DNA of 64,000 nt from positions 85,945 to 149,944 of the forward strand of contig JBGUGE010000076.1 in the NCBI GenBank assembly GCA_045111335.1, given 5' to 3'. Position numbers and translations under genes: made by a program. Positions 1-64,000 of the stretch are shown one piece after another. How positions within the stretch are numbered: position 1 is the stretch's first letter; the number at the start of each line of letters is the position of its first letter. The DNA comes from Alphaproteobacteria bacterium (GTDB lineage Bacteria > Pseudomonadota > Alphaproteobacteria > RF32 > CAG-239). The notes beneath the pieces are model-generated. The model saw nothing but the letters and a program-made list of their open reading frames with translations, was not told the origin of the DNA and ran no database searches.

Positions 1-533
1 CAATGCACGGCGGCCAATGACAATAAAACGGTTGCGTTTGCCGCCAAATCGATTACATAATGCGAATTGTCGGCTTCGATAGCCTGCGACTTAATGTGAC
101 GCATAACATATTTTTGAAACATAATCAGGGCGGCGGTCAAAATCAAGCTGACTGCCATTACGCAAACACCGACAAATGTGTGCTCCAACACCACCGGATG
201 AAAGAAACGATATACCGCGTCATACAAAATAAAACAAGCCGAACCGCTGATAAAAGCCGCCTGAATCAGGGCGCTGATAGCCTCTGCCTTGCCATATCCG
301 TAACGATGGTCGCAGGTCAGCGGTCTATCGGAATAAATCACGGCAATAAACGTTATGACGGAAGAAAACACATCGGCCAAACTGTCCGCCATTGAAGATA
401 ATACCGAAAGCGAACCGGTGGCAAACGCCGCACCGGCCTTGAGCAGTGTCAAAACACAGGCGGTGGAAATACTGGCAATCGCCGCCGCAAATTTATATTG
501 CGATTCGGTAATTTTACTATTTGATGATTTCAA
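1..533 (-). CDS. Cation diffusion facilitator (CDF, FieF-like) metal efflux transporter, N-terminal part; gene continues past the left window edge
   Basis: My own minus-strand translation reads ...FAAAIASISTACVLTLLKAGAAFATGSLSVLSSMADSLADVFSSVITFIAVIYSDRPLTCDHRYGYGKAEAISALIQAAFISGSACFILYDAVYRFFHP... The H-x-YG-x-GKAE block between TM helices is typical of CDF transporters. The frame stays open to base 1, so it is missing from the ORF track. The start is uncertain (TTG at 533 is the first candidate). Confidence 0.7.
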   Translation of the reverse strand, partial: MKSSNSKITESQYKFAAAIASISTACVLTLLKAGAAFATGSLSVLSSMADSLADVFSSVITFIAVIYSDRPLTCDHRYGYGKAEAISALIQAAFISGSACFILYDAVYRFFHPVVLEHTFVGVCVMAVSLILTAALIMFQKYVMRHIKSQAIEADNSHYVIDLAANATVLLSLAAVH

Positions 534-3500
534 GAATTTTCTCCATTTGCTCCGTATCAATAACAGCCGCCTTATCACCTAAGAACTGTGCCAACAATTT
601 TAAATGCCGATTCGGATTATTTCTATCAAAACGATAGGTCACAAAAGCAGTATCCTCCGTTTTATAAAACAAAATATCGACATAGTTGCCGTCTTCGATA
701 TCCAATTTAAGGATTTTTTGCGGAGAAACCGTCGGTGCATCAATAATTTTTTGGAAAGGCGTGTTGAGCAAAACCTTCATTATATTGGTCAAATACATTT
801 CGCCTTGCGAGCTTTGGTGGCGGTCATAAGGCCGTCCGTAACGTAAATCCCAAACATAAGAATAAGTCCACTTGTGCCAATCCAAATCCATATCAATAAA
901 GTCGGCGTTGATTTCCCAAACCTGAAATTGGTTGTCAAAACGCATATAGGCGGCCTTAGCACTGCGCCCTATATCGAGATTTATATCACCCAAAAGGAAT
1001 TGTTGCACCGTGTTATCGCCGCTTTTGAAATAAATTGCGACCGCCTTGGAGTGTTCATCTTCAATCGGCAACAAATTAAACATTGCTAAATTTTCGGCCT
1101 GATTGCTCTTGCGAGTAAAATATCGGGCGTCGGCAACGGTACTCAGTAAACGGCGGATTCGCTCCTGATAAACCGGCAAGTCCGGCATACTTTCCAAAAC
1201 CCACAATCCGTTTTGGAGCTTAAAATCAAGAGTTGTTTTGTGAGTTTGCAGGGTAATGCGGTCGATGCTGTTCAAATGCTCCATAAGCTCCGGAAATACC
1301 AATTTGTTCTCATAAGCGTCGACACTGCTGCGATTAACCAAATATACCGAAAGCATCGCGCACAGGAAAATACCGGTGCAAAATACGCCTAAAATGCGTA
1401 ATTTGCGATTAATCTTCGGCATAAACGAAAAAGTTCTTTTGCGGCGTAGCAGGCGAATGGTAAGCACAATCAGCATAATCGACCCGAAACCGAGCGGTAA
1501 GGCCCATATATTCAAAAAGTTAACGCGCGCTGCCACGGTATTGATGTTGGAATATGCCTGATAACGAGCATCACTCAGTTGCTTTTTGAAATCGTTGAGC
1601 TGATTTCTGATTTTGGAAAGAGCTGCCAATTCATCGGCCGTAAAGCTTTCACGACCTTCGAATTCCTTTTTGCTCCAGACCTCCTGCACTGCCTGTTTGG
1701 CCTTATCTATTTGTTCGAAAATTTCTTCCTCTTTTTGCTTATATTGAAAAGAGTTTAATCGGCGCAAAAGTTCGATATCTTCAAAGCGTCGTGACAAAGA
1801 ACGCTTGCCGCGCAAACCGATAAGCGCTTCGTCTCCGGCTAAATAGTCGATGGCATTAAGCAGCAGGTTGGCATTGTCAAAAATCGAGGTTACGTATTCG
1901 CTGTCCAACAAATAAACTTTATCCATCCAAAAGCGATCGTATAAAAAGTCGGAATCGGCAAAGACAATGACATCAAACGGGTTATCCGGCTCCATACCGA
2001 TAATTTCGGCAGCCATAAATTTGTTATTTTCATCGGGTTGGAAATTTTTGAGAATATCTTGCGGATTAAGTCCGTCAATTACCGTATCCGCCGTCATCAT
2101 CGCCGAAATATCACTAGCCTTCAGCAACGGATAAAAGGCAATTTCATTGTTTTTGTACTTTTGCAAATCCGGCATAATTGCCGAGGTCGATGCCATCATG
2201 ACTTCATGCAAATTACGGATAACCGGATGCTTCGGATTCATATTGTCACGATGCAATCTGAATTGCAATATATCTTGCGAAAACACCGGATTGGTAGCAT
2301 AGTCGGTGGTGGCATCAACGGTAATGGAATTTTGCAAATCGGCTACCACAAAATCCTTATAAAATTTAAAATGCCACAGTTTTTCAAAAAATTCGGAATC
2401 AGATGCCGACAAATAATTTTGCACCGGTGCATACAGTCGTGAAGCCTCATTTGCCGGATCCAGAACCAAAACGATTTTACCGCCGCCGCGGGCATAATCT
2501 CTGACCTTGTTCAAAGTGTCTTCGGTAAAAAATTTCGGATACATAATCAACACCACATCAAAATGATATTTATCAAAATCTTCCGGTGCCAAAATGTGGT
2601 GAATACGATAATCTTTATCGAGCATATTGATGATTTCCCACGGACCGTCGAATATCATATTATCGTCGTCGGAACCGCGGCCGAAAATCGGCAAACTCGT
2701 TAAAATTCCGAGCCGCTTTTTTTCTTTGGAAAGTTGGTGTATTTTGGTAGTGATGTCTTGCTCCAAGCGCCCGAATTGATTGGTGGCGAAAAACGGAATA
2801 ACCTCTTTGTTTTGCAAGCTGTCTTCCAGCGTCATTCCGAATAAGGCACTCTGATTAAGGTCAATCAGCGGAATTGACTGCAATCCGCCGGCAATGGCGA
2901 GGTCTTCTTCTTTACTCAAAAACATCGGATAATAAATTTTGTAATCAAACTTGCCTTTAGCGGCGTTTTTATACTTTTGCAACAAAATGCGAATATTGTC
3001 GAACTGTTCACGCAAATCGGTATTACGGCGCCCTAAAATCGGCGAAAAATACAGTTTTGCCAATACCGGCTCTTTGAGATTTTGCAAAACAGCTTCGGTG
3101 CTTTCGGTCAACGTAAAGTTTTTTTCGGCAGTACCGTCATATTGCACGTTCATCGTCAGGTTATTGGCTAAAATATTAATTCCGAAAAATCCGATAAACA
3201 GCAACAGCCAAGCCGTAATGGTATAGCTTTTGCTTGAAGATTTCAGCCAACCGGAAGTACCTGCGGTTTTGAAATTGATAATCAAAACGGTGGTATAATT
3301 ACCAAAAATAATCAGCGACAAAAAGAATATCACGTCGCGCAATTCGAGCAGTCCGCGGGTGAGGGTATCAAAGTGCGTAATAAAGCTGAACGAGGCAATC
3401 ACGTCAATCATCGTATCCGGCAAAAACAGGCGGAAAAACGACAGCACGTATTCAATGCCGCTCCAGAAAAACATCAGATTTGCGATAACTGCCAATACCA

Positions 3501-3990
3501 ATGCAATAATCTGATTTTTGGTCAGCGCCGACATAATTTGCGAGACGGAAAGCATACATCCGGCCAAAATAAAACTGGCGCAATAGCCCATAAATATCAC
3601 AAAGTTATCCGGTGTGCCGAGACAGTTAATCGTAATCCAAAACGGAAAAGTCAAAACCAGTGCCAAACCGCAGAAAATCCACGCGGCAAAAAACTTGCCG
3701 AGCACCAATGCGGTAATCGAAATCGGCATGGTGGCAATCTGTACAATGGTTTTAGAGTGAAATTCTTCTGCCCATAAGCGCATGGAAATCCCCGGAATAA
3801 ACAATAAATAAAGCCACGGCTGAAACATAAACATGGATAATAAATCAGCCTGTCCGCGCTCAAAAAAGTGTCCGAAATAGGTGGCAAACGAAGCATTGAG
3901 AAGCACAAAACAGCACAAATAAACATACGCCAAAGGTGATACAAAATAGCGAATGAGCTCGTTTTTGGTAACGGTCAGAATTTTATGCAT
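517..3990 (-). CDS. ABC-2 type permease fused to a GldG-like periplasmic region and a DUF4340-like C-terminal domain (GldF/GldG-type fusion)
   Basis: 1157-aa ORF. The first ~240 aa are a six-TM ABC-2 permease. A large soluble region follows, then a second hydrophobic block (LNIWALPLGFGSIMLIVLTIRLL, ILGVFCTGIFLCAMLSVYLV) and a ~300-aa C-terminal domain. It overlaps the upstream ATPase gene by 8 nt. Confidence 0.7.
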   Translation of the reverse strand: MHKILTVTKNELIRYFVSPLAYVYLCCFVLLNASFATYFGHFFERGQADLLSMFMFQPWLYLLFIPGISMRLWAEEFHSKTIVQIATMPISITALVLGKFFAAWIFCGLALVLTFPFWITINCLGTPDNFVIFMGYCASFILAGCMLSVSQIMSALTKNQIIALVLAVIANLMFFWSGIEYVLSFFRLFLPDTMIDVIASFSFITHFDTLTRGLLELRDVIFFLSLIIFGNYTTVLIINFKTAGTSGWLKSSSKSYTITAWLLLFIGFFGINILANNLTMNVQYDGTAEKNFTLTESTEAVLQNLKEPVLAKLYFSPILGRRNTDLREQFDNIRILLQKYKNAAKGKFDYKIYYPMFLSKEEDLAIAGGLQSIPLIDLNQSALFGMTLEDSLQNKEVIPFFATNQFGRLEQDITTKIHQLSKEKKRLGILTSLPIFGRGSDDDNMIFDGPWEIINMLDKDYRIHHILAPEDFDKYHFDVVLIMYPKFFTEDTLNKVRDYARGGGKIVLVLDPANEASRLYAPVQNYLSASDSEFFEKLWHFKFYKDFVVADLQNSITVDATTDYATNPVFSQDILQFRLHRDNMNPKHPVIRNLHEVMMASTSAIMPDLQKYKNNEIAFYPLLKASDISAMMTADTVIDGLNPQDILKNFQPDENNKFMAAEIIGMEPDNPFDVIVFADSDFLYDRFWMDKVYLLDSEYVTSIFDNANLLLNAIDYLAGDEALIGLRGKRSLSRRFEDIELLRRLNSFQYKQKEEEIFEQIDKAKQAVQEVWSKKEFEGRESFTADELAALSKIRNQLNDFKKQLSDARYQAYSNINTVAARVNFLNIWALPLGFGSIMLIVLTIRLLRRKRTFSFMPKINRKLRILGVFCTGIFLCAMLSVYLVNRSSVDAYENKLVFPELMEHLNSIDRITLQTHKTTLDFKLQNGLWVLESMPDLPVYQERIRRLLSTVADARYFTRKSNQAENLAMFNLLPIEDEHSKAVAIYFKSGDNTVQQFLLGDINLDIGRSAKAAYMRFDNQFQVWEINADFIDMDLDWHKWTYSYVWDLRYGRPYDRHQSSQGEMYLTNIMKVLLNTPFQKIIDAPTVSPQKILKLDIEDGNYVDILFYKTEDTAFVTYRFDRNNPNRHLKLLAQFLGDKAAVIDTEQMEKILEIIK

Positions 3991-4720
3991 CAGGATTTTC
4001 CTCCTTGGTTAATTTGCGAAAAGCGGCGGCAATACTGCGCGTTTTGGTCTGTTGCAAAATAGTTTTTAAATCGCCGTCTGCCTTGATGCGGCCCTTATCC
4101 AAAACAATAATGCGATTGCATACCGATTCGGCTTCATCAAGCAAATGGGTAGAAATTACAATGGTTTTATCTTTTGCCATTTTTTTAATCAACGCCCGAA
4201 TATAATCCTTTTGATTCGGGTCCAAACCGTCGGTTGGCTCGTCCAACAACAAAATCGGCGGGTTGCTGATAATGCTTTGTGCAAACCCTACGCGGCGTTG
4301 GTAGCCCTTAGACAGAGTTTCCACTTTTTGGTTTAATACATCGGTAATGTTGGCAATTTCAGCGGCATTTTGCACGGCTTTTCTGCCCAGTCCTCTGAGT
4401 TCTGCCATATATGTTAGAAACCGCTTGACCGTTAAATCGGCATAAAGCGGCGCGCCCTCCGGCAAAAAACCGATGTTTTCTTTGGCAAACAGCGGAAATT
4501 TCGCAATATCTTTGCCTAAAATTTCAATATAACCGGATGTCGGTGCCAGATAGCCGGCAATCATATTCATCAGCGTCGATTTACCTGCACCGTTCGGCCC
4601 CAGCAGCGCAACAATATCGCCGGTGCAGGCTTCAAAATTGAGGTGCTCTGAGGCATGAATGTTGCCGTAATTTTTGCACAAATCCCTGATGTAAAGAATT
4701 GATTTTTCAGATTTTTTCAT
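3983..4720 (-). CDS. ABC transporter ATP-binding protein (GldA-like partner of the downstream permease)
   Basis: Walker A GPNGAGKST, ABC signature LSKGYQRRV, Walker B LLLDEPTDGLD. Translationally coupled to the permease gene. Confidence 0.9.
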   Translation of the reverse strand: MKKSEKSILYIRDLCKNYGNIHASEHLNFEACTGDIVALLGPNGAGKSTLMNMIAGYLAPTSGYIEILGKDIAKFPLFAKENIGFLPEGAPLYADLTVKRFLTYMAELRGLGRKAVQNAAEIANITDVLNQKVETLSKGYQRRVGFAQSIISNPPILLLDEPTDGLDPNQKDYIRALIKKMAKDKTIVISTHLLDEAESVCNRIIVLDKGRIKADGDLKTILQQTKTRSIAAAFRKLTKEENPDA

Positions 4721-5810
4721 AGATTTCTCCTCCGCTCATCGGTTCATAGGCACCGGTTGTTGTCGGATAAGTCAACGGCAATCCGTACAGTCTCCGTACG
4801 GTGTTGAAAGCGGTGCTTTGTGCGCCGATTGCCGTTAAATCCGTGTTGATTTCTGTTATAAATTGCAATTTACGCGGGGCAAAATTTTGTTTGATAAAGC
4901 GCGTTAGGGTAGGATTTTTACAGCCTTCTCCGCATAAATACAAATTTGTCGGAATATTCGGTAAAAAATCAAATGCCGCCTGATAAATTGCCTCGGCAAT
5001 AAAGGCCGTGGCGGTAGCGGCGCCGTCTTCAAGCGACAAACCTTCAAGATGCTCTTTTTTATCGGCAAAACACATTATATCCATGGCTTTAGGCGGCGTT
5101 TTCTTCAAAACTTTATGCCTTAACAGAGATTCGATAATTTGCGTATCTGTTTTGCCGATAACCGCTAATTTGCCGTTATAATCCGTTTGCATATTGGCAT
5201 GCCGAAAAGTCCAATCTTCAATCATGGCTACTGCCGGCGCACAATCAAACGCAATCAGCTCACCCGATTGCCCCAGATAAATTAAACTTGCCACCGTATC
5301 CGCACAAATAAACAGCGCCGGTTTTTCGATGGTTTGTCCCAAACAGTTGATAAAAGCCGGCAACAACGGAGATGCTTGCCCGTTTGAAAGTAAATCGGCG
5401 CGGTGAAAGTGGGTAATAATACTTTGTCCCAAAGTTTCAGCCATAACCCTTCCGTCTTCAAGCTGATACGAGCATTTTTCCTCCGGATTGCTGAAGATAG
5501 TCAGCCCGTCAATACCATAGCAATCAACCTTTTCGTCGGCGGCAAATTCTTTAATACATTCAACGTAAAAACGGCTGATTTTTTCGCGCAAGCATTGTAC
5601 TTCCGGGTTATTTTTAAGCTCGTCATAGCTGCGATCGCGATGAGCAATCAGCGTGCGAATGTCCATACACAAATCTTCCGGATAATGTACGGTTTGTGTT
5701 TTTATAAACTGCTGCACGTCAACTCCGTCGGTTGCAATCAGAGCCAAATCCGCCGAATTAAGGGAAGCATTGCCATATACACCGAGGGCATTTAAGCTTT
5801 TTATAATCAT
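4707..5810 (-). CDS. anmK: Anhydro-N-acetylmuramic acid kinase-like protein (divergent AnmK)
   Basis: 367 aa. Overall block order matches AnmK: N-terminal G-x-x-G-x-S...D-G-x-D, NGQASPLLPAF in place of GGQGAPLVPAF, FDCAP, PPKAM in place of PKSTG, LCGEGCKNPTL, and a C-terminal PTTTGA...GGEIY. Several catalytic-looking motifs are degenerate. Confidence 0.6.
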   Translation of the reverse strand: MIIKSLNALGVYGNASLNSADLALIATDGVDVQQFIKTQTVHYPEDLCMDIRTLIAHRDRSYDELKNNPEVQCLREKISRFYVECIKEFAADEKVDCYGIDGLTIFSNPEEKCSYQLEDGRVMAETLGQSIITHFHRADLLSNGQASPLLPAFINCLGQTIEKPALFICADTVASLIYLGQSGELIAFDCAPAVAMIEDWTFRHANMQTDYNGKLAVIGKTDTQIIESLLRHKVLKKTPPKAMDIMCFADKKEHLEGLSLEDGAATATAFIAEAIYQAAFDFLPNIPTNLYLCGEGCKNPTLTRFIKQNFAPRKLQFITEINTDLTAIGAQSTAFNTVRRLYGLPLTYPTTTGAYEPMSGGEIYEKI

Positions 5811-5897
5811 TCAAATTAAATCCTGTTGCAATGATAAAATATTATGCTACTATACGTTAAAAATTGGTATAAAATCAGAAAGGACAGGGGATAACCA

Positions 5898-7148
5898 ATG
5901 ACAAAATTTAAATCGGAATTTTTAAATATTATGGACGAGCGCGGTTTTTATAATCAATGCACTAACGAAGAAGGATTCGATACCTATTTGTATGAGTGTG
6001 AAAAGGCAGGAAAGCCGGCCATCGGATATTTGGGTTCCGACCCTACCGGTGACAGCTTGCATGTCGGGCATATTGTGCCGCTGATGATGCTGCGCTGGTT
6101 CCAAAAATGCGGACATAAACCGCTTACTCTGGTGGGAGGCGCTACGGCGCGTATCGGTGACCCGTCCGGCAAAGATAAATTGCGTCCGTTTTTGGACGAG
6201 GCCACATTGGCGCACAATACGCAGGGTTTGAAAAAGTCATTTTCTAAGTTTTTGAGATTCGGTGACGGTCCTACCGATGCCGTAATGGTTGATAACTGGG
6301 AATGGTTTAAGGATATTAATTATTTGGAGTTTTTGCGTGATATCGGCACTTGCTATTCGGTAAATCGCATGCTGACCATGGATAGCGTGAAGAGCCGTTT
6401 GGAGCGCGAACAGCCGATGTCGTTTTTGGAATTCAACTATATGCTGTTGCAAGGCTACGATTTCTGCGTATTGTTGCAAAAATATAACTGCCGCGCGCAG
6501 ATTGCCGGTGCCGACCAATGGGGTAACATAACCTCCGGTACCGAACTCGGCCGCCGTCGCTACGACACCGAATTGTTCGGCTTTACCAGCCCGATTATTA
6601 CCGATTCGTCCGGCAAAAAAATGGGCAAATCCGAGGGCAATGCGGTGTGGATTAACGAAGATAAACTGCCGGCGTATGATTATTATCAATACTTCCGCAA
6701 CATCGGTGATGCCGAGGTCGGCAAGTGTTTGCGTATTTATACCGATTTGCCGATGGATGAGGTGCGTCGTTTGGAAAAATTGCAAGATAAGGAAATCAAC
6801 GAAGCCAAGAAAATTCTGGCATTTGAAGCAACCAAAATTTGCCGCGGCGAAGCAGAAGCCAAGTCGGCACAGGAAACTGCCATCAAAACCTTTGAACAGG
6901 GTGTTGCCGGTGACGATTTGCCGACTTTGAATGCTGATTTGCAAGCCGGTATCGGCGTGTTGGATGCCTTTTTGCAAATCGGTTTTGTGGAGAGCAAAGG
7001 CGAAGCACGGCGTTTGATTAAGCAAGCCGGATTAAAAATCAACGGCCAACCGATTACCGATGAAAATTATGTGATTACGGCAGCCGATTTGGTTGACGGC
7101 GCAGTCAAAATCGCTCAAGGCAAAAAGAAATTCGGGTTGATTAAATAG
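5898..7148 (+). CDS. tyrS: Tyrosine--tRNA ligase
   Basis: 416 aa. HIGH-type motif (SLHVGH), KMSKS-type motif (KKMGKS), and a C-terminal S4-like RNA-binding tail (GEARRLIKQAGLKINGQ). Confidence 0.95.
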   Translation: MTKFKSEFLNIMDERGFYNQCTNEEGFDTYLYECEKAGKPAIGYLGSDPTGDSLHVGHIVPLMMLRWFQKCGHKPLTLVGGATARIGDPSGKDKLRPFLDEATLAHNTQGLKKSFSKFLRFGDGPTDAVMVDNWEWFKDINYLEFLRDIGTCYSVNRMLTMDSVKSRLEREQPMSFLEFNYMLLQGYDFCVLLQKYNCRAQIAGADQWGNITSGTELGRRRYDTELFGFTSPIITDSSGKKMGKSEGNAVWINEDKLPAYDYYQYFRNIGDAEVGKCLRIYTDLPMDEVRRLEKLQDKEINEAKKILAFEATKICRGEAEAKSAQETAIKTFEQGVAGDDLPTLNADLQAGIGVLDAFLQIGFVESKGEARRLIKQAGLKINGQPITDENYVITAADLVDGAVKIAQGKKKFGLIK

Positions 7149-7396
7149 CGCTTTAATCACGGGTGAGATGCGGCCGGGTTTTGCCGCGGTTCGCGCCGAG
7201 CATCAGCGTTTTATCCTTAATCAGTTTATCGTGATAAAGTTCGGTAAACGCTTCGTAGTGCTTGAGAAAAGCATCCAGCGCGTCCGAGTCCGCGTTTTTG
7301 CTGGCCGCTTTGCCCAAGCATAAATTATTTGCGAAAATTGATTAAACAGTTGCGAAACGCGTTTGTTTGGTTTATATCTATGCCACGGAGAAAAAA

Positions 7397-10216
7397 ATGG
7401 CGGAAAGCAAATATATCGAAATTAAGGGCGCGCGGCAGCACAATCTGAAAAATGTGAATGTCAACATTCCCAAAAATAAACTGACGGTTATTACCGGCCT
7501 GTCCGGTTCGGGCAAGTCTTCTTTGGCTTTTGATACGATTTATGCCGAGGGACAGCGTCGCTATGTTGAGAGTTTATCGGCCTATGCACGACAATTTCTT
7601 GATTTGATGAGCAAGCCTGATGTTGATTTGATTGAGGGTTTATCACCGGCTATTTCGATTGAGCAAAAAACCGTATCGCACAATCCGCGTTCGACGGTAG
7701 GTACCATTACCGAAATTTATGATTACATGCGCCTGCTGTGGGCGCGTGCCGGCACTCCGTATTCGCCGGCCACCGGTCTGCCGATTGAAGCGCAATCGAC
7801 TACGCAAATGGTGGATAAAATTATGGAATATCCGGTCGGTACCAAACTGATTTTGCTTTCTCCGATTGCTCGCGGCAAAAAAGGAGAATTTAAAAAAGAG
7901 TTTGCCGAGTTGCAGAAGAAAGGTTTTCAACGCCTCAATATTGATGGCGAAATTTATAACATCGAAGAATTGCCGAATTTAAATAAAAATAACAAGCATA
8001 ATATTGAGGTGGTGGTTGACCGTATTGTGGTCAAAGAAGGGTTGCAAAACCGTGTGGCACAATCGGTAGAAACCGCGCTGAAACTGAGTGACGGGCTGTT
8101 ATATGTGGAAAATATCAGCGATAAATCACGGGCAATATTTTCTTCAAAATTTGCTTGTCCGGTTTCTGGATTCACCATTGAGGAGATTGAACCGCGGCTG
8201 TTTTCGTTTAACAATCCGCAGGGTTCATGCCCGCATTGCGGCGGGTTGGGGGCAAGCCTGTATATGGATCCGGAATTGGTGGTGCCGAACGAGAATTTGA
8301 GCTTGGCCGGAGGAGCGATTGCTCCGTGGTCGGTCAGCAGTCATTCGATATTTTACCGGCAAACACTTAATTCGCTGTGTGAATATCTCGATATATCCAA
8401 CAAAACGCCGTGGAAAGATTTGCCGGCCTATGCTCAGGAAACAATACTTTACGGTTCCGGAAATCGCTGTGTGCCGATGGTTTATTCCAAATGGGTGAGC
8501 GATAAGCCGTTTGAAGGGGTTATTCCTAATTTGGAGCGTCGGTTTGTGGAAACCGAGTCGGCGGCGGTACGAGATGAACTTTCTCACTATCAATCTGCGG
8601 CCCCGTGTGAATGTTGCCACGGCAAGCGGCTTAAGCCGGAGGCGTTAGCGGTAAAAGTTGCCGGTTCGGATATTATTGATGCCAGCAATATGTCGGTAAA
8701 ACAGGCGCTGGAGTGGTTTGAAGGAGTGGAAGCACAGTTGAGCCCGCAAAAGCGCGAAATTGCCCGCAAGATACTGAAAGAAATTCGCGAGCGGCTGAGT
8801 TTCTTAAATAACGTCGGATTAGACTATTTAACCTTGTCACGGCAATCGGGTACGCTTTCCGGCGGAGAAGCCCAACGGATTCGTTTGGCCTCGCAAATAG
8901 GCACCGGTCTGACCGGCGTAATGTATGTTTTAGATGAGCCGTCAATCGGGTTGCACCAACGCGATAATGATAAACTGCTCGACAGTCTGCGTCGTTTGCG
9001 CGATATCGGTAATACAGTAATTGTGGTGGAGCATGATGAAGATGCCATGCGTGCCGCCGATTATATAGTGGATATGGGGCCGCTGGCCGGCACTTTCGGC
9101 GGCGAAGTTACGGCCGCAGGAACTCTGGAAGAAGTGTTGCATAATCCGAACAGTCTGACCGCCAAGTATTTGAACGGCGAAAAGAAAATCGCTTTGCCGA
9201 CCAAGCGTCGCAAGGGGAATGGTAAATTTTTGGAGCTCAAAGGTGCTCGTACCAACAATTTGAAAAATGTCGATTTGAAACTCCCGCTCGGCACGTTTAC
9301 CTGCGTGACCGGTATTTCCGGTAGCGGTAAGTCATCGCTGATTTTAGAAACGTTGTTCAAAGCGATAGATAAAGAAATGAACGGCTCTCGGGTGCCGCCG
9401 GGGCCTTATGATAAACTTATCGGACTGGAGAATATCGATAAAGTGATTGATATCGATCAATCGCCGATCGGGCGCACACCGCGTTCCAATCCGGCCACTT
9501 ATACCGGCGTGTTTACCAACATTCGCGATTGGTTTGCCGAGCTGCCGGAAGCCAGAGCACGCGGCTATACTTCAGGTTATTTTTCGTTTAATGTGCCGGG
9601 TGGGCGATGTGAAGCTTGCAAGGGCGACGGTGTAATGAAAATCGAAATGAACTTTTTGCCGGACGTTTATGTGCCTTGTGATGCCTGTCACGGCACTCGT
9701 TATAATCGCGAAACGTTAGAGGTAAAATTCAAAGATAAATCAATCGCCGACATTCTGGATATGACCATTGACGATGCCTACAAGTTTTTTGAAAATATTC
9801 CGACGATTCGCCGCCGCTTGGATTTGCTCAGACGCGTCGGTTTGGGCTATGTTAAGTTAGGCCAACCGGCACCGACTCTTTCCGGCGGTGAGGCGCAACG
9901 CATTAAACTTTCTAAAGAATTGAGCAAAAAGGCCACCGGCAAAACATTGTATATTTTGGATGAGCCGACCACCGGTTTGCATTTTGAAGATATCGGGCAT
10001 TTACTCGATGTGTTGGAAATGTTGGTGGAACAGGGCAACACCGTGGTGGTAATCGAACATAATCTCGATGTGATAAAAATGGCGGACTACATTGTGGATG
10101 TGGGGCCGGAAGGCGGCGAGGGCGGCGGCGAAATTATTGCCGTCGGCACTCCGGAAGAAATCGTTAAATGTAAAAAGAGTTTTACCGGTAAGTATTTGAA
10201 AGATAAGCTGAAATAA
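7397..10216 (+). CDS. uvrA: Excinuclease ABC subunit A
   Basis: Two ABC modules (GLSGSGKSS and GISGSGKSS Walker A; LSGGEAQR signature twice) and CxxC zinc-finger pairs. The ATG at 7397 ([19 protein letters not shown]) is preferred over the TTG at 7367 from the ORF track. Confidence 0.95.
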
Positions 10217-10217
10217 C

Positions 10218-10442
10218 TTACTCCAACACAATCCGCATTTTCTTACCGTAAAAATCAAGCAAACGGCGGAAATGGCTGAAGGTCAGAAATTTACAGTTTT
10301 CAATACGCCTAATCTCTCTGCTGTTGATATGGGTTGCGGCCTGCAATTCTTCGATACTGAGTTGATGTTCAAGCCGTAACTGTTTAAGTTGCGGACAAAC
10401 TTCCGCCAAAATCTCTTTATTGATCAAATTGTGCAAACTCAT
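10218..10442 (-). CDS. Small XRE-type helix-turn-helix protein
   Basis: 74 aa. LSIEELQAATHINSREIRRIENCKF fits the XRE HTH pattern. GAGGAG RBS 7 nt upstream of the ATG. Convergent with the end of uvrA. Confidence 0.6.
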   Translation of the reverse strand: MSLHNLINKEILAEVCPQLKQLRLEHQLSIEELQAATHINSREIRRIENCKFLTFSHFRRLLDFYGKKMRIVLE

Positions 10443-10463
10443 AATTTGAAACTCCTCAAAATT

Positions 10464-10493
10464 AAATAAAAAAGACCACTCAAAGAAGTGGTC
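10464..10493 (-). terminator. Intrinsic terminator-like hairpin (7-bp stem GACCACT/AGTGGTC followed by U6AU3 on the minus strand)
   Basis: Read directly: plus strand aaataaaaaaGACCACTcaaagaAGTGGTC. On the minus strand the stem is followed by TTTTTTATTT. It lies only ~21 nt upstream of the HTH gene ATG. Confidence 0.55.
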
Positions 10494-10614
10494 GGGAGTT
10501 CACAACTGCAAGAAGACAGTCCGGCTTATTCAATATATTCGGCCGGCTCCCCACCATTGAGGAGTTATTTTCTTCTTGGGAGTTGTGATACTCCGCAGAT
10601 AATCTCTTATCTGC
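10464..10614 (-). ncRNA. Candidate ~150-nt structured RNA (sRNA or attenuator-type leader of the HTH gene)
   Basis: On the minus strand there is a perfect TATAAT at 10619-10624, about 7 nt before an 8-bp hairpin (GCAGATAA/TTATCTGC, 10595-10614). Next comes a long interrupted helix (10571-10594 pairing with 10494-10516: CACAACT and AAGAAGA arms) that encloses two small hairpins. The terminator follows. I recognised no known RNA family. Confidence 0.35.
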
Positions 10615-10698
10615 AAAAATTATATTAAAACACCAGCCATAAAAAGCAAGCAAAAATTTAACTCTTGCAATTTTTTGCATTTTTTATATGCTCGGGTT

Positions 10699-11259
10699 AT
10701 GATTGATAAAAACGAAAAAATTTTGCTGCTGTCGTGTTGCGCGCCATGTTCGTGTGCCTTGATTAAGACTTTGGCCGAAAAAGGCGGAAACTTTGCGGTG
10801 GTGTTTTATAATCCGAACATTCGCCCGCTTGCCGAATATCAAAAACGTCGTGATGAAAACGCGCGGGTATGTGAACTTTATGGCGTGGATTTTATTGAGT
10901 TGGAATACGATAACGAGCGTTGGTGTGCCTTAACTCAAGGTTTGGAAAATGAACCGGAGCGCGGCCGGCGTTGTTCGATTTGTTTTGAAATGCGGCTCAA
11001 ACGGGTGATGGATTATGCACGCGCAAACGGGTTTACGGCGGTGGCCTCGGTTTTGGGAGTATCCCGTTGGAAGAATTTGGCTCAGGTTAATGCGGCGGCG
11101 TATAAGGCGTCGGACGCAACCGGTGTGCCGTATATGGAAATCGAAGGGCGCAAACACGGAATGCAGGAACTCCGTGCCGCCCTCATCAAAGAATTAAATT
11201 TATACAATCAAATTTATTGCGGCTGCAAACCGCCGCTTCAGCAACAGGAGGAAAAATAA
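10699..11259 (+). CDS. queH: Epoxyqueuosine reductase QueH (DUF208 family)
   Basis: LLLSCCAPCS near the N-terminus, RCSICF, and a C-terminal YCGC, as in QueH/DUF208. The ATG at 10699 is preferred over the TTG at 10675. Confidence 0.8.
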   Translation: MIDKNEKILLLSCCAPCSCALIKTLAEKGGNFAVVFYNPNIRPLAEYQKRRDENARVCELYGVDFIELEYDNERWCALTQGLENEPERGRRCSICFEMRLKRVMDYARANGFTAVASVLGVSRWKNLAQVNAAAYKASDATGVPYMEIEGRKHGMQELRAALIKELNLYNQIYCGCKPPLQQQEEK

Positions 11260-12239
11260 TGCAAAAAATTATTCCGCAAAAATTGCAAAAAGGCGATAAA
11301 ATTATGGTTATCGCGCCATCACGCGGCTTAAAACTCATCGGACAGGATTGTCGCGAGATTGCGATTAAGCGCTTTAACGAAATGGGACTGACGGTTGAAT
11401 TTGCCCCGAATACCACCGACGAAAACTGGAATATGCAGGGTTGCGGTGCGATTGAACAACGTGCCGCCGACATTATGACCGCGTTCAAAGATAAGTCGGT
11501 TAAGGCGATTTTTACGGTTATCGGCGGCTTTAATTCCAATCAGATTTTGGCGCATTTGGATTATGATATAATTAAAGCTAATCCGAAAATTATTTGCGGT
11601 TTTTCCGATATTACCGCGCTGTTGGCGGCGATTACCTCGTGCACCGGTTTGGAAACTTATTACGGTCCGCATTTCAGTTCCATCGGCATGAAAAAAGGCT
11701 GTGAATACACGCTCGATTATTTGCAAAAGATGCTGTTTGCCGATACTCCGGTTGAGGTCAAACCGTCATCTGAATGGAGCGATGATTTGTGGTTTTTGGA
11801 TCAGGAAAAGCGTGAATTTATCAAAAACGAGGGCTTTTGGAATATCCGCAACGGCAGTGCCAAGGGGACGATTGTCGGCGGTAATCTTTGCACTTTCAAT
11901 CTGCTTTTAGGTACGCCGTATAGACCGGAATTTCCTCCGGATACAATTTTGATGATTGAAGATGCCTGTGATACCAGTGATGTGGTGTTTGATCGCAATT
12001 TGCAGGCATTGTGTCATCAGTCGGATTTCAAAAACGTTAAGGGATTGGTTATCGGACGTTTTCAAAAAGGCTCGAAGATGTCGCGCGAGATGCTTGAATT
12101 TATTATCAATAACAAGTCGGAACTTAAAGATATTCCGGTGCTGGCCAATGTTGATTACGGACATTCAACGCCGATTATCACCATTCCTCTCGGCGGTACC
12201 GCGACCATGGAAAACGGCAAATTGATAATTGAAAAATAA
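11259..12239 (+). CDS. ldcA: LD-carboxypeptidase (peptidase S66, LdcA-like)
   Basis: CGFSDITAL (nucleophile Ser context) and VDYGHSTP (His context). A GGAGG RBS precedes the ATG at 11259, which overlaps the queH stop (TAATG). Confidence 0.8.
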   Translation: MQKIIPQKLQKGDKIMVIAPSRGLKLIGQDCREIAIKRFNEMGLTVEFAPNTTDENWNMQGCGAIEQRAADIMTAFKDKSVKAIFTVIGGFNSNQILAHLDYDIIKANPKIICGFSDITALLAAITSCTGLETYYGPHFSSIGMKKGCEYTLDYLQKMLFADTPVEVKPSSEWSDDLWFLDQEKREFIKNEGFWNIRNGSAKGTIVGGNLCTFNLLLGTPYRPEFPPDTILMIEDACDTSDVVFDRNLQALCHQSDFKNVKGLVIGRFQKGSKMSREMLEFIINNKSELKDIPVLANVDYGHSTPIITIPLGGTATMENGKLIIEK

Positions 12240-12259
12240 TACTGCCTAAAAAAGAAAAA

Positions 12260-12289
12260 CGCGCCACCGTAAAGATGGCGCGCTTTTTT
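12260..12289. terminator. Bidirectional intrinsic terminator between convergent ldcA and the secreted-protein gene
   Basis: CGCGCCA-ccgtaaaga-TGGCGCG stem-loop, flanked by an A-run upstream and a T6 run downstream. Confidence 0.6.
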
Positions 12290-12295
12290 ATCGGG

Positions 12296-13279
12296 TTATT
12301 TATGACCGCAGACGGTGTGCGAGCGGGCTAAGTTGGTGGCTACCGTGAAATTGACGCCGGCCGACTGTCCGCGCGGTTTGTTATATTCTACCGAGAACTG
12401 CAATTCGCCTTTGCCGATACCCCCGCGTACCGAGATGTCTTTGTTTTGGTTAATGACCGTTTCGGCTATGGTTTTCCAACCGCGTTTCAGGTCATGCCAT
12501 GCGCGAATTCCTAAGTTGCCGTAGTGTTGCTTGGTGTCGTAGTGCCCGTAAATTTTACCGCCGTAAGCGCGACTGCGTAAACCTAACGAACCGAGCAACA
12601 AATTGCGCTCGCTGCCGGTTCTGACGGCGCCGGTCATATCTAATTTAACACCGGTTTTTTCGAGCAAAGTTACTCCGAATTTGGCCCAAAAATCGGCACA
12701 TTTCGGATTAGGAATAACGTAGAAACCGTCACCGTTACTGCCGATAATACCGAGCTCAACAAACTGATTGTTTTTCTCATAACCGAATGCAATACGCTGT
12801 GAGGCATGCCCCAACAGTCCGATATCATTTGAATCGGCAAAATAATAAAGATGGTTATCAAAAACATTACCGCCTTCGGTGGCTTCGCGTCCGGCCTTAA
12901 AGGTCAGGGTGCCGCCGTTGCCGAGGCGCTTACCCAATTCGGCCATAAATTTAATGGTAATGGCTGACCAGGATTCGTTACTGTAAATAAGGCCTTCCAT
13001 GCCGGAAAGTTGCGCGTAGTCGCCGCGTTTGTTGGTTGCTCTTGCTGAAAAAGACGGAGCAAAATCGTTATAAAAAGTGGTTCTTTCTTTTTCAATGGTC
13101 AGGCCGGCAATATCTTGTGCGCAGATGGTCAGAGCCAAATTGTCCGCATTATCGGCTTCCGGTTGAGCGGATTTTTGCTCCTGGGCTGCCGCGGTGGTTG
13201 CGGTTAAAAGCAAAGTGTTTACAATAAAGTTGCGGATGTTAAAACGATCCATTACGTTGTTTAATTTAGAATTTTCCAT
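12296..13279 (-). CDS. Secreted/outer-membrane protein of unknown function, paralog 1
   Basis: AGGAG RBS. Signal peptide (NFIVNTLLLTATTAAAQ). Long blocks are shared with the next gene (for example FKAGRE-TEG, ELGIIG-NG-GFYVIPNPK-ADFWAK-G-TLL-K-G-KLDM-GA-R, LQFSVEY). No internal TM helices. Confidence 0.7.
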   Translation of the reverse strand: MENSKLNNVMDRFNIRNFIVNTLLLTATTAAAQEQKSAQPEADNADNLALTICAQDIAGLTIEKERTTFYNDFAPSFSARATNKRGDYAQLSGMEGLIYSNESWSAITIKFMAELGKRLGNGGTLTFKAGREATEGGNVFDNHLYYFADSNDIGLLGHASQRIAFGYEKNNQFVELGIIGSNGDGFYVIPNPKCADFWAKFGVTLLEKTGVKLDMTGAVRTGSERNLLLGSLGLRSRAYGGKIYGHYDTKQHYGNLGIRAWHDLKRGWKTIAETVINQNKDISVRGGIGKGELQFSVEYNKPRGQSAGVNFTVATNLARSHTVCGHK

Positions 13280-13318
13280 TTGTTTTCTCCTATTGAAATT
13301 GTACAGTTGTTAAAAGAG

Positions 13319-14317
13319 TTATTTATGGAAGCCGGCAATGCGCGAACGCGCCAGACTTGCGGCTACCGTCAAATTTACATAATCCGGTTTTTGATTGGGA
13401 TTTCCGTATTCTACCGAGAATTGCAGACCCGATTTGGTGGCACCGCTGCGGATATAGATATCGCGATTTTGGTTGAAAACCGTTTCGGTAATCGTCCGCC
13501 AACCGTTCTTAAAATCTTTCCACGCTCGCAAGCCCAAATTACCTTTATGCTCGCCGAAATCGTAATTACCTAAAAGTCTGGCTCCGTATCCCGAATTTGT
13601 CGAGATACCGATAGAGTTTAACAGTTGTTTATGCTTGCGGCCGTAGCGCATCGCACCGCTCATATCAAGTTTGGTGCCGCTTTTATTCAGCAGTGTCAAA
13701 CCGCTTTTAGCCCAGAAATCGGCCTTTTTCGGATTAGGTATAACATAGAAACCTTCACCGTTTTTGCCGATGATACCGAGCTCAATAAAACTGGTGCCCT
13801 TTTGATAGCCGAAAACCATGCGTTCCGCGCTGTTTGCCATTTGATAGGCATCGCGTGAATCAGCATAGTATTCGAGGGCATGGTCAAATAAGGCAGCGCC
13901 TTCGGTCTTTTCACGGCCGGCCTTAAAAACAACCGTGCCTCCGTTGCCGATTAAGTGGCCGAGTTCAAGCATAAATTTGGAAGTAATCGGGGTAAAGTTT
14001 TTATCTTCTAAAATTAAGACTTCCATAGCCTTAAGTTGCGCATAATCCCCGTTGCTGTTTTGCGCCCGCGCTGTTACGTTGGGTCTCAAATCATTATAGA
14101 ATACCGTTTTTTCTTCTTGTAATGTCAGCGCGGAAATATTTTCCGCTCCGAGCGTTAAGGTAAGTTGATCCTTATGCACTTCGGAATTTGTTTGCGGAAT
14201 TTTTTGTCCCTGTGCGTAGGCCGCAGTTGTTGCGGTCAGAAGTAATGTTTTCAAAATAAGTTTACATACATCAAAATGTTTCGTCTTCTGCTTACAGGGG
14301 TGGGGGTCATCACTCAT
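13319..14317 (-). CDS. Secreted/outer-membrane protein of unknown function, paralog 2
   Basis: AGGAGG RBS. N-terminal MSDDPHPC followed by a signal peptide (LILKTLLLTATTAAYAQ). Clear paralog of 12296-13279. Confidence 0.7.
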   Translation of the reverse strand: MSDDPHPCKQKTKHFDVCKLILKTLLLTATTAAYAQGQKIPQTNSEVHKDQLTLTLGAENISALTLQEEKTVFYNDLRPNVTARAQNSNGDYAQLKAMEVLILEDKNFTPITSKFMLELGHLIGNGGTVVFKAGREKTEGAALFDHALEYYADSRDAYQMANSAERMVFGYQKGTSFIELGIIGKNGEGFYVIPNPKKADFWAKSGLTLLNKSGTKLDMSGAMRYGRKHKQLLNSIGISTNSGYGARLLGNYDFGEHKGNLGLRAWKDFKNGWRTITETVFNQNRDIYIRSGATKSGLQFSVEYGNPNQKPDYVNLTVAASLARSRIAGFHK

Positions 14318-14418
14318 TTTTTCCTCCTATATTGAATGATAGAGTTAATCCAAAGAAATAATCCGTATCTTAATCAGTAGTAGTTCATTATCGGCATATT
14401 ACCGTCTGAACGCGATTT

Positions 14419-14724
14419 TCAAATCAACGAAAATCGACGCGCCAAAAATCTTGTTTTTTCGGCAGGTGTGCGTAACCCTTGCGCCGATTTTTGCGGCACA
14501 AGCAAATACGGACTCAAACCGTTAAAAAAGACTGTTCGGATTTGATTAAGATTTAATGCGGCTATATTTTCCGCGCAAAGAATTAAATTCGATGAATAAA
14601 CTTCATCATCAGAAGTAATATGCGGAACATTTCGTTCCTGTATTTCAACCGCCGCAGCGGTCATCGTCAAAAAATTACGAATGTGGCTCGTCACCTTCAT
14701 ACAGGGGTGGGGGTCATCACTCAT
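14419..14724 (-). pseudogene. Truncated third copy of the secreted-protein family (N-terminal ~75 aa alignable, then divergent with an early stop)
   Basis: It shares a 24-nt block with paralog 2 (the first 8 codons, MSDDPHPC, 14701-14724 vs 14294-14317). It also aligns in LILCAENIAALNLNQIRTVFFNGL vs LTLGAENISALTLQEEKTVFYNDL. The ORF ends after 101 aa. Confidence 0.5.
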
Positions 14725-14878
14725 TATTTGCCTCCATAGTTGTTAATGACAAGGTCAGTATAAATTATTTCTTCTAATTTGTCAATATATATCCGAAAAA
14801 TATTTTTTTGTCATAAATAATTCATCAAAAAACAGAACAAAATCAAATGATTAGATGATAATGAAATTTTGTGAATAA

Positions 14879-16876
14879 CTAAGATAATTGAGTCTTATAA
14901 AGCGCAGCATATTCACCGTCTTTGGCCAACAGTTCTTCGTGAGTGCCGCGTTCTACGACCTCGCCGTTGTTAATTACCGCAATACAGTCGGCGTTGCGTA
15001 CGGTAGACAAGCGGTGAGCTATAACCAACACCGTTCGGTCTTTCATCAGGTTATCAATAGCTTGCTGTACAATTTTTTCGGATTTGTTGTCAAGCGCCGA
15101 GGTTGCCTCATCCAAAATCAGAATCGGCGCGTTTTTCACAAAGGCTCGGGCTATGGCGATTCTTTGCTTTTGGCCGCCGGAAACCAACACCCCTCGTTCA
15201 CCGATTTGCGTATCCAATCCCATGTCGAGCGAGGCAATAAATTCATCCAAACAGGCGGCTTTAATCACTTCACTCAGGCGTTCATCCGATATATCGGTAC
15301 GACCGAGCAAGATATTCTCGCGGATAGTGCCGCCGAACAAGAAATTATCTTGGAAAACCATACTTATATTATCACGCAAACTGTCCAATTTTATTTTGCG
15401 GATATCCTGTCCGTCTATGGTAATAACACCGCCGGTAACATCATAAAACCGCGGCAATAAAACGGAAATGGTGGATTTACCGCCTCCGGAATTACCAACC
15501 AATGCCATGGTTTGTCCGGACTTCAAATCAAGGTTGATATGCTTTAAGACCGGCTTATTTTTGGCATACGCAAAAGACACATCTTTATAGCAGACCTCGC
15601 CGCGACAATTTTTAAGCTCCACTGCGTCCGGATTTTCTTTTACTTTGTTTTCGTTTTTGAGCTGGCCTGCCACGCGGTCCACGGCTAACAGCGAAAATAC
15701 CACGTTGCTGGCATTGTTGCCGATGGATTTAATCGGGTTATACAACATTACAAGCGAGGTGATAAACGAGGCAAAATTACCGACGGTAATTTGTTGCGAC
15801 ACAATCAAATAGCTGCCGTACCAAATTACAAAAGCGATTCCGAACGACGAGATAACGTGCATAACCGGCGATACCACACCGGCTTTGGTGCGCATTTGTA
15901 ACACCAGTCTGAATACGCTGTTGACGTTGTCGGTAAATGTTTTTTTGCAATAATCAAACAAGTTGTATGAGGCGATAATGCGGTTGCCGCTGAAAACTTC
16001 GTTGTAGTTCTTTAATATTTTGGTGTTTACGCCGACATCTTGCGATACAATCGACATCAGTCTTTTGCGAACTTTGGTCAGCGGTAACAGCGCTCCAAAC
16101 AAAACTATTGTGGCCACAATCGCCAACTTCCATGAGTTATAAAACAACACAATTAAGAGCGAAATTGAGGAGAAAAAGCGCGTTGAAAACAAACGCATAC
16201 TGCTCAACAGTCCGCTGCAAGCCGATTCGGCATCGCTGTTAAAACGGAACAATATAGTGCCGGAATCGGTTTTATCAAAGAACGCAGCATCGCGATGCAA
16301 CAGCTTATTATACAGCTTCCGCTTTAAATCAAGGGCGATTTTGCCGCCGACCCAAGCGTTGAGATAGGTCGCCAAATAAGTGAACAGCGCTTGCAAAATA
16401 CTGAAAGCTATAATCATCAGCGGAATATACATGGTCCAACCGGTTTGTTTTTCAACCAAAACAACATCCATAAACGGTTTGAGTGACCACGCAATAACCG
16501 CATCCATAGCCCCGATGGGAATGGTAATGATAATCGCCAACAGGGCCCGTATCCAATAAGGCTTAACATAAGGCAAAATAAAAGAATAGCTTTTGAGCGC
16601 CGGCACGCTTGATATTTTGTTTGCAATTTTATGCCGCATCATATAAATCAACAGCGGCACGAACCAGCAAAACACATAAAGCCCGATAATCAAACATAAA
16701 CTGCCGATTTGGATACCGTCAGTAACAATTTCCGACGGCAGGGTTATCGGTAAGGTGTACCAAAACGAGCGACACACCGCTAAAATCGCCGCCAGACCGA
16801 TAACGAAAGTTATAAAAACAAAAGTGGCTTTCATTAGGTTTTTTCGCCTTATTTCTTCCCTCGTGACAATACTCAT
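14879..16876 (-). CDS. ABC exporter with fused permease and ATPase (MsbA-like) and an extra N-terminal two-TM extension
   Basis: 665 aa. Six-TM exporter core plus an NBD with GNSGGGKST, VSGGQKQRIAIARA and ILILDEATSALD. About 90 additional N-terminal residues contain two hydrophobic helices. Confidence 0.8.
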   Translation of the reverse strand: MSIVTREEIRRKNLMKATFVFITFVIGLAAILAVCRSFWYTLPITLPSEIVTDGIQIGSLCLIIGLYVFCWFVPLLIYMMRHKIANKISSVPALKSYSFILPYVKPYWIRALLAIIITIPIGAMDAVIAWSLKPFMDVVLVEKQTGWTMYIPLMIIAFSILQALFTYLATYLNAWVGGKIALDLKRKLYNKLLHRDAAFFDKTDSGTILFRFNSDAESACSGLLSSMRLFSTRFFSSISLLIVLFYNSWKLAIVATIVLFGALLPLTKVRKRLMSIVSQDVGVNTKILKNYNEVFSGNRIIASYNLFDYCKKTFTDNVNSVFRLVLQMRTKAGVVSPVMHVISSFGIAFVIWYGSYLIVSQQITVGNFASFITSLVMLYNPIKSIGNNASNVVFSLLAVDRVAGQLKNENKVKENPDAVELKNCRGEVCYKDVSFAYAKNKPVLKHINLDLKSGQTMALVGNSGGGKSTISVLLPRFYDVTGGVITIDGQDIRKIKLDSLRDNISMVFQDNFLFGGTIRENILLGRTDISDERLSEVIKAACLDEFIASLDMGLDTQIGERGVLVSGGQKQRIAIARAFVKNAPILILDEATSALDNKSEKIVQQAIDNLMKDRTVLVIAHRLSTVRNADCIAVINNGEVVERGTHEELLAKDGEYAALYKTQLS

Positions 16877-16990
16877 TTATGCAATATAAAATATTTTTTG
16901 CGACCTGACAATAAGAATATTAATTTTTTGCTTTTTGATAGACATTTTAGAAAATACGGCATATAATCCCAACTTAACAAGGAGGAAAAA

Positions 16991-17962
16991 ATGGGTCGCA
17001 TTAATGATGAATTCTACTCGGATATCTATATTACACCGGATAAACAGGTATTTGTGCCGGATACGCAGACCGAAAACGGCTTGCGACAGATTCATCCGGA
17101 TGATTTTGATGTTTTTTATGATTTGTTGGAACGTTCTTATACCGGGCGTTCGAGTTATTCCATCACTTATGAGGATTTTTTCTTCCGTGTGGAGCGCACG
17201 GTTTCCATGTACGGAGTTTTGTTCTGTATGCGTAAGATGCCGAAAACAGTGCCGGATTTGTCGTCACTCGGCTATCCTCCGGCATTGATTCGTTATTTGG
17301 CATCGCTCGGTAATGCTTCCGGGCTGATTTTGCTCGGCGGTGCTACCGGCTCTGGTAAAACCACTACCGTTTCGAGTTTGTTGCGCGAATATTTAATTCG
17401 CAACGGCGGATTTGCATATACAATCGAAGACCCGTTTGAAATGCCGCTCGACGGTGAGTACAAGGCTATGAACGGCTCAATCGGAATGTGCAAACAAACC
17501 CAGCCGATTAATGACGACTGGGGAGCCTCGTTGCGTTCAGCCTTGCGTTCGCGTCCGCGTTATATTTTAGTGGGCGAAATTCGTACTCCGGCAACAGCCA
17601 GCGAATGCTTGCGCGCGGCAACTTCCGGCCACTTGGTGCTTTCAACCATTCACGCCAACAACGTTGCCGATGCCATTGATGCCATCGTTAAACACGCTTC
17701 AGCAGGTGAAATGAGTGAGGAATTGGCGTTCGACTTGCTTTCGCGCGGTATTTTGGGGGTTATCCATCAACAGTTAATCGGTACCGGCAAAAAGCGTCCG
17801 GTAGTGCAGTTCCTGTTTGCTAACCCGATTACGACTCAAGGTGACCAAACCCGTAACATTATCAAAACCGGTAAGATTAACTTGGCAACCACCATCGAAA
17901 TGCAGATGACCCGTATGAGTCAGGGCCGTCCGCTGTTTGATGTTCCGGAAGGTAAAAAATAA
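16991..17962 (+). CDS. PilT/DotB-like hexameric secretion ATPase (short T2SSE-family member)
   Basis: 323 aa. AAGGAGG RBS. Walker A GATGSGKTT, Asp box TIEDPFE, Walker B YILVGEIR, His box SGHLVLSTIHAN. No N-terminal GspE-type extension and no Zn-Cys motif. Its stop lies 3 nt from the stop of the convergent pilin-like gene. Confidence 0.8.
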   Translation: MGRINDEFYSDIYITPDKQVFVPDTQTENGLRQIHPDDFDVFYDLLERSYTGRSSYSITYEDFFFRVERTVSMYGVLFCMRKMPKTVPDLSSLGYPPALIRYLASLGNASGLILLGGATGSGKTTTVSSLLREYLIRNGGFAYTIEDPFEMPLDGEYKAMNGSIGMCKQTQPINDDWGASLRSALRSRPRYILVGEIRTPATASECLRAATSGHLVLSTIHANNVADAIDAIVKHASAGEMSEELAFDLLSRGILGVIHQQLIGTGKKRPVVQFLFANPITTQGDQTRNIIKTGKINLATTIEMQMTRMSQGRPLFDVPEGKK

Positions 17963-17965
17963 GCT

Positions 17966-18517
17966 CTATTGAAAAGTCCAAATCACGGTATTGCCGGCCG
18001 CTGTGCAGATGCGGCGCGTGTCGTAGCGCTTAATCGGCAAAGGATTATCGTTATCTCCCCACACAAATTCGGTGCGTCCGCCGTCGTTGACAATGGTAAT
18101 TTTTTGCAGTCCGAGCTGCTGTTTTTTGCTTATCGGTAATTCGCTCAGGTTGATGCAGGCCGATTTGCTCAGTTTATTCAGCGCAATATCAAAACTGCCG
18201 TCATTCGGCATGGCGGTTTCGCCCTTGTCACCTTCTCCGATATGCCACGCATATTCCGATTGATTGAGCAGATCTTTATCAATCAAAGAGGCGTCTTGAG
18301 CTGTTTCGTCGGATAATTTCCAATAACTCGGCTGGTCACGATAATAATCACGGATATTATCGGCGGTTTTAAAAACGGCTGCGTGCAAATCTTTGTGCGG
18401 ATTGTGGAACAGAATATAACTCAAAGCCATAACCGCCACCGCCAGACACAACACCACAACAACGGTATTAAGGCTCTGAGGGCGAATATTTCTGAAATTT
18501 AAGTAGATCTTTTCCAT
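17966..18517 (-). CDS. Pilin-like protein occupying the PilS position (non-canonical N-terminus)
   Basis: The start at 18517 (MEKIYLNF...) lies 1 nt after the upstream gene's stop. It has a single N-terminal hydrophobic helix (LNTVVVVLCLAVAVMALSYILF) and a ~140-aa globular part with a Cys pair (SACINL ... RRICTA), as in type IV pilin D-regions. There is no G/[FMLV]xxxE prepilin cleavage motif. Confidence 0.4.
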   Translation of the reverse strand: MEKIYLNFRNIRPQSLNTVVVVLCLAVAVMALSYILFHNPHKDLHAAVFKTADNIRDYYRDQPSYWKLSDETAQDASLIDKDLLNQSEYAWHIGEGDKGETAMPNDGSFDIALNKLSKSACINLSELPISKKQQLGLQKITIVNDGGRTEFVWGDNDNPLPIKRYDTRRICTAAGNTVIWTFQ

Positions 18518-18518
18518 T

Positions 18519-19640
18519 TTACGATTTACCCATAGCACTGGTGATTTGATCTTGCATATCGAAGGTTCCGAACACCGCCCACGCGATAATACCGGATACA
18601 AACAGCATGGCCACGATGTTCATTACCTCTGCTTTTTGCTCAATCAGATATACCGATTCTTCCAGCCACTCGTTAGCCAATTTATCCAAGGCTTCTTCAA
18701 AGTTATCCAACTCGGAATAAACCTTCAAATCGGAAATAATCTGCTTGTCAGGAAATTCCTGTTTGGCCTTGGAAAGAGCTTGCCCCAAGTTATCACCGTT
18801 TTTAATGTGGAACAAAGCACCGTCAATACGGTCGCGCAAATAGCGGCTTGCATCGCGGCGCAAAGAGGTCAATGCAACCGAAACCGGTACGCCGCCCTTA
18901 ACCAATGCGGAAAGCGCTAACAACCACGTAATACCGGTAAAAATTTTATAAAGCGACCACGGCGGAATACGGTCAAATTTAACTCTGACTTTTCCGGACC
19001 AAATACCGATGGTAAAATAAATAATCAGGCCGATGGTCGGCAAAATAGCAAACGCCAATACCCAGTTTTTCTGAATCCATTCGGAAAGATTAACCAAAGA
19101 GCGCGCCGTACCGGTCCAAATCGTGTTAGGCGCGGCACTCAGCATCGGCGGCACCATGTATACACCGATGGCGTATAAAATCAATACGGCCATCATCATC
19201 AAGAACGACGGGTAGGCAATAGCACTGACAATCGGGCGAATCATACGGGTTGAACCCTCGGCCACCTTAATCAGGTTTAACAGAGCGCTTTCCAAGTCCG
19301 AAACATCACCAACCGAGAGCATCAAACGTTCACGGTCCGGCGCCCAACCTTTTAAAGCATCGGAAAACGGATGACCTTCCTGCAATGAGCGTCCCCACGA
19401 GCTGATAGCAATAGCCATCGGCTCATTCGGGTGTGCACCTTCCTCGGAAACACCGTTGTAAATCATATCAAGAGAGTTCATCAACGAAAAACGGTTACGC
19501 AACAATGCCGCCAATTTACGATAAATTTTCAACCGACCTTTGTTGGAAAAATTGCACATAAATTTGGCATACGTCAGCATCCACTTATTTGTGGTTCCCA
19601 TGGCTCGACTAAAAGCGCTTCTCTTTTTAATTTCAGGCAT
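18519..19640 (-). CDS. GspF/PilC-family inner-membrane platform protein (R64 PilR-like)
   Basis: 373 aa. Two cytoplasmic helical repeats alternate with three TM segments, the typical T2SSF architecture. Located directly downstream of the GspE-type ATPase. Confidence 0.75.
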   Translation of the reverse strand: MPEIKKRSAFSRAMGTTNKWMLTYAKFMCNFSNKGRLKIYRKLAALLRNRFSLMNSLDMIYNGVSEEGAHPNEPMAIAISSWGRSLQEGHPFSDALKGWAPDRERLMLSVGDVSDLESALLNLIKVAEGSTRMIRPIVSAIAYPSFLMMMAVLILYAIGVYMVPPMLSAAPNTIWTGTARSLVNLSEWIQKNWVLAFAILPTIGLIIYFTIGIWSGKVRVKFDRIPPWSLYKIFTGITWLLALSALVKGGVPVSVALTSLRRDASRYLRDRIDGALFHIKNGDNLGQALSKAKQEFPDKQIISDLKVYSELDNFEEALDKLANEWLEESVYLIEQKAEVMNIVAMLFVSGIIAWAVFGTFDMQDQITSAMGKS

Positions 19641-19652
19641 CTTCTCTTACTC

Positions 19653-21425
19653 CTAATAAATCGGTCGCTGATCAAGCAAACCACACCACCGCTCGACTTC
19701 GTCTAAATCAATATAGCCTTTCAGCATCCGCTCGATGGCGGCCTCACGAAGCGGCCGTCCGTTCAGCTCACTTACCCAATAATCAATGGCATCTTTGGTT
19801 TCGCCCTTAATCATGAGCTGCAGAAAATGGGCATCCGGCAAAATGATTTCCGGCACGGACATTCGGCCGATAACGCCCTTATTATCACAGAACTTGCAGC
19901 CCGGACCGCGAACGTAGGTATTATCGACACCATATTCGCCGAGCGCAGTTTCCAAACGCTTAAACGACGGGTCGTTCATTCTCTTTTTAACCTGAACACG
20001 GCAATACGGGCAAATTTTGCGGAATAAACGTTGCGAAATCAGCCCTTTCATAATCTCCGGATCTTCCAACATATACGACTGTACACCCATATCACGCAGA
20101 CGGGTAATGATTGCCGGTGCCGAGTTGGCGTGCAGGGTTGACCACACGCTGTGTCCGGAAAGTGCGCCGCGGAACACCAAGGTTGCTGCGGAAAGAGTAC
20201 GAATTTCGCCGACCATTATCACGTCCGGATCGGAACGCAGAGCAGCCGACAAAGCTTTGTTGAACGCATCATCTTTTTCTTCTTCGGAACTGGCGTTGGT
20301 AACCGGCATTTGCCGCGCGCCCGGAATCGGATACTCCGGCGGGTCTTCCACGGTAATTACGTTAATTTCGTTGTTATGCTCTTGCAACAACTTAATCATA
20401 TTGCGTTGCAGAGTAGTGGATTTACCGGAACCGGTAGGTCCGGCAATGATTTTAAGGCCGGTTGCACTGGCGCGCAAACGATAGAATAAATCGATTTCAC
20501 GGTCGCCCAAACCGAGCGAACGCAAGTCGCCGTCGCCGTTCGGATTGTCATCAGCATACAAAAGACGCATGACCAAATATTGCGAGCCGAACGCCACCGG
20601 ATTGAACTGCAGACGAATAGCTAATATGTTATGCGGCAAACGTAACTTACCGTTGGTGCCGCGAAGCGGGGTAGACCCCAGTTTTTGCGCACCTTGGAAC
20701 TCATTTTGAGCATAGTTGGCATCAGAAATATCTGCAGATGCGAAAGCGGCACGCACAAACGCTTCGCCCCATTCTTTAGAATATTCCAACTCGCGTTCCA
20801 TCATACCGCTGGAACGAAAATAAACCACCGTAGAATTGCCTACAATAACGTGAATATCGGAAACTTTGTGAATGGCAGCGCGGCTGATAACACTCAAAAA
20901 GTCAATCTGCATCTGATAGTCGGACGTTTCTGCGGCCGAAATGTTAATCTGACCGGTACCGCGCTCGGCAAAAGCATAGATTGCAGCAATTTCCGCCGTT
21001 GAAATATAACGCGGGTCGGAAATAGGAATTTTGCGGCGGCGGGCGGTGGCGGTAAAGTTCAGAACCTTACCGTCAAAACGATGTGATTCGTCAACCAAAT
21101 AGGTACCGTCAGAGAATAACGCCAACATTCGGCGCGTTTCCGGATCAACGACGATTTCACCGTTTTCTAAGGTTAAAAGACGATTATCGTTGGCAAACAG
21201 GTGACGAAACGTATCTTGCGGATTGTCGTCGGCTTCCTGAATAATCTCGCCGGATTCTTCTATATCGGATACTTTTCTCGGAGTTTCCTTCTTAGGTGCC
21301 GTGTTTACAGGTGTCTCCGCCGACGGAGAGGCTGCGACAACAGGAGGGTTCACAGGAGATTTATCGACAGTCAATGCTGCCGATAAATCCGTCTTTGTTT
21401 CTGTGCTCTGAACCTCATCTGCCAT
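19653..21425 (-). CDS. GspE/PilB-family assembly ATPase (R64 PilQ-like)
   Basis: 590 aa. Walker A GPTGSGKST, VITVEDPPEY, Walker B DVIMVGEIR, His box SGHSVWSTLHAN, tetracysteine CPYC...CKFC. A ~70-aa low-complexity N-terminal extension. Confidence 0.9.
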   Translation of the reverse strand: MADEVQSTETKTDLSAALTVDKSPVNPPVVAASPSAETPVNTAPKKETPRKVSDIEESGEIIQEADDNPQDTFRHLFANDNRLLTLENGEIVVDPETRRMLALFSDGTYLVDESHRFDGKVLNFTATARRRKIPISDPRYISTAEIAAIYAFAERGTGQINISAAETSDYQMQIDFLSVISRAAIHKVSDIHVIVGNSTVVYFRSSGMMERELEYSKEWGEAFVRAAFASADISDANYAQNEFQGAQKLGSTPLRGTNGKLRLPHNILAIRLQFNPVAFGSQYLVMRLLYADDNPNGDGDLRSLGLGDREIDLFYRLRASATGLKIIAGPTGSGKSTTLQRNMIKLLQEHNNEINVITVEDPPEYPIPGARQMPVTNASSEEEKDDAFNKALSAALRSDPDVIMVGEIRTLSAATLVFRGALSGHSVWSTLHANSAPAIITRLRDMGVQSYMLEDPEIMKGLISQRLFRKICPYCRVQVKKRMNDPSFKRLETALGEYGVDNTYVRGPGCKFCDNKGVIGRMSVPEIILPDAHFLQLMIKGETKDAIDYWVSELNGRPLREAAIERMLKGYIDLDEVERWCGLLDQRPIY

Positions 21426-21442
21426 CGTTTTTTCATCATTTG

Positions 21443-23287
21443 TTATTTAACAAACATGCCTCGACTGAACGACGGTGCGGAAACATGAGGACTGCTCGGT
21501 GAACCGCTGCCCTTAGCCGATTTATTATTCGATCTGTTGGCGTTCCGTTGAGACTTATTAACCGTCGGAGCAGAAGAGTCTTTCTTTGGCTTGGTTTGCT
21601 TTTCTTTTTCCTGCTTTTTGGCTTTTCTCATCGCTTTTTTGTCGGCTGCCGACATCTCCTCAAGGGCATCACTCAAAGTTTCTTCATTGTCGGATGCGGC
21701 GCTTAACAGCTCGCTGGTGCCGCCGAAAGTTGCCTCCGGCTCATATTCCATAACGGTGTTGCCGGTATACAAATAACTCTTTACACCCTTATTTTCAAAG
21801 GAAATGTAATGGTCGGTAATTGAGGTAACAACTTCACCGTTTTTCAGCATTGAACCTTTGTGAACAATAAACATTTTGCCTTCACGGTTGATGATTTTTG
21901 CCACAATATCGTCGCCCTTACCGGTGATATCCATAATGGCATATTGTTGCGACATATCCACATCGTTTTTATTCGGCGTATCTTCATCTTCATTAAACGG
22001 ATTGGATGCAGCTTCCTGAATTTCTTTAATTCTCTGGAGGCTGTCACGCAACTCACGATTCAAGTCATTGATGGTGCCTTCCAAATCAGCAATCTTCTTG
22101 TTGAATTCGTCAACCACTTTCTGGTGTTCGCTGACTACCAAAACAGCATGTTTTTTGGTTTTTTCGATTTCCTTATCAATATCGGTAATTTTGGTTTTGA
22201 AGGTTTCAATCAAATCAATACGCTCATCTTCAAGCTGTTTAATCCGGCCTTGCAATTTGGCGCTTTTTTCCACCCATTGCTGATTCATCATCAACATTTC
22301 ATTCATATAATCGTTGATGACCTTGCCCTGTCTGAGTTTTTCAAGCTCCATTTCTTTTTCTTTAAGCTTGCGTTGCTCTTCCAAAATCTTAGCCTGACGC
22401 TCGGCCTCTGCCTTTTTGCGTTCTTCTTCGATTTGCAATTTGGCGCGGCGGGTTGCCTCGATAATAGCTAAACTCTTTTGGCGTTCTTCCAAAACTTTGG
22501 TACGGAGTTCTTCGCGCTTTTTCTCCAGTTGCAATAAAGTGGCCTCTTTTTCAATATGAGACATCTGGTTGAACAAATTGTTGTCAACCTTGGAAAGAAT
22601 TGCGTTACCGAATTTTTCCAACGGAGATTTAGGCGCGTCCGCATCCGGCAGAGCCGGTTCCAATTCGTTGAGTTCGTCAAAACCTTTATCCAATTCCTCG
22701 TCATTGAGCGGATTATTTTGCAAATCCTCGTCGCCCGGCAAGTCCATCAGCTTTAATCCGCTGTCTTCAGCCGGTTGAGCCGCGGTTTTCGGCATATCAC
22801 CCATCAATTCGTTGTTGTTGAGAAAATCCTCAGGCGACTGCTCGTTCAAAAAGTCTAAACCCTCATCATCCGATTTCGGCTGTACGGCAACCGGTTCGGC
22901 CTGCGGAGCGATTTGTGCCGCGTCTTGAACGGCTTCGGCCGCAGCCTCTTTAACTTCTGCCGGAACGTTTTGTACGGCATTATCGACCGCTTCAACCGCT
23001 TTGTTTGCGGCATCCCCGGCAGCGTTTACGGCTTTTTCGGCATTATCGACGGCCACAGCCGCGGTATCAATGGCTTTGTCCGCGGTTTCTATGGCATTTT
23101 CGGTGGCGCTTGCTACCGGCTGAATCAAACCATCAACCGGATTAGCCGGAACAGGAGCCGAAGCAATATTTTCCGATGCTGCCGCGGCATTTTCGTCAGC
23201 GGCAAAACTTGCATGATTCAGCGTCAGCGTAAATACAAAAGCTAACGCGATGACAGCCACGGCTTTATTTTTCAGATTATAATTCAT
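21443..23287 (-). CDS. PilP-like pilus biogenesis protein with a greatly expanded Ala-rich, acidic and coiled-coil linker and a basic tail
   Basis: AAGGAG RBS before the ATG at 23287 (MNYNLKNK...). Signal/anchor helix. Ala-rich, acidic and long K/E coiled-coil regions. The C-terminal beta-rich module (YAIMDITGKGDDIVAKIINREGKMFIVHKGSMLKNGEVVTSITDHYISF) resembles PilP-type domains. The position between the PilO-like gene and the ATPase gene matches R64 and PAPI-1 order. Confidence 0.5.
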   Translation of the reverse strand: MNYNLKNKAVAVIALAFVFTLTLNHASFAADENAAAASENIASAPVPANPVDGLIQPVASATENAIETADKAIDTAAVAVDNAEKAVNAAGDAANKAVEAVDNAVQNVPAEVKEAAAEAVQDAAQIAPQAEPVAVQPKSDDEGLDFLNEQSPEDFLNNNELMGDMPKTAAQPAEDSGLKLMDLPGDEDLQNNPLNDEELDKGFDELNELEPALPDADAPKSPLEKFGNAILSKVDNNLFNQMSHIEKEATLLQLEKKREELRTKVLEERQKSLAIIEATRRAKLQIEEERKKAEAERQAKILEEQRKLKEKEMELEKLRQGKVINDYMNEMLMMNQQWVEKSAKLQGRIKQLEDERIDLIETFKTKITDIDKEIEKTKKHAVLVVSEHQKVVDEFNKKIADLEGTINDLNRELRDSLQRIKEIQEAASNPFNEDEDTPNKNDVDMSQQYAIMDITGKGDDIVAKIINREGKMFIVHKGSMLKNGEVVTSITDHYISFENKGVKSYLYTGNTVMEYEPEATFGGTSELLSAASDNEETLSDALEEMSAADKKAMRKAKKQEKEKQTKPKKDSSAPTVNKSQRNANRSNNKSAKGSGSPSSPHVSAPSFSRGMFVK

Positions 23288-24542
23288 AAATTTCTCCTTT
23301 ATAAGTCCACTTTGCGTCATTAGAGTGAATATTGTATATTATATTTTTAATCGATAACCCTGAAAATTTCATTAACAAATCAATCCATTCCAACGGATCG
23401 TTATTTGAAGTAATGGTAAATTCCAATAATTGATATTTCGTTCCGCGCGGCGATACCCAAGAAATCGGGTTAAGCGCAATCTGCGAATTGAATTGTTGTA
23501 AATCTAACGCCTGATTGATATCGTTGATGGTATCAATTAAATCATCTTCCGTATATTCCGGAGGCGAATTAAAGGTTTTCGGCTTTTCAATCGGGGTGGT
23601 TACGATAATCTCGTTACCGTCACGTCCCAACACGCGTGATGTAAATTCCACACCGGAAACATCCAAAGCCTGTTCAATCCAGGTAAGACGCCCGTGTTCG
23701 CGTGTCCACGATGTTACCAGTCCGGAGTTCGGATTGCAGGTAATCGGACCCAAAATCCAACCCGGAGTCAGCACTTGAACAATTTTTTGAACACCAGAAT
23801 AGCAATTACGCATAACATCAACCGGATTATTCAAATCTTCCCAAGGTTTCGGCTCCGGCGGAAGCTCAGCCTGATCGGCCTGTTCAATCGGTGCAATTAC
23901 CGGTGCACTCGGTGCCGAGAAGAATAAATCTTTTAAGGTGGAATACGCAAACCAAAGGATAATGGCAAAGCAAACTACAATAACCGCCAACATAATCGTA
24001 TCGTTACTGGCATCGATTTTATCGAGTTTTACCTGCAGACCGCGGTTTAACAGCGGTTCCAATTCCGTTGATTTTGTATCTTCAATCGCCCATTCGGCCG
24101 GTGCATAAATTGCATCCCAATCCGGCACCGCCAACATGGATATAAATTGGTTTTTGGCGTCACGTTCGTTAATGAATAACGTATCACCGTCGGAAAGTAT
24201 AACGTCGTTACGATAACAAATATACCACCAACCGGTATCAACTTTAAACACACCCAAAAACGAAGTAACGTTTCCCAATCCGGAAATTAAGGCAATGGCC
24301 GCTGAAGGAAGCCCTTTGGTAAAGCCTTGAGAAGATGCCGCCAATCCGAACTGCGCCGACTTTCCTTTACGCGTAACATAAAGGTCTGCGCCTTCCAAGA
24401 TGTTTTCGGCCGCTTCTTTGACTTCCGGCAAAGGCTTATCTTCATTCAACAACGGTTGCCAGAACAGACTGGCGGCATAAACGGTACCTCCGCTGTTGAA
24501 TGTCGATTTCCAAGCCTTTTCTTCAGTTTGCATATCGTCCAC
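23277..24542 (-). CDS. PilO-like type IVb pilus accessory protein (bitopic)
   Basis: 421 aa with one central TM (IMLAVIVVCFAIILWFAY). Size, topology and position immediately after the secretin gene match R64 PilO and PAPI-1 PilO2. The family call is mostly by synteny. Confidence 0.5.
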   Translation of the reverse strand: MDDMQTEEKAWKSTFNSGGTVYAASLFWQPLLNEDKPLPEVKEAAENILEGADLYVTRKGKSAQFGLAASSQGFTKGLPSAAIALISGLGNVTSFLGVFKVDTGWWYICYRNDVILSDGDTLFINERDAKNQFISMLAVPDWDAIYAPAEWAIEDTKSTELEPLLNRGLQVKLDKIDASNDTIMLAVIVVCFAIILWFAYSTLKDLFFSAPSAPVIAPIEQADQAELPPEPKPWEDLNNPVDVMRNCYSGVQKIVQVLTPGWILGPITCNPNSGLVTSWTREHGRLTWIEQALDVSGVEFTSRVLGRDGNEIIVTTPIEKPKTFNSPPEYTEDDLIDTINDINQALDLQQFNSQIALNPISWVSPRGTKYQLLEFTITSNNDPLEWIDLLMKFSGLSIKNIIYNIHSNDAKWTYKGEIYEL

Positions 24543-24561
24543 TGGTTTTCTCCTCTAAAAG

Positions 24562-26169
24562 TTAGTCACTCATTCTGGATTCCGGTGATAACGGTGTTTC
24601 CAAAACTACCGGCGTTAACATAATCACCAAAAGCGAGCGACCTTTATCTGCGATGTTTTTACCGCCGAGCAACATATTGTCCGGATTACCGACGCCCTCT
24701 TTGGAAACTTTATCTTCAACGCGTTCATAACCGGCTAATACCAAGGTTTGTCCGGACTTCATGGCAACTTCCTGCGTAAAGCCGCGAGTTTCGATTTCCG
24801 GTTGCTGAACGGTAGCATTACCGCTTGTAAAGGTTGGCATACGAATCAATTCGGCCAAGGTCAGGTTAAAGAACACCATCAAACGGCCGTGATCCAAAAT
24901 CCTCGGCAAAATACTCATCATAAAGCCGGTGGTAAAATCGCCCGGTTCGATGGACGTATCGTTGTTTTCACTGCCGGTAGAAGTCGAGGAAACTTCTACT
25001 TTTTCGGCATATTTATGCGAACGCGTCACCTGAATCGGAGCCGGTTTGTTGTTCATGGTCGTAACCGTACCGCTGGTCACCAACTTGGTATTTTCTTGCG
25101 CAGATAAAGCCTGAATGGCTGCATTAACGTCCCATTTGCCGGAGGAGATGGCCATGGACAAGTTGTTGTTTACATCAGGAATTGCGCTACCGGTTGTAGC
25201 TACTAAGCTCTTGATGGAGCCGCCGCTAAATCCGAGTTTTTCCAAACTGAAGCCGTAAGAATCCGTGTCAGACAAACTGATTTGGAATACTTTTACGCTG
25301 ATGGCAACCTGCTTGGAGAGGCGGTCATTTTGTTCGTTAATATATTTGGCAATACGACGAATATTAGCCGGCGTATCGGTTACCGTTACGGTACCGTTTG
25401 CCTCACTGTAGGAGACGGAGCCTTTTTCGGTAATCATTGCATCCAATGCTTCGCGAATCTGATCCCACAGATTTAACTTGGAAACATCGCTGGTCTGATT
25501 GATGGCAGATTGTCCCGAGCTGCCGTCATCGCCGCCGCTGCCGCCGCCGTCAATACCGATATTGACATTCAAATTCGGGTTTGTCGGCAAGCTGTAAATC
25601 ACAAACGTTTTGGTTATATAGCGATAGAAATAGATTTCATTCTTTTCATATTTCCACCATACACCGAAACGGTTGGCAACTTCATCAAGCAAACCGCTGA
25701 GCGGACCTTTATAGTTTACAAGCATTTTGGTGGAATCGGTCCATTGTGCACCGATATCTTCCAAACTCGGCTCATTTTCATCGGCCACATCTTTAATTTC
25801 ATCATCATCTTCCAATTCCGGCGCATAACGAACGGATAAAGAAGTGATTTTGCTGATCATATTACCGATTTCAAAAAGCGTAATCGGACGGTTGCTGATT
25901 AAGGTAATACCGTCTTTGGCCTCCAAATAAGTCGGCACCGGCTCACCTTCAAACTCTACCTTCGACGAATCGCCGAGCCAAATATCATTTTTGACCCGTA
26001 CCACATCATCAGGAACCGGTGTATCCGGAACAGCAGCCTGCTGTTTTAAGGTAAGCGCCTGTTTGGTGGTTTGCGCAATATCTTCGTCCATTTGCGGAGA
26101 CATGGTGCAGGCCACGGTAATTCCCAAAATACCGAGAACAGTTGTTTTTAACAAATTAGTCATACGCAT
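24562..26169 (-). CDS. Lipoprotein secretin of the type IVb pilus PilN family
   Basis: Lipobox (GILGITVAC). C-terminal secretin domain (VTSGTVTTMNNKPAPIQV..., GQTLVLAGYERVEDKVSKEGVG..., LLVIMLTPVVL). The start at M8 (26169) is preferred over 26190. Confidence 0.8.
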   Translation of the reverse strand: MRMTNLLKTTVLGILGITVACTMSPQMDEDIAQTTKQALTLKQQAAVPDTPVPDDVVRVKNDIWLGDSSKVEFEGEPVPTYLEAKDGITLISNRPITLFEIGNMISKITSLSVRYAPELEDDDEIKDVADENEPSLEDIGAQWTDSTKMLVNYKGPLSGLLDEVANRFGVWWKYEKNEIYFYRYITKTFVIYSLPTNPNLNVNIGIDGGGSGGDDGSSGQSAINQTSDVSKLNLWDQIREALDAMITEKGSVSYSEANGTVTVTDTPANIRRIAKYINEQNDRLSKQVAISVKVFQISLSDTDSYGFSLEKLGFSGGSIKSLVATTGSAIPDVNNNLSMAISSGKWDVNAAIQALSAQENTKLVTSGTVTTMNNKPAPIQVTRSHKYAEKVEVSSTSTGSENNDTSIEPGDFTTGFMMSILPRILDHGRLMVFFNLTLAELIRMPTFTSGNATVQQPEIETRGFTQEVAMKSGQTLVLAGYERVEDKVSKEGVGNPDNMLLGGKNIADKGRSLLVIMLTPVVLETPLSPESRMSD

Positions 26170-26875
26170 TTTCGTCCTCCATTGTTTCAATTACCAGAAC
26201 GCGATTGCCTTTATAGAAAGTAGCAACCGGTGCCGGTTTTGCGCGAGCAAAAGCTCTGACTAACGCAGATGCCACATCGGCAAAATTGCCGCGGAACATT
26301 GCGCCGGCGTTCAGCGTATAATTACGATTCGTTTTCCAAACCAGCCGCCAACCGGCTTCTTCGCTCCACTGAACTAATAAATCTCTCAAACTCTGACCTT
26401 CTTCAGCCAACCAATCCTTATTCGGATCATCAACCTCCGGCTCTTCCGGCACGTCAACTATTTCCGGCATTTGGGCGTTTGATTGAATACCCGTGGTTTC
26501 GGATTCATATTCAATCACTTCGTCATTGATGCTCGGCATTGAAACGGCAGAAATATTATTACCGGCTGCGGCCTGCGTAATACGATGATCGCGCTGGGTT
26601 CTTTCACCGTAAGCGCGGAAATCAGCCTGCGTTCTGGTATAATTTACACCGCTGTTGTCTGTGCATTCACTGTACCCGGCGGCATTTTCAACGCAAACGG
26701 CCGTATATTCACTATTGCTGGTGCAAATACCGTTGCTGCATTGCTCGTCCGGATAATTCGGCGCTCCGTTGCCGTTGCTTGCGCTGATGCAACCGGTTGT
26801 GCCTAAAATGCAGCATACCAAGCCGGTAATCGCAAATTTATTTATCATCATCTTTCTTTCAATATTTTGTTTCAT
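26156..26875 (-). CDS. PilL/TcpQ-like lipoprotein
   Basis: Lipobox (LGTTGC). The C-terminal block DWLAEEGQSLRDLLVQWSEEAGWRLVWKTNRNYTLNAGAMFRGNFADVASALVRAF fits the TcpQ/PilL-type domain. Confidence 0.65.
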   Translation of the reverse strand: MKQNIERKMMINKFAITGLVCCILGTTGCISASNGNGAPNYPDEQCSNGICTSNSEYTAVCVENAAGYSECTDNSGVNYTRTQADFRAYGERTQRDHRITQAAAGNNISAVSMPSINDEVIEYESETTGIQSNAQMPEIVDVPEEPEVDDPNKDWLAEEGQSLRDLLVQWSEEAGWRLVWKTNRNYTLNAGAMFRGNFADVASALVRAFARAKPAPVATFYKGNRVLVIETMEDENAYD

Positions 26876-26922
26876 CGTATTTTCCTATGATACAGGTTAA
26901 AATTAGACAATTGCCAGCCGAA

Positions 26923-28578
26923 TCAATTCCACGGATTATCGGCGCGTTTGGTCGCCTCTATTCGCTGTTCGTCTGTTGCAAATCGCACATTCCTAATAAT
27001 AAAAGAGTTTGGTTCTCTGTCCGTAAACAAAATGTTTACTTTACGCTGTTCAACGCCGCTGTCCGCAAATATTTTATAAAGCATAGTCAGGCGTTTTTGT
27101 TGAACTTCAAAAGAAGCCGAACGATCAACTCTGATTTCAACGATAACATTGTCATTATTGACGGCATTATCGGCAAATGCATGCAGCCATTCTAACGTTT
27201 GGCCGGAAATTTCGGCACGATTAGGCTGAAACGATAACTTGAGCTCGGTCGGCATAATTTCCTGCTGATCCGGCTGATTGCCTAAAAGACGTTGAAAAAT
27301 CGAGCTGTGCTTATCTTTTGAGCTCTTATTATTTTTGGGCGCCGAGGCACCGGAAGCTGACTTGGACGGCATAATCCCGTCAAACCATGCGGCAACACTG
27401 TCCGACAGACTGCGCGAGGTTTGCTCGTCATCGTCGTCATCAGCATCTTTGCCGCTATTCTTGACATCGCTGTCGAAATCTTTTTCGTCGTCAATACTCG
27501 GAATAACTCCGTCGGCGGAAACTTTGCCGCCCGAAACTGACGAGGCTCTGTTTTGAATTTTTTCTTCTTCTTTTAATTCCGGAAGCTGATGCTTGTCTCG
27601 CAATTCCTGCTCTAATTGCAAATTTTCTTTAGAAGTGGAAAACTGCGGGGTCAGGTTTTTGTCGTTCATAATATCTTCCGGAATCGGCACCAAAATATTC
27701 GGGCGCAAATCATAAGCAACTTTTTGCTCATCAGGAGCTTGTGCATCCGGAAGCGTCACTTCCTGTTGCAACGGCTCACTCTTGGTTCCGTAGGTGTTTT
27801 TGGTTACGTGTTTGTTTGCCGTTTCCGCAACTTCCCACGGATCATTATAGTTGTCTTGGGTATAAACTTCGTGTTCCGTTGCATCGGTATTGTCGGCAAC
27901 TTCGTCTGAGCCGTCCGTAGCCAACGGTTCGGTAACGTCAGCGGTATTTTCCGTGCCTAAGTTATAAATACTGACATTTTTGGAGGCAAGTGCAATGCGT
28001 CCGCCGTCCGCCTCGTCAGAAACGGAAACAACACCGGTTTCTATTTTAAAATTATGCTTGAGCGGAATGGTAAAATTCGGCGCTGCGGAAGCATCGGCAA
28101 TCTGCAACTCAGGAGCATCTTCGGCTTCGGCAACGGTGGAAACATCGGTTGCGGTTTCAGCCGAAAAAGCTGTGGATAAAATATCGTCTGAGCTATAAGT
28201 TTCGCTACCCTTTACCCAATCACCGCCATCGTCAGCCGCATACAAAATCTCGTCAGAAGCAGCTGTATTCGGAGCTTCAACAACAGTGTTTGTCGGCGCA
28301 ATAACGGCGTCAGAACCTAAAGGCGCTTCCGCCGCAGACAGTTTTTTATACTTTTCATAAATCGGGTCACTTTCTTCATTAGCGGCAAAAAGCTCGATAT
28401 TCTTCGATTCAACCGTTGTTTCATCAGTTTCATTCTGTTGTGTGCTCAAAGACATAACAAGATATGCTTTCGTGGCAATAAACACCGCAACCAACGAAAG
28501 AAAAAAACTGCCCATAAAATATTTCAAATTCAGCTTCTGCATTTTAAAATCCCGTAGAATCAACGGATAAGGCCGCAT
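26923..28578 (-). CDS. Membrane-anchored acidic low-complexity protein with a degenerate OmpA/MotB-like C-terminal domain; first gene of the pil-like operon
   Basis: N-terminal TM (FMGSFFLSLVAVFIATKAYLV), then ~400 aa rich in D, E, T and A. The C-terminus LSFQPNRAEISGQTLEWLHAFADNAVNNDNVIVEIRVDRSASFEVQQKRLTMLYKIFADSGVEQRKVNILF follows the OmpA-like spacing. The true start may be the ATG at 28542. Confidence 0.6.
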   Translation of the reverse strand: MRPYPLILRDFKMQKLNLKYFMGSFFLSLVAVFIATKAYLVMSLSTQQNETDETTVESKNIELFAANEESDPIYEKYKKLSAAEAPLGSDAVIAPTNTVVEAPNTAASDEILYAADDGGDWVKGSETYSSDDILSTAFSAETATDVSTVAEAEDAPELQIADASAAPNFTIPLKHNFKIETGVVSVSDEADGGRIALASKNVSIYNLGTENTADVTEPLATDGSDEVADNTDATEHEVYTQDNYNDPWEVAETANKHVTKNTYGTKSEPLQQEVTLPDAQAPDEQKVAYDLRPNILVPIPEDIMNDKNLTPQFSTSKENLQLEQELRDKHQLPELKEEEKIQNRASSVSGGKVSADGVIPSIDDEKDFDSDVKNSGKDADDDDDEQTSRSLSDSVAAWFDGIMPSKSASGASAPKNNKSSKDKHSSIFQRLLGNQPDQQEIMPTELKLSFQPNRAEISGQTLEWLHAFADNAVNNDNVIVEIRVDRSASFEVQQKRLTMLYKIFADSGVEQRKVNILFTDREPNSFIIRNVRFATDEQRIEATKRADNPWN

Positions 28579-28971
28579 TCGGGCGGCAATTATCCTACTC
28601 TTTTGGTTGAAGATACAACGAATAACGTTAAAATACAGTTAATAGATGAAATAAAGTTGATTTGGTGCATTTTTGCGGCTGCATAAAAACAAAATGACTC
28701 GATGCAAAACTTTCCGTAAAATTCATAAATCGCAAAATCTGATTGCCGCCGCTTTAATATATATGCTTTTTTACTGCCGGCATTTTTACGATTTATTTAC
28801 AAATTAAGGATATTATAGCATCGTATATTTGTAATACGCACGCTGCCGAACCGCGGTATGAGGGACGAAAGCCATAAAAAGATTGTAACAAAAAATTCAT
28901 AAAAAACTTGTACGATTTTGAAAAAAAGTGTGTTATTATGAAAGTGTGGAGAACAGAAAAGGAGAAAAAAC

Positions 28972-29316
28972 ATGAAATTCTTGAAAAATAATATTTGCAC
29001 CATTTTGGCATTGGCATTGATTTTTTCAGTTGCCATGATGGGCGATGCTTCGGCTGCGTCGGTATTTGATACGGCAAAAAGTAAGTTAGGTAAGCTCTTC
29101 AGAGATACGAAGAGCGTATTGTTCATTATCGGCGGTTTCGGTTTGGTGGCTTTGGCCTTCCAAGCAATTTTCGGAAAGCTGAAATGGGCATGGTTTGCCG
29201 CTTTGGCTTTGGGTTTGGCCGTTGTGGCTGCTGCCGGTAAGGTTGTTGACTATGCGGTTTCTCCGCAAGACGGCGGTAAATTTACGGATTCCAGTAAGTT
29301 AGACGACTCTTTATAA
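28972..29316 (+). CDS. virB2: VirB2/TrbC-type pilin, paralog 1
   Basis: 114 aa. AAGGAG RBS. Signal peptide ending ASA. Two hydrophobic helices separated by KLKW (VLFIIGGFGLVALAFQAIFG / AWFAALALGLAVVAAAG). Confidence 0.75.
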   Translation: MKFLKNNICTILALALIFSVAMMGDASAASVFDTAKSKLGKLFRDTKSVLFIIGGFGLVALAFQAIFGKLKWAWFAALALGLAVVAAAGKVVDYAVSPQDGGKFTDSSKLDDSL

Positions 29317-29358
29317 TAGTCACAGCAAACCAATAGTAGTTTGAATTTTCAGTTTGCG

Positions 29359-29381
29359 GGGAGAAAGTTTTCCTTTCTCCC
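29359..29381 (+). promoter_or_regulatory. Perfect 9-bp intercistronic stem-loop after the first pilin gene (GGGAGAAAG-ttttc-CTTTCTCCC), without a U-tract
   Basis: Read directly from the sequence. It lies 43 nt after the virB2-1 stop and 25 nt before the next start. Confidence 0.5.
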
Positions 29382-29405
29382 TCAGACTGAAAGAAAGGAG
29401 GAATT

Positions 29406-29750
29406 ATGTTGTACAGAAAAATAAAGAATTTCTTATATAATAACAGATACACAATCGGGTTGGTGCTTTCTTTATTTTTGTATGCAACGGGCGCCTTCGC
29501 CGCAACCGGCGATACCGGTACGTTTAGCGCATTAAGCAACGCCGGTAAGACCATTTTTACAGGATTGCGTAAAATCATTTATCCGGCCGCCACCATCGGT
29601 ATTGCAAGTGTGTGTATCGGCGGAATGTTCGGCAGTTTCAACTGGAAATGGCTGATAGCCATTCTGCTCGGTGTATTTATTATTGCTTATGCCGAACAGA
29701 CCGGTTCGCTTGCTACCGGTGTGGAAGTTGATATGACGGCCAGTCAGTAG
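29406..29750 (+). CDS. virB2: VirB2/TrbC-type pilin, paralog 2
   Basis: 114 aa. AGGAGG RBS. Signal peptide (ATGAFAA). Two hydrophobic helices separated by NWKW. Confidence 0.7.
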   Translation: MLYRKIKNFLYNNRYTIGLVLSLFLYATGAFAATGDTGTFSALSNAGKTIFTGLRKIIYPAATIGIASVCIGGMFGSFNWKWLIAILLGVFIIAYAEQTGSLATGVEVDMTASQ

Positions 29751-29760
29751 GAGAAAAGTC

Positions 29761-30141
29761 ATGATGTGGATGCGTTTTACAGCTTTATTGCTCTTTATGA
29801 CATTCGGCGTGGTGTGTGATGCGTTTGCCGCCGGAGAAGGTGAGATTTTTGACCAGTTGGCCGATCGGGCCATTGTTATCGGCGGCGGACTGCGTGACAG
29901 CGGATATCTGATTGCCGCGTTTGGGTTGGTATTCTTTTCGTTTATGGCAATCTTCAATAAAATTTCATGGAAAAACTTGGGTTATATCATGTTGGGCTGT
30001 TTTATTTTGAGCACAATGTTCTGGTATGTTATGTGGGTTGCCGAGGGTAGCAACAGTATACCTGTATTGAACTTTGATACGCAGGGTGAGGCGGCCGGAA
30101 CCATTCCGGAAAATGCAATTAATGCCATAACTCACAAATAA
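29761..30141 (+). CDS. virB2: VirB2/TrbC-type pilin, paralog 3 (longer C-terminal tail)
   Basis: 126 aa. Signal peptide (CDAFAA). Two hydrophobic helices separated by ISWKN. The tail is SNSIPVLNFDTQGEAAGTIPENAINAITHK. Confidence 0.65.
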   Translation: MMWMRFTALLLFMTFGVVCDAFAAGEGEIFDQLADRAIVIGGGLRDSGYLIAAFGLVFFSFMAIFNKISWKNLGYIMLGCFILSTMFWYVMWVAEGSNSIPVLNFDTQGEAAGTIPENAINAITHK

Positions 30142-30161
30142 CGGTGGAGTGAAAAAACTCA

Positions 30162-30605
30162 ATGAAAATTATTCTTCTGTTTCTTATGGTTTGTTTTTCA
30201 GCGTCTCCGGCTTTAGCTTATAAAGAAGACAGTCGTGCCGGCGAGACCCAGTTGACGGCCGGAGAACAGAACAGTAACTTCTATCGATTGACCAGCCGCG
30301 GTTCGGAAGCACTTAAAAAACTCAAGCAGGCCGATGAATACGTCGGCCGTGTTCAGGCTTCCGGCAGACAGGTTAATGCCTCGGCGTTGGAAGATTTATT
30401 AAACTCGGAACAAAAAGATAAAGCCGAACAGGAAATAGAAAGATTGGCGGCAGACGTGCGTCGTCAAACGGCAGAATATGCACAGTTGCGGGTTGTGCCG
30501 GATCACAGTATGTTTGAAATGCTGACAAATATGCGTTCTCAGCAGGCAAAAGATGCGGATATGGCGCAACAATTGGCCGGTCAGTTGCAACGGAGGGGCC
30601 GATGA
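30162..30605 (+). CDS. Secreted coiled-coil protein of unknown function
   Basis: 147 aa. Signal peptide (SASPALA). Charged helical remainder. ATGA overlap with virB3. Confidence 0.6.
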   Translation: MKIILLFLMVCFSASPALAYKEDSRAGETQLTAGEQNSNFYRLTSRGSEALKKLKQADEYVGRVQASGRQVNASALEDLLNSEQKDKAEQEIERLAADVRRQTAEYAQLRVVPDHSMFEMLTNMRSQQAKDADMAQQLAGQLQRRGR

Positions 30606-30892
30606 GAGAAGAGCTGTTAAAAGCCGTTGCGCAACCGCCGAAAGTTTTATGGGCGCCGATGGTGCCGGCCATTATTAATTTGGGAATACAATTTCCGGTA
30701 ATGTTTATGGCCATGGGTGTGGCGGATTTGAACCCGCTGTTTTTCATTGTTTTGATTATTATGGGCCATGTGGCATTGGTTTTTGCCGGCCTGAAAGAGC
30801 CGCACCTGTCGCGTATGCTGCAGGCTTACGGTCAGACATATATTAAAACGACAAATTTGTATCCTGTCAAAGGGAGTAAGTTCGAACCATGA
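30602..30892 (+). CDS. virB3: VirB3/TrbD-like inner-membrane protein
   Basis: 96 aa with two adjacent TM helices after a short N-terminus (PKVLWAPMVPAIINLGIQFPVMFMAMG / LFFIVLIIMGHVALVFAG). ATGA overlaps on both sides. Immediately precedes virB4. Confidence 0.75.
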   Translation: MREELLKAVAQPPKVLWAPMVPAIINLGIQFPVMFMAMGVADLNPLFFIVLIIMGHVALVFAGLKEPHLSRMLQAYGQTYIKTTNLYPVKGSKFEP

Positions 30893-33318
30893 ATGATTAT
30901 GATTTTTTTAGCCTATTTGTTCGAGGATTAAGCAATTTCGAGGTTATTGCCGCGCTGATCGGTATTCTGTCGGCGGCATCATTTGCGGTCTTGCTTTCAA
31001 CAAAATTCGGTAACTGGGTTTTGCCACAACCGCGTGAATCTCGAGTTTCCGACTTTTTGCCGTTTCAAAAGCTTATGTCTGACGGTGTGACTATTCAATG
31101 TCGTAACAACTCATACGCCCGCGTTTTCAGGTTAGAGGGCGTCGATTTATCTTCAGCCACCGGCGAAAAGGTCTATTCCATGATGGAAGCGCGCAAATCG
31201 TGGCTCGACGATTTATCCAACATGCAGGTTATCGCTCGCGTGATTACCACTCGTGAACATGATGAGCTTGAAAGCGAAAAGCGTGAATTTAATAATCCGC
31301 TTTTGGATACGATTTCGCAAATTTGGTTCAGCCAGATGAATCGAATTTATACCAACAAACACTATATAGTTTTGTCGGTGATTGACCGCAAAGATGCGTT
31401 GAAAGATTTGAACTATGCCTCGCAAAGTTTGATGTCTACCATGGGTGAATACGGTGTGAGCCCGATGTACGAAACGGAAGGCAGCAGTCCGCTGGATAGC
31501 CCGTTTTATTTATTCTCGCGTTTGTGTAGTCCGGTTTCTTTGCCTACCCCGAAAGTTAACGGCACTGAGGGTATGCGTCTGTGCGAAATGCTGACCGGAG
31601 ACCATATTCATTTTACGCAGGAAGAGGGAATTATTCACTTCTTTTCCGGCGATAAAGACTTATATGAAATTGCGTTCGGTATTCGCTCCAGCGGTGAGGC
31701 TTGGGACGAAAGCATGATTTACTCGCTGAATGCTATTGACTGCGAATTGGTTTTGTTGCACAACATTCGTCCGATGTTCCGAGCACAGGCTCGCGGTTTG
31801 TTGATGCAACAGCAACGTATGGCTTTAACTACCAGTTTTTCGGCCGGTGTGGTTGAACAATACGCAACGGCTTTGGCTTCAATTGATGACAGCGATAACG
31901 ATTATCAATCGCTCTCCGAATACGCCATGACCATTATCGCCAAAGGGCGCTCCAAAGAGGAACTTGATTTTGCCGAGTCTGAAATTCAGAGAATTTGTCG
32001 TGCATTCGGTGTAACTCCGGTACGCGAGGGCTGGGTGGCGCAGGCCGTGTTCTTCACACAATTCCCGACCTACGACACATATCCGAGAACTTACCTCTAC
32101 TTATCACGTGCGATTGCTATGGGAATCACCTTAGATAAACCGGCAGAAGGATTTAGCAAGAGTGACTGGGGTAAGGGTGCTATTTCTGTTTTCCGCACTA
32201 TGTCCGGCTCGGCGTATCGCTTCCAATTCCATGTCAGCAGTGAGGAATCTGCGGTGGCGCACTGTTGTATCATCGGTCCGACCGGACAAGGTAAAACAAC
32301 TTTGCTGACTTTCTTGGCCGGTCAGGCAATGCGACATGCCGACTTGCGCGTATTCTTCTTTGACCGTCACCTCGGTGCGCAGATTTTCACACGGGCGGTT
32401 AAAGGTGCATACGTGGGCTTTGACGGCGATGAAAAGAACGTATCGCTTAATCCGTTCGATTGTGCCAATACCTCAGAAAACCGTGCGTTTTTGCGGCGGT
32501 GGCTGAAGTCTATTACCATGGTGGATGATGCTTTGGCTGACCGCGAAGTAGCGCGTGCCGTTACTACGGCGTTTGATTATTTGCGTCCGGAAGAGCGGGT
32601 TTTATCCAACTTATACAAGAGTTGCTTTTCTCCGACCGGCAATATGCGTCGCGAGCTGTATCGCTGGGTTAATCCGGATCAATACGGCGCGATTTTTAAC
32701 GGTCAGGACGACAGTTTGGATTTGAAGAGCCGCCGCTTTATGGCGTTTGACTTTACGCATATTTTTGAAGATGAAAATCTGGCCCCGGCGGTAATCAGCT
32801 ACATCATGCACCGTATTCAGTCGGAAACCGGCGAAACCGGCGTTCCTTCGCTGATTATGATTGATGAAACGGCGCCGATGCTGAAGCACCCGATGTTTAG
32901 AGATTACTTTATTATAGGTTTGCAGGAAGGTCGTAAAAAACGTCAAGCTTACTTGTGTGCGTTCCAACAGCCGAACATTGTCGATAAGTTAGGTGTCGGC
33001 GAGGTTATCCGCGGTCAATGCCAAACCGTAATTTTCTTCCGCAACCCGCAGGCCCAACCGGAAGATTATGCTAACTGGAATTTGACTCAGAATGAGTTGG
33101 ACTTTATTTTCGGTAAGAGCTATCGTGACTTTCCGTATGCCATCCTGCTGTCGCGTCCGGTAACCGGTGAATCGGTTATTTTGGATGTTAACTTGGGCGG
33201 ATTGGGTAAATATTTACGCATCTATAACTCCGGCCGCAAAAATGTGTTGTTGGTACAGCAGCTGATAAAAGAATACGGCGAAGACGGCTTCTTGACAAAG
33301 TATTTAGACATATCATAG
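30889..33318 (+). CDS. virB4: VirB4/TrbE-family T4SS ATPase
   Basis: 809 aa. Walker A GPTGQGKTT, Walker B context SLIMIDETAPML. Size and N-terminal membrane-associated region are typical of VirB4. Confidence 0.9.
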   Translation: MNDYDFFSLFVRGLSNFEVIAALIGILSAASFAVLLSTKFGNWVLPQPRESRVSDFLPFQKLMSDGVTIQCRNNSYARVFRLEGVDLSSATGEKVYSMMEARKSWLDDLSNMQVIARVITTREHDELESEKREFNNPLLDTISQIWFSQMNRIYTNKHYIVLSVIDRKDALKDLNYASQSLMSTMGEYGVSPMYETEGSSPLDSPFYLFSRLCSPVSLPTPKVNGTEGMRLCEMLTGDHIHFTQEEGIIHFFSGDKDLYEIAFGIRSSGEAWDESMIYSLNAIDCELVLLHNIRPMFRAQARGLLMQQQRMALTTSFSAGVVEQYATALASIDDSDNDYQSLSEYAMTIIAKGRSKEELDFAESEIQRICRAFGVTPVREGWVAQAVFFTQFPTYDTYPRTYLYLSRAIAMGITLDKPAEGFSKSDWGKGAISVFRTMSGSAYRFQFHVSSEESAVAHCCIIGPTGQGKTTLLTFLAGQAMRHADLRVFFFDRHLGAQIFTRAVKGAYVGFDGDEKNVSLNPFDCANTSENRAFLRRWLKSITMVDDALADREVARAVTTAFDYLRPEERVLSNLYKSCFSPTGNMRRELYRWVNPDQYGAIFNGQDDSLDLKSRRFMAFDFTHIFEDENLAPAVISYIMHRIQSETGETGVPSLIMIDETAPMLKHPMFRDYFIIGLQEGRKKRQAYLCAFQQPNIVDKLGVGEVIRGQCQTVIFFRNPQAQPEDYANWNLTQNELDFIFGKSYRDFPYAILLSRPVTGESVILDVNLGGLGKYLRIYNSGRKNVLLVQQLIKEYGEDGFLTKYLDIS

Positions 33319-33400
33319 AACTAAAATTTAACAAAAATGTCACACAACAAGGCATAAAAATATGTTATACTGACAGATATAGGAATTATAGGAGGCTATC

Positions 33401-33973
33401 ATGATGGGTAAAAAATGGGATATTAAGTACTTGGCGGTCTTAACCATTGTGATGTTTTTCGGCTGTGGAATTGCCTCCGTTTTTGCTGAAATTCCGACCA
33501 GCGACCAGACTGCGGAATCCGAAAAAGCCGAGGATCAATCAACGGAATCCCATGAAGACACTAATGAAGATATGAAAAAAGGGTTTAATGACAAAGCCCA
33601 AGATGAGCGCGGTTACGGTCCGCTTTCTTCTCCCGATTTGTATGGTAATCTGATTGATGATGTGTTAAACGGCAGATTCGGTCAAAACTGGAGCTCGCTG
33701 TTGGGCAAATTCGGCGAAGCAGTTGCTAAAGAGCAGCTTCTTAAAAAAACTCAGCGTAAAGAGATATACATGCGCAAAAAAGCAGTGCGGGAAAAATTGC
33801 ACGAAGAAGATGAGAAAAAACAAAAAGCTGAGGAAGAAATTGCAACAGGTCGTGAAGCCGAAGCTCCGAAAAAGAAGAAATGGTGGAAGAAAAAGTACGA
33901 TTGGTATAAAAGTAACGAGGTGGCTCAAGAAGCCGCCAAGAGTACTAAAGAATATCTGAAGAGCATCAGATAA
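33401..33973 (+). CDS. Secreted, highly charged (K/E-rich) protein of unknown function
   Basis: 190 aa. Signal peptide (GIASVFA). The C-terminal half is K/E-rich with a KKKKWWKKKYDWYK patch. Confidence 0.6.
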   Translation: MMGKKWDIKYLAVLTIVMFFGCGIASVFAEIPTSDQTAESEKAEDQSTESHEDTNEDMKKGFNDKAQDERGYGPLSSPDLYGNLIDDVLNGRFGQNWSSLLGKFGEAVAKEQLLKKTQRKEIYMRKKAVREKLHEEDEKKQKAEEEIATGREAEAPKKKKWWKKKYDWYKSNEVAQEAAKSTKEYLKSIR

Positions 33974-34014
33974 AAGGCATGGAGCGGCTGAACACAAAAA
34001 CAAAGGAGACGGCG

Positions 34015-34638
34015 ATGATGATACATAAAATTAAAAAAGCAATTCGTATAATCGCTTTTATTGCGGTGTTTATCGCCTATTCCGGAAATGCTTATGCAAT
34101 CGGTATTCCGACGTTTTTCAAAAAATATTTGGCGGATGTGATGCGGACTTGGACCGTAGGTACGATTTCTAAAAAGAAAGCAACCAAATATTATAACAAT
34201 GCAAAACTTGCGGAAGAAAATGCCGAACGCGGCAACAATATTGAATCTAACGCGATGTATTCTAAAATGGTCAATAATATGGACTGGGAAAGATTCGGTC
34301 GCGATCCGCTCGGTACGTTTCAGGATGCCAGCGAGAAAACAATGGATCAGGAGCTGCAGGAATACGCTCAAAAGCAAAAGAAGAAGGCCGAAGATTATAT
34401 TGATAAAAAGAAAAATGAACGGAAAAAGAAACAAGCTGATAAAAAGAAGAAAACAACAGGAAACGAAAACGGTAAATCGGATAGCAAAAACGGAGAATAT
34501 CGCGATCAGGTTTTCAAGTGGTTACAAAAGAACAGCGCAGCCGTTGCCACTACCGCCTCATCGGCAGCATCGGGTGACAGAGGCGGAGTTTGGAACGGCG
34601 TAGAGCAGGGTGTTCGCAACAATACCAAAAAGAAATAA
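34015..34638 (+). CDS. Secreted charged protein, possible VirB5/TrbJ-like N-terminus
   Basis: AAGGAG RBS before the ATG at 34015 (alternative start 33979). Signal peptide (SGNAYA). The mature end IGIPTFFKKYL resembles the GIPV-type start of TrbJ/VirB5. A K-rich central region follows. Confidence 0.55.
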   Translation: MMIHKIKKAIRIIAFIAVFIAYSGNAYAIGIPTFFKKYLADVMRTWTVGTISKKKATKYYNNAKLAEENAERGNNIESNAMYSKMVNNMDWERFGRDPLGTFQDASEKTMDQELQEYAQKQKKKAEDYIDKKKNERKKKQADKKKKTTGNENGKSDSKNGEYRDQVFKWLQKNSAAVATTASSAASGDRGGVWNGVEQGVRNNTKKK

Positions 34639-34672
34639 CTGGTGAGAACCGTAACAAAAAAGGAACCGTGTG

Positions 34673-35365
34673 ATGATAAAGACAGATAAATTAATAAAAA
34701 TATTGGTGGTTGTTCTGCTCGGGCTGATGTATAATCCGTCGGCATCCTTTGCCGAGGAGCCGGATGCGGACACGGATACATACCATTATCAAGCTAAGAG
34801 AAGAACCAAATCCGCCGAGCAAATCAGAGCCGAAGAAGAAGAGGAAGATAAAAAAGAAGAAGAAAATATCGACGATGTAAATTATGACAACACATATAAT
34901 AAACTTCCGTTGCTTCCGGAGGCTATGGTTTTGCGCTGCAAGATGAATGCGCAGGATATTGCCGAAGATTTGTCTTTGTTGGATGAGTGTTTCAAAATAA
35001 TTAAAAGGGCGGAAAATAACGCCAATGCAGCCATTAAAATGCAAGCCATTCATGATTTTGACGTTATAAACAATCAGGCTCTGACGGATTCGCTCGCCAA
35101 TGCCAGTCTCAAGTTAATCAGCTCTTCAAACTACGAGGATGCGCAAAACAATTATGTCAACAGTACATTTATGTCGGGAACTCAACGTGAAACAGAAGTA
35201 GCCTTAGGCAATACGCAGGGTTTTCAAAATGACTTGTTGAACAATTATCGCGGGATACTCGCTGAAGAGCTTAAGCGCCGAGCGATTGAGGGAATCATGA
35301 ATATAGACCCGTCGGCGATTCTGAACGAAGACGAATACAACGAAAGCAAACATGCAACACCATAA
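34673..35365 (+). CDS. Secreted helical protein, paralog A of a two-member family (VirB5-position)
   Basis: Signal peptide (NPSASFA). Alignable with the next gene: LPLLPEAMVLRCKMNAQDIAEDLSLLDECFKII vs GELFPPAMVIKCKTNAEDMAKEFSKLEECIKLY; YRGILAEELKRRAIEGIMNIDPSAI vs VRDLYAEELKAMAIAGIQNIDPAAI. The 5' leaders are also similar (aaaaggaacYgtgNgATGATAAA). Confidence 0.65.
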   Translation: MIKTDKLIKILVVVLLGLMYNPSASFAEEPDADTDTYHYQAKRRTKSAEQIRAEEEEEDKKEEENIDDVNYDNTYNKLPLLPEAMVLRCKMNAQDIAEDLSLLDECFKIIKRAENNANAAIKMQAIHDFDVINNQALTDSLANASLKLISSSNYEDAQNNYVNSTFMSGTQRETEVALGNTQGFQNDLLNNYRGILAEELKRRAIEGIMNIDPSAILNEDEYNESKHATP

Positions 35366-35384
35366 AGGAAAAAGGAACTGTGAG

Positions 35385-36755
35385 ATGATAAATATGATTA
35401 GATTTATAAAAATATTTGTACTGGTCCTGTTCGGGCTGTTGTATAATTCATCGCTTTCCTTTGCCGATAGTGTGGAAACGGATACAACTACCAATAAGAG
35501 CGGCTCAATATCATCAGAAAAGACCACCGGTTATGCCATCGGCGGTTCCACCAGCGGCGGCGGTTCGGAACAACCGGGTACCGGGGATGAAGAAGATGAG
35601 GATGAAGACGACGCAGAAGATGAAGAAGAGGATGATGAAGAAGAGGATGACGAAAACGCAAATTACAGCAATCTCTTTCATGGCGGCGAGTTGTTCCCTC
35701 CGGCAATGGTGATTAAATGCAAAACAAATGCGGAAGATATGGCAAAAGAATTCAGTAAATTGGAGGAATGCATCAAACTCTATGTCAGAGATATGAACAG
35801 TTCCAATCCGGCCGCAAAATCACAAGGCATTAAAGATTTCAATACCCTGAATTATCAGTCATTAAGAGCCATGATGACTAATTCAATCGAAAAAATCAAA
35901 ACAATGGCAAACTATAATGAAACGCAAAATAAATACACCGAAACCACCGGTTCGGCCAATACTCAGCGGGATACTACAGGAGGTTCGGCCAACAATCAGG
36001 CATTTTCGGTTAACTTAATCAATGATGTCAGAGATTTGTACGCCGAAGAGCTTAAGGCTATGGCGATTGCGGGAATTCAAAACATTGATCCGGCGGCTAT
36101 TGCGGAAGAGGAAGAACAGGAAGAGGCCGGTACTACCGTTAAGGGTTCTGCTTCAACCGAAACCGATTACGGTACCGTAAGCTCGGAGACCGTAATCAAT
36201 CCGGGTGGTGCAAGTTCCAACAGTCTTAATCCGTATATGGAATATTTCAAGACTGACTACAGTGCACCGAGCGGGAACGGTGATGGTGACGGCAATGGAG
36301 AAAACCCTGATGCAGATGCCAACGGTGACGGTAATGGAGATAATCCTGACGCAGACGGTAACGGAGACAATCCTGACGCAGACGGTAACGGAGATAATCC
36401 TGATGCAGACGCCAACGACGACGGGGGTAAGCCTGATGGAGAGGAACCGCAAGCAGAACCGGAACCGCAAGCAGAACCGGAACCTGAGCCGGAGCCGGAA
36501 CCTGAGCCGGAGCCGGAGCCTGAACCTGCCGGAGTTGATACGTCCGGACTTGAAAATGAGGTTTTCAGACTTTCTAATTTAGATGATGAGGAACTTGCGC
36601 AAAATGCGGGTAACATCAACAGTTTGATAGCACAAGCCGAAGCAATTTTAAATAATCCGAATGCCACGAATCATGACAAAGCGGTGGCATACAGAGCCAA
36701 GCAGGATTTGGAATCTTTGCAAGGTGACATAAAGGACATATTAAATGGTAACTGA
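35385..36755 (+). CDS. Secreted helical protein, paralog B, with acidic N-terminal insert and a C-terminal GNGDNPDAD / EP repeat extension
   Basis: Signal peptide (NSSLSFA). Poly-D/E stretch (DEEDEDEDDAEDEEEDDEEEDDE). A core paralogous to 34673-35365. Tandem repeats, then a helical tail. Confidence 0.65.
   Translation: MINMIRFIKIFVLVLFGLLYNSSLSFADSVETDTTTNKSGSISSEKTTGYAIGGSTSGGGSEQPGTGDEEDEDEDDAEDEEEDDEEEDDENANYSNLFHGGELFPPAMVIKCKTNAEDMAKEFSKLEECIKLYVRDMNSSNPAAKSQGIKDFNTLNYQSLRAMMTNSIEKIKTMANYNETQNKYTETTGSANTQRDTTGGSANNQAFSVNLINDVRDLYAEELKAMAIAGIQNIDPAAIAEEEEQEEAGTTVKGSASTETDYGTVSSETVINPGGASSNSLNPYMEYFKTDYSAPSGNGDGDGNGENPDADANGDGNGDNPDADGNGDNPDADGNGDNPDADANDDGGKPDGEEPQAEPEPQAEPEPEPEPEPEPEPEPEPAGVDTSGLENEVFRLSNLDDEELAQNAGNINSLIAQAEAILNNPNATNHDKAVAYRAKQDLESLQGDIKDILNGN
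36276..36527 (+). repeat. In-frame tandem repeats: about four units of 27 nt (GNG[DE]NPDAD), followed by EPQAEP x2 and (EP)n
   Basis: ggtaacggagaYaatcctgaYgcagac is repeated head-to-tail (36356-36409 and degenerate copies upstream). This is followed by gaaccgcaagcagaaccg x2 and about nine GAR-CCN dipeptide codon pairs. Confidence 0.85.
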
Positions 36756-36800
36756 TGAGGCAAACGGTATTAAAAAGGGCAAAGCAGAAGGGAGGATAAA

Positions 36801-37907
36801 ATGAAGAAATACATATTGACATTTGTAGTGACCATCGGTCTGCTGTTGCCTAAAGATGCATTGGCAATGCTTGATTTTTTGAAAGATTTGGTGGAATTCC
36901 TCGAAAACTGTCAGGAACAAGTTACACGCGTGGTTGACGATTACAATAAATATCAAATGCAGTTGCAAGAATATACAACTACCATGGATAACGTTAAAAA
37001 ATACAAAAAAATGGCACAAAAAGCTGTTGATACCGGAAGAAAGGTCAGACGTGTGGCGTCCGGAGATTATTCGGAATTCTTCAATACCAAACTCAGCAGT
37101 CTGCAGTGGCCGGGACTTGATGCCGCGTCCGATGCCGGTGAATATGTTACGCCGCAAGTCAAACGTCAGGTTGCGCTGTCTTATTTTAAGAAAAGACACA
37201 CCAACAAGGATATTGAAACTACAGCTGCCAAAGATGAGGCAATGAACAATTTAGGCATTGATAACTTGGCGATTGATTATGCCAACGCGCTGTCAAAACG
37301 CAAAAATATGCTGGACGAGTTGGAGAAAGACTCAGATGACGAAGAAGATTCAGATGACGGAAAAGACGTTAATGAGTTAGAGCAAAAATACGGCGTTGTG
37401 AATCGTCGCGCCAATCACCGTTGGCAAGATATAGTAATGTTTGAGGCATCGCATATTTCCAATACGTTGAAACCTAAAGCCAACAATATTCGTGTTGACG
37501 ATATGTCGGAAGTTATCGGTGAAGACGCCAAAGAGGCAGCTACCGAGTTGCAGAATCAGGGTGTGAGAATTCCGGAAAACGGTTCTAACGGATTTTTCAG
37601 AGACAATGTGACTGTCGGTGATGTTTATCGTTTGGCTACATCCGGTATAGACGCATTAAAACGTCAGGATTACTCATCAGCATTCAATTCCATGTCCGGC
37701 TTATATTCCGGCACCGGAAAGAGTGACCCTAAGGTAGAAGAAACATTGCGCAAGATTTCAAGCAAAATGTCTACAAGCGAGTATATTTATGATCGGGCTG
37801 AGGCCGGTGATTATGATAGTGTAATTGATAAAACCTATGACGAAGGTAAAGGCTATTATGACGAAATCAATAAAACAAAAAAAGAAAAGGAGAAAACCAA
37901 TGATTAA
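36801..37907 (+). CDS. VirB5/TrbJ-like secreted protein (extended)
   Basis: Signal peptide (PKDALA). The mature N-terminus MLDFLKDLVEFLENCQEQVTRVVDDYNKYQMQLQEYTTTMDNVKKY resembles the TrbJ/VirB5 N-terminal helix, with a QYQ-x-QLQ-type motif. 368 aa, longer than typical VirB5. Confidence 0.5.
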   Translation: MKKYILTFVVTIGLLLPKDALAMLDFLKDLVEFLENCQEQVTRVVDDYNKYQMQLQEYTTTMDNVKKYKKMAQKAVDTGRKVRRVASGDYSEFFNTKLSSLQWPGLDAASDAGEYVTPQVKRQVALSYFKKRHTNKDIETTAAKDEAMNNLGIDNLAIDYANALSKRKNMLDELEKDSDDEEDSDDGKDVNELEQKYGVVNRRANHRWQDIVMFEASHISNTLKPKANNIRVDDMSEVIGEDAKEAATELQNQGVRIPENGSNGFFRDNVTVGDVYRLATSGIDALKRQDYSSAFNSMSGLYSGTGKSDPKVEETLRKISSKMSTSEYIYDRAEAGDYDSVIDKTYDEGKGYYDEINKTKKEKEKTND

Positions 37908-39165
37908 AAATCTGAAAAATAAGGGAATACTCCTGTTTGTTATGTATCTTTGCGGAGCCGTTTGTCTTTATACGCCGCAGGCTCACGCCATAGCTTTTAT
38001 TGATTCCATTTCGGGATTACTGATGGACTTGGGTAAAAAGATTATGAAAGATCAGAGCAACGAAGAAACAAGTACCAGCGGGCAATTAGAAGAACAAAAC
38101 GCAAAAACCGTAAAGGCTGATGATAACGAAGGTAAAGAATTGTTTGATAACGTTCTTCGTGATACGGCAGATATCGCGCATGATGTGGCCAAAGGTCAAT
38201 ATATGGCCGGTGATTATTCGGCACAAGGTTTTATGGAGGCTTTTTCCAGTCAGTTGGGTGATTTAAGCAGAACCTATGACGACTGGGAAAGAAAGATGAA
38301 CGATAAAATAGAGTCTGAAGAAAAAGCCAAAATGGATAAAAAATTTGAAATGCAAAAACAAATGGTGGTTTTACAATCGCAGCGTGATGCATTAAATGAA
38401 TTGATTATGCAGGAATCTACGGAAGATCGTGTGGCTCAGCTGAATAAGTTGGATGAGGCTATTGCCGATTTGGCTAAGCAAATCAGAGAAAACGATGAAA
38501 AAGATGTAATGAACACCAGCGAAGTCAGAAAAGCTAAACGCGAGATGATGAAACTTGAGCAGAAAATGGAGTCGGTCTCGGCGAAGTATTCGGAACAAAA
38601 TGTTGCCAATATGATGCAGACCGAGATGATGAAATTGTTCCAGACGGATCCGAATAAAGATGAAAAAGAAGCGTATTCCACCGTTATCAGCAAGCTGTTT
38701 TTGCAGGAAGATGAATCGCCGAATTCGGAAAATATCAGACGCATTATGAACGAACGTAAGCGCGAATATTATGACGCCGTTAAAAATGCACTGGAAACGG
38801 TGGTCAGCGCTAAAGACAGCATTGAACAAACCAACAAACGCAGCGAGGAGTGCACACAAATGGTTACGGAGCAGGCAGACGGTGTGTTGGGCTCGTTGGG
38901 TATTGCTCAATGTGTGGAAATGCAAAGAGCCATTGTGGCGGTAGGATATATGGAAATTTTGTTGGCGATGATTCAGTTGGATACTACGGCCGAAATGCAA
39001 AAATGGGATAACAAATATCAACTGCGTGATTATGAAAAAGATATCACGAAATTCAATTTAGACGACTACATGATGAAGAAAGATGATTGGAAAACATCGT
39101 GGCGAGATAAGGCCAGAGAAAGAATCAAAAATGGTTTGGCTCAACATTTCAGCGGATATTTTTAA
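37900..39165 (+). CDS. Secreted coiled-coil protein of unknown function (possibly VirB5-related)
   Basis: AAGGAG RBS before the ATG at 37900, with an 8-nt overlap with the upstream gene. Signal peptide (PQAHA). The mature end IAFIDSISGLLMDLGKKI. Long K/E/M/Q-rich helices. Confidence 0.6.
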   Translation: MIKNLKNKGILLFVMYLCGAVCLYTPQAHAIAFIDSISGLLMDLGKKIMKDQSNEETSTSGQLEEQNAKTVKADDNEGKELFDNVLRDTADIAHDVAKGQYMAGDYSAQGFMEAFSSQLGDLSRTYDDWERKMNDKIESEEKAKMDKKFEMQKQMVVLQSQRDALNELIMQESTEDRVAQLNKLDEAIADLAKQIRENDEKDVMNTSEVRKAKREMMKLEQKMESVSAKYSEQNVANMMQTEMMKLFQTDPNKDEKEAYSTVISKLFLQEDESPNSENIRRIMNERKREYYDAVKNALETVVSAKDSIEQTNKRSEECTQMVTEQADGVLGSLGIAQCVEMQRAIVAVGYMEILLAMIQLDTTAEMQKWDNKYQLRDYEKDITKFNLDDYMMKKDDWKTSWRDKARERIKNGLAQHFSGYF

Positions 39166-39180
39166 TCTGAGGAGGGTACA

Positions 39181-42100
39181 ATGACAATGAGTAATTTGAA
39201 AAAATTTATCTTAGTTTTAATGATGAGTGCTCTCTTCAGAGGAGAGGCAACGGCTATGATGATGGATATGAACCCGTCAACTCCGGGGCCGTCACCGCAG
39301 GCAAATCTGACCGGTACGCCATCCGAATTGTCGTTGTTGACGAGCGCAATTAAGGAAATTAATAAGAATCGGCAGACGCTGAAGTCAATGACCGATATGA
39401 CTCGAATTAAGCAGTTAGCCAAGAGTTATGCCTCTAAGTTGGGAAATACGGCGCTGAATATGCTCAAAGGCCAAAATTTCCAGAAAAACAAAAAGGTTAT
39501 TACTTATTCGCGGACGATTGAGGATTGTAAGGAATATAAGGTTACCGATGAAAACGGCTCTATGCAGCTGGTTAAGGCCAACAATCCGTATTTGGTGAAA
39601 AAAGCGTTTGTAAACCTGTTTTTCCAATATCCGGATAAAAATAATCAGGCTAAATATGCGTACGAGCAAAAAGGTGAGCAACTTAAAATGGATACCACCA
39701 TTGAAATGTTTATCACTGCCAAGGAGCTGCAGAAAAAGTTGGTGGGAAGAGAAATCGAACTGTTCGGGGCTCCGATTGTATTTCCGGATAAAGATCACAG
39801 CGAAGATGTCAGCGATATTGAAGAAAAGCTGAGCAGCGCTTCAATGGAGGATTTGGGGCTGGTTACGCAGTTACGCCTTTATGAAAGATGTCTGGTCGGG
39901 GATCAGTTCTGCGATATAATCGGGGTTACTTCCTGCGTCGGCAAGGGCGATTCCGGCGGTGATCGCGGTGGTCAGGTACAGTCCGGCGGGGGCAATAACA
40001 ACGAAGATATGGCGTGCTTCTGGAACAGCGCCATCAAGGCTGAGAAGTTGTATGATACGATTATGCTCTACAACGAAATGTTGGTTGCCATGCTGGCACA
40101 ATACCGCTCGGTTATGGGTATTTCTTCCATAGCTAAAATCAGAGAATATAAGAGTGAAGAAGAAAATAACAATGACCAAACGTCGGCATTGGAAGCTCCG
40201 TATCATCAAAACAATATCGTGGTTTCGCAAAAAATAACGGCAGATGCGATGTTTGCCGATATGACGGCGGCCGATCGTTTTGCGGAGAGAATGGATAAAA
40301 AATATAAGGATATGATGAAAGATCCGGCCAAAAACACCGGCGGCGATTTTGAGCGTGCAAACGGTGCCACAGGATATTCTCATATATTGGAAAGCCGCAT
40401 GGAAAACTTTGCCGATCTGGAAAGCTTGGCCGCGGCGGAAGAATATGTACAGAAGGCTGAAACGATTCATAGTGCGTTGCAGCGATTGCCGACTTATGAA
40501 GATATATACAAACAACACGAATATATTAAAAGGATGCATGAAATCAGTCGTCAGATGGTGATGTATTCAAGCGAATGTGCCATGAGGATGTTGGAACCGT
40601 ACTATGAAAGTCCGGAAGAGGCAATGTTTGGTGCCAATGACTGTTATGTTGCCCACAACGATGAGGGTGAGCCTAACGGTAAGATTGTTTGCCATACGAT
40701 TAATCATAAGGCGTTTGAGCATCCGAAAACCAGCCTGGAAGAAGTTGCCTGTCGGGATTCATCAAGCGGAACCTGTTATATGGCCGATATTGATGAATAT
40801 ATCGACTCGCTGAGTGAAGAAGATCTGGATGAAAACGGCGAAGAAAAACCGTTGGAGAAACCGGTGTTGGTTGAGGCTCCTTCCAAGGGCGGTATCATGC
40901 AGTACTTAATTGATTTGTATCGCGTGGCCATTGACGGTAATGCCGTTTATGAATATGACAAAGATGTAAACGTCACGGTTGAATCTGCCAACGAAACCGA
41001 AAGTGCAGACTATTCTTCGCACCTCAATATTAAATCGGATGTAGAGAATCCGGAATTGGACGAGGGTAAAAACCGCGGTGCCAAATATATGAATATGTAT
41101 GAAGTGCCGGAAGATGAGAATAATCCGGACGGTGGTGTTCCGCCGACAAATTATGATGAACCGGAAGATTCTTCCACCGTTTTCGTAACCGAACGGGATG
41201 ACGACGAGGTTACGGATAAGGACGGATTTAATGATAAAAGAAAGGATATGGCGGAAAATCCGGGAGATTATGAGCGTGATCCGAGTGACAGAAGCTCACA
41301 GCCGCGTGCTCAGGATGATGCCGCTGCTGACGGATTGACCAATGATACGCAGGTTGAAAATCTGTTGCGTTGGACCATCGGTAAGGAAATAATGAGCGAT
41401 ATTGCACTCGATCTGCCTTGCGGTTTGAACACGGCAGGAGGCGAATGCTATCATGATCCGATTCACTTTGCCGAACCGAAAGCCAAATTTATTGTATGGA
41501 AAGATCAACGGGAATTTTATGATCAATATATCGACGGAAAATATGAAAATATAAAGCAATATATTGAGACGGCTCCGGCAATTATTTTGTTGTTGAACGT
41601 TGCCGAATCTTTAGGTATAGACGCGGGAATTGCCAACAAAATTTTAGATTTCTATGAAGAAGATGAAACCGGAAAAATTGAGGCCGTATTGCAAGAACAG
41701 GACGAAAGATTCAAAAAAGTTGATGAGGACTATCTTGATAAAATCAAGCCGTTGAATGAAGAAAGAGAAGAACTCGTTACCAGAAAAGATGAGCTGGGAA
41801 AAGAACTCAATAAGCAAAACGGTATTTTCAATCAGGCTCGGCGTGAATTGAAGGGTGCCGAATTGGCTAAAAGTAACTCGGACCACGGTAACGAATTCAA
41901 CCGCAATATGTATGAGCAAGCCGGCAGAACCGATGTTGATGTCGATGCCATGCCGCAAACCAGGCAATACACGGAATTGACCGCAAATGCCGAAGCTCGC
42001 CGCGAAGAAGCCGAAAGACAAAAGACAAGATCCAAGGAACGAGCGGAAGAAATTGAAAGAGAGCTTGAAGATATTGAAGACAGACTTGAAGAAATTGATG

Positions 42101-44541
42101 ATGAATTGGTGATATTGCGCCAGAGATACGTTAAAGATTTGAGTGATGCCGAATATATCGATATGACCAAAAGTGAGGATTTAACCTCCGGTATGCTCTC
42201 GGCCAGAAGTGATTTCAACCCGACTACCTTAACCATCGCCGGAGAAGAAATCGAAATGCCGGTTGTGCCGTTAGCCACGGAATTGATGAGTTGCGTTCGC
42301 GATAAGATGCTCGATATAATTAAAAAGCATGAAGAAAAATATCTTGAAACCATGCGCGGATATATGTATTCCATCAACAACTATGTCAAACCTAACTTAA
42401 ATCCGATAAAGTCACCGTTGGTGTACCATCAGGAACTGATGAAGAAATTGACTAATTTAACGGCCGCTGATCTTGCGGGTTGTCCGGGGGTTGATGTTTT
42501 TGCCGGAGTTACGGGCGGAATCAACTTTTTTGCTCATACCTGCGGCGATGACGGAGAAAAATGTCTGAAAGCGCCGGTAGAGCTCGACCTTGAGAATAAT
42601 GCGCAAGAATCCTGCAACAATATTATGGAACCGGATATGAACGGAGAGGGATATCTGAACCGCGATAATTTGGCATACTTTGTCGGCATGATCGGGCAAC
42701 CGAAAGACCTGTTGGCACCGTATCCTCCGGGATGTCCGATAGGTGACGAAGGGATACCGCTGCGCGAAACGGTTCACTTCAACAGCGATGACTATTCATC
42801 CATCTCCAAGTATTTCCAAAGACGTGGACCATTCGGCCTGAAACAGGGCGATGAGGACGATGCCGAAGAAAATACGGATATGTATATCAGCCTTCGCTTG
42901 TTGCTCAAAGAGCTGCTTAGTGAGACTCCGGGTATGCAAATTACCTCAACGGATAATTACATCGGCGGCGTAGAGGGGGCAAAAACATCAATTATGCCGT
43001 ATTTCTGGAAGTGGATTTTGAGCCCGCGTACATACATTCAGCGTAAGTTTGATTTAAGAAAGCTGATTGGTGTTCAAAACGGTACTTCCGAAGAAAGAGT
43101 GGTCGCCAAGCGCACACAACAAGAGCTTCGCCGCTCCGGTATGTATCCGTGCCGCTCTTATGAATATGATATGGAGGGCAAACCTACCCACAGAGTATTT
43201 TATGATAAATACGGTGTTTCTACCGGTGTTGAGGTTCAATACTTTGTTGATCTTGATCGCGAATTGCATTTCAGCATACCGCAAATGCCGCCTGAAAAAT
43301 ATACACGTGAAAATCCGTATATTATCGGCCGTATGAGTCAACATCCGGAATGGTTGCTTTATACATCGGTACCGTATAATTCCGAACACCCTGAAGAAAC
43401 TCCTATCCCAGAAGTAATCAGAGGCGTCCGCGAGTGTTTGGCGGTTCAGGCACGGGTTGAAGATCCGGAAACCGGCGAAGGTTTGCGCGTGTTTGACCTT
43501 GAAACCGAGGCAGATATGGACAACCACACCTATGATTATGTCGGTCCGGGTGAAGGCGGCTATGCCGGCAGTGAATTGGGACAAATCTTTACCTATTACC
43601 GCAATAATGGGGATAAGATTATGGTTAAAGAACATAATGAAACCGCGTGCGAAGCAATCTGCGGTTCGAGTTCAATATGCCGCAGTATGGTTCCGGAATG
43701 TCAGGACGAAGTCTTAAACGACCCGTTACGCCTAACGTTTAACGCAATGCTTATTAAGTCCTTCTTTACCAACTACGAAGATTACGGTCGGGAAGGCCAT
43801 GAAGAAGAAACGTCGTGGCAAAATAATGCAACTCGGGTTGCGTTGGATAAAAACCAGTTCGGAGATTTCTTGGATCAGGTTGAATCCATGCGCGTAACGG
43901 CCGATAATCTGCTCAATTCCGAGAAGAAGATGAGCAGTGTTCAGCACGATTTGGAAGAGTCCTTAAACATTCAGGAAGACGATCAACTCGCCAACGCATC
44001 CGGTGAGCAGGAAGACAGTCCGGACAGATTTGTGTTCGGTCCGGATTTCAAACTGATTAATGATCCGGAAAACGAAAACGATGACTATGATCGTCTGCGC
44101 AGAGCGTTGATTGAGCGCAAGATGTATTATCTTGATTCGGCTCTCTCGATTTTGCAAGATCTGCAATTTACGCAAACTTATACAACCGAAGACGGTTCTA
44201 CGGTTTCGGGAGATGCCGTTGAAACGATTAAACGTCGTTTTCTCGACATATTGCGCCGCATTACGTTGTATAAGATAGACAGCGAAAATTGCGGCGGTTA
44301 CGCCGACTGCGGTATCGAGGATTATCCGGGAGATTTGGTAACCATCGGCGGCGACGAAATCGAAGCTGATGAAAACGGTGAGTTCCATTTGGAGGGCAGT
44401 GAGATGCTCGAAAAAATGAAACAGGCTAAGGCCGACTGGGATATCATTGTTGAAACGGCCGCCGAACAAGATGCAGAACGTGAAAAGCGTCTGCGGAAGT
44501 TTGTTCGCCCGTATTGCACCTCGTATTGGCGTGTTTTCTAA
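39181..44541 (+). CDS. 1786-aa secreted Cys-rich giant protein of unknown function
   Basis: GAGGAGGG RBS. Signal peptide (LFRGEATA). About 30 Cys, often in close pairs (FCDIIGVTSC, CEAICGSSSICRSMVPEC, CGGYADC). A central R/E coiled coil (RREEAERQKTRSKERAEEIERELEDIEDRLEEIDDE). No internal TM helices. Confidence 0.8.
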   Translation: MTMSNLKKFILVLMMSALFRGEATAMMMDMNPSTPGPSPQANLTGTPSELSLLTSAIKEINKNRQTLKSMTDMTRIKQLAKSYASKLGNTALNMLKGQNFQKNKKVITYSRTIEDCKEYKVTDENGSMQLVKANNPYLVKKAFVNLFFQYPDKNNQAKYAYEQKGEQLKMDTTIEMFITAKELQKKLVGREIELFGAPIVFPDKDHSEDVSDIEEKLSSASMEDLGLVTQLRLYERCLVGDQFCDIIGVTSCVGKGDSGGDRGGQVQSGGGNNNEDMACFWNSAIKAEKLYDTIMLYNEMLVAMLAQYRSVMGISSIAKIREYKSEEENNNDQTSALEAPYHQNNIVVSQKITADAMFADMTAADRFAERMDKKYKDMMKDPAKNTGGDFERANGATGYSHILESRMENFADLESLAAAEEYVQKAETIHSALQRLPTYEDIYKQHEYIKRMHEISRQMVMYSSECAMRMLEPYYESPEEAMFGANDCYVAHNDEGEPNGKIVCHTINHKAFEHPKTSLEEVACRDSSSGTCYMADIDEYIDSLSEEDLDENGEEKPLEKPVLVEAPSKGGIMQYLIDLYRVAIDGNAVYEYDKDVNVTVESANETESADYSSHLNIKSDVENPELDEGKNRGAKYMNMYEVPEDENNPDGGVPPTNYDEPEDSSTVFVTERDDDEVTDKDGFNDKRKDMAENPGDYERDPSDRSSQPRAQDDAAADGLTNDTQVENLLRWTIGKEIMSDIALDLPCGLNTAGGECYHDPIHFAEPKAKFIVWKDQREFYDQYIDGKYENIKQYIETAPAIILLLNVAESLGIDAGIANKILDFYEEDETGKIEAVLQEQDERFKKVDEDYLDKIKPLNEEREELVTRKDELGKELNKQNGIFNQARRELKGAELAKSNSDHGNEFNRNMYEQAGRTDVDVDAMPQTRQYTELTANAEARREEAERQKTRSKERAEEIERELEDIEDRLEEIDDELVILRQRYVKDLSDAEYIDMTKSEDLTSGMLSARSDFNPTTLTIAGEEIEMPVVPLATELMSCVRDKMLDIIKKHEEKYLETMRGYMYSINNYVKPNLNPIKSPLVYHQELMKKLTNLTAADLAGCPGVDVFAGVTGGINFFAHTCGDDGEKCLKAPVELDLENNAQESCNNIMEPDMNGEGYLNRDNLAYFVGMIGQPKDLLAPYPPGCPIGDEGIPLRETVHFNSDDYSSISKYFQRRGPFGLKQGDEDDAEENTDMYISLRLLLKELLSETPGMQITSTDNYIGGVEGAKTSIMPYFWKWILSPRTYIQRKFDLRKLIGVQNGTSEERVVAKRTQQELRRSGMYPCRSYEYDMEGKPTHRVFYDKYGVSTGVEVQYFVDLDRELHFSIPQMPPEKYTRENPYIIGRMSQHPEWLLYTSVPYNSEHPEETPIPEVIRGVRECLAVQARVEDPETGEGLRVFDLETEADMDNHTYDYVGPGEGGYAGSELGQIFTYYRNNGDKIMVKEHNETACEAICGSSSICRSMVPECQDEVLNDPLRLTFNAMLIKSFFTNYEDYGREGHEEETSWQNNATRVALDKNQFGDFLDQVESMRVTADNLLNSEKKMSSVQHDLEESLNIQEDDQLANASGEQEDSPDRFVFGPDFKLINDPENENDDYDRLRRALIERKMYYLDSALSILQDLQFTQTYTTEDGSTVSGDAVETIKRRFLDILRRITLYKIDSENCGGYADCGIEDYPGDLVTIGGDEIEADENGEFHLEGSEMLEKMKQAKADWDIIVETAAEQDAEREKRLRKFVRPYCTSYWRVF

Positions 44542-44563
44542 AATTTAAGAAAGGGATATAAAA

Positions 44564-45316
44564 GTGGCTCAACTTGGAGACGGAACAAAGAAAATCTTAA
44601 TAACCGATCGAAACCGGCAACCTGATACCGGCTATCAGCCTCAGTTTATTAAGGATATACGGCAGGAAACAACATCAAGCAAAGAAGTCTATTTCAGATG
44701 GCTTTCGCGATTGGTGATACTTTGTGCCATTATTTCCCTGACTTTCTTTTTGAGTTCGACTCTGGTGATCTTTCGGTTGGGTCGGGAGATTATCGTTGAG
44801 CCGCTTTTAATCATCAATCAAAAGGATTCGGAAACAATAGCGCGTTATGAGCCGATTGATAAAAAAATGCCGTCGGAAAAGCAACTTACCGAGATGTATA
44901 TCAGACAGTATGTTTCTCTGCGCAACACGGTTATCAACGATGAGCAGGAAATGCGGACGCGTTGGGGGCCGGGCGGTATTGTGCAATATATGTCGGCGCC
45001 GGATGTTTATAAAGAATTTATCGGCGCAAACATGCAAACAATCGAAAAAATGTTTGATAACGAGTATTCCAGCGAGGTTTATATTGACAGAATCTATAAA
45101 GAAAGCGAGGAATCTCCGGCTTGGACCGTCTCGTTTACCATATTTAATCTTTCCCGAACTCGCAACGATTCCGGTTCTCTGACCTTAAAGACCATGCGCT
45201 ACAAGGCTTCAGTTACTCCTGCGTATATTGAAGATCGCCGCCTTATGAAAGCGCGTTTGATAAATCCGATAGGGTTTACGGTCATAAAATATAATCAAAG
45301 CGAAATAAGAGAATAA
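44564..45316 (+). CDS. virB8: VirB8/TrbF-like bitopic protein, copy 1
   Basis: 250 aa. GTG start. Cytoplasmic N-terminus, one TM (LVILCAIISLTFFLSSTLVIF), and a ~170-aa periplasmic domain. Shares blocks with copy 2 (IRQYV-LR-T, RW--GG, MS-P-VY-EF, MRYKAS / MKYRAS, NP[IV]GFTV). Confidence 0.7.
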   Translation: MAQLGDGTKKILITDRNRQPDTGYQPQFIKDIRQETTSSKEVYFRWLSRLVILCAIISLTFFLSSTLVIFRLGREIIVEPLLIINQKDSETIARYEPIDKKMPSEKQLTEMYIRQYVSLRNTVINDEQEMRTRWGPGGIVQYMSAPDVYKEFIGANMQTIEKMFDNEYSSEVYIDRIYKESEESPAWTVSFTIFNLSRTRNDSGSLTLKTMRYKASVTPAYIEDRRLMKARLINPIGFTVIKYNQSEIRE

Positions 45317-45462
45317 TTTGTTTAATCTATTTTAATCTTTTTATTTTATTATAATAGCCAGAGGAGTATCCGCATTTATCGGGTATCGCTTGAAAATGCC
45401 GGTATTTCCTTGTGTTGGGCGGAGTCTCAACAAACGCTGAAAATAAAATAGAGAGAAGAAAA

Positions 45463-45651
45463 ATGTATAAAAAAATTTTGATTTTTGCTATATTTTTGAT
45501 TCTGTCGGCATGCAGTTTGTTCGGTTCGTATTATGAACCGGAGGCTGTGGGAATCGGTAAAGACATCAACGAGTTAAAGCTGTCTCCGTGCGCTTGTATG
45601 CAGATTGATGTGATTAAAAACGTGCCTGATTGGTTTTGGGAAACAATTTAG
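45463..45651 (+). CDS. VirB7-like small lipoprotein
   Basis: 62 aa. Lipobox LILSAC. The small size and its position just upstream of virB8-2/virB9 are typical of VirB7/TrbH-type lipoproteins. The ATG at 45463 is preferred over the track start at 45412. Confidence 0.55.
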   Translation: MYKKILIFAIFLILSACSLFGSYYEPEAVGIGKDINELKLSPCACMQIDVIKNVPDWFWETI

Positions 45652-45666
45652 ACAGGATATGAATAA

Positions 45667-46419
45667 ATGGCAGATCAGTTAGGGATAAACAATACGCAGC
45701 AAAAACTAATAGCTTCCGGTCAAAAACGTCCGGCGCAAAATACTCGTGCGTCCGTGCATCGCGATGTTACCAGAGAAGATGACAGTCTGGTTGTTAACGC
45801 AAGCGAAAAAAGATATTTATGGACGGCGCGTGCATTTGCAGTTGTAACGGCCATCAGTTTGTGCTGTAACCTGATTTTATTGCTGACGATTGCGCAAATT
45901 TTGCCGCTGTATCGCGTTGAGCCGTATTTGCTGACCTTATCCAATAAGGAGGAACAGGTCTACAATATTATACCGTACAGCCGCGATATGGAGGCAAAAA
46001 AATCAATTACGGAGACATTTATCAGACAATACGTCTTGCTGCGCACCACTTTGCTTTCGGATATAGAAGAAATGGAAGCTCGTTGGCAAAACGGCGGCGA
46101 TTTGCAAAAAATGTCTTCTCCGATTGTGTATCAGGAATTTATGAGCGAAACCGGCCCGAAGCTGATGAAACGTATGAAAGAAGACGGCCTGACCAGTAAT
46201 GTATCGATTATTACGGTAAATGAAATTTCGGATTCATTATGGCAGGTGGAATATAGTGTTGATTATTATTTGCCGTCGTCATATACGCCGAAAAAGATGA
46301 AATATCGCGCCAGTATGCGTGTTCAGTATATTCCGCAACGCGTTTCATATAAGGAAAGATTGAAAAATCCGGTCGGATTTACGGTGCTTTCTTATTCAAT
46401 CAAACAAATAAAAGATTAG
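45667..46419 (+). CDS. virB8: VirB8/TrbF-like bitopic protein, copy 2
   Basis: 250 aa, the same architecture as copy 1 (TM FAVVTAISLCCNLILLLTIAQIL), and alignable with it over the periplasmic domain. Confidence 0.7.
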   Translation: MADQLGINNTQQKLIASGQKRPAQNTRASVHRDVTREDDSLVVNASEKRYLWTARAFAVVTAISLCCNLILLLTIAQILPLYRVEPYLLTLSNKEEQVYNIIPYSRDMEAKKSITETFIRQYVLLRTTLLSDIEEMEARWQNGGDLQKMSSPIVYQEFMSETGPKLMKRMKEDGLTSNVSIITVNEISDSLWQVEYSVDYYLPSSYTPKKMKYRASMRVQYIPQRVSYKERLKNPVGFTVLSYSIKQIKD

Positions 46420-46434
46420 AGTTAGGATAAAAAC

Positions 46435-48072
46435 ATGAGAATGAGCGTTAAAACACTGATATTGATAATGATGGGAATATTACTTTCCGGTAACGTTTAT
46501 GCCGCGGGTTTGGTCACCGACGACAGTCTGGACCAATCGGCCGATCAGGCTCAGGGAAATTATCAATCCATGAATCTCGGATATGCCGGTTTCGGTTCTA
46601 TCGGTATGTTTCAGGAGGCATGGCAGGATCCTTTGCAAAATTTGGGCGAGGGACAAAGTAAACCGGCTTATTCTAAGTATTACTGGTCGCCGGACTTGGT
46701 ATTGCCTATCAGATTACGTGAAGGTATGATTACATTGTTGAATTTTCCGGAATGGGAATTGATTGAACATGTGTTTGTCGGCGATACGGGAACTTTTGCC
46801 GGATACATCAATCCGCCTAACACGGTTATGTTGTATCCGAAACAGGGCGCAACCGTCGGCAACGATACCAACGTGATTGTTATCGGTCGCTCCGGCAACA
46901 AATATGTGTTTTATGCGCGCAGTGAAGGAATTAATACCGAAAGGATTACCAACTCCATCATAGATATTGATGTTGTCGGCGACGGCACATCGGGAGGTGG
47001 TCCCAGGGGTGGCGAGATAGCAGGCGGCAGCGGCCGTGTAAGCGCTGTGGGATTTGGTACCGGTGGTCTGGAAAAAACGGCAGATGCTACGTTTACTCGT
47101 CGGTTTTTGAAGGAAGATTGGTTGAAAAGTATACCGATGGATCCGGAAAAATTCCGCTTTGATATCGAAATATATGTGCCTAATCCGGATGATGTGATTA
47201 TTGCCCCGGAACGCGCTTGGCATGATGATATTTTTACCTATATCGATTTGGGAGAAAAGGCTATTAATATGATACAGCGCCCGATTGTAACCATGATTAT
47301 CGAACGCTCGGAAACACCTGTCGGTTTCAGAACCAAAGGTCCGAACAATCGGTTGATTATTGTTGAGGGCGTGGGCGATATGGTAATGCGCAGCGGCAAG
47401 CGAATGGTATGCTTGAAAATGCGTCGTTCCGATGAAGAAGGTACGCAATATGTAACCTATGCCGATACCAGCAATGAGTGGGATATCGCACCGGCTATTC
47501 CGGGTAAAGGCGGCAACAACGGGGCCGGCGGGAACGGTGCATCGGGTGCGTCCGGCGGTCAAAATCCGACCGGAGTAGGTTCCGGTAGCGCTGCGGGAGC
47601 CGGTGGAGCTAACGGAGGCGGTGTATACGTACCGAACGGTGCCAATGCAGAATCCGGCGGCGGTGTATATGTTCCGAACGGTGCCAACGCAGGCGGATAT
47701 CCGGGAGATATTGATTGCAGCGGTATGGCGCAGTTGAGCACCATTGATAGCAGCAGGGGTAAGAATTTGCCTTCGCAATATCGCTATGGCAGCGGCTTTG
47801 AAGGACAAACCTCTGACAGTCTGTCGATAGAATTGGGTACGGATTCAAATGTCAACAATCTGGAAACGTTATGGCATGATTTATCCGGTCGCTATTCGTC
47901 ACTTTTGAGCAATTATGAGCCGTTCTATTCGGTAGATACACCGGCGGACGGACAAGGCAAAGAGTTGTTCCACCTGCGGGTAGGTCCGGTCAAGAGTTTG
48001 GACAGCGGTGATGCCGTGTGCAGCCAACTCGGCAGAAACGGTGTATTTTGTAGTGTAGTCAGGGTGCAATAA
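46435..48072 (+). CDS. virB9: VirB9/CagX-like protein fused via a Gly-rich linker to a C-terminal SPOR-like domain
   Basis: Signal peptide (SGNVYA). N-terminal VirB9 block (LPIRLREGMITLLNFPEWELIEHVFVGDTGTFAG...NVIVIGRSGNKYVFYARS). C-terminal VirB9 block (WHDDIFTYIDLGEK...PIVTMIIERSETPVGFRTKGPNNRLIIVEGVGDMVMRSGKRMVCLKM). G/N/A-rich linker. The final ~75 aa (LSIELGT...LFHLRVGPVKSLDSGDAVCSQLGRNGVFCSVVRVQ) fit the SPOR pattern. Confidence 0.8.
   Translation: MRMSVKTLILIMMGILLSGNVYAAGLVTDDSLDQSADQAQGNYQSMNLGYAGFGSIGMFQEAWQDPLQNLGEGQSKPAYSKYYWSPDLVLPIRLREGMITLLNFPEWELIEHVFVGDTGTFAGYINPPNTVMLYPKQGATVGNDTNVIVIGRSGNKYVFYARSEGINTERITNSIIDIDVVGDGTSGGGPRGGEIAGGSGRVSAVGFGTGGLEKTADATFTRRFLKEDWLKSIPMDPEKFRFDIEIYVPNPDDVIIAPERAWHDDIFTYIDLGEKAINMIQRPIVTMIIERSETPVGFRTKGPNNRLIIVEGVGDMVMRSGKRMVCLKMRRSDEEGTQYVTYADTSNEWDIAPAIPGKGGNNGAGGNGASGASGGQNPTGVGSGSAAGAGGANGGGVYVPNGANAESGGGVYVPNGANAGGYPGDIDCSGMAQLSTIDSSRGKNLPSQYRYGSGFEGQTSDSLSIELGTDSNVNNLETLWHDLSGRYSSLLSNYEPFYSVDTPADGQGKELFHLRVGPVKSLDSGDAVCSQLGRNGVFCSVVRVQ
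47617..47700 (+). repeat. 42-nt in-frame direct duplication in the Gly-rich linker (GGVYVPNGANA x2)
   Basis: ggcggtgtataYgtWccgaacggtgccaaYgca occurs at 47617 and again at 47659. Confidence 0.85.
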
Positions 48073-51000
48073 ATGAGTAAAGGTCCGTTAACAAGAGCAG
48101 ACAAATATGTTAAGAAAACCGATAAAATCTTTTTATTTATCGGTATCATCTCCTTTTTGCTGTTCATATTTGTGCTTTTGTTGTTAACTTCGGGCGGCGA
48201 AGAAGAACAGCCGATAGCAAGGCTTGAAAATGACGGCATCGGTGCCGAAACGGCAATAGATGTTAAACCTACGGAAGTGCCGGATGATGTGGTATTTAAC
48301 TCTCCGGATGAAGAGGATCGTCCTATAACCCTGTCGCCGCTTGAACTGAATATGGGCCAAATCGTTTTGGGTAACGAAGCTTCAAACGTTTTAACCATCG
48401 GCACCAACGGCAAACGCGAGATTCGTATTCTTTCGGTTGAACTCGAAGATGCTCCGTTTGAAGGTTTCAGTTATGATTCTTCTAATTGCCAGAACAAGGA
48501 ATTGCGCGGCAAAGTAACCTGTATGGTAACCACCAAATGGGTCCCGACAATGGCAGCCAATGTTCAGAGTAACTTTAAAATCATCTGGCACGAAACCAAC
48601 ATTTCGGCGCAAAATGCCAAGCACGACGAGGTAACGGTGCGGGGTAGTGCGGTTACTAAGGAAAATTGTAATTATTGCGACACCGGTGATGCAAGCGGTT
48701 CCGGAGATGTGGCGGCAGACGGCGTGCGCTATGCCGTAGGGCCGGACGGTAAAATAATCGGAACCATAGGTGATGACGGAATTGTGCGTGATGCCAACGG
48801 TCGCGAAATCGGCCGCATTAATGCCGACGGTATGATTGTTGATGCCGAGGGTAATATTATAGGTGTTGCCTCAAACGGTAAGTTGATTATTGATGAAAAC
48901 GGCAATGTTATCGGCTATGTTGATGCCAACGGTGTGGCTTATGATATGGACGGTAATGTTATCGGCAATATGCTGCCGGACGGCACAATTGTTGACAGCA
49001 GCGGAAAGATTATCGGTAAAGCGGTGGATTACGGTATCGCCGTTGATGCCAATGGCAATATCATCGGTAAGGTTTTGCCGGACGGAACGGTGGTTGATGC
49101 CGACGGTAATGTTATCGGCAGACTGGATGCCAACGGAAATGTGGTTGACGCTAACGGCAATATCATCGGTCGGGTGGCCAAGGCCGGCGAAGTTGTGCTC
49201 GATGAAAACGGCAATATTTTGGGTGTGGTTATGCCGAACGGAGATGTGGTTGACGCCGACGGTAACGTTATCGGGCGGATGAATGCCGACGGCACGATTA
49301 CCGCACAGGAAAAAATAGGTAAGCGCGGCGGTCAGGCACAGATGGTGTATGACGAAAACGGTAATATCATCGGTTATGTTGACCAAAACGGTATGGTGCG
49401 CGACTTTAACGGCAATATCATCGGCAAGGTAGATGAAAACGGTAACGTAATTGATAAAAACGGCAAGATTATCGGTCATGTCAGCGATGAATGGCGTGAT
49501 TTGGCACTGGATAACGACGGCAATGTTATCGGTTATATTGATGAAGACAATATGGTACATGATGCCAACGGTAATATTATCGGCTATGTCGACGAAAACG
49601 GCAATATTATAGGCAATAAGCCTAAAATTAACGTGGTCGGCACGGTTGGCGGTAAAGTTAAATTGGTGGTCGACGAAAACGGTAATGTCATCGGCTATAT
49701 TGATGAAGACGGGATAGCTCACGATCTGAACGGTTCGGTTATCGGCCATGTTGATGAAAACGGTAATGTTATTGATGAAAACGGTAATATCATCGGATAT
49801 CAACGCGATTTGGCCGTAGATGATCAGGGTAACGCCATCGGTTATATTGATAACGATGGCAATGTTTATGACTTTGACGGTAATATTATCGGGCATATGG
49901 ATGAAAACGGTAATATTATCGATGAAAACGGTAATGTAATCGGCCGCAAGGGTGAAATGCGCATTGCTTTGGATAAAGACGGCAACGTTATAGGTTTTGT
50001 TGATGAAAACGGCGTGGCACACGATTTTGACGGAGCTTTTCTCGGAACGGTAGATGAAAACGGTCAAATTATTCGCAAAGATTATTCCGGTGATGTCATC
50101 GGACACGTCAGTGAAACCAAAGAACTGGTACTCGATGAAAACGGCAACGTTATAGGATTTCTCGATGATGACGGTAATTTGATTGATTTTAACGGCAACC
50201 GCGTCGGTCATGTCGATGAAAACGGGAATATTGTCGATGGTGCGGGTAATATCATCGGTCGTCACGGCGACAGAGCGGCATTGGCAACCGATTCCGAAGG
50301 CAATGTGGTCGGCTATGTAGATAAAAACGGTTTGGTACGCAAAGGCAAGGATATTGTAGGAATCGTCGATCCTAACGGTAATGTTCGGACTATCGGCCGT
50401 CGGGTTATCGGCGGAATTATCGATAAGCAATGGCTGCCGATTACGCCGGCCGGAGAATTGCTCGGTGTTATCAATAATCGCGGCGAAATCGTTAACCAAC
50501 AGAAAGTTGTGGGCAAAATGCGGCCGAACGGCTTAGCTACCGATATGTCCGGCGCTAAAATTTTAGCCAAAGGGGTTAAGCAGGGTTATATCGTGAATTG
50601 GGGCTGCGATTACAGCTTGAAGCTCGATAAGGACGGTGTGGTGCGCCGCGACGGTCAGGAAACCGGCTATAAAGTATATCCGGACGGCACGGTATGGACG
50701 CCGGAAGGTATGTTTGCCGGTCGCGCCATGATGACGGGAAGTGTTTATGATAACGATTGTTCGTACATCGGTGAAGCGGCGGCTGACGGGTATGTGCGTG
50801 ACAGCAACAATCAGGAAGTCGGTTGCATAAATCCGGACGGCACGGTTTTGGATTTGGAAGAGCCTCGCATTAAAGGACATTTGGTAAACCGCAGCTTTGT
50901 TATTTCGGCTACAACATGGAAACCGATAGGTATTTTGGATGAAAGCGGTTTGGTTCGTGATAAGTTGGGTGAGGCGGTAGGTTGTGCCGATTCTTTAGGC

Positions 51001-52308
51001 GATGTTTATGACGCTGATGCGGCATATATCGGTAAAGTCGCCGACGTAAAACAGGTTTACGGTTTTGACGGCAAGCCGCTCGGCGAGGTAAGTAAAACCG
51101 GTTCGGTTGATTTGGCGGACGGCCGTTCGGCGTATGTCAGCATTAACAATTTGGTGATGGATCGCAACAATAAAATCTATGGTTTTGCCGTACCGGAAAT
51201 CAATATTTTCTATGATTCTACCGGTCGCAGAATCGGTCATCTGTTTGCCGACGGTTTGGTATATGATCCGTCAGGCGCGGTGGTAGACGGTATTAACAGC
51301 GGCGATATCGGATATTATAACGGCATAATAGCCAAGGTTGTTCGACCGTTGTATGTTGTGGATACTTTGGGTAATGCCATCGGCAGAGTAAATTACGATT
51401 TATCGGTGGTTGATTATAAAGGTGCCCGAATCGGCAGGGTTAATGCCAAAGGACAAATGTTTGATGACGGCGGTCGTTTGGTCGGCGGTGTGGTTAAACA
51501 GGGCGGTGTTCGCAGTTATGACGGCGCTTTCTTGGGTTATGTCGTTTCAACCGGTAAAGTGATTGAATTGGAGAATATTAAGGACGGCTCGTCACGTAAA
51601 TATCGTCGCGGCGAAGTAACCGGTAATGTTACGCCGGACGGATTTATTATTCATGAAGATAAAATTGTGGGAGAGGTCTTGCCGGAGAGTGTAATGCTTG
51701 ATGTTTACGGCAATCCGGTGGGGCTGACCAACAGCTTCGGTATGATTATCGGCAACAACCGCAAAGATATTACCGCTTTGCTGCCGGGCGGAGGTAACAA
51801 CAGCAATTTGGTGGCGATGCAATATGGTGCCGTAATCAATTCTGCCGGCGAAGTTATAGGTACGGCGGCAATGAACGGCGAATATTTGGATACCAAGCAT
51901 ATTATGGCGGGGAAAGCCATGCCTGATGGTAAAGTTATCAGCACGACCGGTAAGTTTTTGGGTGAAGTTATCAGCGGCGATATCGTAATCGGCAACGACG
52001 ATCTGATTAAAGGTACGGTCGGTTTTGACGGCAAAGTTTTCCATAACGGTAATATTATCGGCAAAATTCTGACGGACGGTTTGGCTATGGATACGCAAAA
52101 CAACATTATCGGTCACGTATATGTCATCGGCAATACAATTTTATCCGATACCGGTGAATATGTCGGCAGATTATCAGCAAACGGACGCGTTATTTCCGGC
52201 CAAAACAATGAAATCGGATATCTTAAGAGTAACGGCTCTTTTGTTGACGCCGATAAAAATGTGTCGGGATACAGCTTGCCGGAAGTGGCTCGGAATAGGA
52301 GGAATTAA
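48073..52308 (+). CDS. 1411-aa membrane-anchored protein: TM, Ig-like module, then ~1200 aa of G-N-[IV]-I-G type repeats
   Basis: The ATG abuts the virB9 stop (TAAATG). TM IFLFIGIISFLLFIFVLLLLT. An Ig/ASH-like segment (ITLSPLELNMGQIVLGNEASNVLTIGTNGKREIRILSVEL...CMVTTKWVP). The rest is 10/20-aa units such as VDANGNIIGKVLPDGTVVDADGNVIGRL. Confidence 0.85.
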   Translation: MSKGPLTRADKYVKKTDKIFLFIGIISFLLFIFVLLLLTSGGEEEQPIARLENDGIGAETAIDVKPTEVPDDVVFNSPDEEDRPITLSPLELNMGQIVLGNEASNVLTIGTNGKREIRILSVELEDAPFEGFSYDSSNCQNKELRGKVTCMVTTKWVPTMAANVQSNFKIIWHETNISAQNAKHDEVTVRGSAVTKENCNYCDTGDASGSGDVAADGVRYAVGPDGKIIGTIGDDGIVRDANGREIGRINADGMIVDAEGNIIGVASNGKLIIDENGNVIGYVDANGVAYDMDGNVIGNMLPDGTIVDSSGKIIGKAVDYGIAVDANGNIIGKVLPDGTVVDADGNVIGRLDANGNVVDANGNIIGRVAKAGEVVLDENGNILGVVMPNGDVVDADGNVIGRMNADGTITAQEKIGKRGGQAQMVYDENGNIIGYVDQNGMVRDFNGNIIGKVDENGNVIDKNGKIIGHVSDEWRDLALDNDGNVIGYIDEDNMVHDANGNIIGYVDENGNIIGNKPKINVVGTVGGKVKLVVDENGNVIGYIDEDGIAHDLNGSVIGHVDENGNVIDENGNIIGYQRDLAVDDQGNAIGYIDNDGNVYDFDGNIIGHMDENGNIIDENGNVIGRKGEMRIALDKDGNVIGFVDENGVAHDFDGAFLGTVDENGQIIRKDYSGDVIGHVSETKELVLDENGNVIGFLDDDGNLIDFNGNRVGHVDENGNIVDGAGNIIGRHGDRAALATDSEGNVVGYVDKNGLVRKGKDIVGIVDPNGNVRTIGRRVIGGIIDKQWLPITPAGELLGVINNRGEIVNQQKVVGKMRPNGLATDMSGAKILAKGVKQGYIVNWGCDYSLKLDKDGVVRRDGQETGYKVYPDGTVWTPEGMFAGRAMMTGSVYDNDCSYIGEAAADGYVRDSNNQEVGCINPDGTVLDLEEPRIKGHLVNRSFVISATTWKPIGILDESGLVRDKLGEAVGCADSLGDVYDADAAYIGKVADVKQVYGFDGKPLGEVSKTGSVDLADGRSAYVSINNLVMDRNNKIYGFAVPEINIFYDSTGRRIGHLFADGLVYDPSGAVVDGINSGDIGYYNGIIAKVVRPLYVVDTLGNAIGRVNYDLSVVDYKGARIGRVNAKGQMFDDGGRLVGGVVKQGGVRSYDGAFLGYVVSTGKVIELENIKDGSSRKYRRGEVTGNVTPDGFIIHEDKIVGEVLPESVMLDVYGNPVGLTNSFGMIIGNNRKDITALLPGGGNNSNLVAMQYGAVINSAGEVIGTAAMNGEYLDTKHIMAGKAMPDGKVISTTGKFLGEVISGDIVIGNDDLIKGTVGFDGKVFHNGNIIGKILTDGLAMDTQNNIIGHVYVIGNTILSDTGEYVGRLSANGRVISGQNNEIGYLKSNGSFVDADKNVSGYSLPEVARNRRN
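48715..50440 (+). repeat. Most regular part of the coding tandem-repeat array (~30/60-nt units, with seven ~150-nt higher-order units from ~49342)
   Basis: ga[tc]gaaaacgg occurs at least 14 times between ~48.89 and ~50.22 kb. Protein-level units have the form L-x-[LV]-D-E-N-G-N-V-I-G-[YF]-[IV]-D-E-D-G-x-x-H-D-x-N-G-x-x-I-G-H-V-D-E-N-G-N-[IV]-I-D-E-N-G-N-[IV]-I-G. Confidence 0.9.
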
Positions 52309-52310
52309 TA

Positions 52311-55300
52311 ATGTTGAGAATAGTACGGAACATCAAAAATATATTATTCTTAGCAGCTCTCCTTCTGCCGTGGCGCGGCTACGCGGCGGAAATCACCGCT
52401 ATTGACTTTAACGGTAATATCATCGGTCAGGTTATTTCAACCGGTATGGTTATCAATCCGGACGGAGATAATATCGGTACGATTACGGCGGACAGTTTGA
52501 TTATAAATTCCGGCGGTACGATAATCGGCGGTGTGGTGCCGCAAGGTATTGTCATCGGGTTGGATAACCGGTTGCTCGGAAAAATTTATGCCGACGGCGT
52601 GGTACGCAGTTTGAGCGGCAAAACCCTCGGTAAGGCTTTGCCTAACGGTTTGGTTATTGACGATATGTCAAACATTATCGGTGCGATTTTATATCCGGGC
52701 ATTATTTATTCGCCAAACGGCGAGGCAATCGGTCGGCTAACCGGCGGCGGCGAATATACCAAGTTGGAAGGCCAGCATATAGGCTTTGTTTCGGCCAACG
52801 GTTATGCTTATCGCAAATCGGGCGAAGATTATGTCTTAGACGGCAAGTTGATGTCATCTAAAATGGTGGTTTCGGTTGCAGGCAAGTTTTTAGGCAGTAT
52901 TGCTCCTACCGGACAGATTATTGATTTTGAAGGCAAGGCCATCGGCAAAATTCATGCCAACGGCTATGCCTATGACGCACAGGATAAGGTAATCGGCAGC
53001 ATTATTTCCACCAGTTACGCTTTTTCGCAGGCCGGCAGTTATATGGGTATTGTTGGATATAACGGCGAAGTTAAATCCGGCGAAAAAGTTGTGGCCAGAT
53101 ATCGCGCCGACGGCAACTTGGTGCGCGATACGGGGGATGTTGTCGGTTTTGCGGTCGAAATATCGGCCACTGCCAATGATAATTATGGAAAATATTTAGG
53201 ATATATCGTGCCGGACGGCAATATCGTTCACGGCGGTAAAGTTGTCGGCCATGTCGGCGCTAAAGGTTATGTTTATAACGATAAAGGCAATAAAATCGGT
53301 GAATTGGTTAAAACCGGTCCGATTTTCGACAGCTTGGCGCGCCTTAAAGGTCAAAGTATGAAAAACGGTCGAGTGATTTCTTTAGGCGGCGGCAATATCG
53401 GTCAGATGTCCGGTTCTTGGGCTTATGATGCCAACGGTACGCTTTTGGGCGGTACCGTAAATGATATGATTGCCCTTGACGGCAGCAAGTTTATCGGAAT
53501 CTCCAATATAGATGCGGGAATCACCGAAGGGGCAACCAATGCACGCATTTCACCGTTTGGCTATGTAATCGGTGCGGACGGCAAAATTATGGGTTCCGGC
53601 TATGCGTTGTCGGCGGTATACGGTTCGGACGGAGTGTTATATTCGTATATTGACCCGAACGGTGGGTTGTATCGACCGACAAGCAACAATTTCCTGAGCG
53701 GTTCGGGTATTGTTTATGACGACCGGAATTTTATCGGTGAAGTCTTAAATCCGCGCTATGCGTTGGATTATAACGGCAAGCCGCTCGGCAAATTTGCCAA
53801 CAGTAACCTGATTTTGAACAATAAGAATGAGGTAGCTTATAAGGTTATTCCGGGCGGGTATGTTGTAGAAACCAAAGATAAATTATCTCCGATGACAACG
53901 CCGATTAAAGGTTTTGGCGGCAATAAGATCGTGGCTTTGAACACCGGTGGCGATTTAATCGGTTATGCCGACAGCGAAGGGCGCGTTATCGGCACTAACG
54001 GCGAAGTGGTCGGTCAGGTTTTGTATAACGAATATGTGGCCGATAACAATAAGATTGTGAACGGTAAATTGGTGCCGTTTGCCACGGTGGTTAATGATAA
54101 ATGCGCAATTATCGGTATGGTTGACGGCAAAGGCGATGTGATTGACCATCACGACGTTATCAGCGGCCATATTTTGCCGAACGGACAGGCGATTTCCGAT
54201 GTCGGTAACTATATCGGTTACACGGTTGAGCAACATGGTTTAATTGATTATAACGGCAACTTCAGCGGCACGGTCAGCGGCGCTACGGGTAGAGATTTAA
54301 GCGGCAAAATCATCGGTTGTGTCAACCGTCAGGGTATAATTATCGATGAAGAACATCATCAGCGCTACGGCGTTATTTTGCCGGAACCGGTAATGGATTT
54401 TGAAAATCAGTTATTCGGCCACGTTTTAGCCAATGGTAAGGTCGTCAATGTTGAAGATAAAACAATCGGTTATATGCAGCCGAACGGCAACGTTGTTTCC
54501 TCCTCCAAAAGAACTTTGGGTAATGTAATGCGCTATAAAGTGGCATATTCCGACTCCAATGAGTTCTTGGGAATGGTTGACAGTGCCGGTTTGGTTAAAA
54601 ATACCAGAGGTAAAATTGTCGGTAAAGTTAACTTCGACGGTAGTGTTGAAAATAACGGCGATAATATCGGTTATGCCCTGTATGACTTTTATGTTTATGA
54701 TGAAAACTTTATCGTTTACGGCTATTTAACCAAAGACGGCACAGTGTTAAGCATGGTCGGAAGCCGGTTAGGCAAACTTGACAGAGGCTTTGTTATTGAC
54801 CGCAGAGGTGATGTGGTAGCCCGCGGCAACCGTGATTATTGGGTCAGAGACGTAAGTCATAATGTAGTCGGTGAGTTACAGATGAGCGGAACGGTCGTCA
54901 GCACGGAAGGTGTAAATATCGGTTATTTGAAGGATGGCGGAGTGATTCATGATGCCGATGAAAATGAAATTGCCGTCGCAACCCGCTATCAATATTATGT
55001 TCCGTCACATGTTGAGACAGTACAGCCGCAAAAACCGGTAACCCCGAGGATAAACGATTATGAGGAGCCGGAAGAAGAAACCGATGTATCAACCTCGGAA
55101 CCGCGCAAACGACACAGAACCAAATACGGCGAACAAAATCTCGGTATTGCCATCAGTCCGGAGGGCGATTATCTCGGCTACATCGATTTGGATGGAAACG
55201 TTATCAATAATCAGGGTGAAGTTATCGGCTATACGCAGCCTGACGGTACGGTGGTGGATATAAACTATAACCCGATAGGTATGGTTGCCGATAAAGCGGC

Positions 55301-64000: not shown

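What the first reader, a model, noticed from the sequence alone, without database searches (positions are those of the whole stretch)
39181..44541. 1786-aa Cys-rich secreted giant where VirB6 would be expected; no polytopic VirB6/TrbL in the operon
The largest gene of the operon sits immediately before virB8. It has a signal peptide, about 30 cysteines often in close pairs, a central R/E-rich coiled coil and acidic stretches, and no TM helices. I could not find any polytopic membrane protein anywhere between virB4 and virB11, so the essential VirB6/TrbL function is encoded elsewhere, replaced or absent. Large Cys-rich envelope proteins in conjugation systems (F-type TraN) act in mating-pair stabilisation or receptor contact. 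A surface adhesin or tip-complex role is therefore plausible but speculative.
Basis: partly seen in the sequence, partly recalled or inferred. Interest (0 to 1): 0.65.

Follow-up and report, generated by a model that had tools for sequence, protein, structure and literature searches.

The report
Unknown giant protein in VirB6 slot
A 1786-residue exported protein sits where a type IV secretion operon normally encodes its membrane channel protein VirB6; it founds an unannotated family found only in uncultured Alphaproteobacteria, always at that spot, and may replace part of VirB6's job.

Summary
ORF 39181-44541 (+) encodes 1786 aa with a cleavable signal peptide, 27 Cys, an acidic linker, a central coiled coil and no membrane helices. 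It lies 22 nt upstream of virB8. No ORF between virB4 and virB11 is polytopic or matches TrbL/VirB6.

- **New family.** The protein matches nothing in Pfam, NCBIfam or the PDB, by sequence or by fold. An exhaustive HMMER scan still found 134 clusters, mostly 1100-1850 aa and nearly all with a signal peptide. Every named member is a hypothetical protein from an Alphaproteobacteria MAG.
- **Fixed position.** In the window and 16 other loci, some only about 20% identical, the gene occupies the same slot: virB4, 3-6 unannotated mostly signal-peptide ORFs, giant, virB8, small lipoprotein, virB8, virB9, large TM-anchored protein, virB10. None of the loci has a VirB6.
- **Conserved core.** About 1300 aa, four Cys and a roughly 150 Å heptad hairpin are conserved. 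The high Cys count is specific to the rumen clade.
- **Selection.** The gene is under purifying selection (dN/dS about 0.1) but evolves 2-5 times faster than the core subunits.

My best reading is a lineage-specific axial (stalk-to-tip) subunit. Whether it truly replaces VirB6 is open, because virB6 and virD4 could lie elsewhere in the genome. TraN kinship is not supported.

The parts
39181..44541 (+). Gene for the 1786-aa giant. The mature protein is about 200 kDa with pI 4.6.
   Evidence: ORF and translation. RBS, spacing and composition. Purifying selection in orthologue pairs, dN/dS 0.09-0.12.
39181..39255 (+). Sec signal peptide, residues 1-25, with an A-x-A cleavage site.
   Evidence: Hydrophobic N-terminus. 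A25 is invariant and A23 nearly invariant in the 11 close members. A comparable N-terminal signal is present in nearly all 118 full-length relatives.
39256..40980 (+). N-terminal, mostly helical region, residues 26-600. Conserved cores lie at about 140-180, 271-330, 390-480 and 571-600. Clade-specific Cys-bearing inserts lie at 181-270 and 481-570.
   Evidence: Conservation and occupancy profiles. The AlphaFold model has low confidence, pLDDT 46. C466 is conserved in 110 of 118 sequences.
40981..41340 (+). Acidic, poorly conserved, probably disordered linker, residues 601-720.
   Evidence: 29% D+E. Low occupancy across the family. pLDDT below 50. Shorter in most relatives: the 571-731 interval has a median of 83 residues against 160 here.
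41341..41670 (+). The most conserved block of the family, residues 721-830. Motif: W..G.E ... W.DQ..FY.QY..GKY.NI..Y, followed by a weakly hydrophobic helix at 800-818.
   Evidence: W773 and K787 are invariant. W731, G734, D775, Y780, Y783, Y788 and N790 are at least 90% conserved in 118 sequences. This was the best-matching stretch for many distant hits.
41671..42213 (+). Antiparallel coiled-coil hairpin, with arms at about residues 815-913 and 925-1011. Each arm is about 150 Å long.
   Evidence: This is the only confidently modelled part; 10-residue block means of pLDDT run from 67 to 89. Strong 3.5-residue hydrophobic periodicity across 118 sequences. Length is conserved: median 166 residues, IQR 159-174. 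Only generic coiled-coil matches in the PDB.
42214..44541 (+). C-terminal mixed alpha/beta region, residues 1012-1786. Conserved motifs: YFVG..(6)D..AP, PLRE.FHFD, P..W...L, RSG.YPC, SELG, NQ.GD.L and the terminal PYCA.Y.
   Evidence: Conserved columns. C1324, C1419 and C1779 are conserved in 111-114 of 118 sequences. The model is low-confidence outside the hairpin.
33401..39165 (+). Six ORFs between virB4 and the giant (190, 219, 231, 467, 368 and about 421-446 aa). All have a signal peptide, are hydrophilic and have no family match. They evolve fast.
   Evidence: They are 42-58% identical to the L001 orthologues, against 95% for VirB4. dN/dS is 0.07-0.25. The ORF just upstream of the giant shows no similarity to VirB5.
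28972..33318 (+). Upstream part of the operon: three VirB2 pilin paralogues, a 147-aa secreted ORF, VirB3 and VirB4.
   Evidence: Pfam TrbC/VirB2, VirB3 (weak match) and CagE_TrbE_VirB. NCBIfam VirB4.
44564..57465 (+). Downstream part of the operon: VirB8a, a VirB7-like lipoprotein (45463-45651), VirB8b, VirB9 with a SPOR domain, a 1411-aa TM-anchored beta-flower protein, VirB10 with a beta-flower extension, and VirB11 (probable start 56491).
   Evidence: Pfam and NCBIfam matches. The lipobox LSAC. VirB11 is called as 324 aa in L024.

Best explanation
The gene encodes a Sec-exported, soluble, acidic protein of about 200 kDa that is probably disulfide-stabilised. It is a fixed, lineage-specific subunit of a divergent chromosomal VirB-type T4SS found in uncultured Alphaproteobacteria from gut, rumen and other sources.

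I propose that it builds the axial part of the machine, together with the small secreted proteins encoded just before it. That part runs from the inner-membrane complex through the periplasm to the cell surface. In R388 it is the VirB6/VirB5 stalk, and in Dot/Icm it is DotA/IcmX. The conserved 150 Å coiled-coil hairpin would act as the spacer or tube element. On this reading the protein takes over at least the periplasmic share of VirB6's role in an operon that has no VirB6.

**Shown:** the gene and its signal peptide; the family; the invariant position; the absence of VirB6 from the operon and the window; the coiled coil; purifying selection combined with a faster rate than the core subunits.

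**Inferred:** localisation, oligomeric state, the stalk/tip role and any replacement of VirB6.
For: 1. **Position.** The gene sits between the post-virB4 secreted ORFs and virB8. This is the slot that virB6 holds in R388 and in six other VirB operons.
2. **No VirB6 anywhere nearby.** No polytopic or TrbL-like ORF exists in the operon, the 64-kb window or 16 further loci. Positive control: the Pfam TrbL model finds R388 TrwI and a Rhizobium VirB6 at about 1e-50.
3. **Always present.** The giant was found in every locus sampled, down to about 20% identity. It is collinear over a core of about 1300 aa. That is how a machine part behaves, not an accessory cargo.
4. **Export and cysteines.** The signal peptide is near-universal, and four Cys are conserved family-wide.
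5. **Hairpin.** It is confidently modelled, has heptad periodicity and is conserved in length.
6. **Selection.** dN/dS is about 0.09-0.12, so the protein is functional. That is 2-5 times the value for VirB4/B8/B10. The neighbouring small ORFs and the VirB2 paralogues are likewise fast. This is what one expects of the distal, environment-facing parts of a T4SS.
7. **Background.** A 2025 review states that VirB6 is highly conserved among all T4SSs and forms the central pentamer with VirB5 (PMC12857230).
Against: - No homology or fold evidence links the protein to any T4SS subunit. hhalign against VirB6 gives probability 0.16% and against VirB5 0.23%. The PDB holds R388, Cag, Dot/Icm and F machines, and it gives only generic coiled-coil hits.
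- The AlphaFold models are poor outside the hairpin, so no oligomeric or channel geometry has been demonstrated.
- VirB6 normally anchors in the inner membrane, and this protein has no anchor.
- virD4 is also absent from the window, so T4SS genes are scattered in this genome and a canonical virB6 may sit elsewhere.
- There is no expression or localisation data. Only DNA runs hold the sequence.
Confidence: 0.4

Rival explanations
1. The giant is an accessory envelope subunit or surface adhesin of a T4SS that still uses a canonical VirB6. That VirB6, probably together with VirD4, would be encoded at another locus. The giant would add a periplasmic ring or a surface contact structure, as Cag3/CagM/CagY or DotF/DotH do. 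It would not replace anything.
For: - virD4 is missing from the whole window, so the T4SS genes are not all in one place, as in Rickettsiales.
- VirB6 is regarded as universal.
- The giant has no membrane anchor.
- The fast evolution, the clade-specific Cys-rich and acidic inserts, and the higher dS of the o368-o446-giant block all fit an exposed, host- or prey-facing protein.
- The operon has other large additions: the 1411-aa beta-flower protein and the extended VirB10.
Against: - No VirB6 was seen in the 64-kb window or in the roughly 25-kb stretches examined around the operon in the 16 other loci.
- The giant sits exactly in the B6 slot in every locus.
- There are no adhesin-type domains or repeats.
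- The whole length is collinearly conserved, unlike typical modular adhesins.
Confidence: 0.3
2. The giant, and perhaps the small secreted ORFs as well, is cargo. It would cross the inner membrane by Sec, fold and form disulfides in the periplasm, and then be pushed across the outer membrane by the T4SS. This is what pertussis toxin does with the VirD4-less Ptl system.
For: - Signal peptide and conserved Cys.
- No coupling protein VirD4 in the operon or the window.
- The giant is encoded inside the secretion operon.
- It evolves faster than the core subunits.
- The best, though non-significant, fold matches of the C-terminal model are alpha-pore-forming toxins AhlB/SmhB/MakA, E 0.03-0.3.
Against: - It is present at the same position in every locus sampled across a very deep divergence. 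Cargo genes usually vary in presence.
- No toxin or enzyme domain was detected.
- The fold matches fall on the coiled coil and are not significant.
- Ptl itself keeps a VirB6 (PtlD; established knowledge), so this idea does not explain the missing VirB6.
Confidence: 0.15
3. The ORF is not a functional T4SS gene. It would be a decaying gene, a mis-assembly or an unrelated hitch-hiker.
For: One relative, L007, has the gene split by a frameshift. In that assembly virB4 is split too.
Against: - The ORF is intact at 1100-1850 aa in more than 100 clusters.
- dN/dS is about 0.1.
- It has a strong RBS and tight operon spacing.
- Synteny is strict.
- The same sequence was assembled independently in several public runs.
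Confidence: 0.02

Closest known systems
VirB6/TrbL (e.g. R388 TrwI, A. tumefaciens VirB6; PF04610)
   Same: Same gene slot: after virB4 and the small secreted proteins, directly before virB7/virB8. It may share the role of forming the central periplasmic stalk.
   Different: VirB6 is about 300-350 aa with 5-6 hydrophobic helices. The giant is 1786 aa, soluble, with only a cleavable signal peptide. There is no sequence or profile similarity.
Extended VirB6 of Rickettsiales (RvhB6a-e; Anaplasma VirB6-4) and DotA of Dot/Icm
   Same: These are very large proteins that occupy the B6 role and carry big hydrophilic domains. They come from alphaproteobacterial or host-associated settings, and they follow virB4 in the operon.
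   Different: They keep a polytopic core. The giant family has none in any of the 118 full-length members examined. There is no NCBIfam or Pfam match to DotA or TrbL.
F-type TraN (PF06986)
   Same: A large exported T4SS-associated protein with many cysteines.
   Different: There is no sequence match. The operon is VirB-type with no F-specific genes. Only 4 Cys are conserved across the family. The giant is predicted to be largely helical. The locus is chromosomal and carries no conjugation genes.
Cag pilus-associated proteins CagH/CagI/CagL and the oversized CagY
   Same: These are lineage-specific, Sec-exported, fast-evolving proteins encoded among the core genes of an expanded T4SS. CagY is a giant with Cys-bearing helical repeats (my own knowledge).
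   Different: No homology was detected: Cag machine chains are in the PDB and gave no hit. The giant is not repetitive and is not a VirB10 homologue.
Periplasmic adaptor (MFP) alpha-hairpins and TolC-type alpha-barrels (EmrA, HlyD, MacA)
   Same: A long antiparallel coiled-coil hairpin in an exported envelope protein, of a length suited to bridging the periplasm. EmrA appears among the coiled-coil hits.
   Different: Only generic coiled-coil similarity exists. No lipoyl or beta-barrel MFP domains were detected. This is an analogy of form, not membership.
Pertussis toxin/Ptl two-step secretion
   Same: Sec signal, periplasmic disulfide formation and a T4SS operon without VirD4.
   Different: Ptl retains VirB6 (PtlD). 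The giant is universally present and has no toxin domain.

Membership tests
VirB6/TrbL (PF04610) | Sequence or profile match to the TrbL/VirB6 domain | tested here: not met
   No Pfam hit for the giant or any operon ORF at E<=0.01. None in 11 family members at E<=0.1. hhalign of the 118-sequence family profile against a 7-sequence VirB6 profile gives probability 0.16%. Positive control: TrwI and a Rhizobium VirB6 hit PF04610 at about 5e-50 to 1e-49.
VirB6/TrbL (PF04610) | Polytopic membrane protein with about 5 or more hydrophobic helices | tested here: not met
   A Kyte-Doolittle scan finds one weak segment, 800-818. The 118 full-length relatives have only the N-terminal signal segment, with rare single extras.
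VirB6/TrbL (PF04610) | Gene position between virB5 and virB7/virB8 | tested here: met
   The window order is B4, six ORFs, giant, B8, B7-like, B8. R388 and six other operons have B5, Eex, B6, B7, B8.
VirB6/TrbL (PF04610) | Forms the central pentameric stalk with VirB5 and is required for pilus biogenesis and substrate transfer | not testable with these tools
   This needs multimer modelling with a deep alignment, cryo-EM/ET or genetics.
F-type TraN (PF06986) | Sequence match to the TraN family | tested here: not met
   No PF06986 hit in any of the 11 members at E<=0.1. No NCBIfam hit.
F-type TraN (PF06986) | Many conserved cysteines | tested here: inconclusive
   10 Cys are invariant in the N-terminal half of the rumen clade, and 13-14 across the whole protein. 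Only 4 are conserved in at least 110 of 118 family members.
F-type TraN (PF06986) | Part of an F-type (MPF_F) system with TraH/TraU/TraW/TraF | tested here: not met
   The operon is made of VirB2/3/4/8/9/10/11 homologues. No F-specific families were hit.
DotA / extended VirB6 | Large protein with a polytopic core plus hydrophilic domains | tested here: not met
   No polytopic core. No NCBIfam or Pfam match.
VirB5/TraC pilus-tip family | Profile similarity to VirB5 | tested here: not met
   hhalign of the family profile against R388 TrwJ gives probability 0.23%. The ORF just upstream (alignment A7) gives 0.23%. The test was weak, because only a single VirB5 sequence was used.
Sec-dependent T4SS cargo (pertussis-toxin type) | Signal peptide and a system without VirD4; variable, toxin-like cargo | tested here: inconclusive
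   The signal peptide is present, and VirD4 is absent from the window. Against this, the giant is present in all sampled loci and no toxin domain was found.
New family (giant of the alphaproteobacterial VirB-like T4SS) | Signal peptide; conserved motifs (H430-N431, W773, K787-Y788, F1167-V1168, P1273, W1276, RSG.YPC, SELG, C-terminal PYCA.Y); central heptad hairpin; gene directly upstream of virB8a | tested here: met
   Synteny.

The most novel reading that the evidence does not exclude
A whole lineage of VirB-type T4SSs has dispensed with the supposedly universal polytopic VirB6, and with a recognisable VirB5. It would build its central stalk or channel instead from a soluble, Sec-exported 1100-1850-aa protein whose roughly 150 Å coiled-coil hairpins oligomerise into the periplasmic conduit. 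That would be a third solution for the T4SS axis, beside VirB6/VirB5 and DotA/IcmX.
Probability: 0.25. Interest if true: 0.85.

Novelty: new variant of a known kind. Interest (0 to 1): 0.62.

Why it matters
VirB6 is treated as a universal T4SS subunit that forms the central stalk and the platform for pilus assembly. Here an otherwise complete VirB2-B11 operon is conserved across more than 100 protein clusters of uncultured Alphaproteobacteria. It lacks VirB6 and carries an unrelated soluble giant at the same position.

If the genomes prove to have no VirB6 elsewhere, this lineage shows how the T4SS axis can be rebuilt from different parts. It would also give a direct comparative test of what VirB6 is needed for.

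Even if VirB6 does lie elsewhere, the finding still defines two things. One is a new, sizeable protein family. The other is a distinctive chromosomal T4SS type with an extended, apparently split VirB10, a VirB9-SPOR fusion and a paired type IVb pilus cluster. It occurs in abundant but unstudied gut and rumen bacteria, whose way of life (epibiotic, predatory or protist-associated) is unknown.

Tried and rejected
- **Family and sequence searches.** Pfam, NCBIfam and PDB sequence searches of the giant and of family profiles found nothing except generic coiled-coil hits.
- **Structure prediction.** AlphaFold2 on the two halves used only 11 sequences and gave pLDDT 46 and 54.5. Foldseek against the PDB gave no hit at E<=0.001. 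The top hits were alpha-pore-forming toxins and SMC arms, which align on the coiled coil.
- **Word-indexed homology searches.** Searches with A1 and A5 returned only the same 11 proteins.
- **Sliced alignment.** A chimeric single query, with the linker and coiled coil removed, was accepted and found the wider family.
- **hhalign** against VirB6 and VirB5 was negative.
- **Read mapping.** Laying public metagenome contigs on the region for strain-level dN/dS was too fragmentary, and reads from other species cross-mapped onto virB4.
- **Expression.** No RNA run holds the sequence.
- **Contig walking.** Walking outwards to look for virB6 or virD4 failed. One lookup returned only a 10-kb contig, and the other protein was not on record.
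- **Antisense ORFs.** The 'polytopic' ORFs inside the giant gene in L004 and L006 (415 and 517 aa, 7 hydrophobic segments) were rejected. They have no family match and are not conserved in the window. They are what one expects on the complement of a purine-rich coding strand.
- **The divergent 551-aa gene** at 26923-28578 was considered as a hidden VirB6. It has a single TM segment and a long acidic region, so it was rejected.
- **Literature.** Searches found no description of this T4SS type.
Full report
**1. The observation.**
- It encodes 1786 aa, starts with ATG and has a GAGGAGG ribosome-binding site 6 nt upstream. It begins 15 nt after the preceding stop and ends 22 nt before the next gene.
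- The N-terminus is a standard Sec signal: K7K8, the hydrophobic stretch FILVLMMSALF, then A23-T-A25|M.
- The mature protein is about 200 kDa, with pI 4.6 and 19% D+E.
- It has 27 cysteines (1.53%), which lie in clusters. The fraction is ordinary in absolute terms. It is 2-10 times that of the other exported proteins in the operon.
- Residues 601-720 are an acidic, poorly conserved linker.
- Residues about 831-1011 are R/E/K/D-rich coiled coil.
- Apart from the signal peptide, only one weak hydrophobic segment exists, at 800-818.

**2. The operon.**
On the + strand, the order of genes is as follows.
- Three VirB2 pilin paralogues (28972-30141).
- A 147-aa secreted ORF.
- VirB3 (30602-30892).
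- VirB4 (30889-33318).
- Six hydrophilic ORFs with signal peptides and no family match (33401-39165).
- The giant.
- VirB8 (44564-45316).
- A 62-aa lipoprotein with an LSAC lipobox, VirB7-like (45463-45651).
- A second VirB8 (45667-46419).
- VirB9 with a C-terminal SPOR domain (46435-48072).
- A 1411-aa protein with a cytoplasmic tail, one strong TM helix and beta-flower/YD repeats (48073-52308).
- VirB10 with a beta-flower extension of about 1000 aa (52311-56480).
- VirB11 (probably 56491-57465).

All the VirB matches score below the curators' equivalog cut-offs, so this is a very divergent system. The locus is chromosomal. It is flanked by a type IVb pilus cluster on one side and by engB-yidC-yidD-rnpA-rpmH on the other. 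tyrS, uvrA and msbA lie further away. G+C content is uniform across the window.

**3. Is VirB6 there?**
No.
- No + strand ORF between virB4 and virB11 has more than one hydrophobic segment.
- The gaps between genes are too short to hide one.
- No ORF in the operon matches PF04610.
- The only polytopic proteins in the 64-kb window are a GldF/G-like ABC permease, MsbA, the pilus platform protein (T2SSF), YidC and a Bax1-I protein.
- The Pfam model does work: it finds R388 TrwI and a Rhizobium VirB6 at about 5e-50 to 1e-49.
- Long antisense 'polytopic' ORFs seen in two related loci are artefacts of the purine-rich sense strand.
- There is also no VirD4 in the window.

**4. A hidden family.**
- The word-indexed search of 5.8 billion proteins found only 11 relatives. 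All are unnamed and have no Pfam domains.
- A scan of genome contigs placed them in rumen MAGs labelled Alphaproteobacteria or proteobacterium.
- For an exhaustive HMMER scan of 1.84 billion cluster representatives I used the window protein with the linker and coiled coil cut out. It found 134 proteins at E<=1e-3, and 71 at E<=1e-10. Most are 1100-1850 aa.
- Nearly all of the full-length ones start with a signal peptide and none has a polytopic core.
- Every member that carries a name is a 'hypothetical protein' of an Alphaproteobacteria MAG.

**5. Synteny.**
Besides the window, 16 distinct loci were examined. They reach down to members only about 20% identical to the giant. Wherever the locus extends far enough, all show the same order:
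- VirB2 paralogues, VirB3, VirB4;
- 3-6 ORFs with no family match, most with a signal peptide;
- the giant;
- VirB8, a small lipoprotein, VirB8, VirB9;
- a 1100-2100-aa TM-anchored protein;
- VirB10 with beta-flower repeats.

None of them has a polytopic ORF or a TrbL hit between virB4 and virB10. The giant is therefore a fixed part of a distinct T4SS lineage. Absence of VirB6 from the operon is a trait of that lineage.

**6. Architecture.**
An alignment of 118 full-length members (A5) is collinear.
- The conserved blocks lie at residues about 140-180, 271-330, 390-480, 571-600, 721-810, 840-1010, 1160-1330, 1410-1470, 1530-1590 and 1620-1650, plus the C-terminus.
- The 721-810 block is the strongest. 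Its motif is W.DQ..FY.QY..GKY.NI..Y.
- The C-terminus usually ends in PYCA.Y.
- Four cysteines are conserved in 110-114 of the 118 sequences: C466, C1324, C1419 and C1779. The other 23 are specific to the rumen clade.
- The window protein's extra length comes from clade-specific inserts:

| Interval (residues) | Length here | Family median |
|---|---|---|
| 466-571 | 105 | 35 |
| 571-731 | 160 | 83 |
| 1324-1419 | 95 | 32 |
| 1559-1779 | 220 | 159 |

- The only part AlphaFold models with confidence is residues about 784-1064 (10-residue block means of pLDDT 52-89). Within it, two antiparallel helices of about 99 and 87 residues form a hairpin about 150 Å long.
- Across the family the two arms show a sharp 3.5-residue hydrophobic periodicity with an a/d pattern.
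- The hairpin length is conserved, with median 166 residues and IQR 159-174.

**7. Rates.**
The table compares the window with the nearest other species, L001.

| Protein | Identity to the L001 orthologue |
|---|---|
| VirB4 | 95% |
| VirB7-like | 97% |
| VirB8a / VirB8b | 80% / 88% |
| 1411-aa protein | 80% |
| VirB10 | 79% |
| VirB9 | 73% |
| Giant | 47% |
| Six upstream ORFs | 42-58% |

In closer pairs, dN/dS is as follows.

| Protein | dN/dS |
|---|---|
| Giant | 0.09-0.12 |
| VirB4 | 0.02 (0.08 in the closest pair, where that copy is frameshifted) |
| VirB8b | 0.03-0.04 |
| VirB10 | 0.03-0.06 |
| VirB9 | 0.07-0.10 |
| Small ORFs and VirB2 paralogues | about 0.07-0.38 |

So the protein is under purifying selection but is less constrained than the core. 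In the L005/L007 pair, the block o368-o446-giant also has 2-5 times the synonymous divergence of its neighbours. That hints at recombination.

**8. What it is not.**
- The family profile shows no similarity to VirB6 (hhalign probability 0.16%) or to VirB5 (0.23%).
- It matches no TraN, DotA or any other Pfam or NCBIfam family.
- It matches no chain in the PDB, which includes the R388, Cag, Dot/Icm and F-type machines, apart from generic coiled coils.
- Foldseek gives nothing significant.

**9. Interpretation.**
The gene behaves like a machine subunit. It is present everywhere, fixed in position, collinear and under purifying selection. It is exported by Sec, and its conserved cysteines suggest that it is disulfide-bonded. 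Together with the small secreted proteins before it, it forms the fast-evolving part of the operon. In known T4SSs, the fast-evolving parts are the distal, exposed ones such as the pilin, VirB5 and the stalk.

The slot and the missing VirB6 suggest that it supplies the axial, periplasm-spanning element. In R388 that element is the VirB6/VirB5 pentamers, and in Dot/Icm it is DotA/IcmX. A 150 Å hairpin of conserved length is a plausible spacer or tube element, by analogy with adaptor-protein and TolC alpha-barrels. This last step is inference only.

The main rival is that a canonical virB6 lies elsewhere, possibly with virD4. In that case the giant would be an added ring or adhesin. I could not scan whole genomes, so I put the two readings at 0.4 and 0.3. 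A cargo role of the Ptl type gets 0.15. A non-functional ORF is effectively excluded.

**10. Novelty.**
The system is a T4SS, so its kind is known. The subunit family is new and unannotated. An operon layout with a soluble giant in place of VirB6 does not appear in the papers searched. I rate it a new variant of a known kind, with interest 0.62. The value would rise sharply if a genome-wide absence of VirB6 is shown.

Noticed in passing
window 17966-28578 (- strand): A type IVb pilus gene cluster, like the R64 thin pilus, diverges from the T4SS operon. It includes a PilN-family secretin (24562-26190), a TcpQ-like protein (26156-26875), PilO (23277-24542), a GspE/PilQ-type ATPase (19653-21425) and a T2SSF platform protein (18519-19640). 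Its first gene (26923-28578, 551 aa, one TM segment and a long acidic region) has a counterpart at the same position in the distant loci L014, L016 and L017. The two machines may therefore be linked in function.
   Followed up: partly
window 48073-52308 and 52311-56480: VirB10 looks split or expanded. The 1411-aa ORF has the cytoplasmic tail and strong TM helix expected at the N-terminus of VirB10, followed by beta-flower/YD repeats. The TrbI-domain protein after it starts with a signal-peptide-like segment and carries about 1000 aa of beta-flower repeats. Both are conserved in all related loci.
   Followed up: partly
window 46435-48072: VirB9 (CagX domain) carries a C-terminal SPOR-like peptidoglycan-binding domain. 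The match is just below the Pfam cut-off (20.4 bits against 21).
   Followed up: no
window 28972-30141; L014 1370-3577; L017 2079-3572: There are three tandem VirB2 pilin paralogues. In distant loci the third copy is fused to an extension of 500-850 aa, making an 'extended VirB2'.
   Followed up: no
window 34670-36755: ORFs o231 and o467 are paralogues: they share the ...P.AMV..CK.NA.D.A... core. o467 adds (EP)n and GDGNGDNPDAD repeats, which resemble a TonB-type spacer. The poly-GAA (E/K) tracts here attract very high cross-mapping depth in metagenomes.
   Followed up: partly
window, whole 64 kb: No VirD4 coupling protein, relaxase or VirB1 transglycosylase was detected. The T4SS lies next to the rpmH-rnpA-yidD-yidC-engB cluster and has the same G+C content as its surroundings. 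It is therefore a chromosomal, vertically inherited system and not a conjugative element.
   Followed up: partly
L007 (RUG10918) 1997-4355 and 9998-15054: Both virB4 and the giant are split by frameshifts in this MAG. The cause could be assembly error or decay of the system in that strain.
   Followed up: no
L005 vs L007, orthologues of window 36801-44541: Synonymous divergence of the block o368-o446-giant (dS 0.39-0.59) is 2-5 times that of the flanking T4SS genes (0.06-0.26). This suggests recombination or old alleles at this block.
   Followed up: partly
window 30889-33318: VirB4 has an N-terminal hydrophobic segment (residues about 9-37), which is conserved in all related loci. VirB3 is a separate 96-aa protein with two TM helices.
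   Followed up: no

Follow-up and report, generated by a model that had tools for sequence, protein, structure and literature searches.

ORF X, an intact open reading frame of 1411 aa between virB9 and virB10 (48073..52308, + strand, ATG start), probably forms the N-terminal half, anchored in the inner membrane, of a giant VirB10. In this reading, the protein is expanded by beta-flower repeats and encoded by two adjacent, translationally coupled genes in uncultured gut and rumen Alphaproteobacteria. Positions are those of the window, the whole stretch of 64,000 nucleotides that was analysed. We found no description of the related single-gene (fused) giant VirB10s in the searchable literature, and in NCBI they are unnamed or listed as "DUF3659 domain-containing protein". 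To our knowledge, neither they nor the split pair have been described previously.

Operon position, junctions and membrane anchor

The virB9 stop codon directly adjoins the ATG of ORF X (CAA TAA ATG), and the virB10 ATG at 52311 follows the ORF X stop after 2 nt. The gene directly upstream encodes a 545-aa VirB9 homologue (46435..48072, +; CagX PF03524, 8e-10), which also gave a borderline SPOR match in a profile search. Directly downstream of virB10 is the gene for the VirB11 ATPase (56491..57465, +; T2SSE, 1.6e-22). Its longest ORF begins at 56242, but the likely start is 56491; relatives are 322-325 aa long. The position and junctions of ORF X were the same in about 65 species-level genomes, and its dN/dS was 0.07-0.20 in every part and about 0.1 overall. 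ORF X is thus conserved across the clade in sequence and gene position, is under purifying selection, and is an integral operon member, as the preliminary description had stated. That description also held that canonical operons have nothing at this slot. This is true, but ORF X would be one half of VirB10 and not an extra component.

The end of ORF X is tied to the start of virB10. The last ten residues (aa 1402-1411, with the stop codon 52276..52308, +) form the tail LPEVA(K/R)NRRN, which is kept in about 65 loci. Its RR codons are AGGAGG, the Shine-Dalgarno sequence of virB10 (52297-52302, +), so that the ribosome-binding site of virB10 lies inside the ORF X tail. In 52 of 63 junctions, the RR codons were CGGAGG or AGGAGG and placed GGAGG just 5' of the virB10 ATG. 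Elsewhere both codons are rare, AGG making up 4.7% and CGG 8.7% of Arg codons.

The layout proposed earlier for ORF X, namely a basic N-terminus, one transmembrane helix, an Ig-like module and repeats to the C-terminus, was borne out by the sequence. The basic tail (aa 1-18, 48073..48126, +), MSKGPLTRADKYVKKTDK, has six K/R and is homologous to the "SSSEQYVKKSNR" tail of the fused giant VirB10s. The motif was found in all X-type and fused proteins, with Y12 invariant in the alignment, and by the positive-inside rule the tail would be cytoplasmic. A single transmembrane helix, the putative inner-membrane anchor, follows at aa 19-39 (48127..48189, +); its Kyte-Doolittle mean over 19 aa reached 3.28 at aa 19-37, the sole such segment in ORF X. 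The acidic linker at aa 40-84 (48190..48324, +) is weakly conserved, with variable and gapped alignment columns.

Residues 85-205 (48325..48687, +) form an ASH/PapD-like Ig domain according to alignment, structure prediction, Foldseek and Pfam. It contains four invariant cysteines (C139, C150, C199 and C202), ends in CxxC(D/E), and was predicted as a beta sandwich with pLDDT of about 66-81. Foldseek matched it to HYDIN 2e6j (probability 1.0, TMt 0.70) and also to CEP192 and VesB. Pfam ASH matches were found in 18 of 20 relatives, under the curated cut-off. These matches agree with the Ig/ASH-like module noticed in the preliminary description.

The downstream VirB10 begins with a Sec-type signal peptide (aa 1-25, 52311..52385, +) that has an AxA-like site and is probably cleaved. 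It is followed by the motif (A/Q)EITA(I/V)DFNG, which is conserved across the split clade and reads EITAIDFNG in the window. A Kyte-Doolittle scan of the whole window VirB10 detected no TM anchor, as no hydrophobic segment reached the threshold. The predicted anchor in ORF X and signal peptide in VirB10 point to a complementary loss and gain between the two proteins. The C-terminal part of VirB10 consists of a Pro/Gly-rich linker read from the sequence (aa 1011-1091, 55341..55583, +) and a TrbI/VirB10 C-terminal barrel domain (aa 1092-1295, 55584..56195, +; PF03743, 2.4e-30). The barrel matched the NCBIfam ComB10 and VirB10 models under their equivalog cut-offs, and it also matched ComB10 2bhv (2e-17), TrwE and CagY.

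Beta-flower repeats in both proteins

The repeats of ORF X had been regarded as an unrecognised type. This does not hold, because they belong to curated Pfam beta-flower families: ORF X matched Bflower_2 with an E-value of 2.2e-76 (253 bits, 11 stretches), Bflower with 4.8e-35 and DUF3659 with 4.2e-27. These profile scores are far above chance level, and Bflower_2 matched every 200-aa window of aa 205-1411. The beta-flower fold (PF21784/PF21785), which has no known function or experimental structure, has been described mainly from proteins that consist of one domain of about 100 aa, including some lipoproteins (Durairaj et al. 2023, PMC10584680). Besides the strong profile matches, ORF X shares with this fold the [DNEQ]xxG hairpin-tip motif (e.g. 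D-E-N-G) and an all-beta secondary structure of short hairpins. Unlike the described members, it carries about 65-70 hairpins per chain inside a T4SS subunit.

The regular beta-flower region (aa 222-777, 48736..50403, +) contains 31 canonical 17-aa hairpin units. The repeat period is 17 aa (51 nt), with 20 of 32 spacings exactly 17, and not the 10 or 20 residues estimated earlier. A three-hairpin super-repeat of 153-162 nt overlies this period. The 51-nt DNA copies are mostly 60-80% identical, the best pair reaching 88%. The segment at aa 85-640 of ORF X is 336-721 aa long in orthologues, so this region is length-variable, and it was predicted at pLDDT of about 60-89 with pTM 0.41. The remaining part, a body of about 35 sequence-degenerate hairpins (aa 780-1401, 50410..52275, +), is the most length-conserved (621-632 aa in 18/18 sequences) and the most confidently predicted (pLDDT 89.9, pTM 0.88). 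The model suggests one rigid unit, for which Foldseek found no global match in the PDB. Thus, the units do degenerate toward the C-terminus in sequence, as was noted, but not in length or predicted fold.

The same repeat type was said to occur in the adjacent VirB10, and this was confirmed. Its repeat region (aa 26-1010, 52386..55340, +), which lies ahead of TrbI, matched Bflower_2 at 4.7e-46 in seven stretches. Its length is nearly fixed in the clade: in 46 of 68 loci, the EITA motif and the start of TrbI lie 1046-1080 aa apart. The two repeat regions are paralogous, with 22-26% identity over 660-880 aa.

Split and fused VirB10s and the origin of the pair

Residues 1-205 of ORF X aligned over their full length with the N-termini of TrbI-ending proteins of 2200-2400 aa from related gut and rumen Alphaproteobacteria MAGs (e.g. 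P0036, P0038, P0046 and P0098). Invariant positions were Y12, P89, G100, F132, C139, C150, W156, P158, W172, C199 and C202. This similarity indicates that ORF X is homologous to the N-termini of single-gene VirB10s. The fused giants and the split pair share the N-terminal tail, TM helix, ASH domain, CxxC motif, beta-flower repeats, TrbI C-terminus and virB9-virB11 slot, and differ in being one polypeptide or two. In the fused loci L003 and L004, the order is VirB8, small ORF, VirB8, VirB9, VirB10 (2290 aa) and VirB11, with no ORF X counterpart gene between virB9 and the giant virB10. In the window and in the split loci L001, L085 and L086, ORF X and a VirB10 of about 1400-1480 aa fill that slot. 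Relatives are encoded in 301 genomes. The split layout was found in 65 of 80 species-representative genomes, while 14 of the 80 were unassigned, mostly because of early contig ends. The split (59) and fused (77) forms separated cleanly, with none misplaced, in N-module, TrbI and concatenated trees.

The likeliest origin of the split pair is one gene fission. The opposite history, in which ORF X was first an independent accessory T4SS gene with TM, ASH and beta-flower parts beside a VirB10 that was canonical or bore a signal peptide, and a sister clade fused both, appears rather unlikely. It would leave the function, two partners in one machine, unchanged and alter only the history. In its favour, the TrbI tree, midpoint-rooted over the split and fused forms, has its root on the branch that divides these two groups, so that either state may be the derived one. 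A set of 75 fused proteins contained no trace of the junction motifs (the NRRN tail, EITAIDFNG or an internal signal peptide). The split pair (2800 aa) also exceeds the fused forms by 400-600 aa; a simple cut is therefore insufficient, and fission would require internal duplication or expansion as well. A point against the two-halves reading itself is that, by BLAST and profile HMMs, the repeat interiors could not be placed collinearly on the fused proteins: the body of ORF X and the repeats of the split VirB10 matched overlapping parts of the giants. Against fusion, a single chain bears both the TrbI barrel and the N-terminal anchor in canonical VirB10, TraF, TrwE and ComB10, so the one-gene state is expected to be ancestral. 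Moreover, nine fused sequences grouped with the split clade in the midpoint-rooted N-module tree, which makes the fused group paraphyletic there. The repeat type common to both halves is most simply explained if one repeat array was cut.

Other readings concern what ORF X does. A surface-exposed or extracellular T4SS stalk or adhesin, with repeats that cross the outer membrane and touch target cells, is improbable. A hairpin array of about 1200 residues could be longer than the periplasm is wide, the regular region differs in length among species, and it has been argued that the CagY repeats, and possibly those of DotG, are exposed to the host (PMC6761968). However, ORF X appears to be an N-in signal-anchor protein: its cytoplasmic motif is conserved, it lacks a cleavage site, and the membrane anchor makes an extracellular location unlikely. 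The low dN/dS in every part gives no diversifying signal, the C-terminal body is invariant in length, and the DNA copies diverged long ago, whereas the cagY repeats are prone to recombination. An Rhs/YD-repeat shell, forming a toxin-encapsulating cocoon tied to the secretion system, is very improbable. Weak profile matches were present (Pfam RHS_repeat, 34.6 bits; TIGR01643 YD_repeat_2x, 42.1 bits), and Rhs and teneurin shells were the best Foldseek matches of the C-terminal body (E about 1e-17). The earlier exclusion of pentapeptide, CagY and MORN types stands; the YD/Rhs profile matches are weak and formal. No RHS stretch passes singly, the period is 17 aa against about 20-21, no global TM-score exceeds 0.1 (rmsd about 30 A), ORF X has neither the Rhs core motif nor a C-terminal toxin domain, and the Bflower_2 score is far higher. 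That ORF X is a partial copy of the 5' region of virB10 which is decaying or has no function, a case that the preliminary description had considered together with frameshifts in relatives, is scarcely conceivable. The paralogy of the two repeat regions fits it, but within the pair only ORF X has a membrane anchor, it also contains the virB10 ribosome-binding site, and it was interrupted in just one locus (L053) of about 70. This reading was rejected, as ORF X is intact in about 65 species, with its length and both ends conserved, and evolves at the low dN/dS given above.

Proposed architecture and comparison with known systems

In the two-gene VirB10 reading, ORF X would supply the cytoplasmic tail, the TM helix, the periplasmic ASH/PapD-like Ig domain, a chain of 17-residue hairpins of variable length and a rigid body of about 630 residues. 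The regular-repeat region may serve as a length-adjustable tether. The downstream gene would supply, after its Sec signal peptide, about 1000 beta-flower residues, the Pro/Gly-rich linker and the TrbI barrel, which would assemble with VirB7 and VirB9 into the outer-membrane core complex. We infer that ORF X and VirB10 dock non-covalently in the periplasm, probably with the X body on the VirB10 repeat region. The docked pair would rebuild an envelope-spanning VirB10 that connects the pore in the outer membrane with the ATPases at the inner membrane. A role of ORF X as a periplasmic stalk or scaffold is plausible. Each pair would contribute about 130-140 hairpins, and the core complex would repeat the pair according to its ring symmetry; together, the hairpins could form a large collar or cylinder in the periplasm, by analogy with what has been proposed for CagY and DotG. 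Their repeat-rich middle domains have been proposed as a periplasmic collar that is missing from minimal VirB10 systems (10.1101/2023.03.22.533729; PMC6761968).

The pair shares its layout with the canonical VirB10 family (A. tumefaciens VirB10, pKM101 TraF, R388 TrwE and H. pylori ComB10), that is, a cytoplasmic tail, one TM helix, a periplasmic linker, a TrbI barrel and the virB9-virB11 position. Canonical VirB10 proteins are single chains of about 380-480 aa with a short Pro-rich linker. In X-VirB10, the ASH domain and beta-flower repeats of about 2200 aa would take the place of this linker, with the chain divided between two genes. CagY of the H. pylori Cag T4SS is likewise a homologue of VirB10, about five times larger because of repeats between the anchor and the TrbI-like C-terminus. 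The CagY repeats have been proposed as a periplasmic collar (10.1101/2023.03.22.533729); they rearrange via recombination of near-identical DNA repeats, and the protein is thought to be partly surface-exposed (PMC6761968). They are of another sequence type than the beta-hairpins of X-VirB10 with their diverged DNA copies, and X-VirB10 further differs in its split gene and in the purifying selection on ORF X.

DotG/IcmE of the Legionella Dot/Icm T4BSS resembles X-VirB10 in its TrbI C-terminus and variable-length, repeat-rich middle, which has been proposed as a collar or central channel (PMC6761968; 10.1101/2023.03.22.533729). Its repeats follow a 10-aa motif (10.1101/2023.03.22.533729), in contrast to the 17-aa hairpins of ORF X, and DotG retains its own membrane anchor, unlike the split VirB10. 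DotF/IcmG, the adjoining inner-membrane-anchored periplasmic partner of DotG, loosely resembles ORF X, but it is small and has no homology to the VirB10 N-terminus.

X and the N-terminus of giant VirB10 proteins

The ORF between virB9 and virB10 (X) lies at 48073-52308 on the + strand, exactly where the preliminary description had placed it, and encodes 1411 aa from an ATG start. By family scans, its neighbourhood is a virB-type type IV secretion system (T4SS) operon. VirB4 was found by family scan at 30889-33318, two VirB8 paralogues at 44564 and 45667 on either side of a small VirB7-like lipoprotein (lipobox LSAC), and VirB9/CagX at 46435-48072, immediately 5' of X. VirB10 (1389 aa) follows 3' of X, and VirB11 (longest ORF 56242-57465) lies 3' of virB10. 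The X ATG is directly abutted by the virB9 stop (CAA TAA ATG), and 2 nt separate the X stop from the virB10 ATG at 52311. The longest VirB11 ORF overlaps virB10 by 239 nt; its true start is likely at 56491 (MSDFSV..., 324 aa), in agreement with 322-325 aa in relatives. The window VirB9 has 545 aa, about twice the canonical size, with Gly-rich low-complexity stretches, and its C-terminal match to SPOR, a peptidoglycan-binding domain, was borderline (E 6e-4, 20.4 bits against a cut-off of 21). Promoter and terminator scans gave background level only and were uninformative.

A homology search with X returned about 35 clusters of stand-alone orthologues of 1100-1580 aa and more than 75 clusters of 2200-2400-aa proteins, in which the same repeats are joined to a C-terminal TrbI domain. 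The arrangement of X with a separate downstream virB10 was designated as split, and the single-gene giant VirB10 as fused. All complete N-termini of both classes share one layout, which consists of the conserved tail '...S(S/T)(E/D)(Q/K)Y(V/I)KK(S/T)N(R/K)', a TM helix, a module of about 120 aa, and a CxxC(D/E) motif near residue 195-200. Residues 1-205 of X (N-module) aligned end to end with the N-termini of the TrbI-bearing giants, with 11 invariant positions, four of which are Cys. In BLAST, X anchored to the first ~246 residues of the giants and the window VirB10 to the last ~350. X itself had no match to TrbI (PF03743), which sits in the downstream gene at aa 1092-1295, so that X on its own falls outside the VirB10 family as defined by domain. 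At two fused-type loci (L003 and L004), the order is VirB8, a small ORF, VirB8, VirB9, VirB10 (2290 aa), and VirB11, with nothing between virB9 and virB10. At the split-type loci L001, L085, and L086, X and a VirB10 of ~1400-1480 aa fill the slot between virB9 and virB11, and X occupies this position in a virB-type operon in both the window and its relatives.

Canonical VirB10 carries a membrane anchor and an outer-membrane barrel in one chain. X has a single very strong hydrophobic segment at aa 19-37 (Kyte-Doolittle mean 3.28), and the window VirB10 has none at the same threshold. The window VirB10 and its orthologues begin with a Sec-type signal peptide (basic n-region, 10-15-residue hydrophobic core, small-x-small site), which would be cleaved to leave the conserved mature N-terminus '(A/Q)EITA(I/V)DFNG'. 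Since the TM helix is found only in X and none is present in VirB10, the pair has one inner-membrane anchor (X) and one outer-membrane barrel (VirB10).

Foldseek matched the X module to HYDIN (2e6j; probability 1.00, TMt 0.70, rmsd 3.0 Å), with further matches to CEP192 (6fvi) and VesB (4lk4). The Pfam ASH profile (PF15780) scored 16.4 bits on X against a cut-off of 27 and matched 18 of 20 relatives below the curated cut-off (best E 5e-07). By its modelled fold, the module is an ASH/PapD-like Ig domain, with a sub-threshold sequence match. The ASH-like Ig part of the N-module profile also matched more than 10,000 cluster representatives (P0121-P0263 among the library hits), some of them giants in which it recurs up to 38 times in tandem, for example P0121 with 4358 aa and P0170 with 7256 aa.

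Beta-flower repeats and predicted structure

The repeats of X had been described as an unrecognised type with a unit of ~10/20 residues. In this study, we found that they match the Pfam families Bflower_2 (PF21785; E 2.2e-76, 253.3 bits, cut-off 38, 11 stretches), Bflower (PF21784; E 4.8e-35, 120.9 bits, cut-off 25), and DUF3659 (E 4.2e-27), and that the actual period is 17 aa (51 nt). PF21785 and PF21784 belong to Pfam clan CL0395, and membership was taken as a profile match above the curated gathering score. Bflower_2 was present in all nine overlapping 200-aa windows of X aa 205-1411. Thirty-one canonical units occupy aa 222-777, most of them spaced exactly 17 residues, and a three-hairpin super-repeat of 153-162 nt overlies the 51-nt period. 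The unit reads V-D-E-N-G-N-I-I-G-x-V-D-x-x-G-x-V, with D-x-N-G at one turn and D-x-x-G at the other, so that it carries the [DNEQ]xxG hairpin tip of the beta-flower. These families were created for a fold that Durairaj et al. 2023 identified in AlphaFold models, with short hairpins, a semi-conserved [DNEQ]xxG tip, and shallow barrels of 4-, 5- or 6-fold symmetry, and without a PDB relative or known function (PMC10584680). AlphaFold models of X consist entirely of short-strand hairpins in which short and longer loops alternate. At the DNA level, the copies are mostly 60-80% identical to the reference copy (best 88%), and Tandem Repeats Finder reported two short arrays only. This divergence indicates that the array is old and does not consist of near-identical, cagY-like recombination substrates.

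The C-terminal segment of X was modelled as one well-defined, rigid body (mean pLDDT 89.9, pTM 0.88) of ~70 short strands with a short helix at the conserved tail, and the N-module with the regular repeats reached pLDDT 70 and pTM 0.41. In 18 sequences (X and 17 orthologues), the equivalent of X 780-1411 measured 621-632 aa, and that of X 85-640 ranged from 336 to 721 aa. The length of the split VirB10 repeat region varies little as well, with 1046-1080 aa at 46 of 68 loci. As both the X body and the VirB10 repeat region have a near-fixed length, the regular repeats of X are the only freely length-variable element. Together, X and VirB10 hold ~2200 aa of hairpins. At four loci (L059, L069, L072, and L074), X of ~1300-1400 aa stands beside a VirB10 of 2080-2318 aa, and the pair exceeds 3400 aa. 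A PDB sequence search with X gave no match, and Foldseek found no global PDB structure match for the C-terminal body.

Distribution, junction and origin of the split pair

Species-representative genomes were scanned with a TrbI-domain alignment, and relatives were detected in 301 genomes. The best 80 of these were all uncultured MAGs, most labelled Alphaproteobacteria; their sources were the rumen of goat, sheep, deer, and yak, human gut (Hadza and Nepali), horse, and rabbit. An N-module ORF directly adjoins the TrbI ORF in 65 of these best 80, and 14 were left unassigned for split layout, most through contigs ending too soon. Five MAG bins (L028, L029, L043, L056, and L075) labelled Bacteroidaceae, [Ruminococcus] gnavus, Eubacteriales, Lactobacillaceae, and Lachnospiraceae have this alphaproteobacterial T4SS locus on long contigs, and are probably mislabelled or mis-binned records. 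At L053, the X frame (3074-4606) stops after 1533 nt, ~2.1 kb 5' of virB10; this sole case in ~70 loci may reflect frameshifting, loss of the gene's function, or faulty assembly.

The C-terminus of X always reads '...G(Y/F)xLxE(V/A)A(K/R/Q)NRRN-stop', and the virB10 start lies no more than a few bases away from the X stop. In 52 of 63 distinct junctions, the Arg pair of the tail is encoded by CGG-AGG or AGG-AGG; outside the tail, only 4.7% of the Arg codons of X orthologues are AGG and 8.7% are CGG. These codons give GGAGG just 5' of the virB10 start, so that the X tail doubles as the virB10 Shine-Dalgarno. Judged from this embedded motif, the junction indicates translational coupling from X to virB10. 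Comparison of X with five closer orthologues gave dN/dS values of 0.07-0.20, which apply equally to the N-module, regular-repeat, and C-terminal body segments and are approximate because dS is near saturation. Neighbour-joining trees of the N-module, TrbI, and their concatenation separated split (59) from fused (77) sequences with zero misplacement, which fits a single event followed by co-inheritance of both halves.

These data bear on several other readings of X. A decaying virB10 duplicate is rejected because X is conserved and under selection, carries the only membrane anchor of the pair, and contains the virB10 ribosome-binding site. An assembly artefact that cuts one gene is rejected on the recurrence of the junction in ~65 independent MAGs. 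A programmed frameshift or read-through joining X to VirB10 is rejected because the spacing and frame of the junction differ by species (-1, 0, +2, +3, +5 nt) and VirB10 comes with a ribosome-binding site and signal peptide of its own. A CagY-like variable antigen or recombination substrate is rejected on the diverged DNA copies and purifying selection. An Rhs/YD cocoon was considered owing to profile and Foldseek matches. RHS_repeat and TIGR01643 YD_repeat_2x matched X weakly as summed scores, with no single stretch passing, and the C-terminal body resembled Rhs, teneurin, and Tc shells locally, at the level of hairpins (E ~1e-17). This reading is rejected on the 17-aa period (against ~20), the lack of the core motif and of any toxin domain by Pfam, and a TM of <=0.1 with an rmsd of ~30 Å.

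The split layout could have arisen by fission of a single giant gene, or the fused layout by fusion of two originally separate genes. Fission is the more economical account, because to our knowledge the one-chain state is universal in canonical VirB10s, both halves have the same repeats, and nine fused sequences group with the split clade when the N-module tree is rooted at its midpoint. The TrbI tree leaves the event unpolarised, and none of 75 fused proteins examined held relics of the junction motif. We consider fusion of separate genes unlikely. In length, the split pair exceeds the fused forms by 400-600 aa, and the parts of the fused giants matched by the X body overlap those matched by the VirB10 repeat region; the split must therefore have come with an internal duplication or expansion. 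When X and split VirB10 were mapped onto the giants by whole-protein BLAST, 120-aa segment BLAST, and profile HMMs, only the unique ends anchored and no collinear mapping emerged. The interior segments were all drawn to the most regular repeats, and a clean cut was indistinguishable from a cut plus duplication in these mappings.

Candidate arrangement in the envelope and surrounding genes

VirB10 is regarded as the only T4SS subunit to span both membranes and to relay conformational signals, driven by ATP, between the ATPases at the inner membrane and the pore in the outer membrane. We tentatively propose, with slightly less than even confidence, that X and its VirB10 are a natural split VirB10, in which the energy-sensing inner-membrane anchor and the outer-membrane pore domain reside on separate polypeptides and are rejoined via beta-flower arrays into a multi-megadalton periplasmic collar. 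In the best-supported arrangement, X would be anchored in the inner membrane and keep its tail cytoplasmic, as expected from the positive-inside rule, and a periplasmic location of the Ig domain fits its four invariant Cys. A flexible, length-adjustable hairpin chain and the rigid ~630-residue body would project into the periplasm. Exported VirB10 would hang its ~1000-residue repeat region below the VirB7/9/10 outer-membrane complex. The two proteins may dock non-covalently and thereby restore the envelope-spanning link of the one-chain canonical VirB10. Repeated around the core-complex ring according to its symmetry, the arrays could build a periplasmic collar or cylinder of very large size. 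The closest parallel in the literature is DotG and CagY, whose repeat-rich middle domains were proposed to form a 13-fold collar seen by cryo-ET, a feature absent from minimal VirB10 systems (10.1101/2023.03.22.533729). DotG length also varies via its repeats (PMC6761968).

The beta-flower repeat family, the ASH domain, and VirB10 are already known individually, and the searched literature held nothing relevant on DUF3659 with T4SS, RF32 with T4SS, or split VirB10. As far as this literature shows, three features are new: beta-flower arrays as a VirB10 expansion module, their size (~2200 aa of hairpins in each X-VirB10 pair, with total protein above 3400 aa in some relatives), and the conserved encoding of VirB10 as two halves, one for the anchor and one for the pore. 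A clade with VirB10 cut in two, with both halves under strong selection and coupled in translation, offers a natural experiment on whether VirB10 signalling needs covalent continuity. The finding puts a fold described in 2023 from AlphaFold models only inside a defined molecular machine. VirB10 enlargement recurs in effector-type T4SSs, and the beta-flower arrays are a third repeat solution to it, unrelated to those of CagY and DotG. If the proposal is true, abundant uncultured gut and rumen Alphaproteobacteria have a third, independently evolved 'expanded' T4SS class beside Cag and Dot/Icm, and a function is assigned to the beta-flower fold for the first time, that of a rigid building block of tunable length that spans the periplasm.

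The operon was compared with the Rickettsia rvh system, in which islet C has the order B8, B7, B8, B9, B10, B11, another islet has virB3, virB4, and then several polytopic virB6 genes, and virD4 follows virB11 (PMC2653234). The window order is B8, B7-like lipoprotein, B8, B9, (X), B10, B11, as in islet C. It differs downstream of VirB4, where rvh has polytopic VirB6 paralogues; none of the seven ORFs at this position in the window is a multi-TM VirB6-like protein, and each has one N-terminal hydrophobic segment, a probable signal peptide. No virD4 was found 3' of virB11 within the window. The analysis points to a conserved, chromosomal T4SS of rvh-like type among uncultured bacteria of gut and rumen, with at least 301 species-level genomes.

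The seven consecutive ORFs with probable N-terminal signal peptides (33401-44541, from VirB4 to VirB8) gave no convincing Pfam family match; they include a 1786-aa acidic protein at 39181-44541, and relatives have large counterparts of 1290-1412 aa at the same position. Just 5' of VirB4 is a 96-aa ORF (30602-30892) that was judged VirB3-like by eye only. Within 28972-30892, three tandem ORFs of ~114-126 aa (28972-29316, 29406-29750, and 29761-30141) resemble paralogous pilins of VirB2 type, again by eye only; each combines a signal peptide with two hydrophobic segments. The T4SS operon is chromosomal and shows synteny with engB(yihA), yidC, rnpA, and rpmH, both in the window (57462-60366) and in the Hadza/Nepal human-gut relative L001 (19333-22461). 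This suggests that the operon is inherited vertically and is not a mobile element. A type IVb pilus-like cluster of Tcp/Bfp type, with T2SSF, a T2SSE ATPase, PilO, secretin, and TcpQ, adjoins the T4SS at 18519-26875 on the minus strand.
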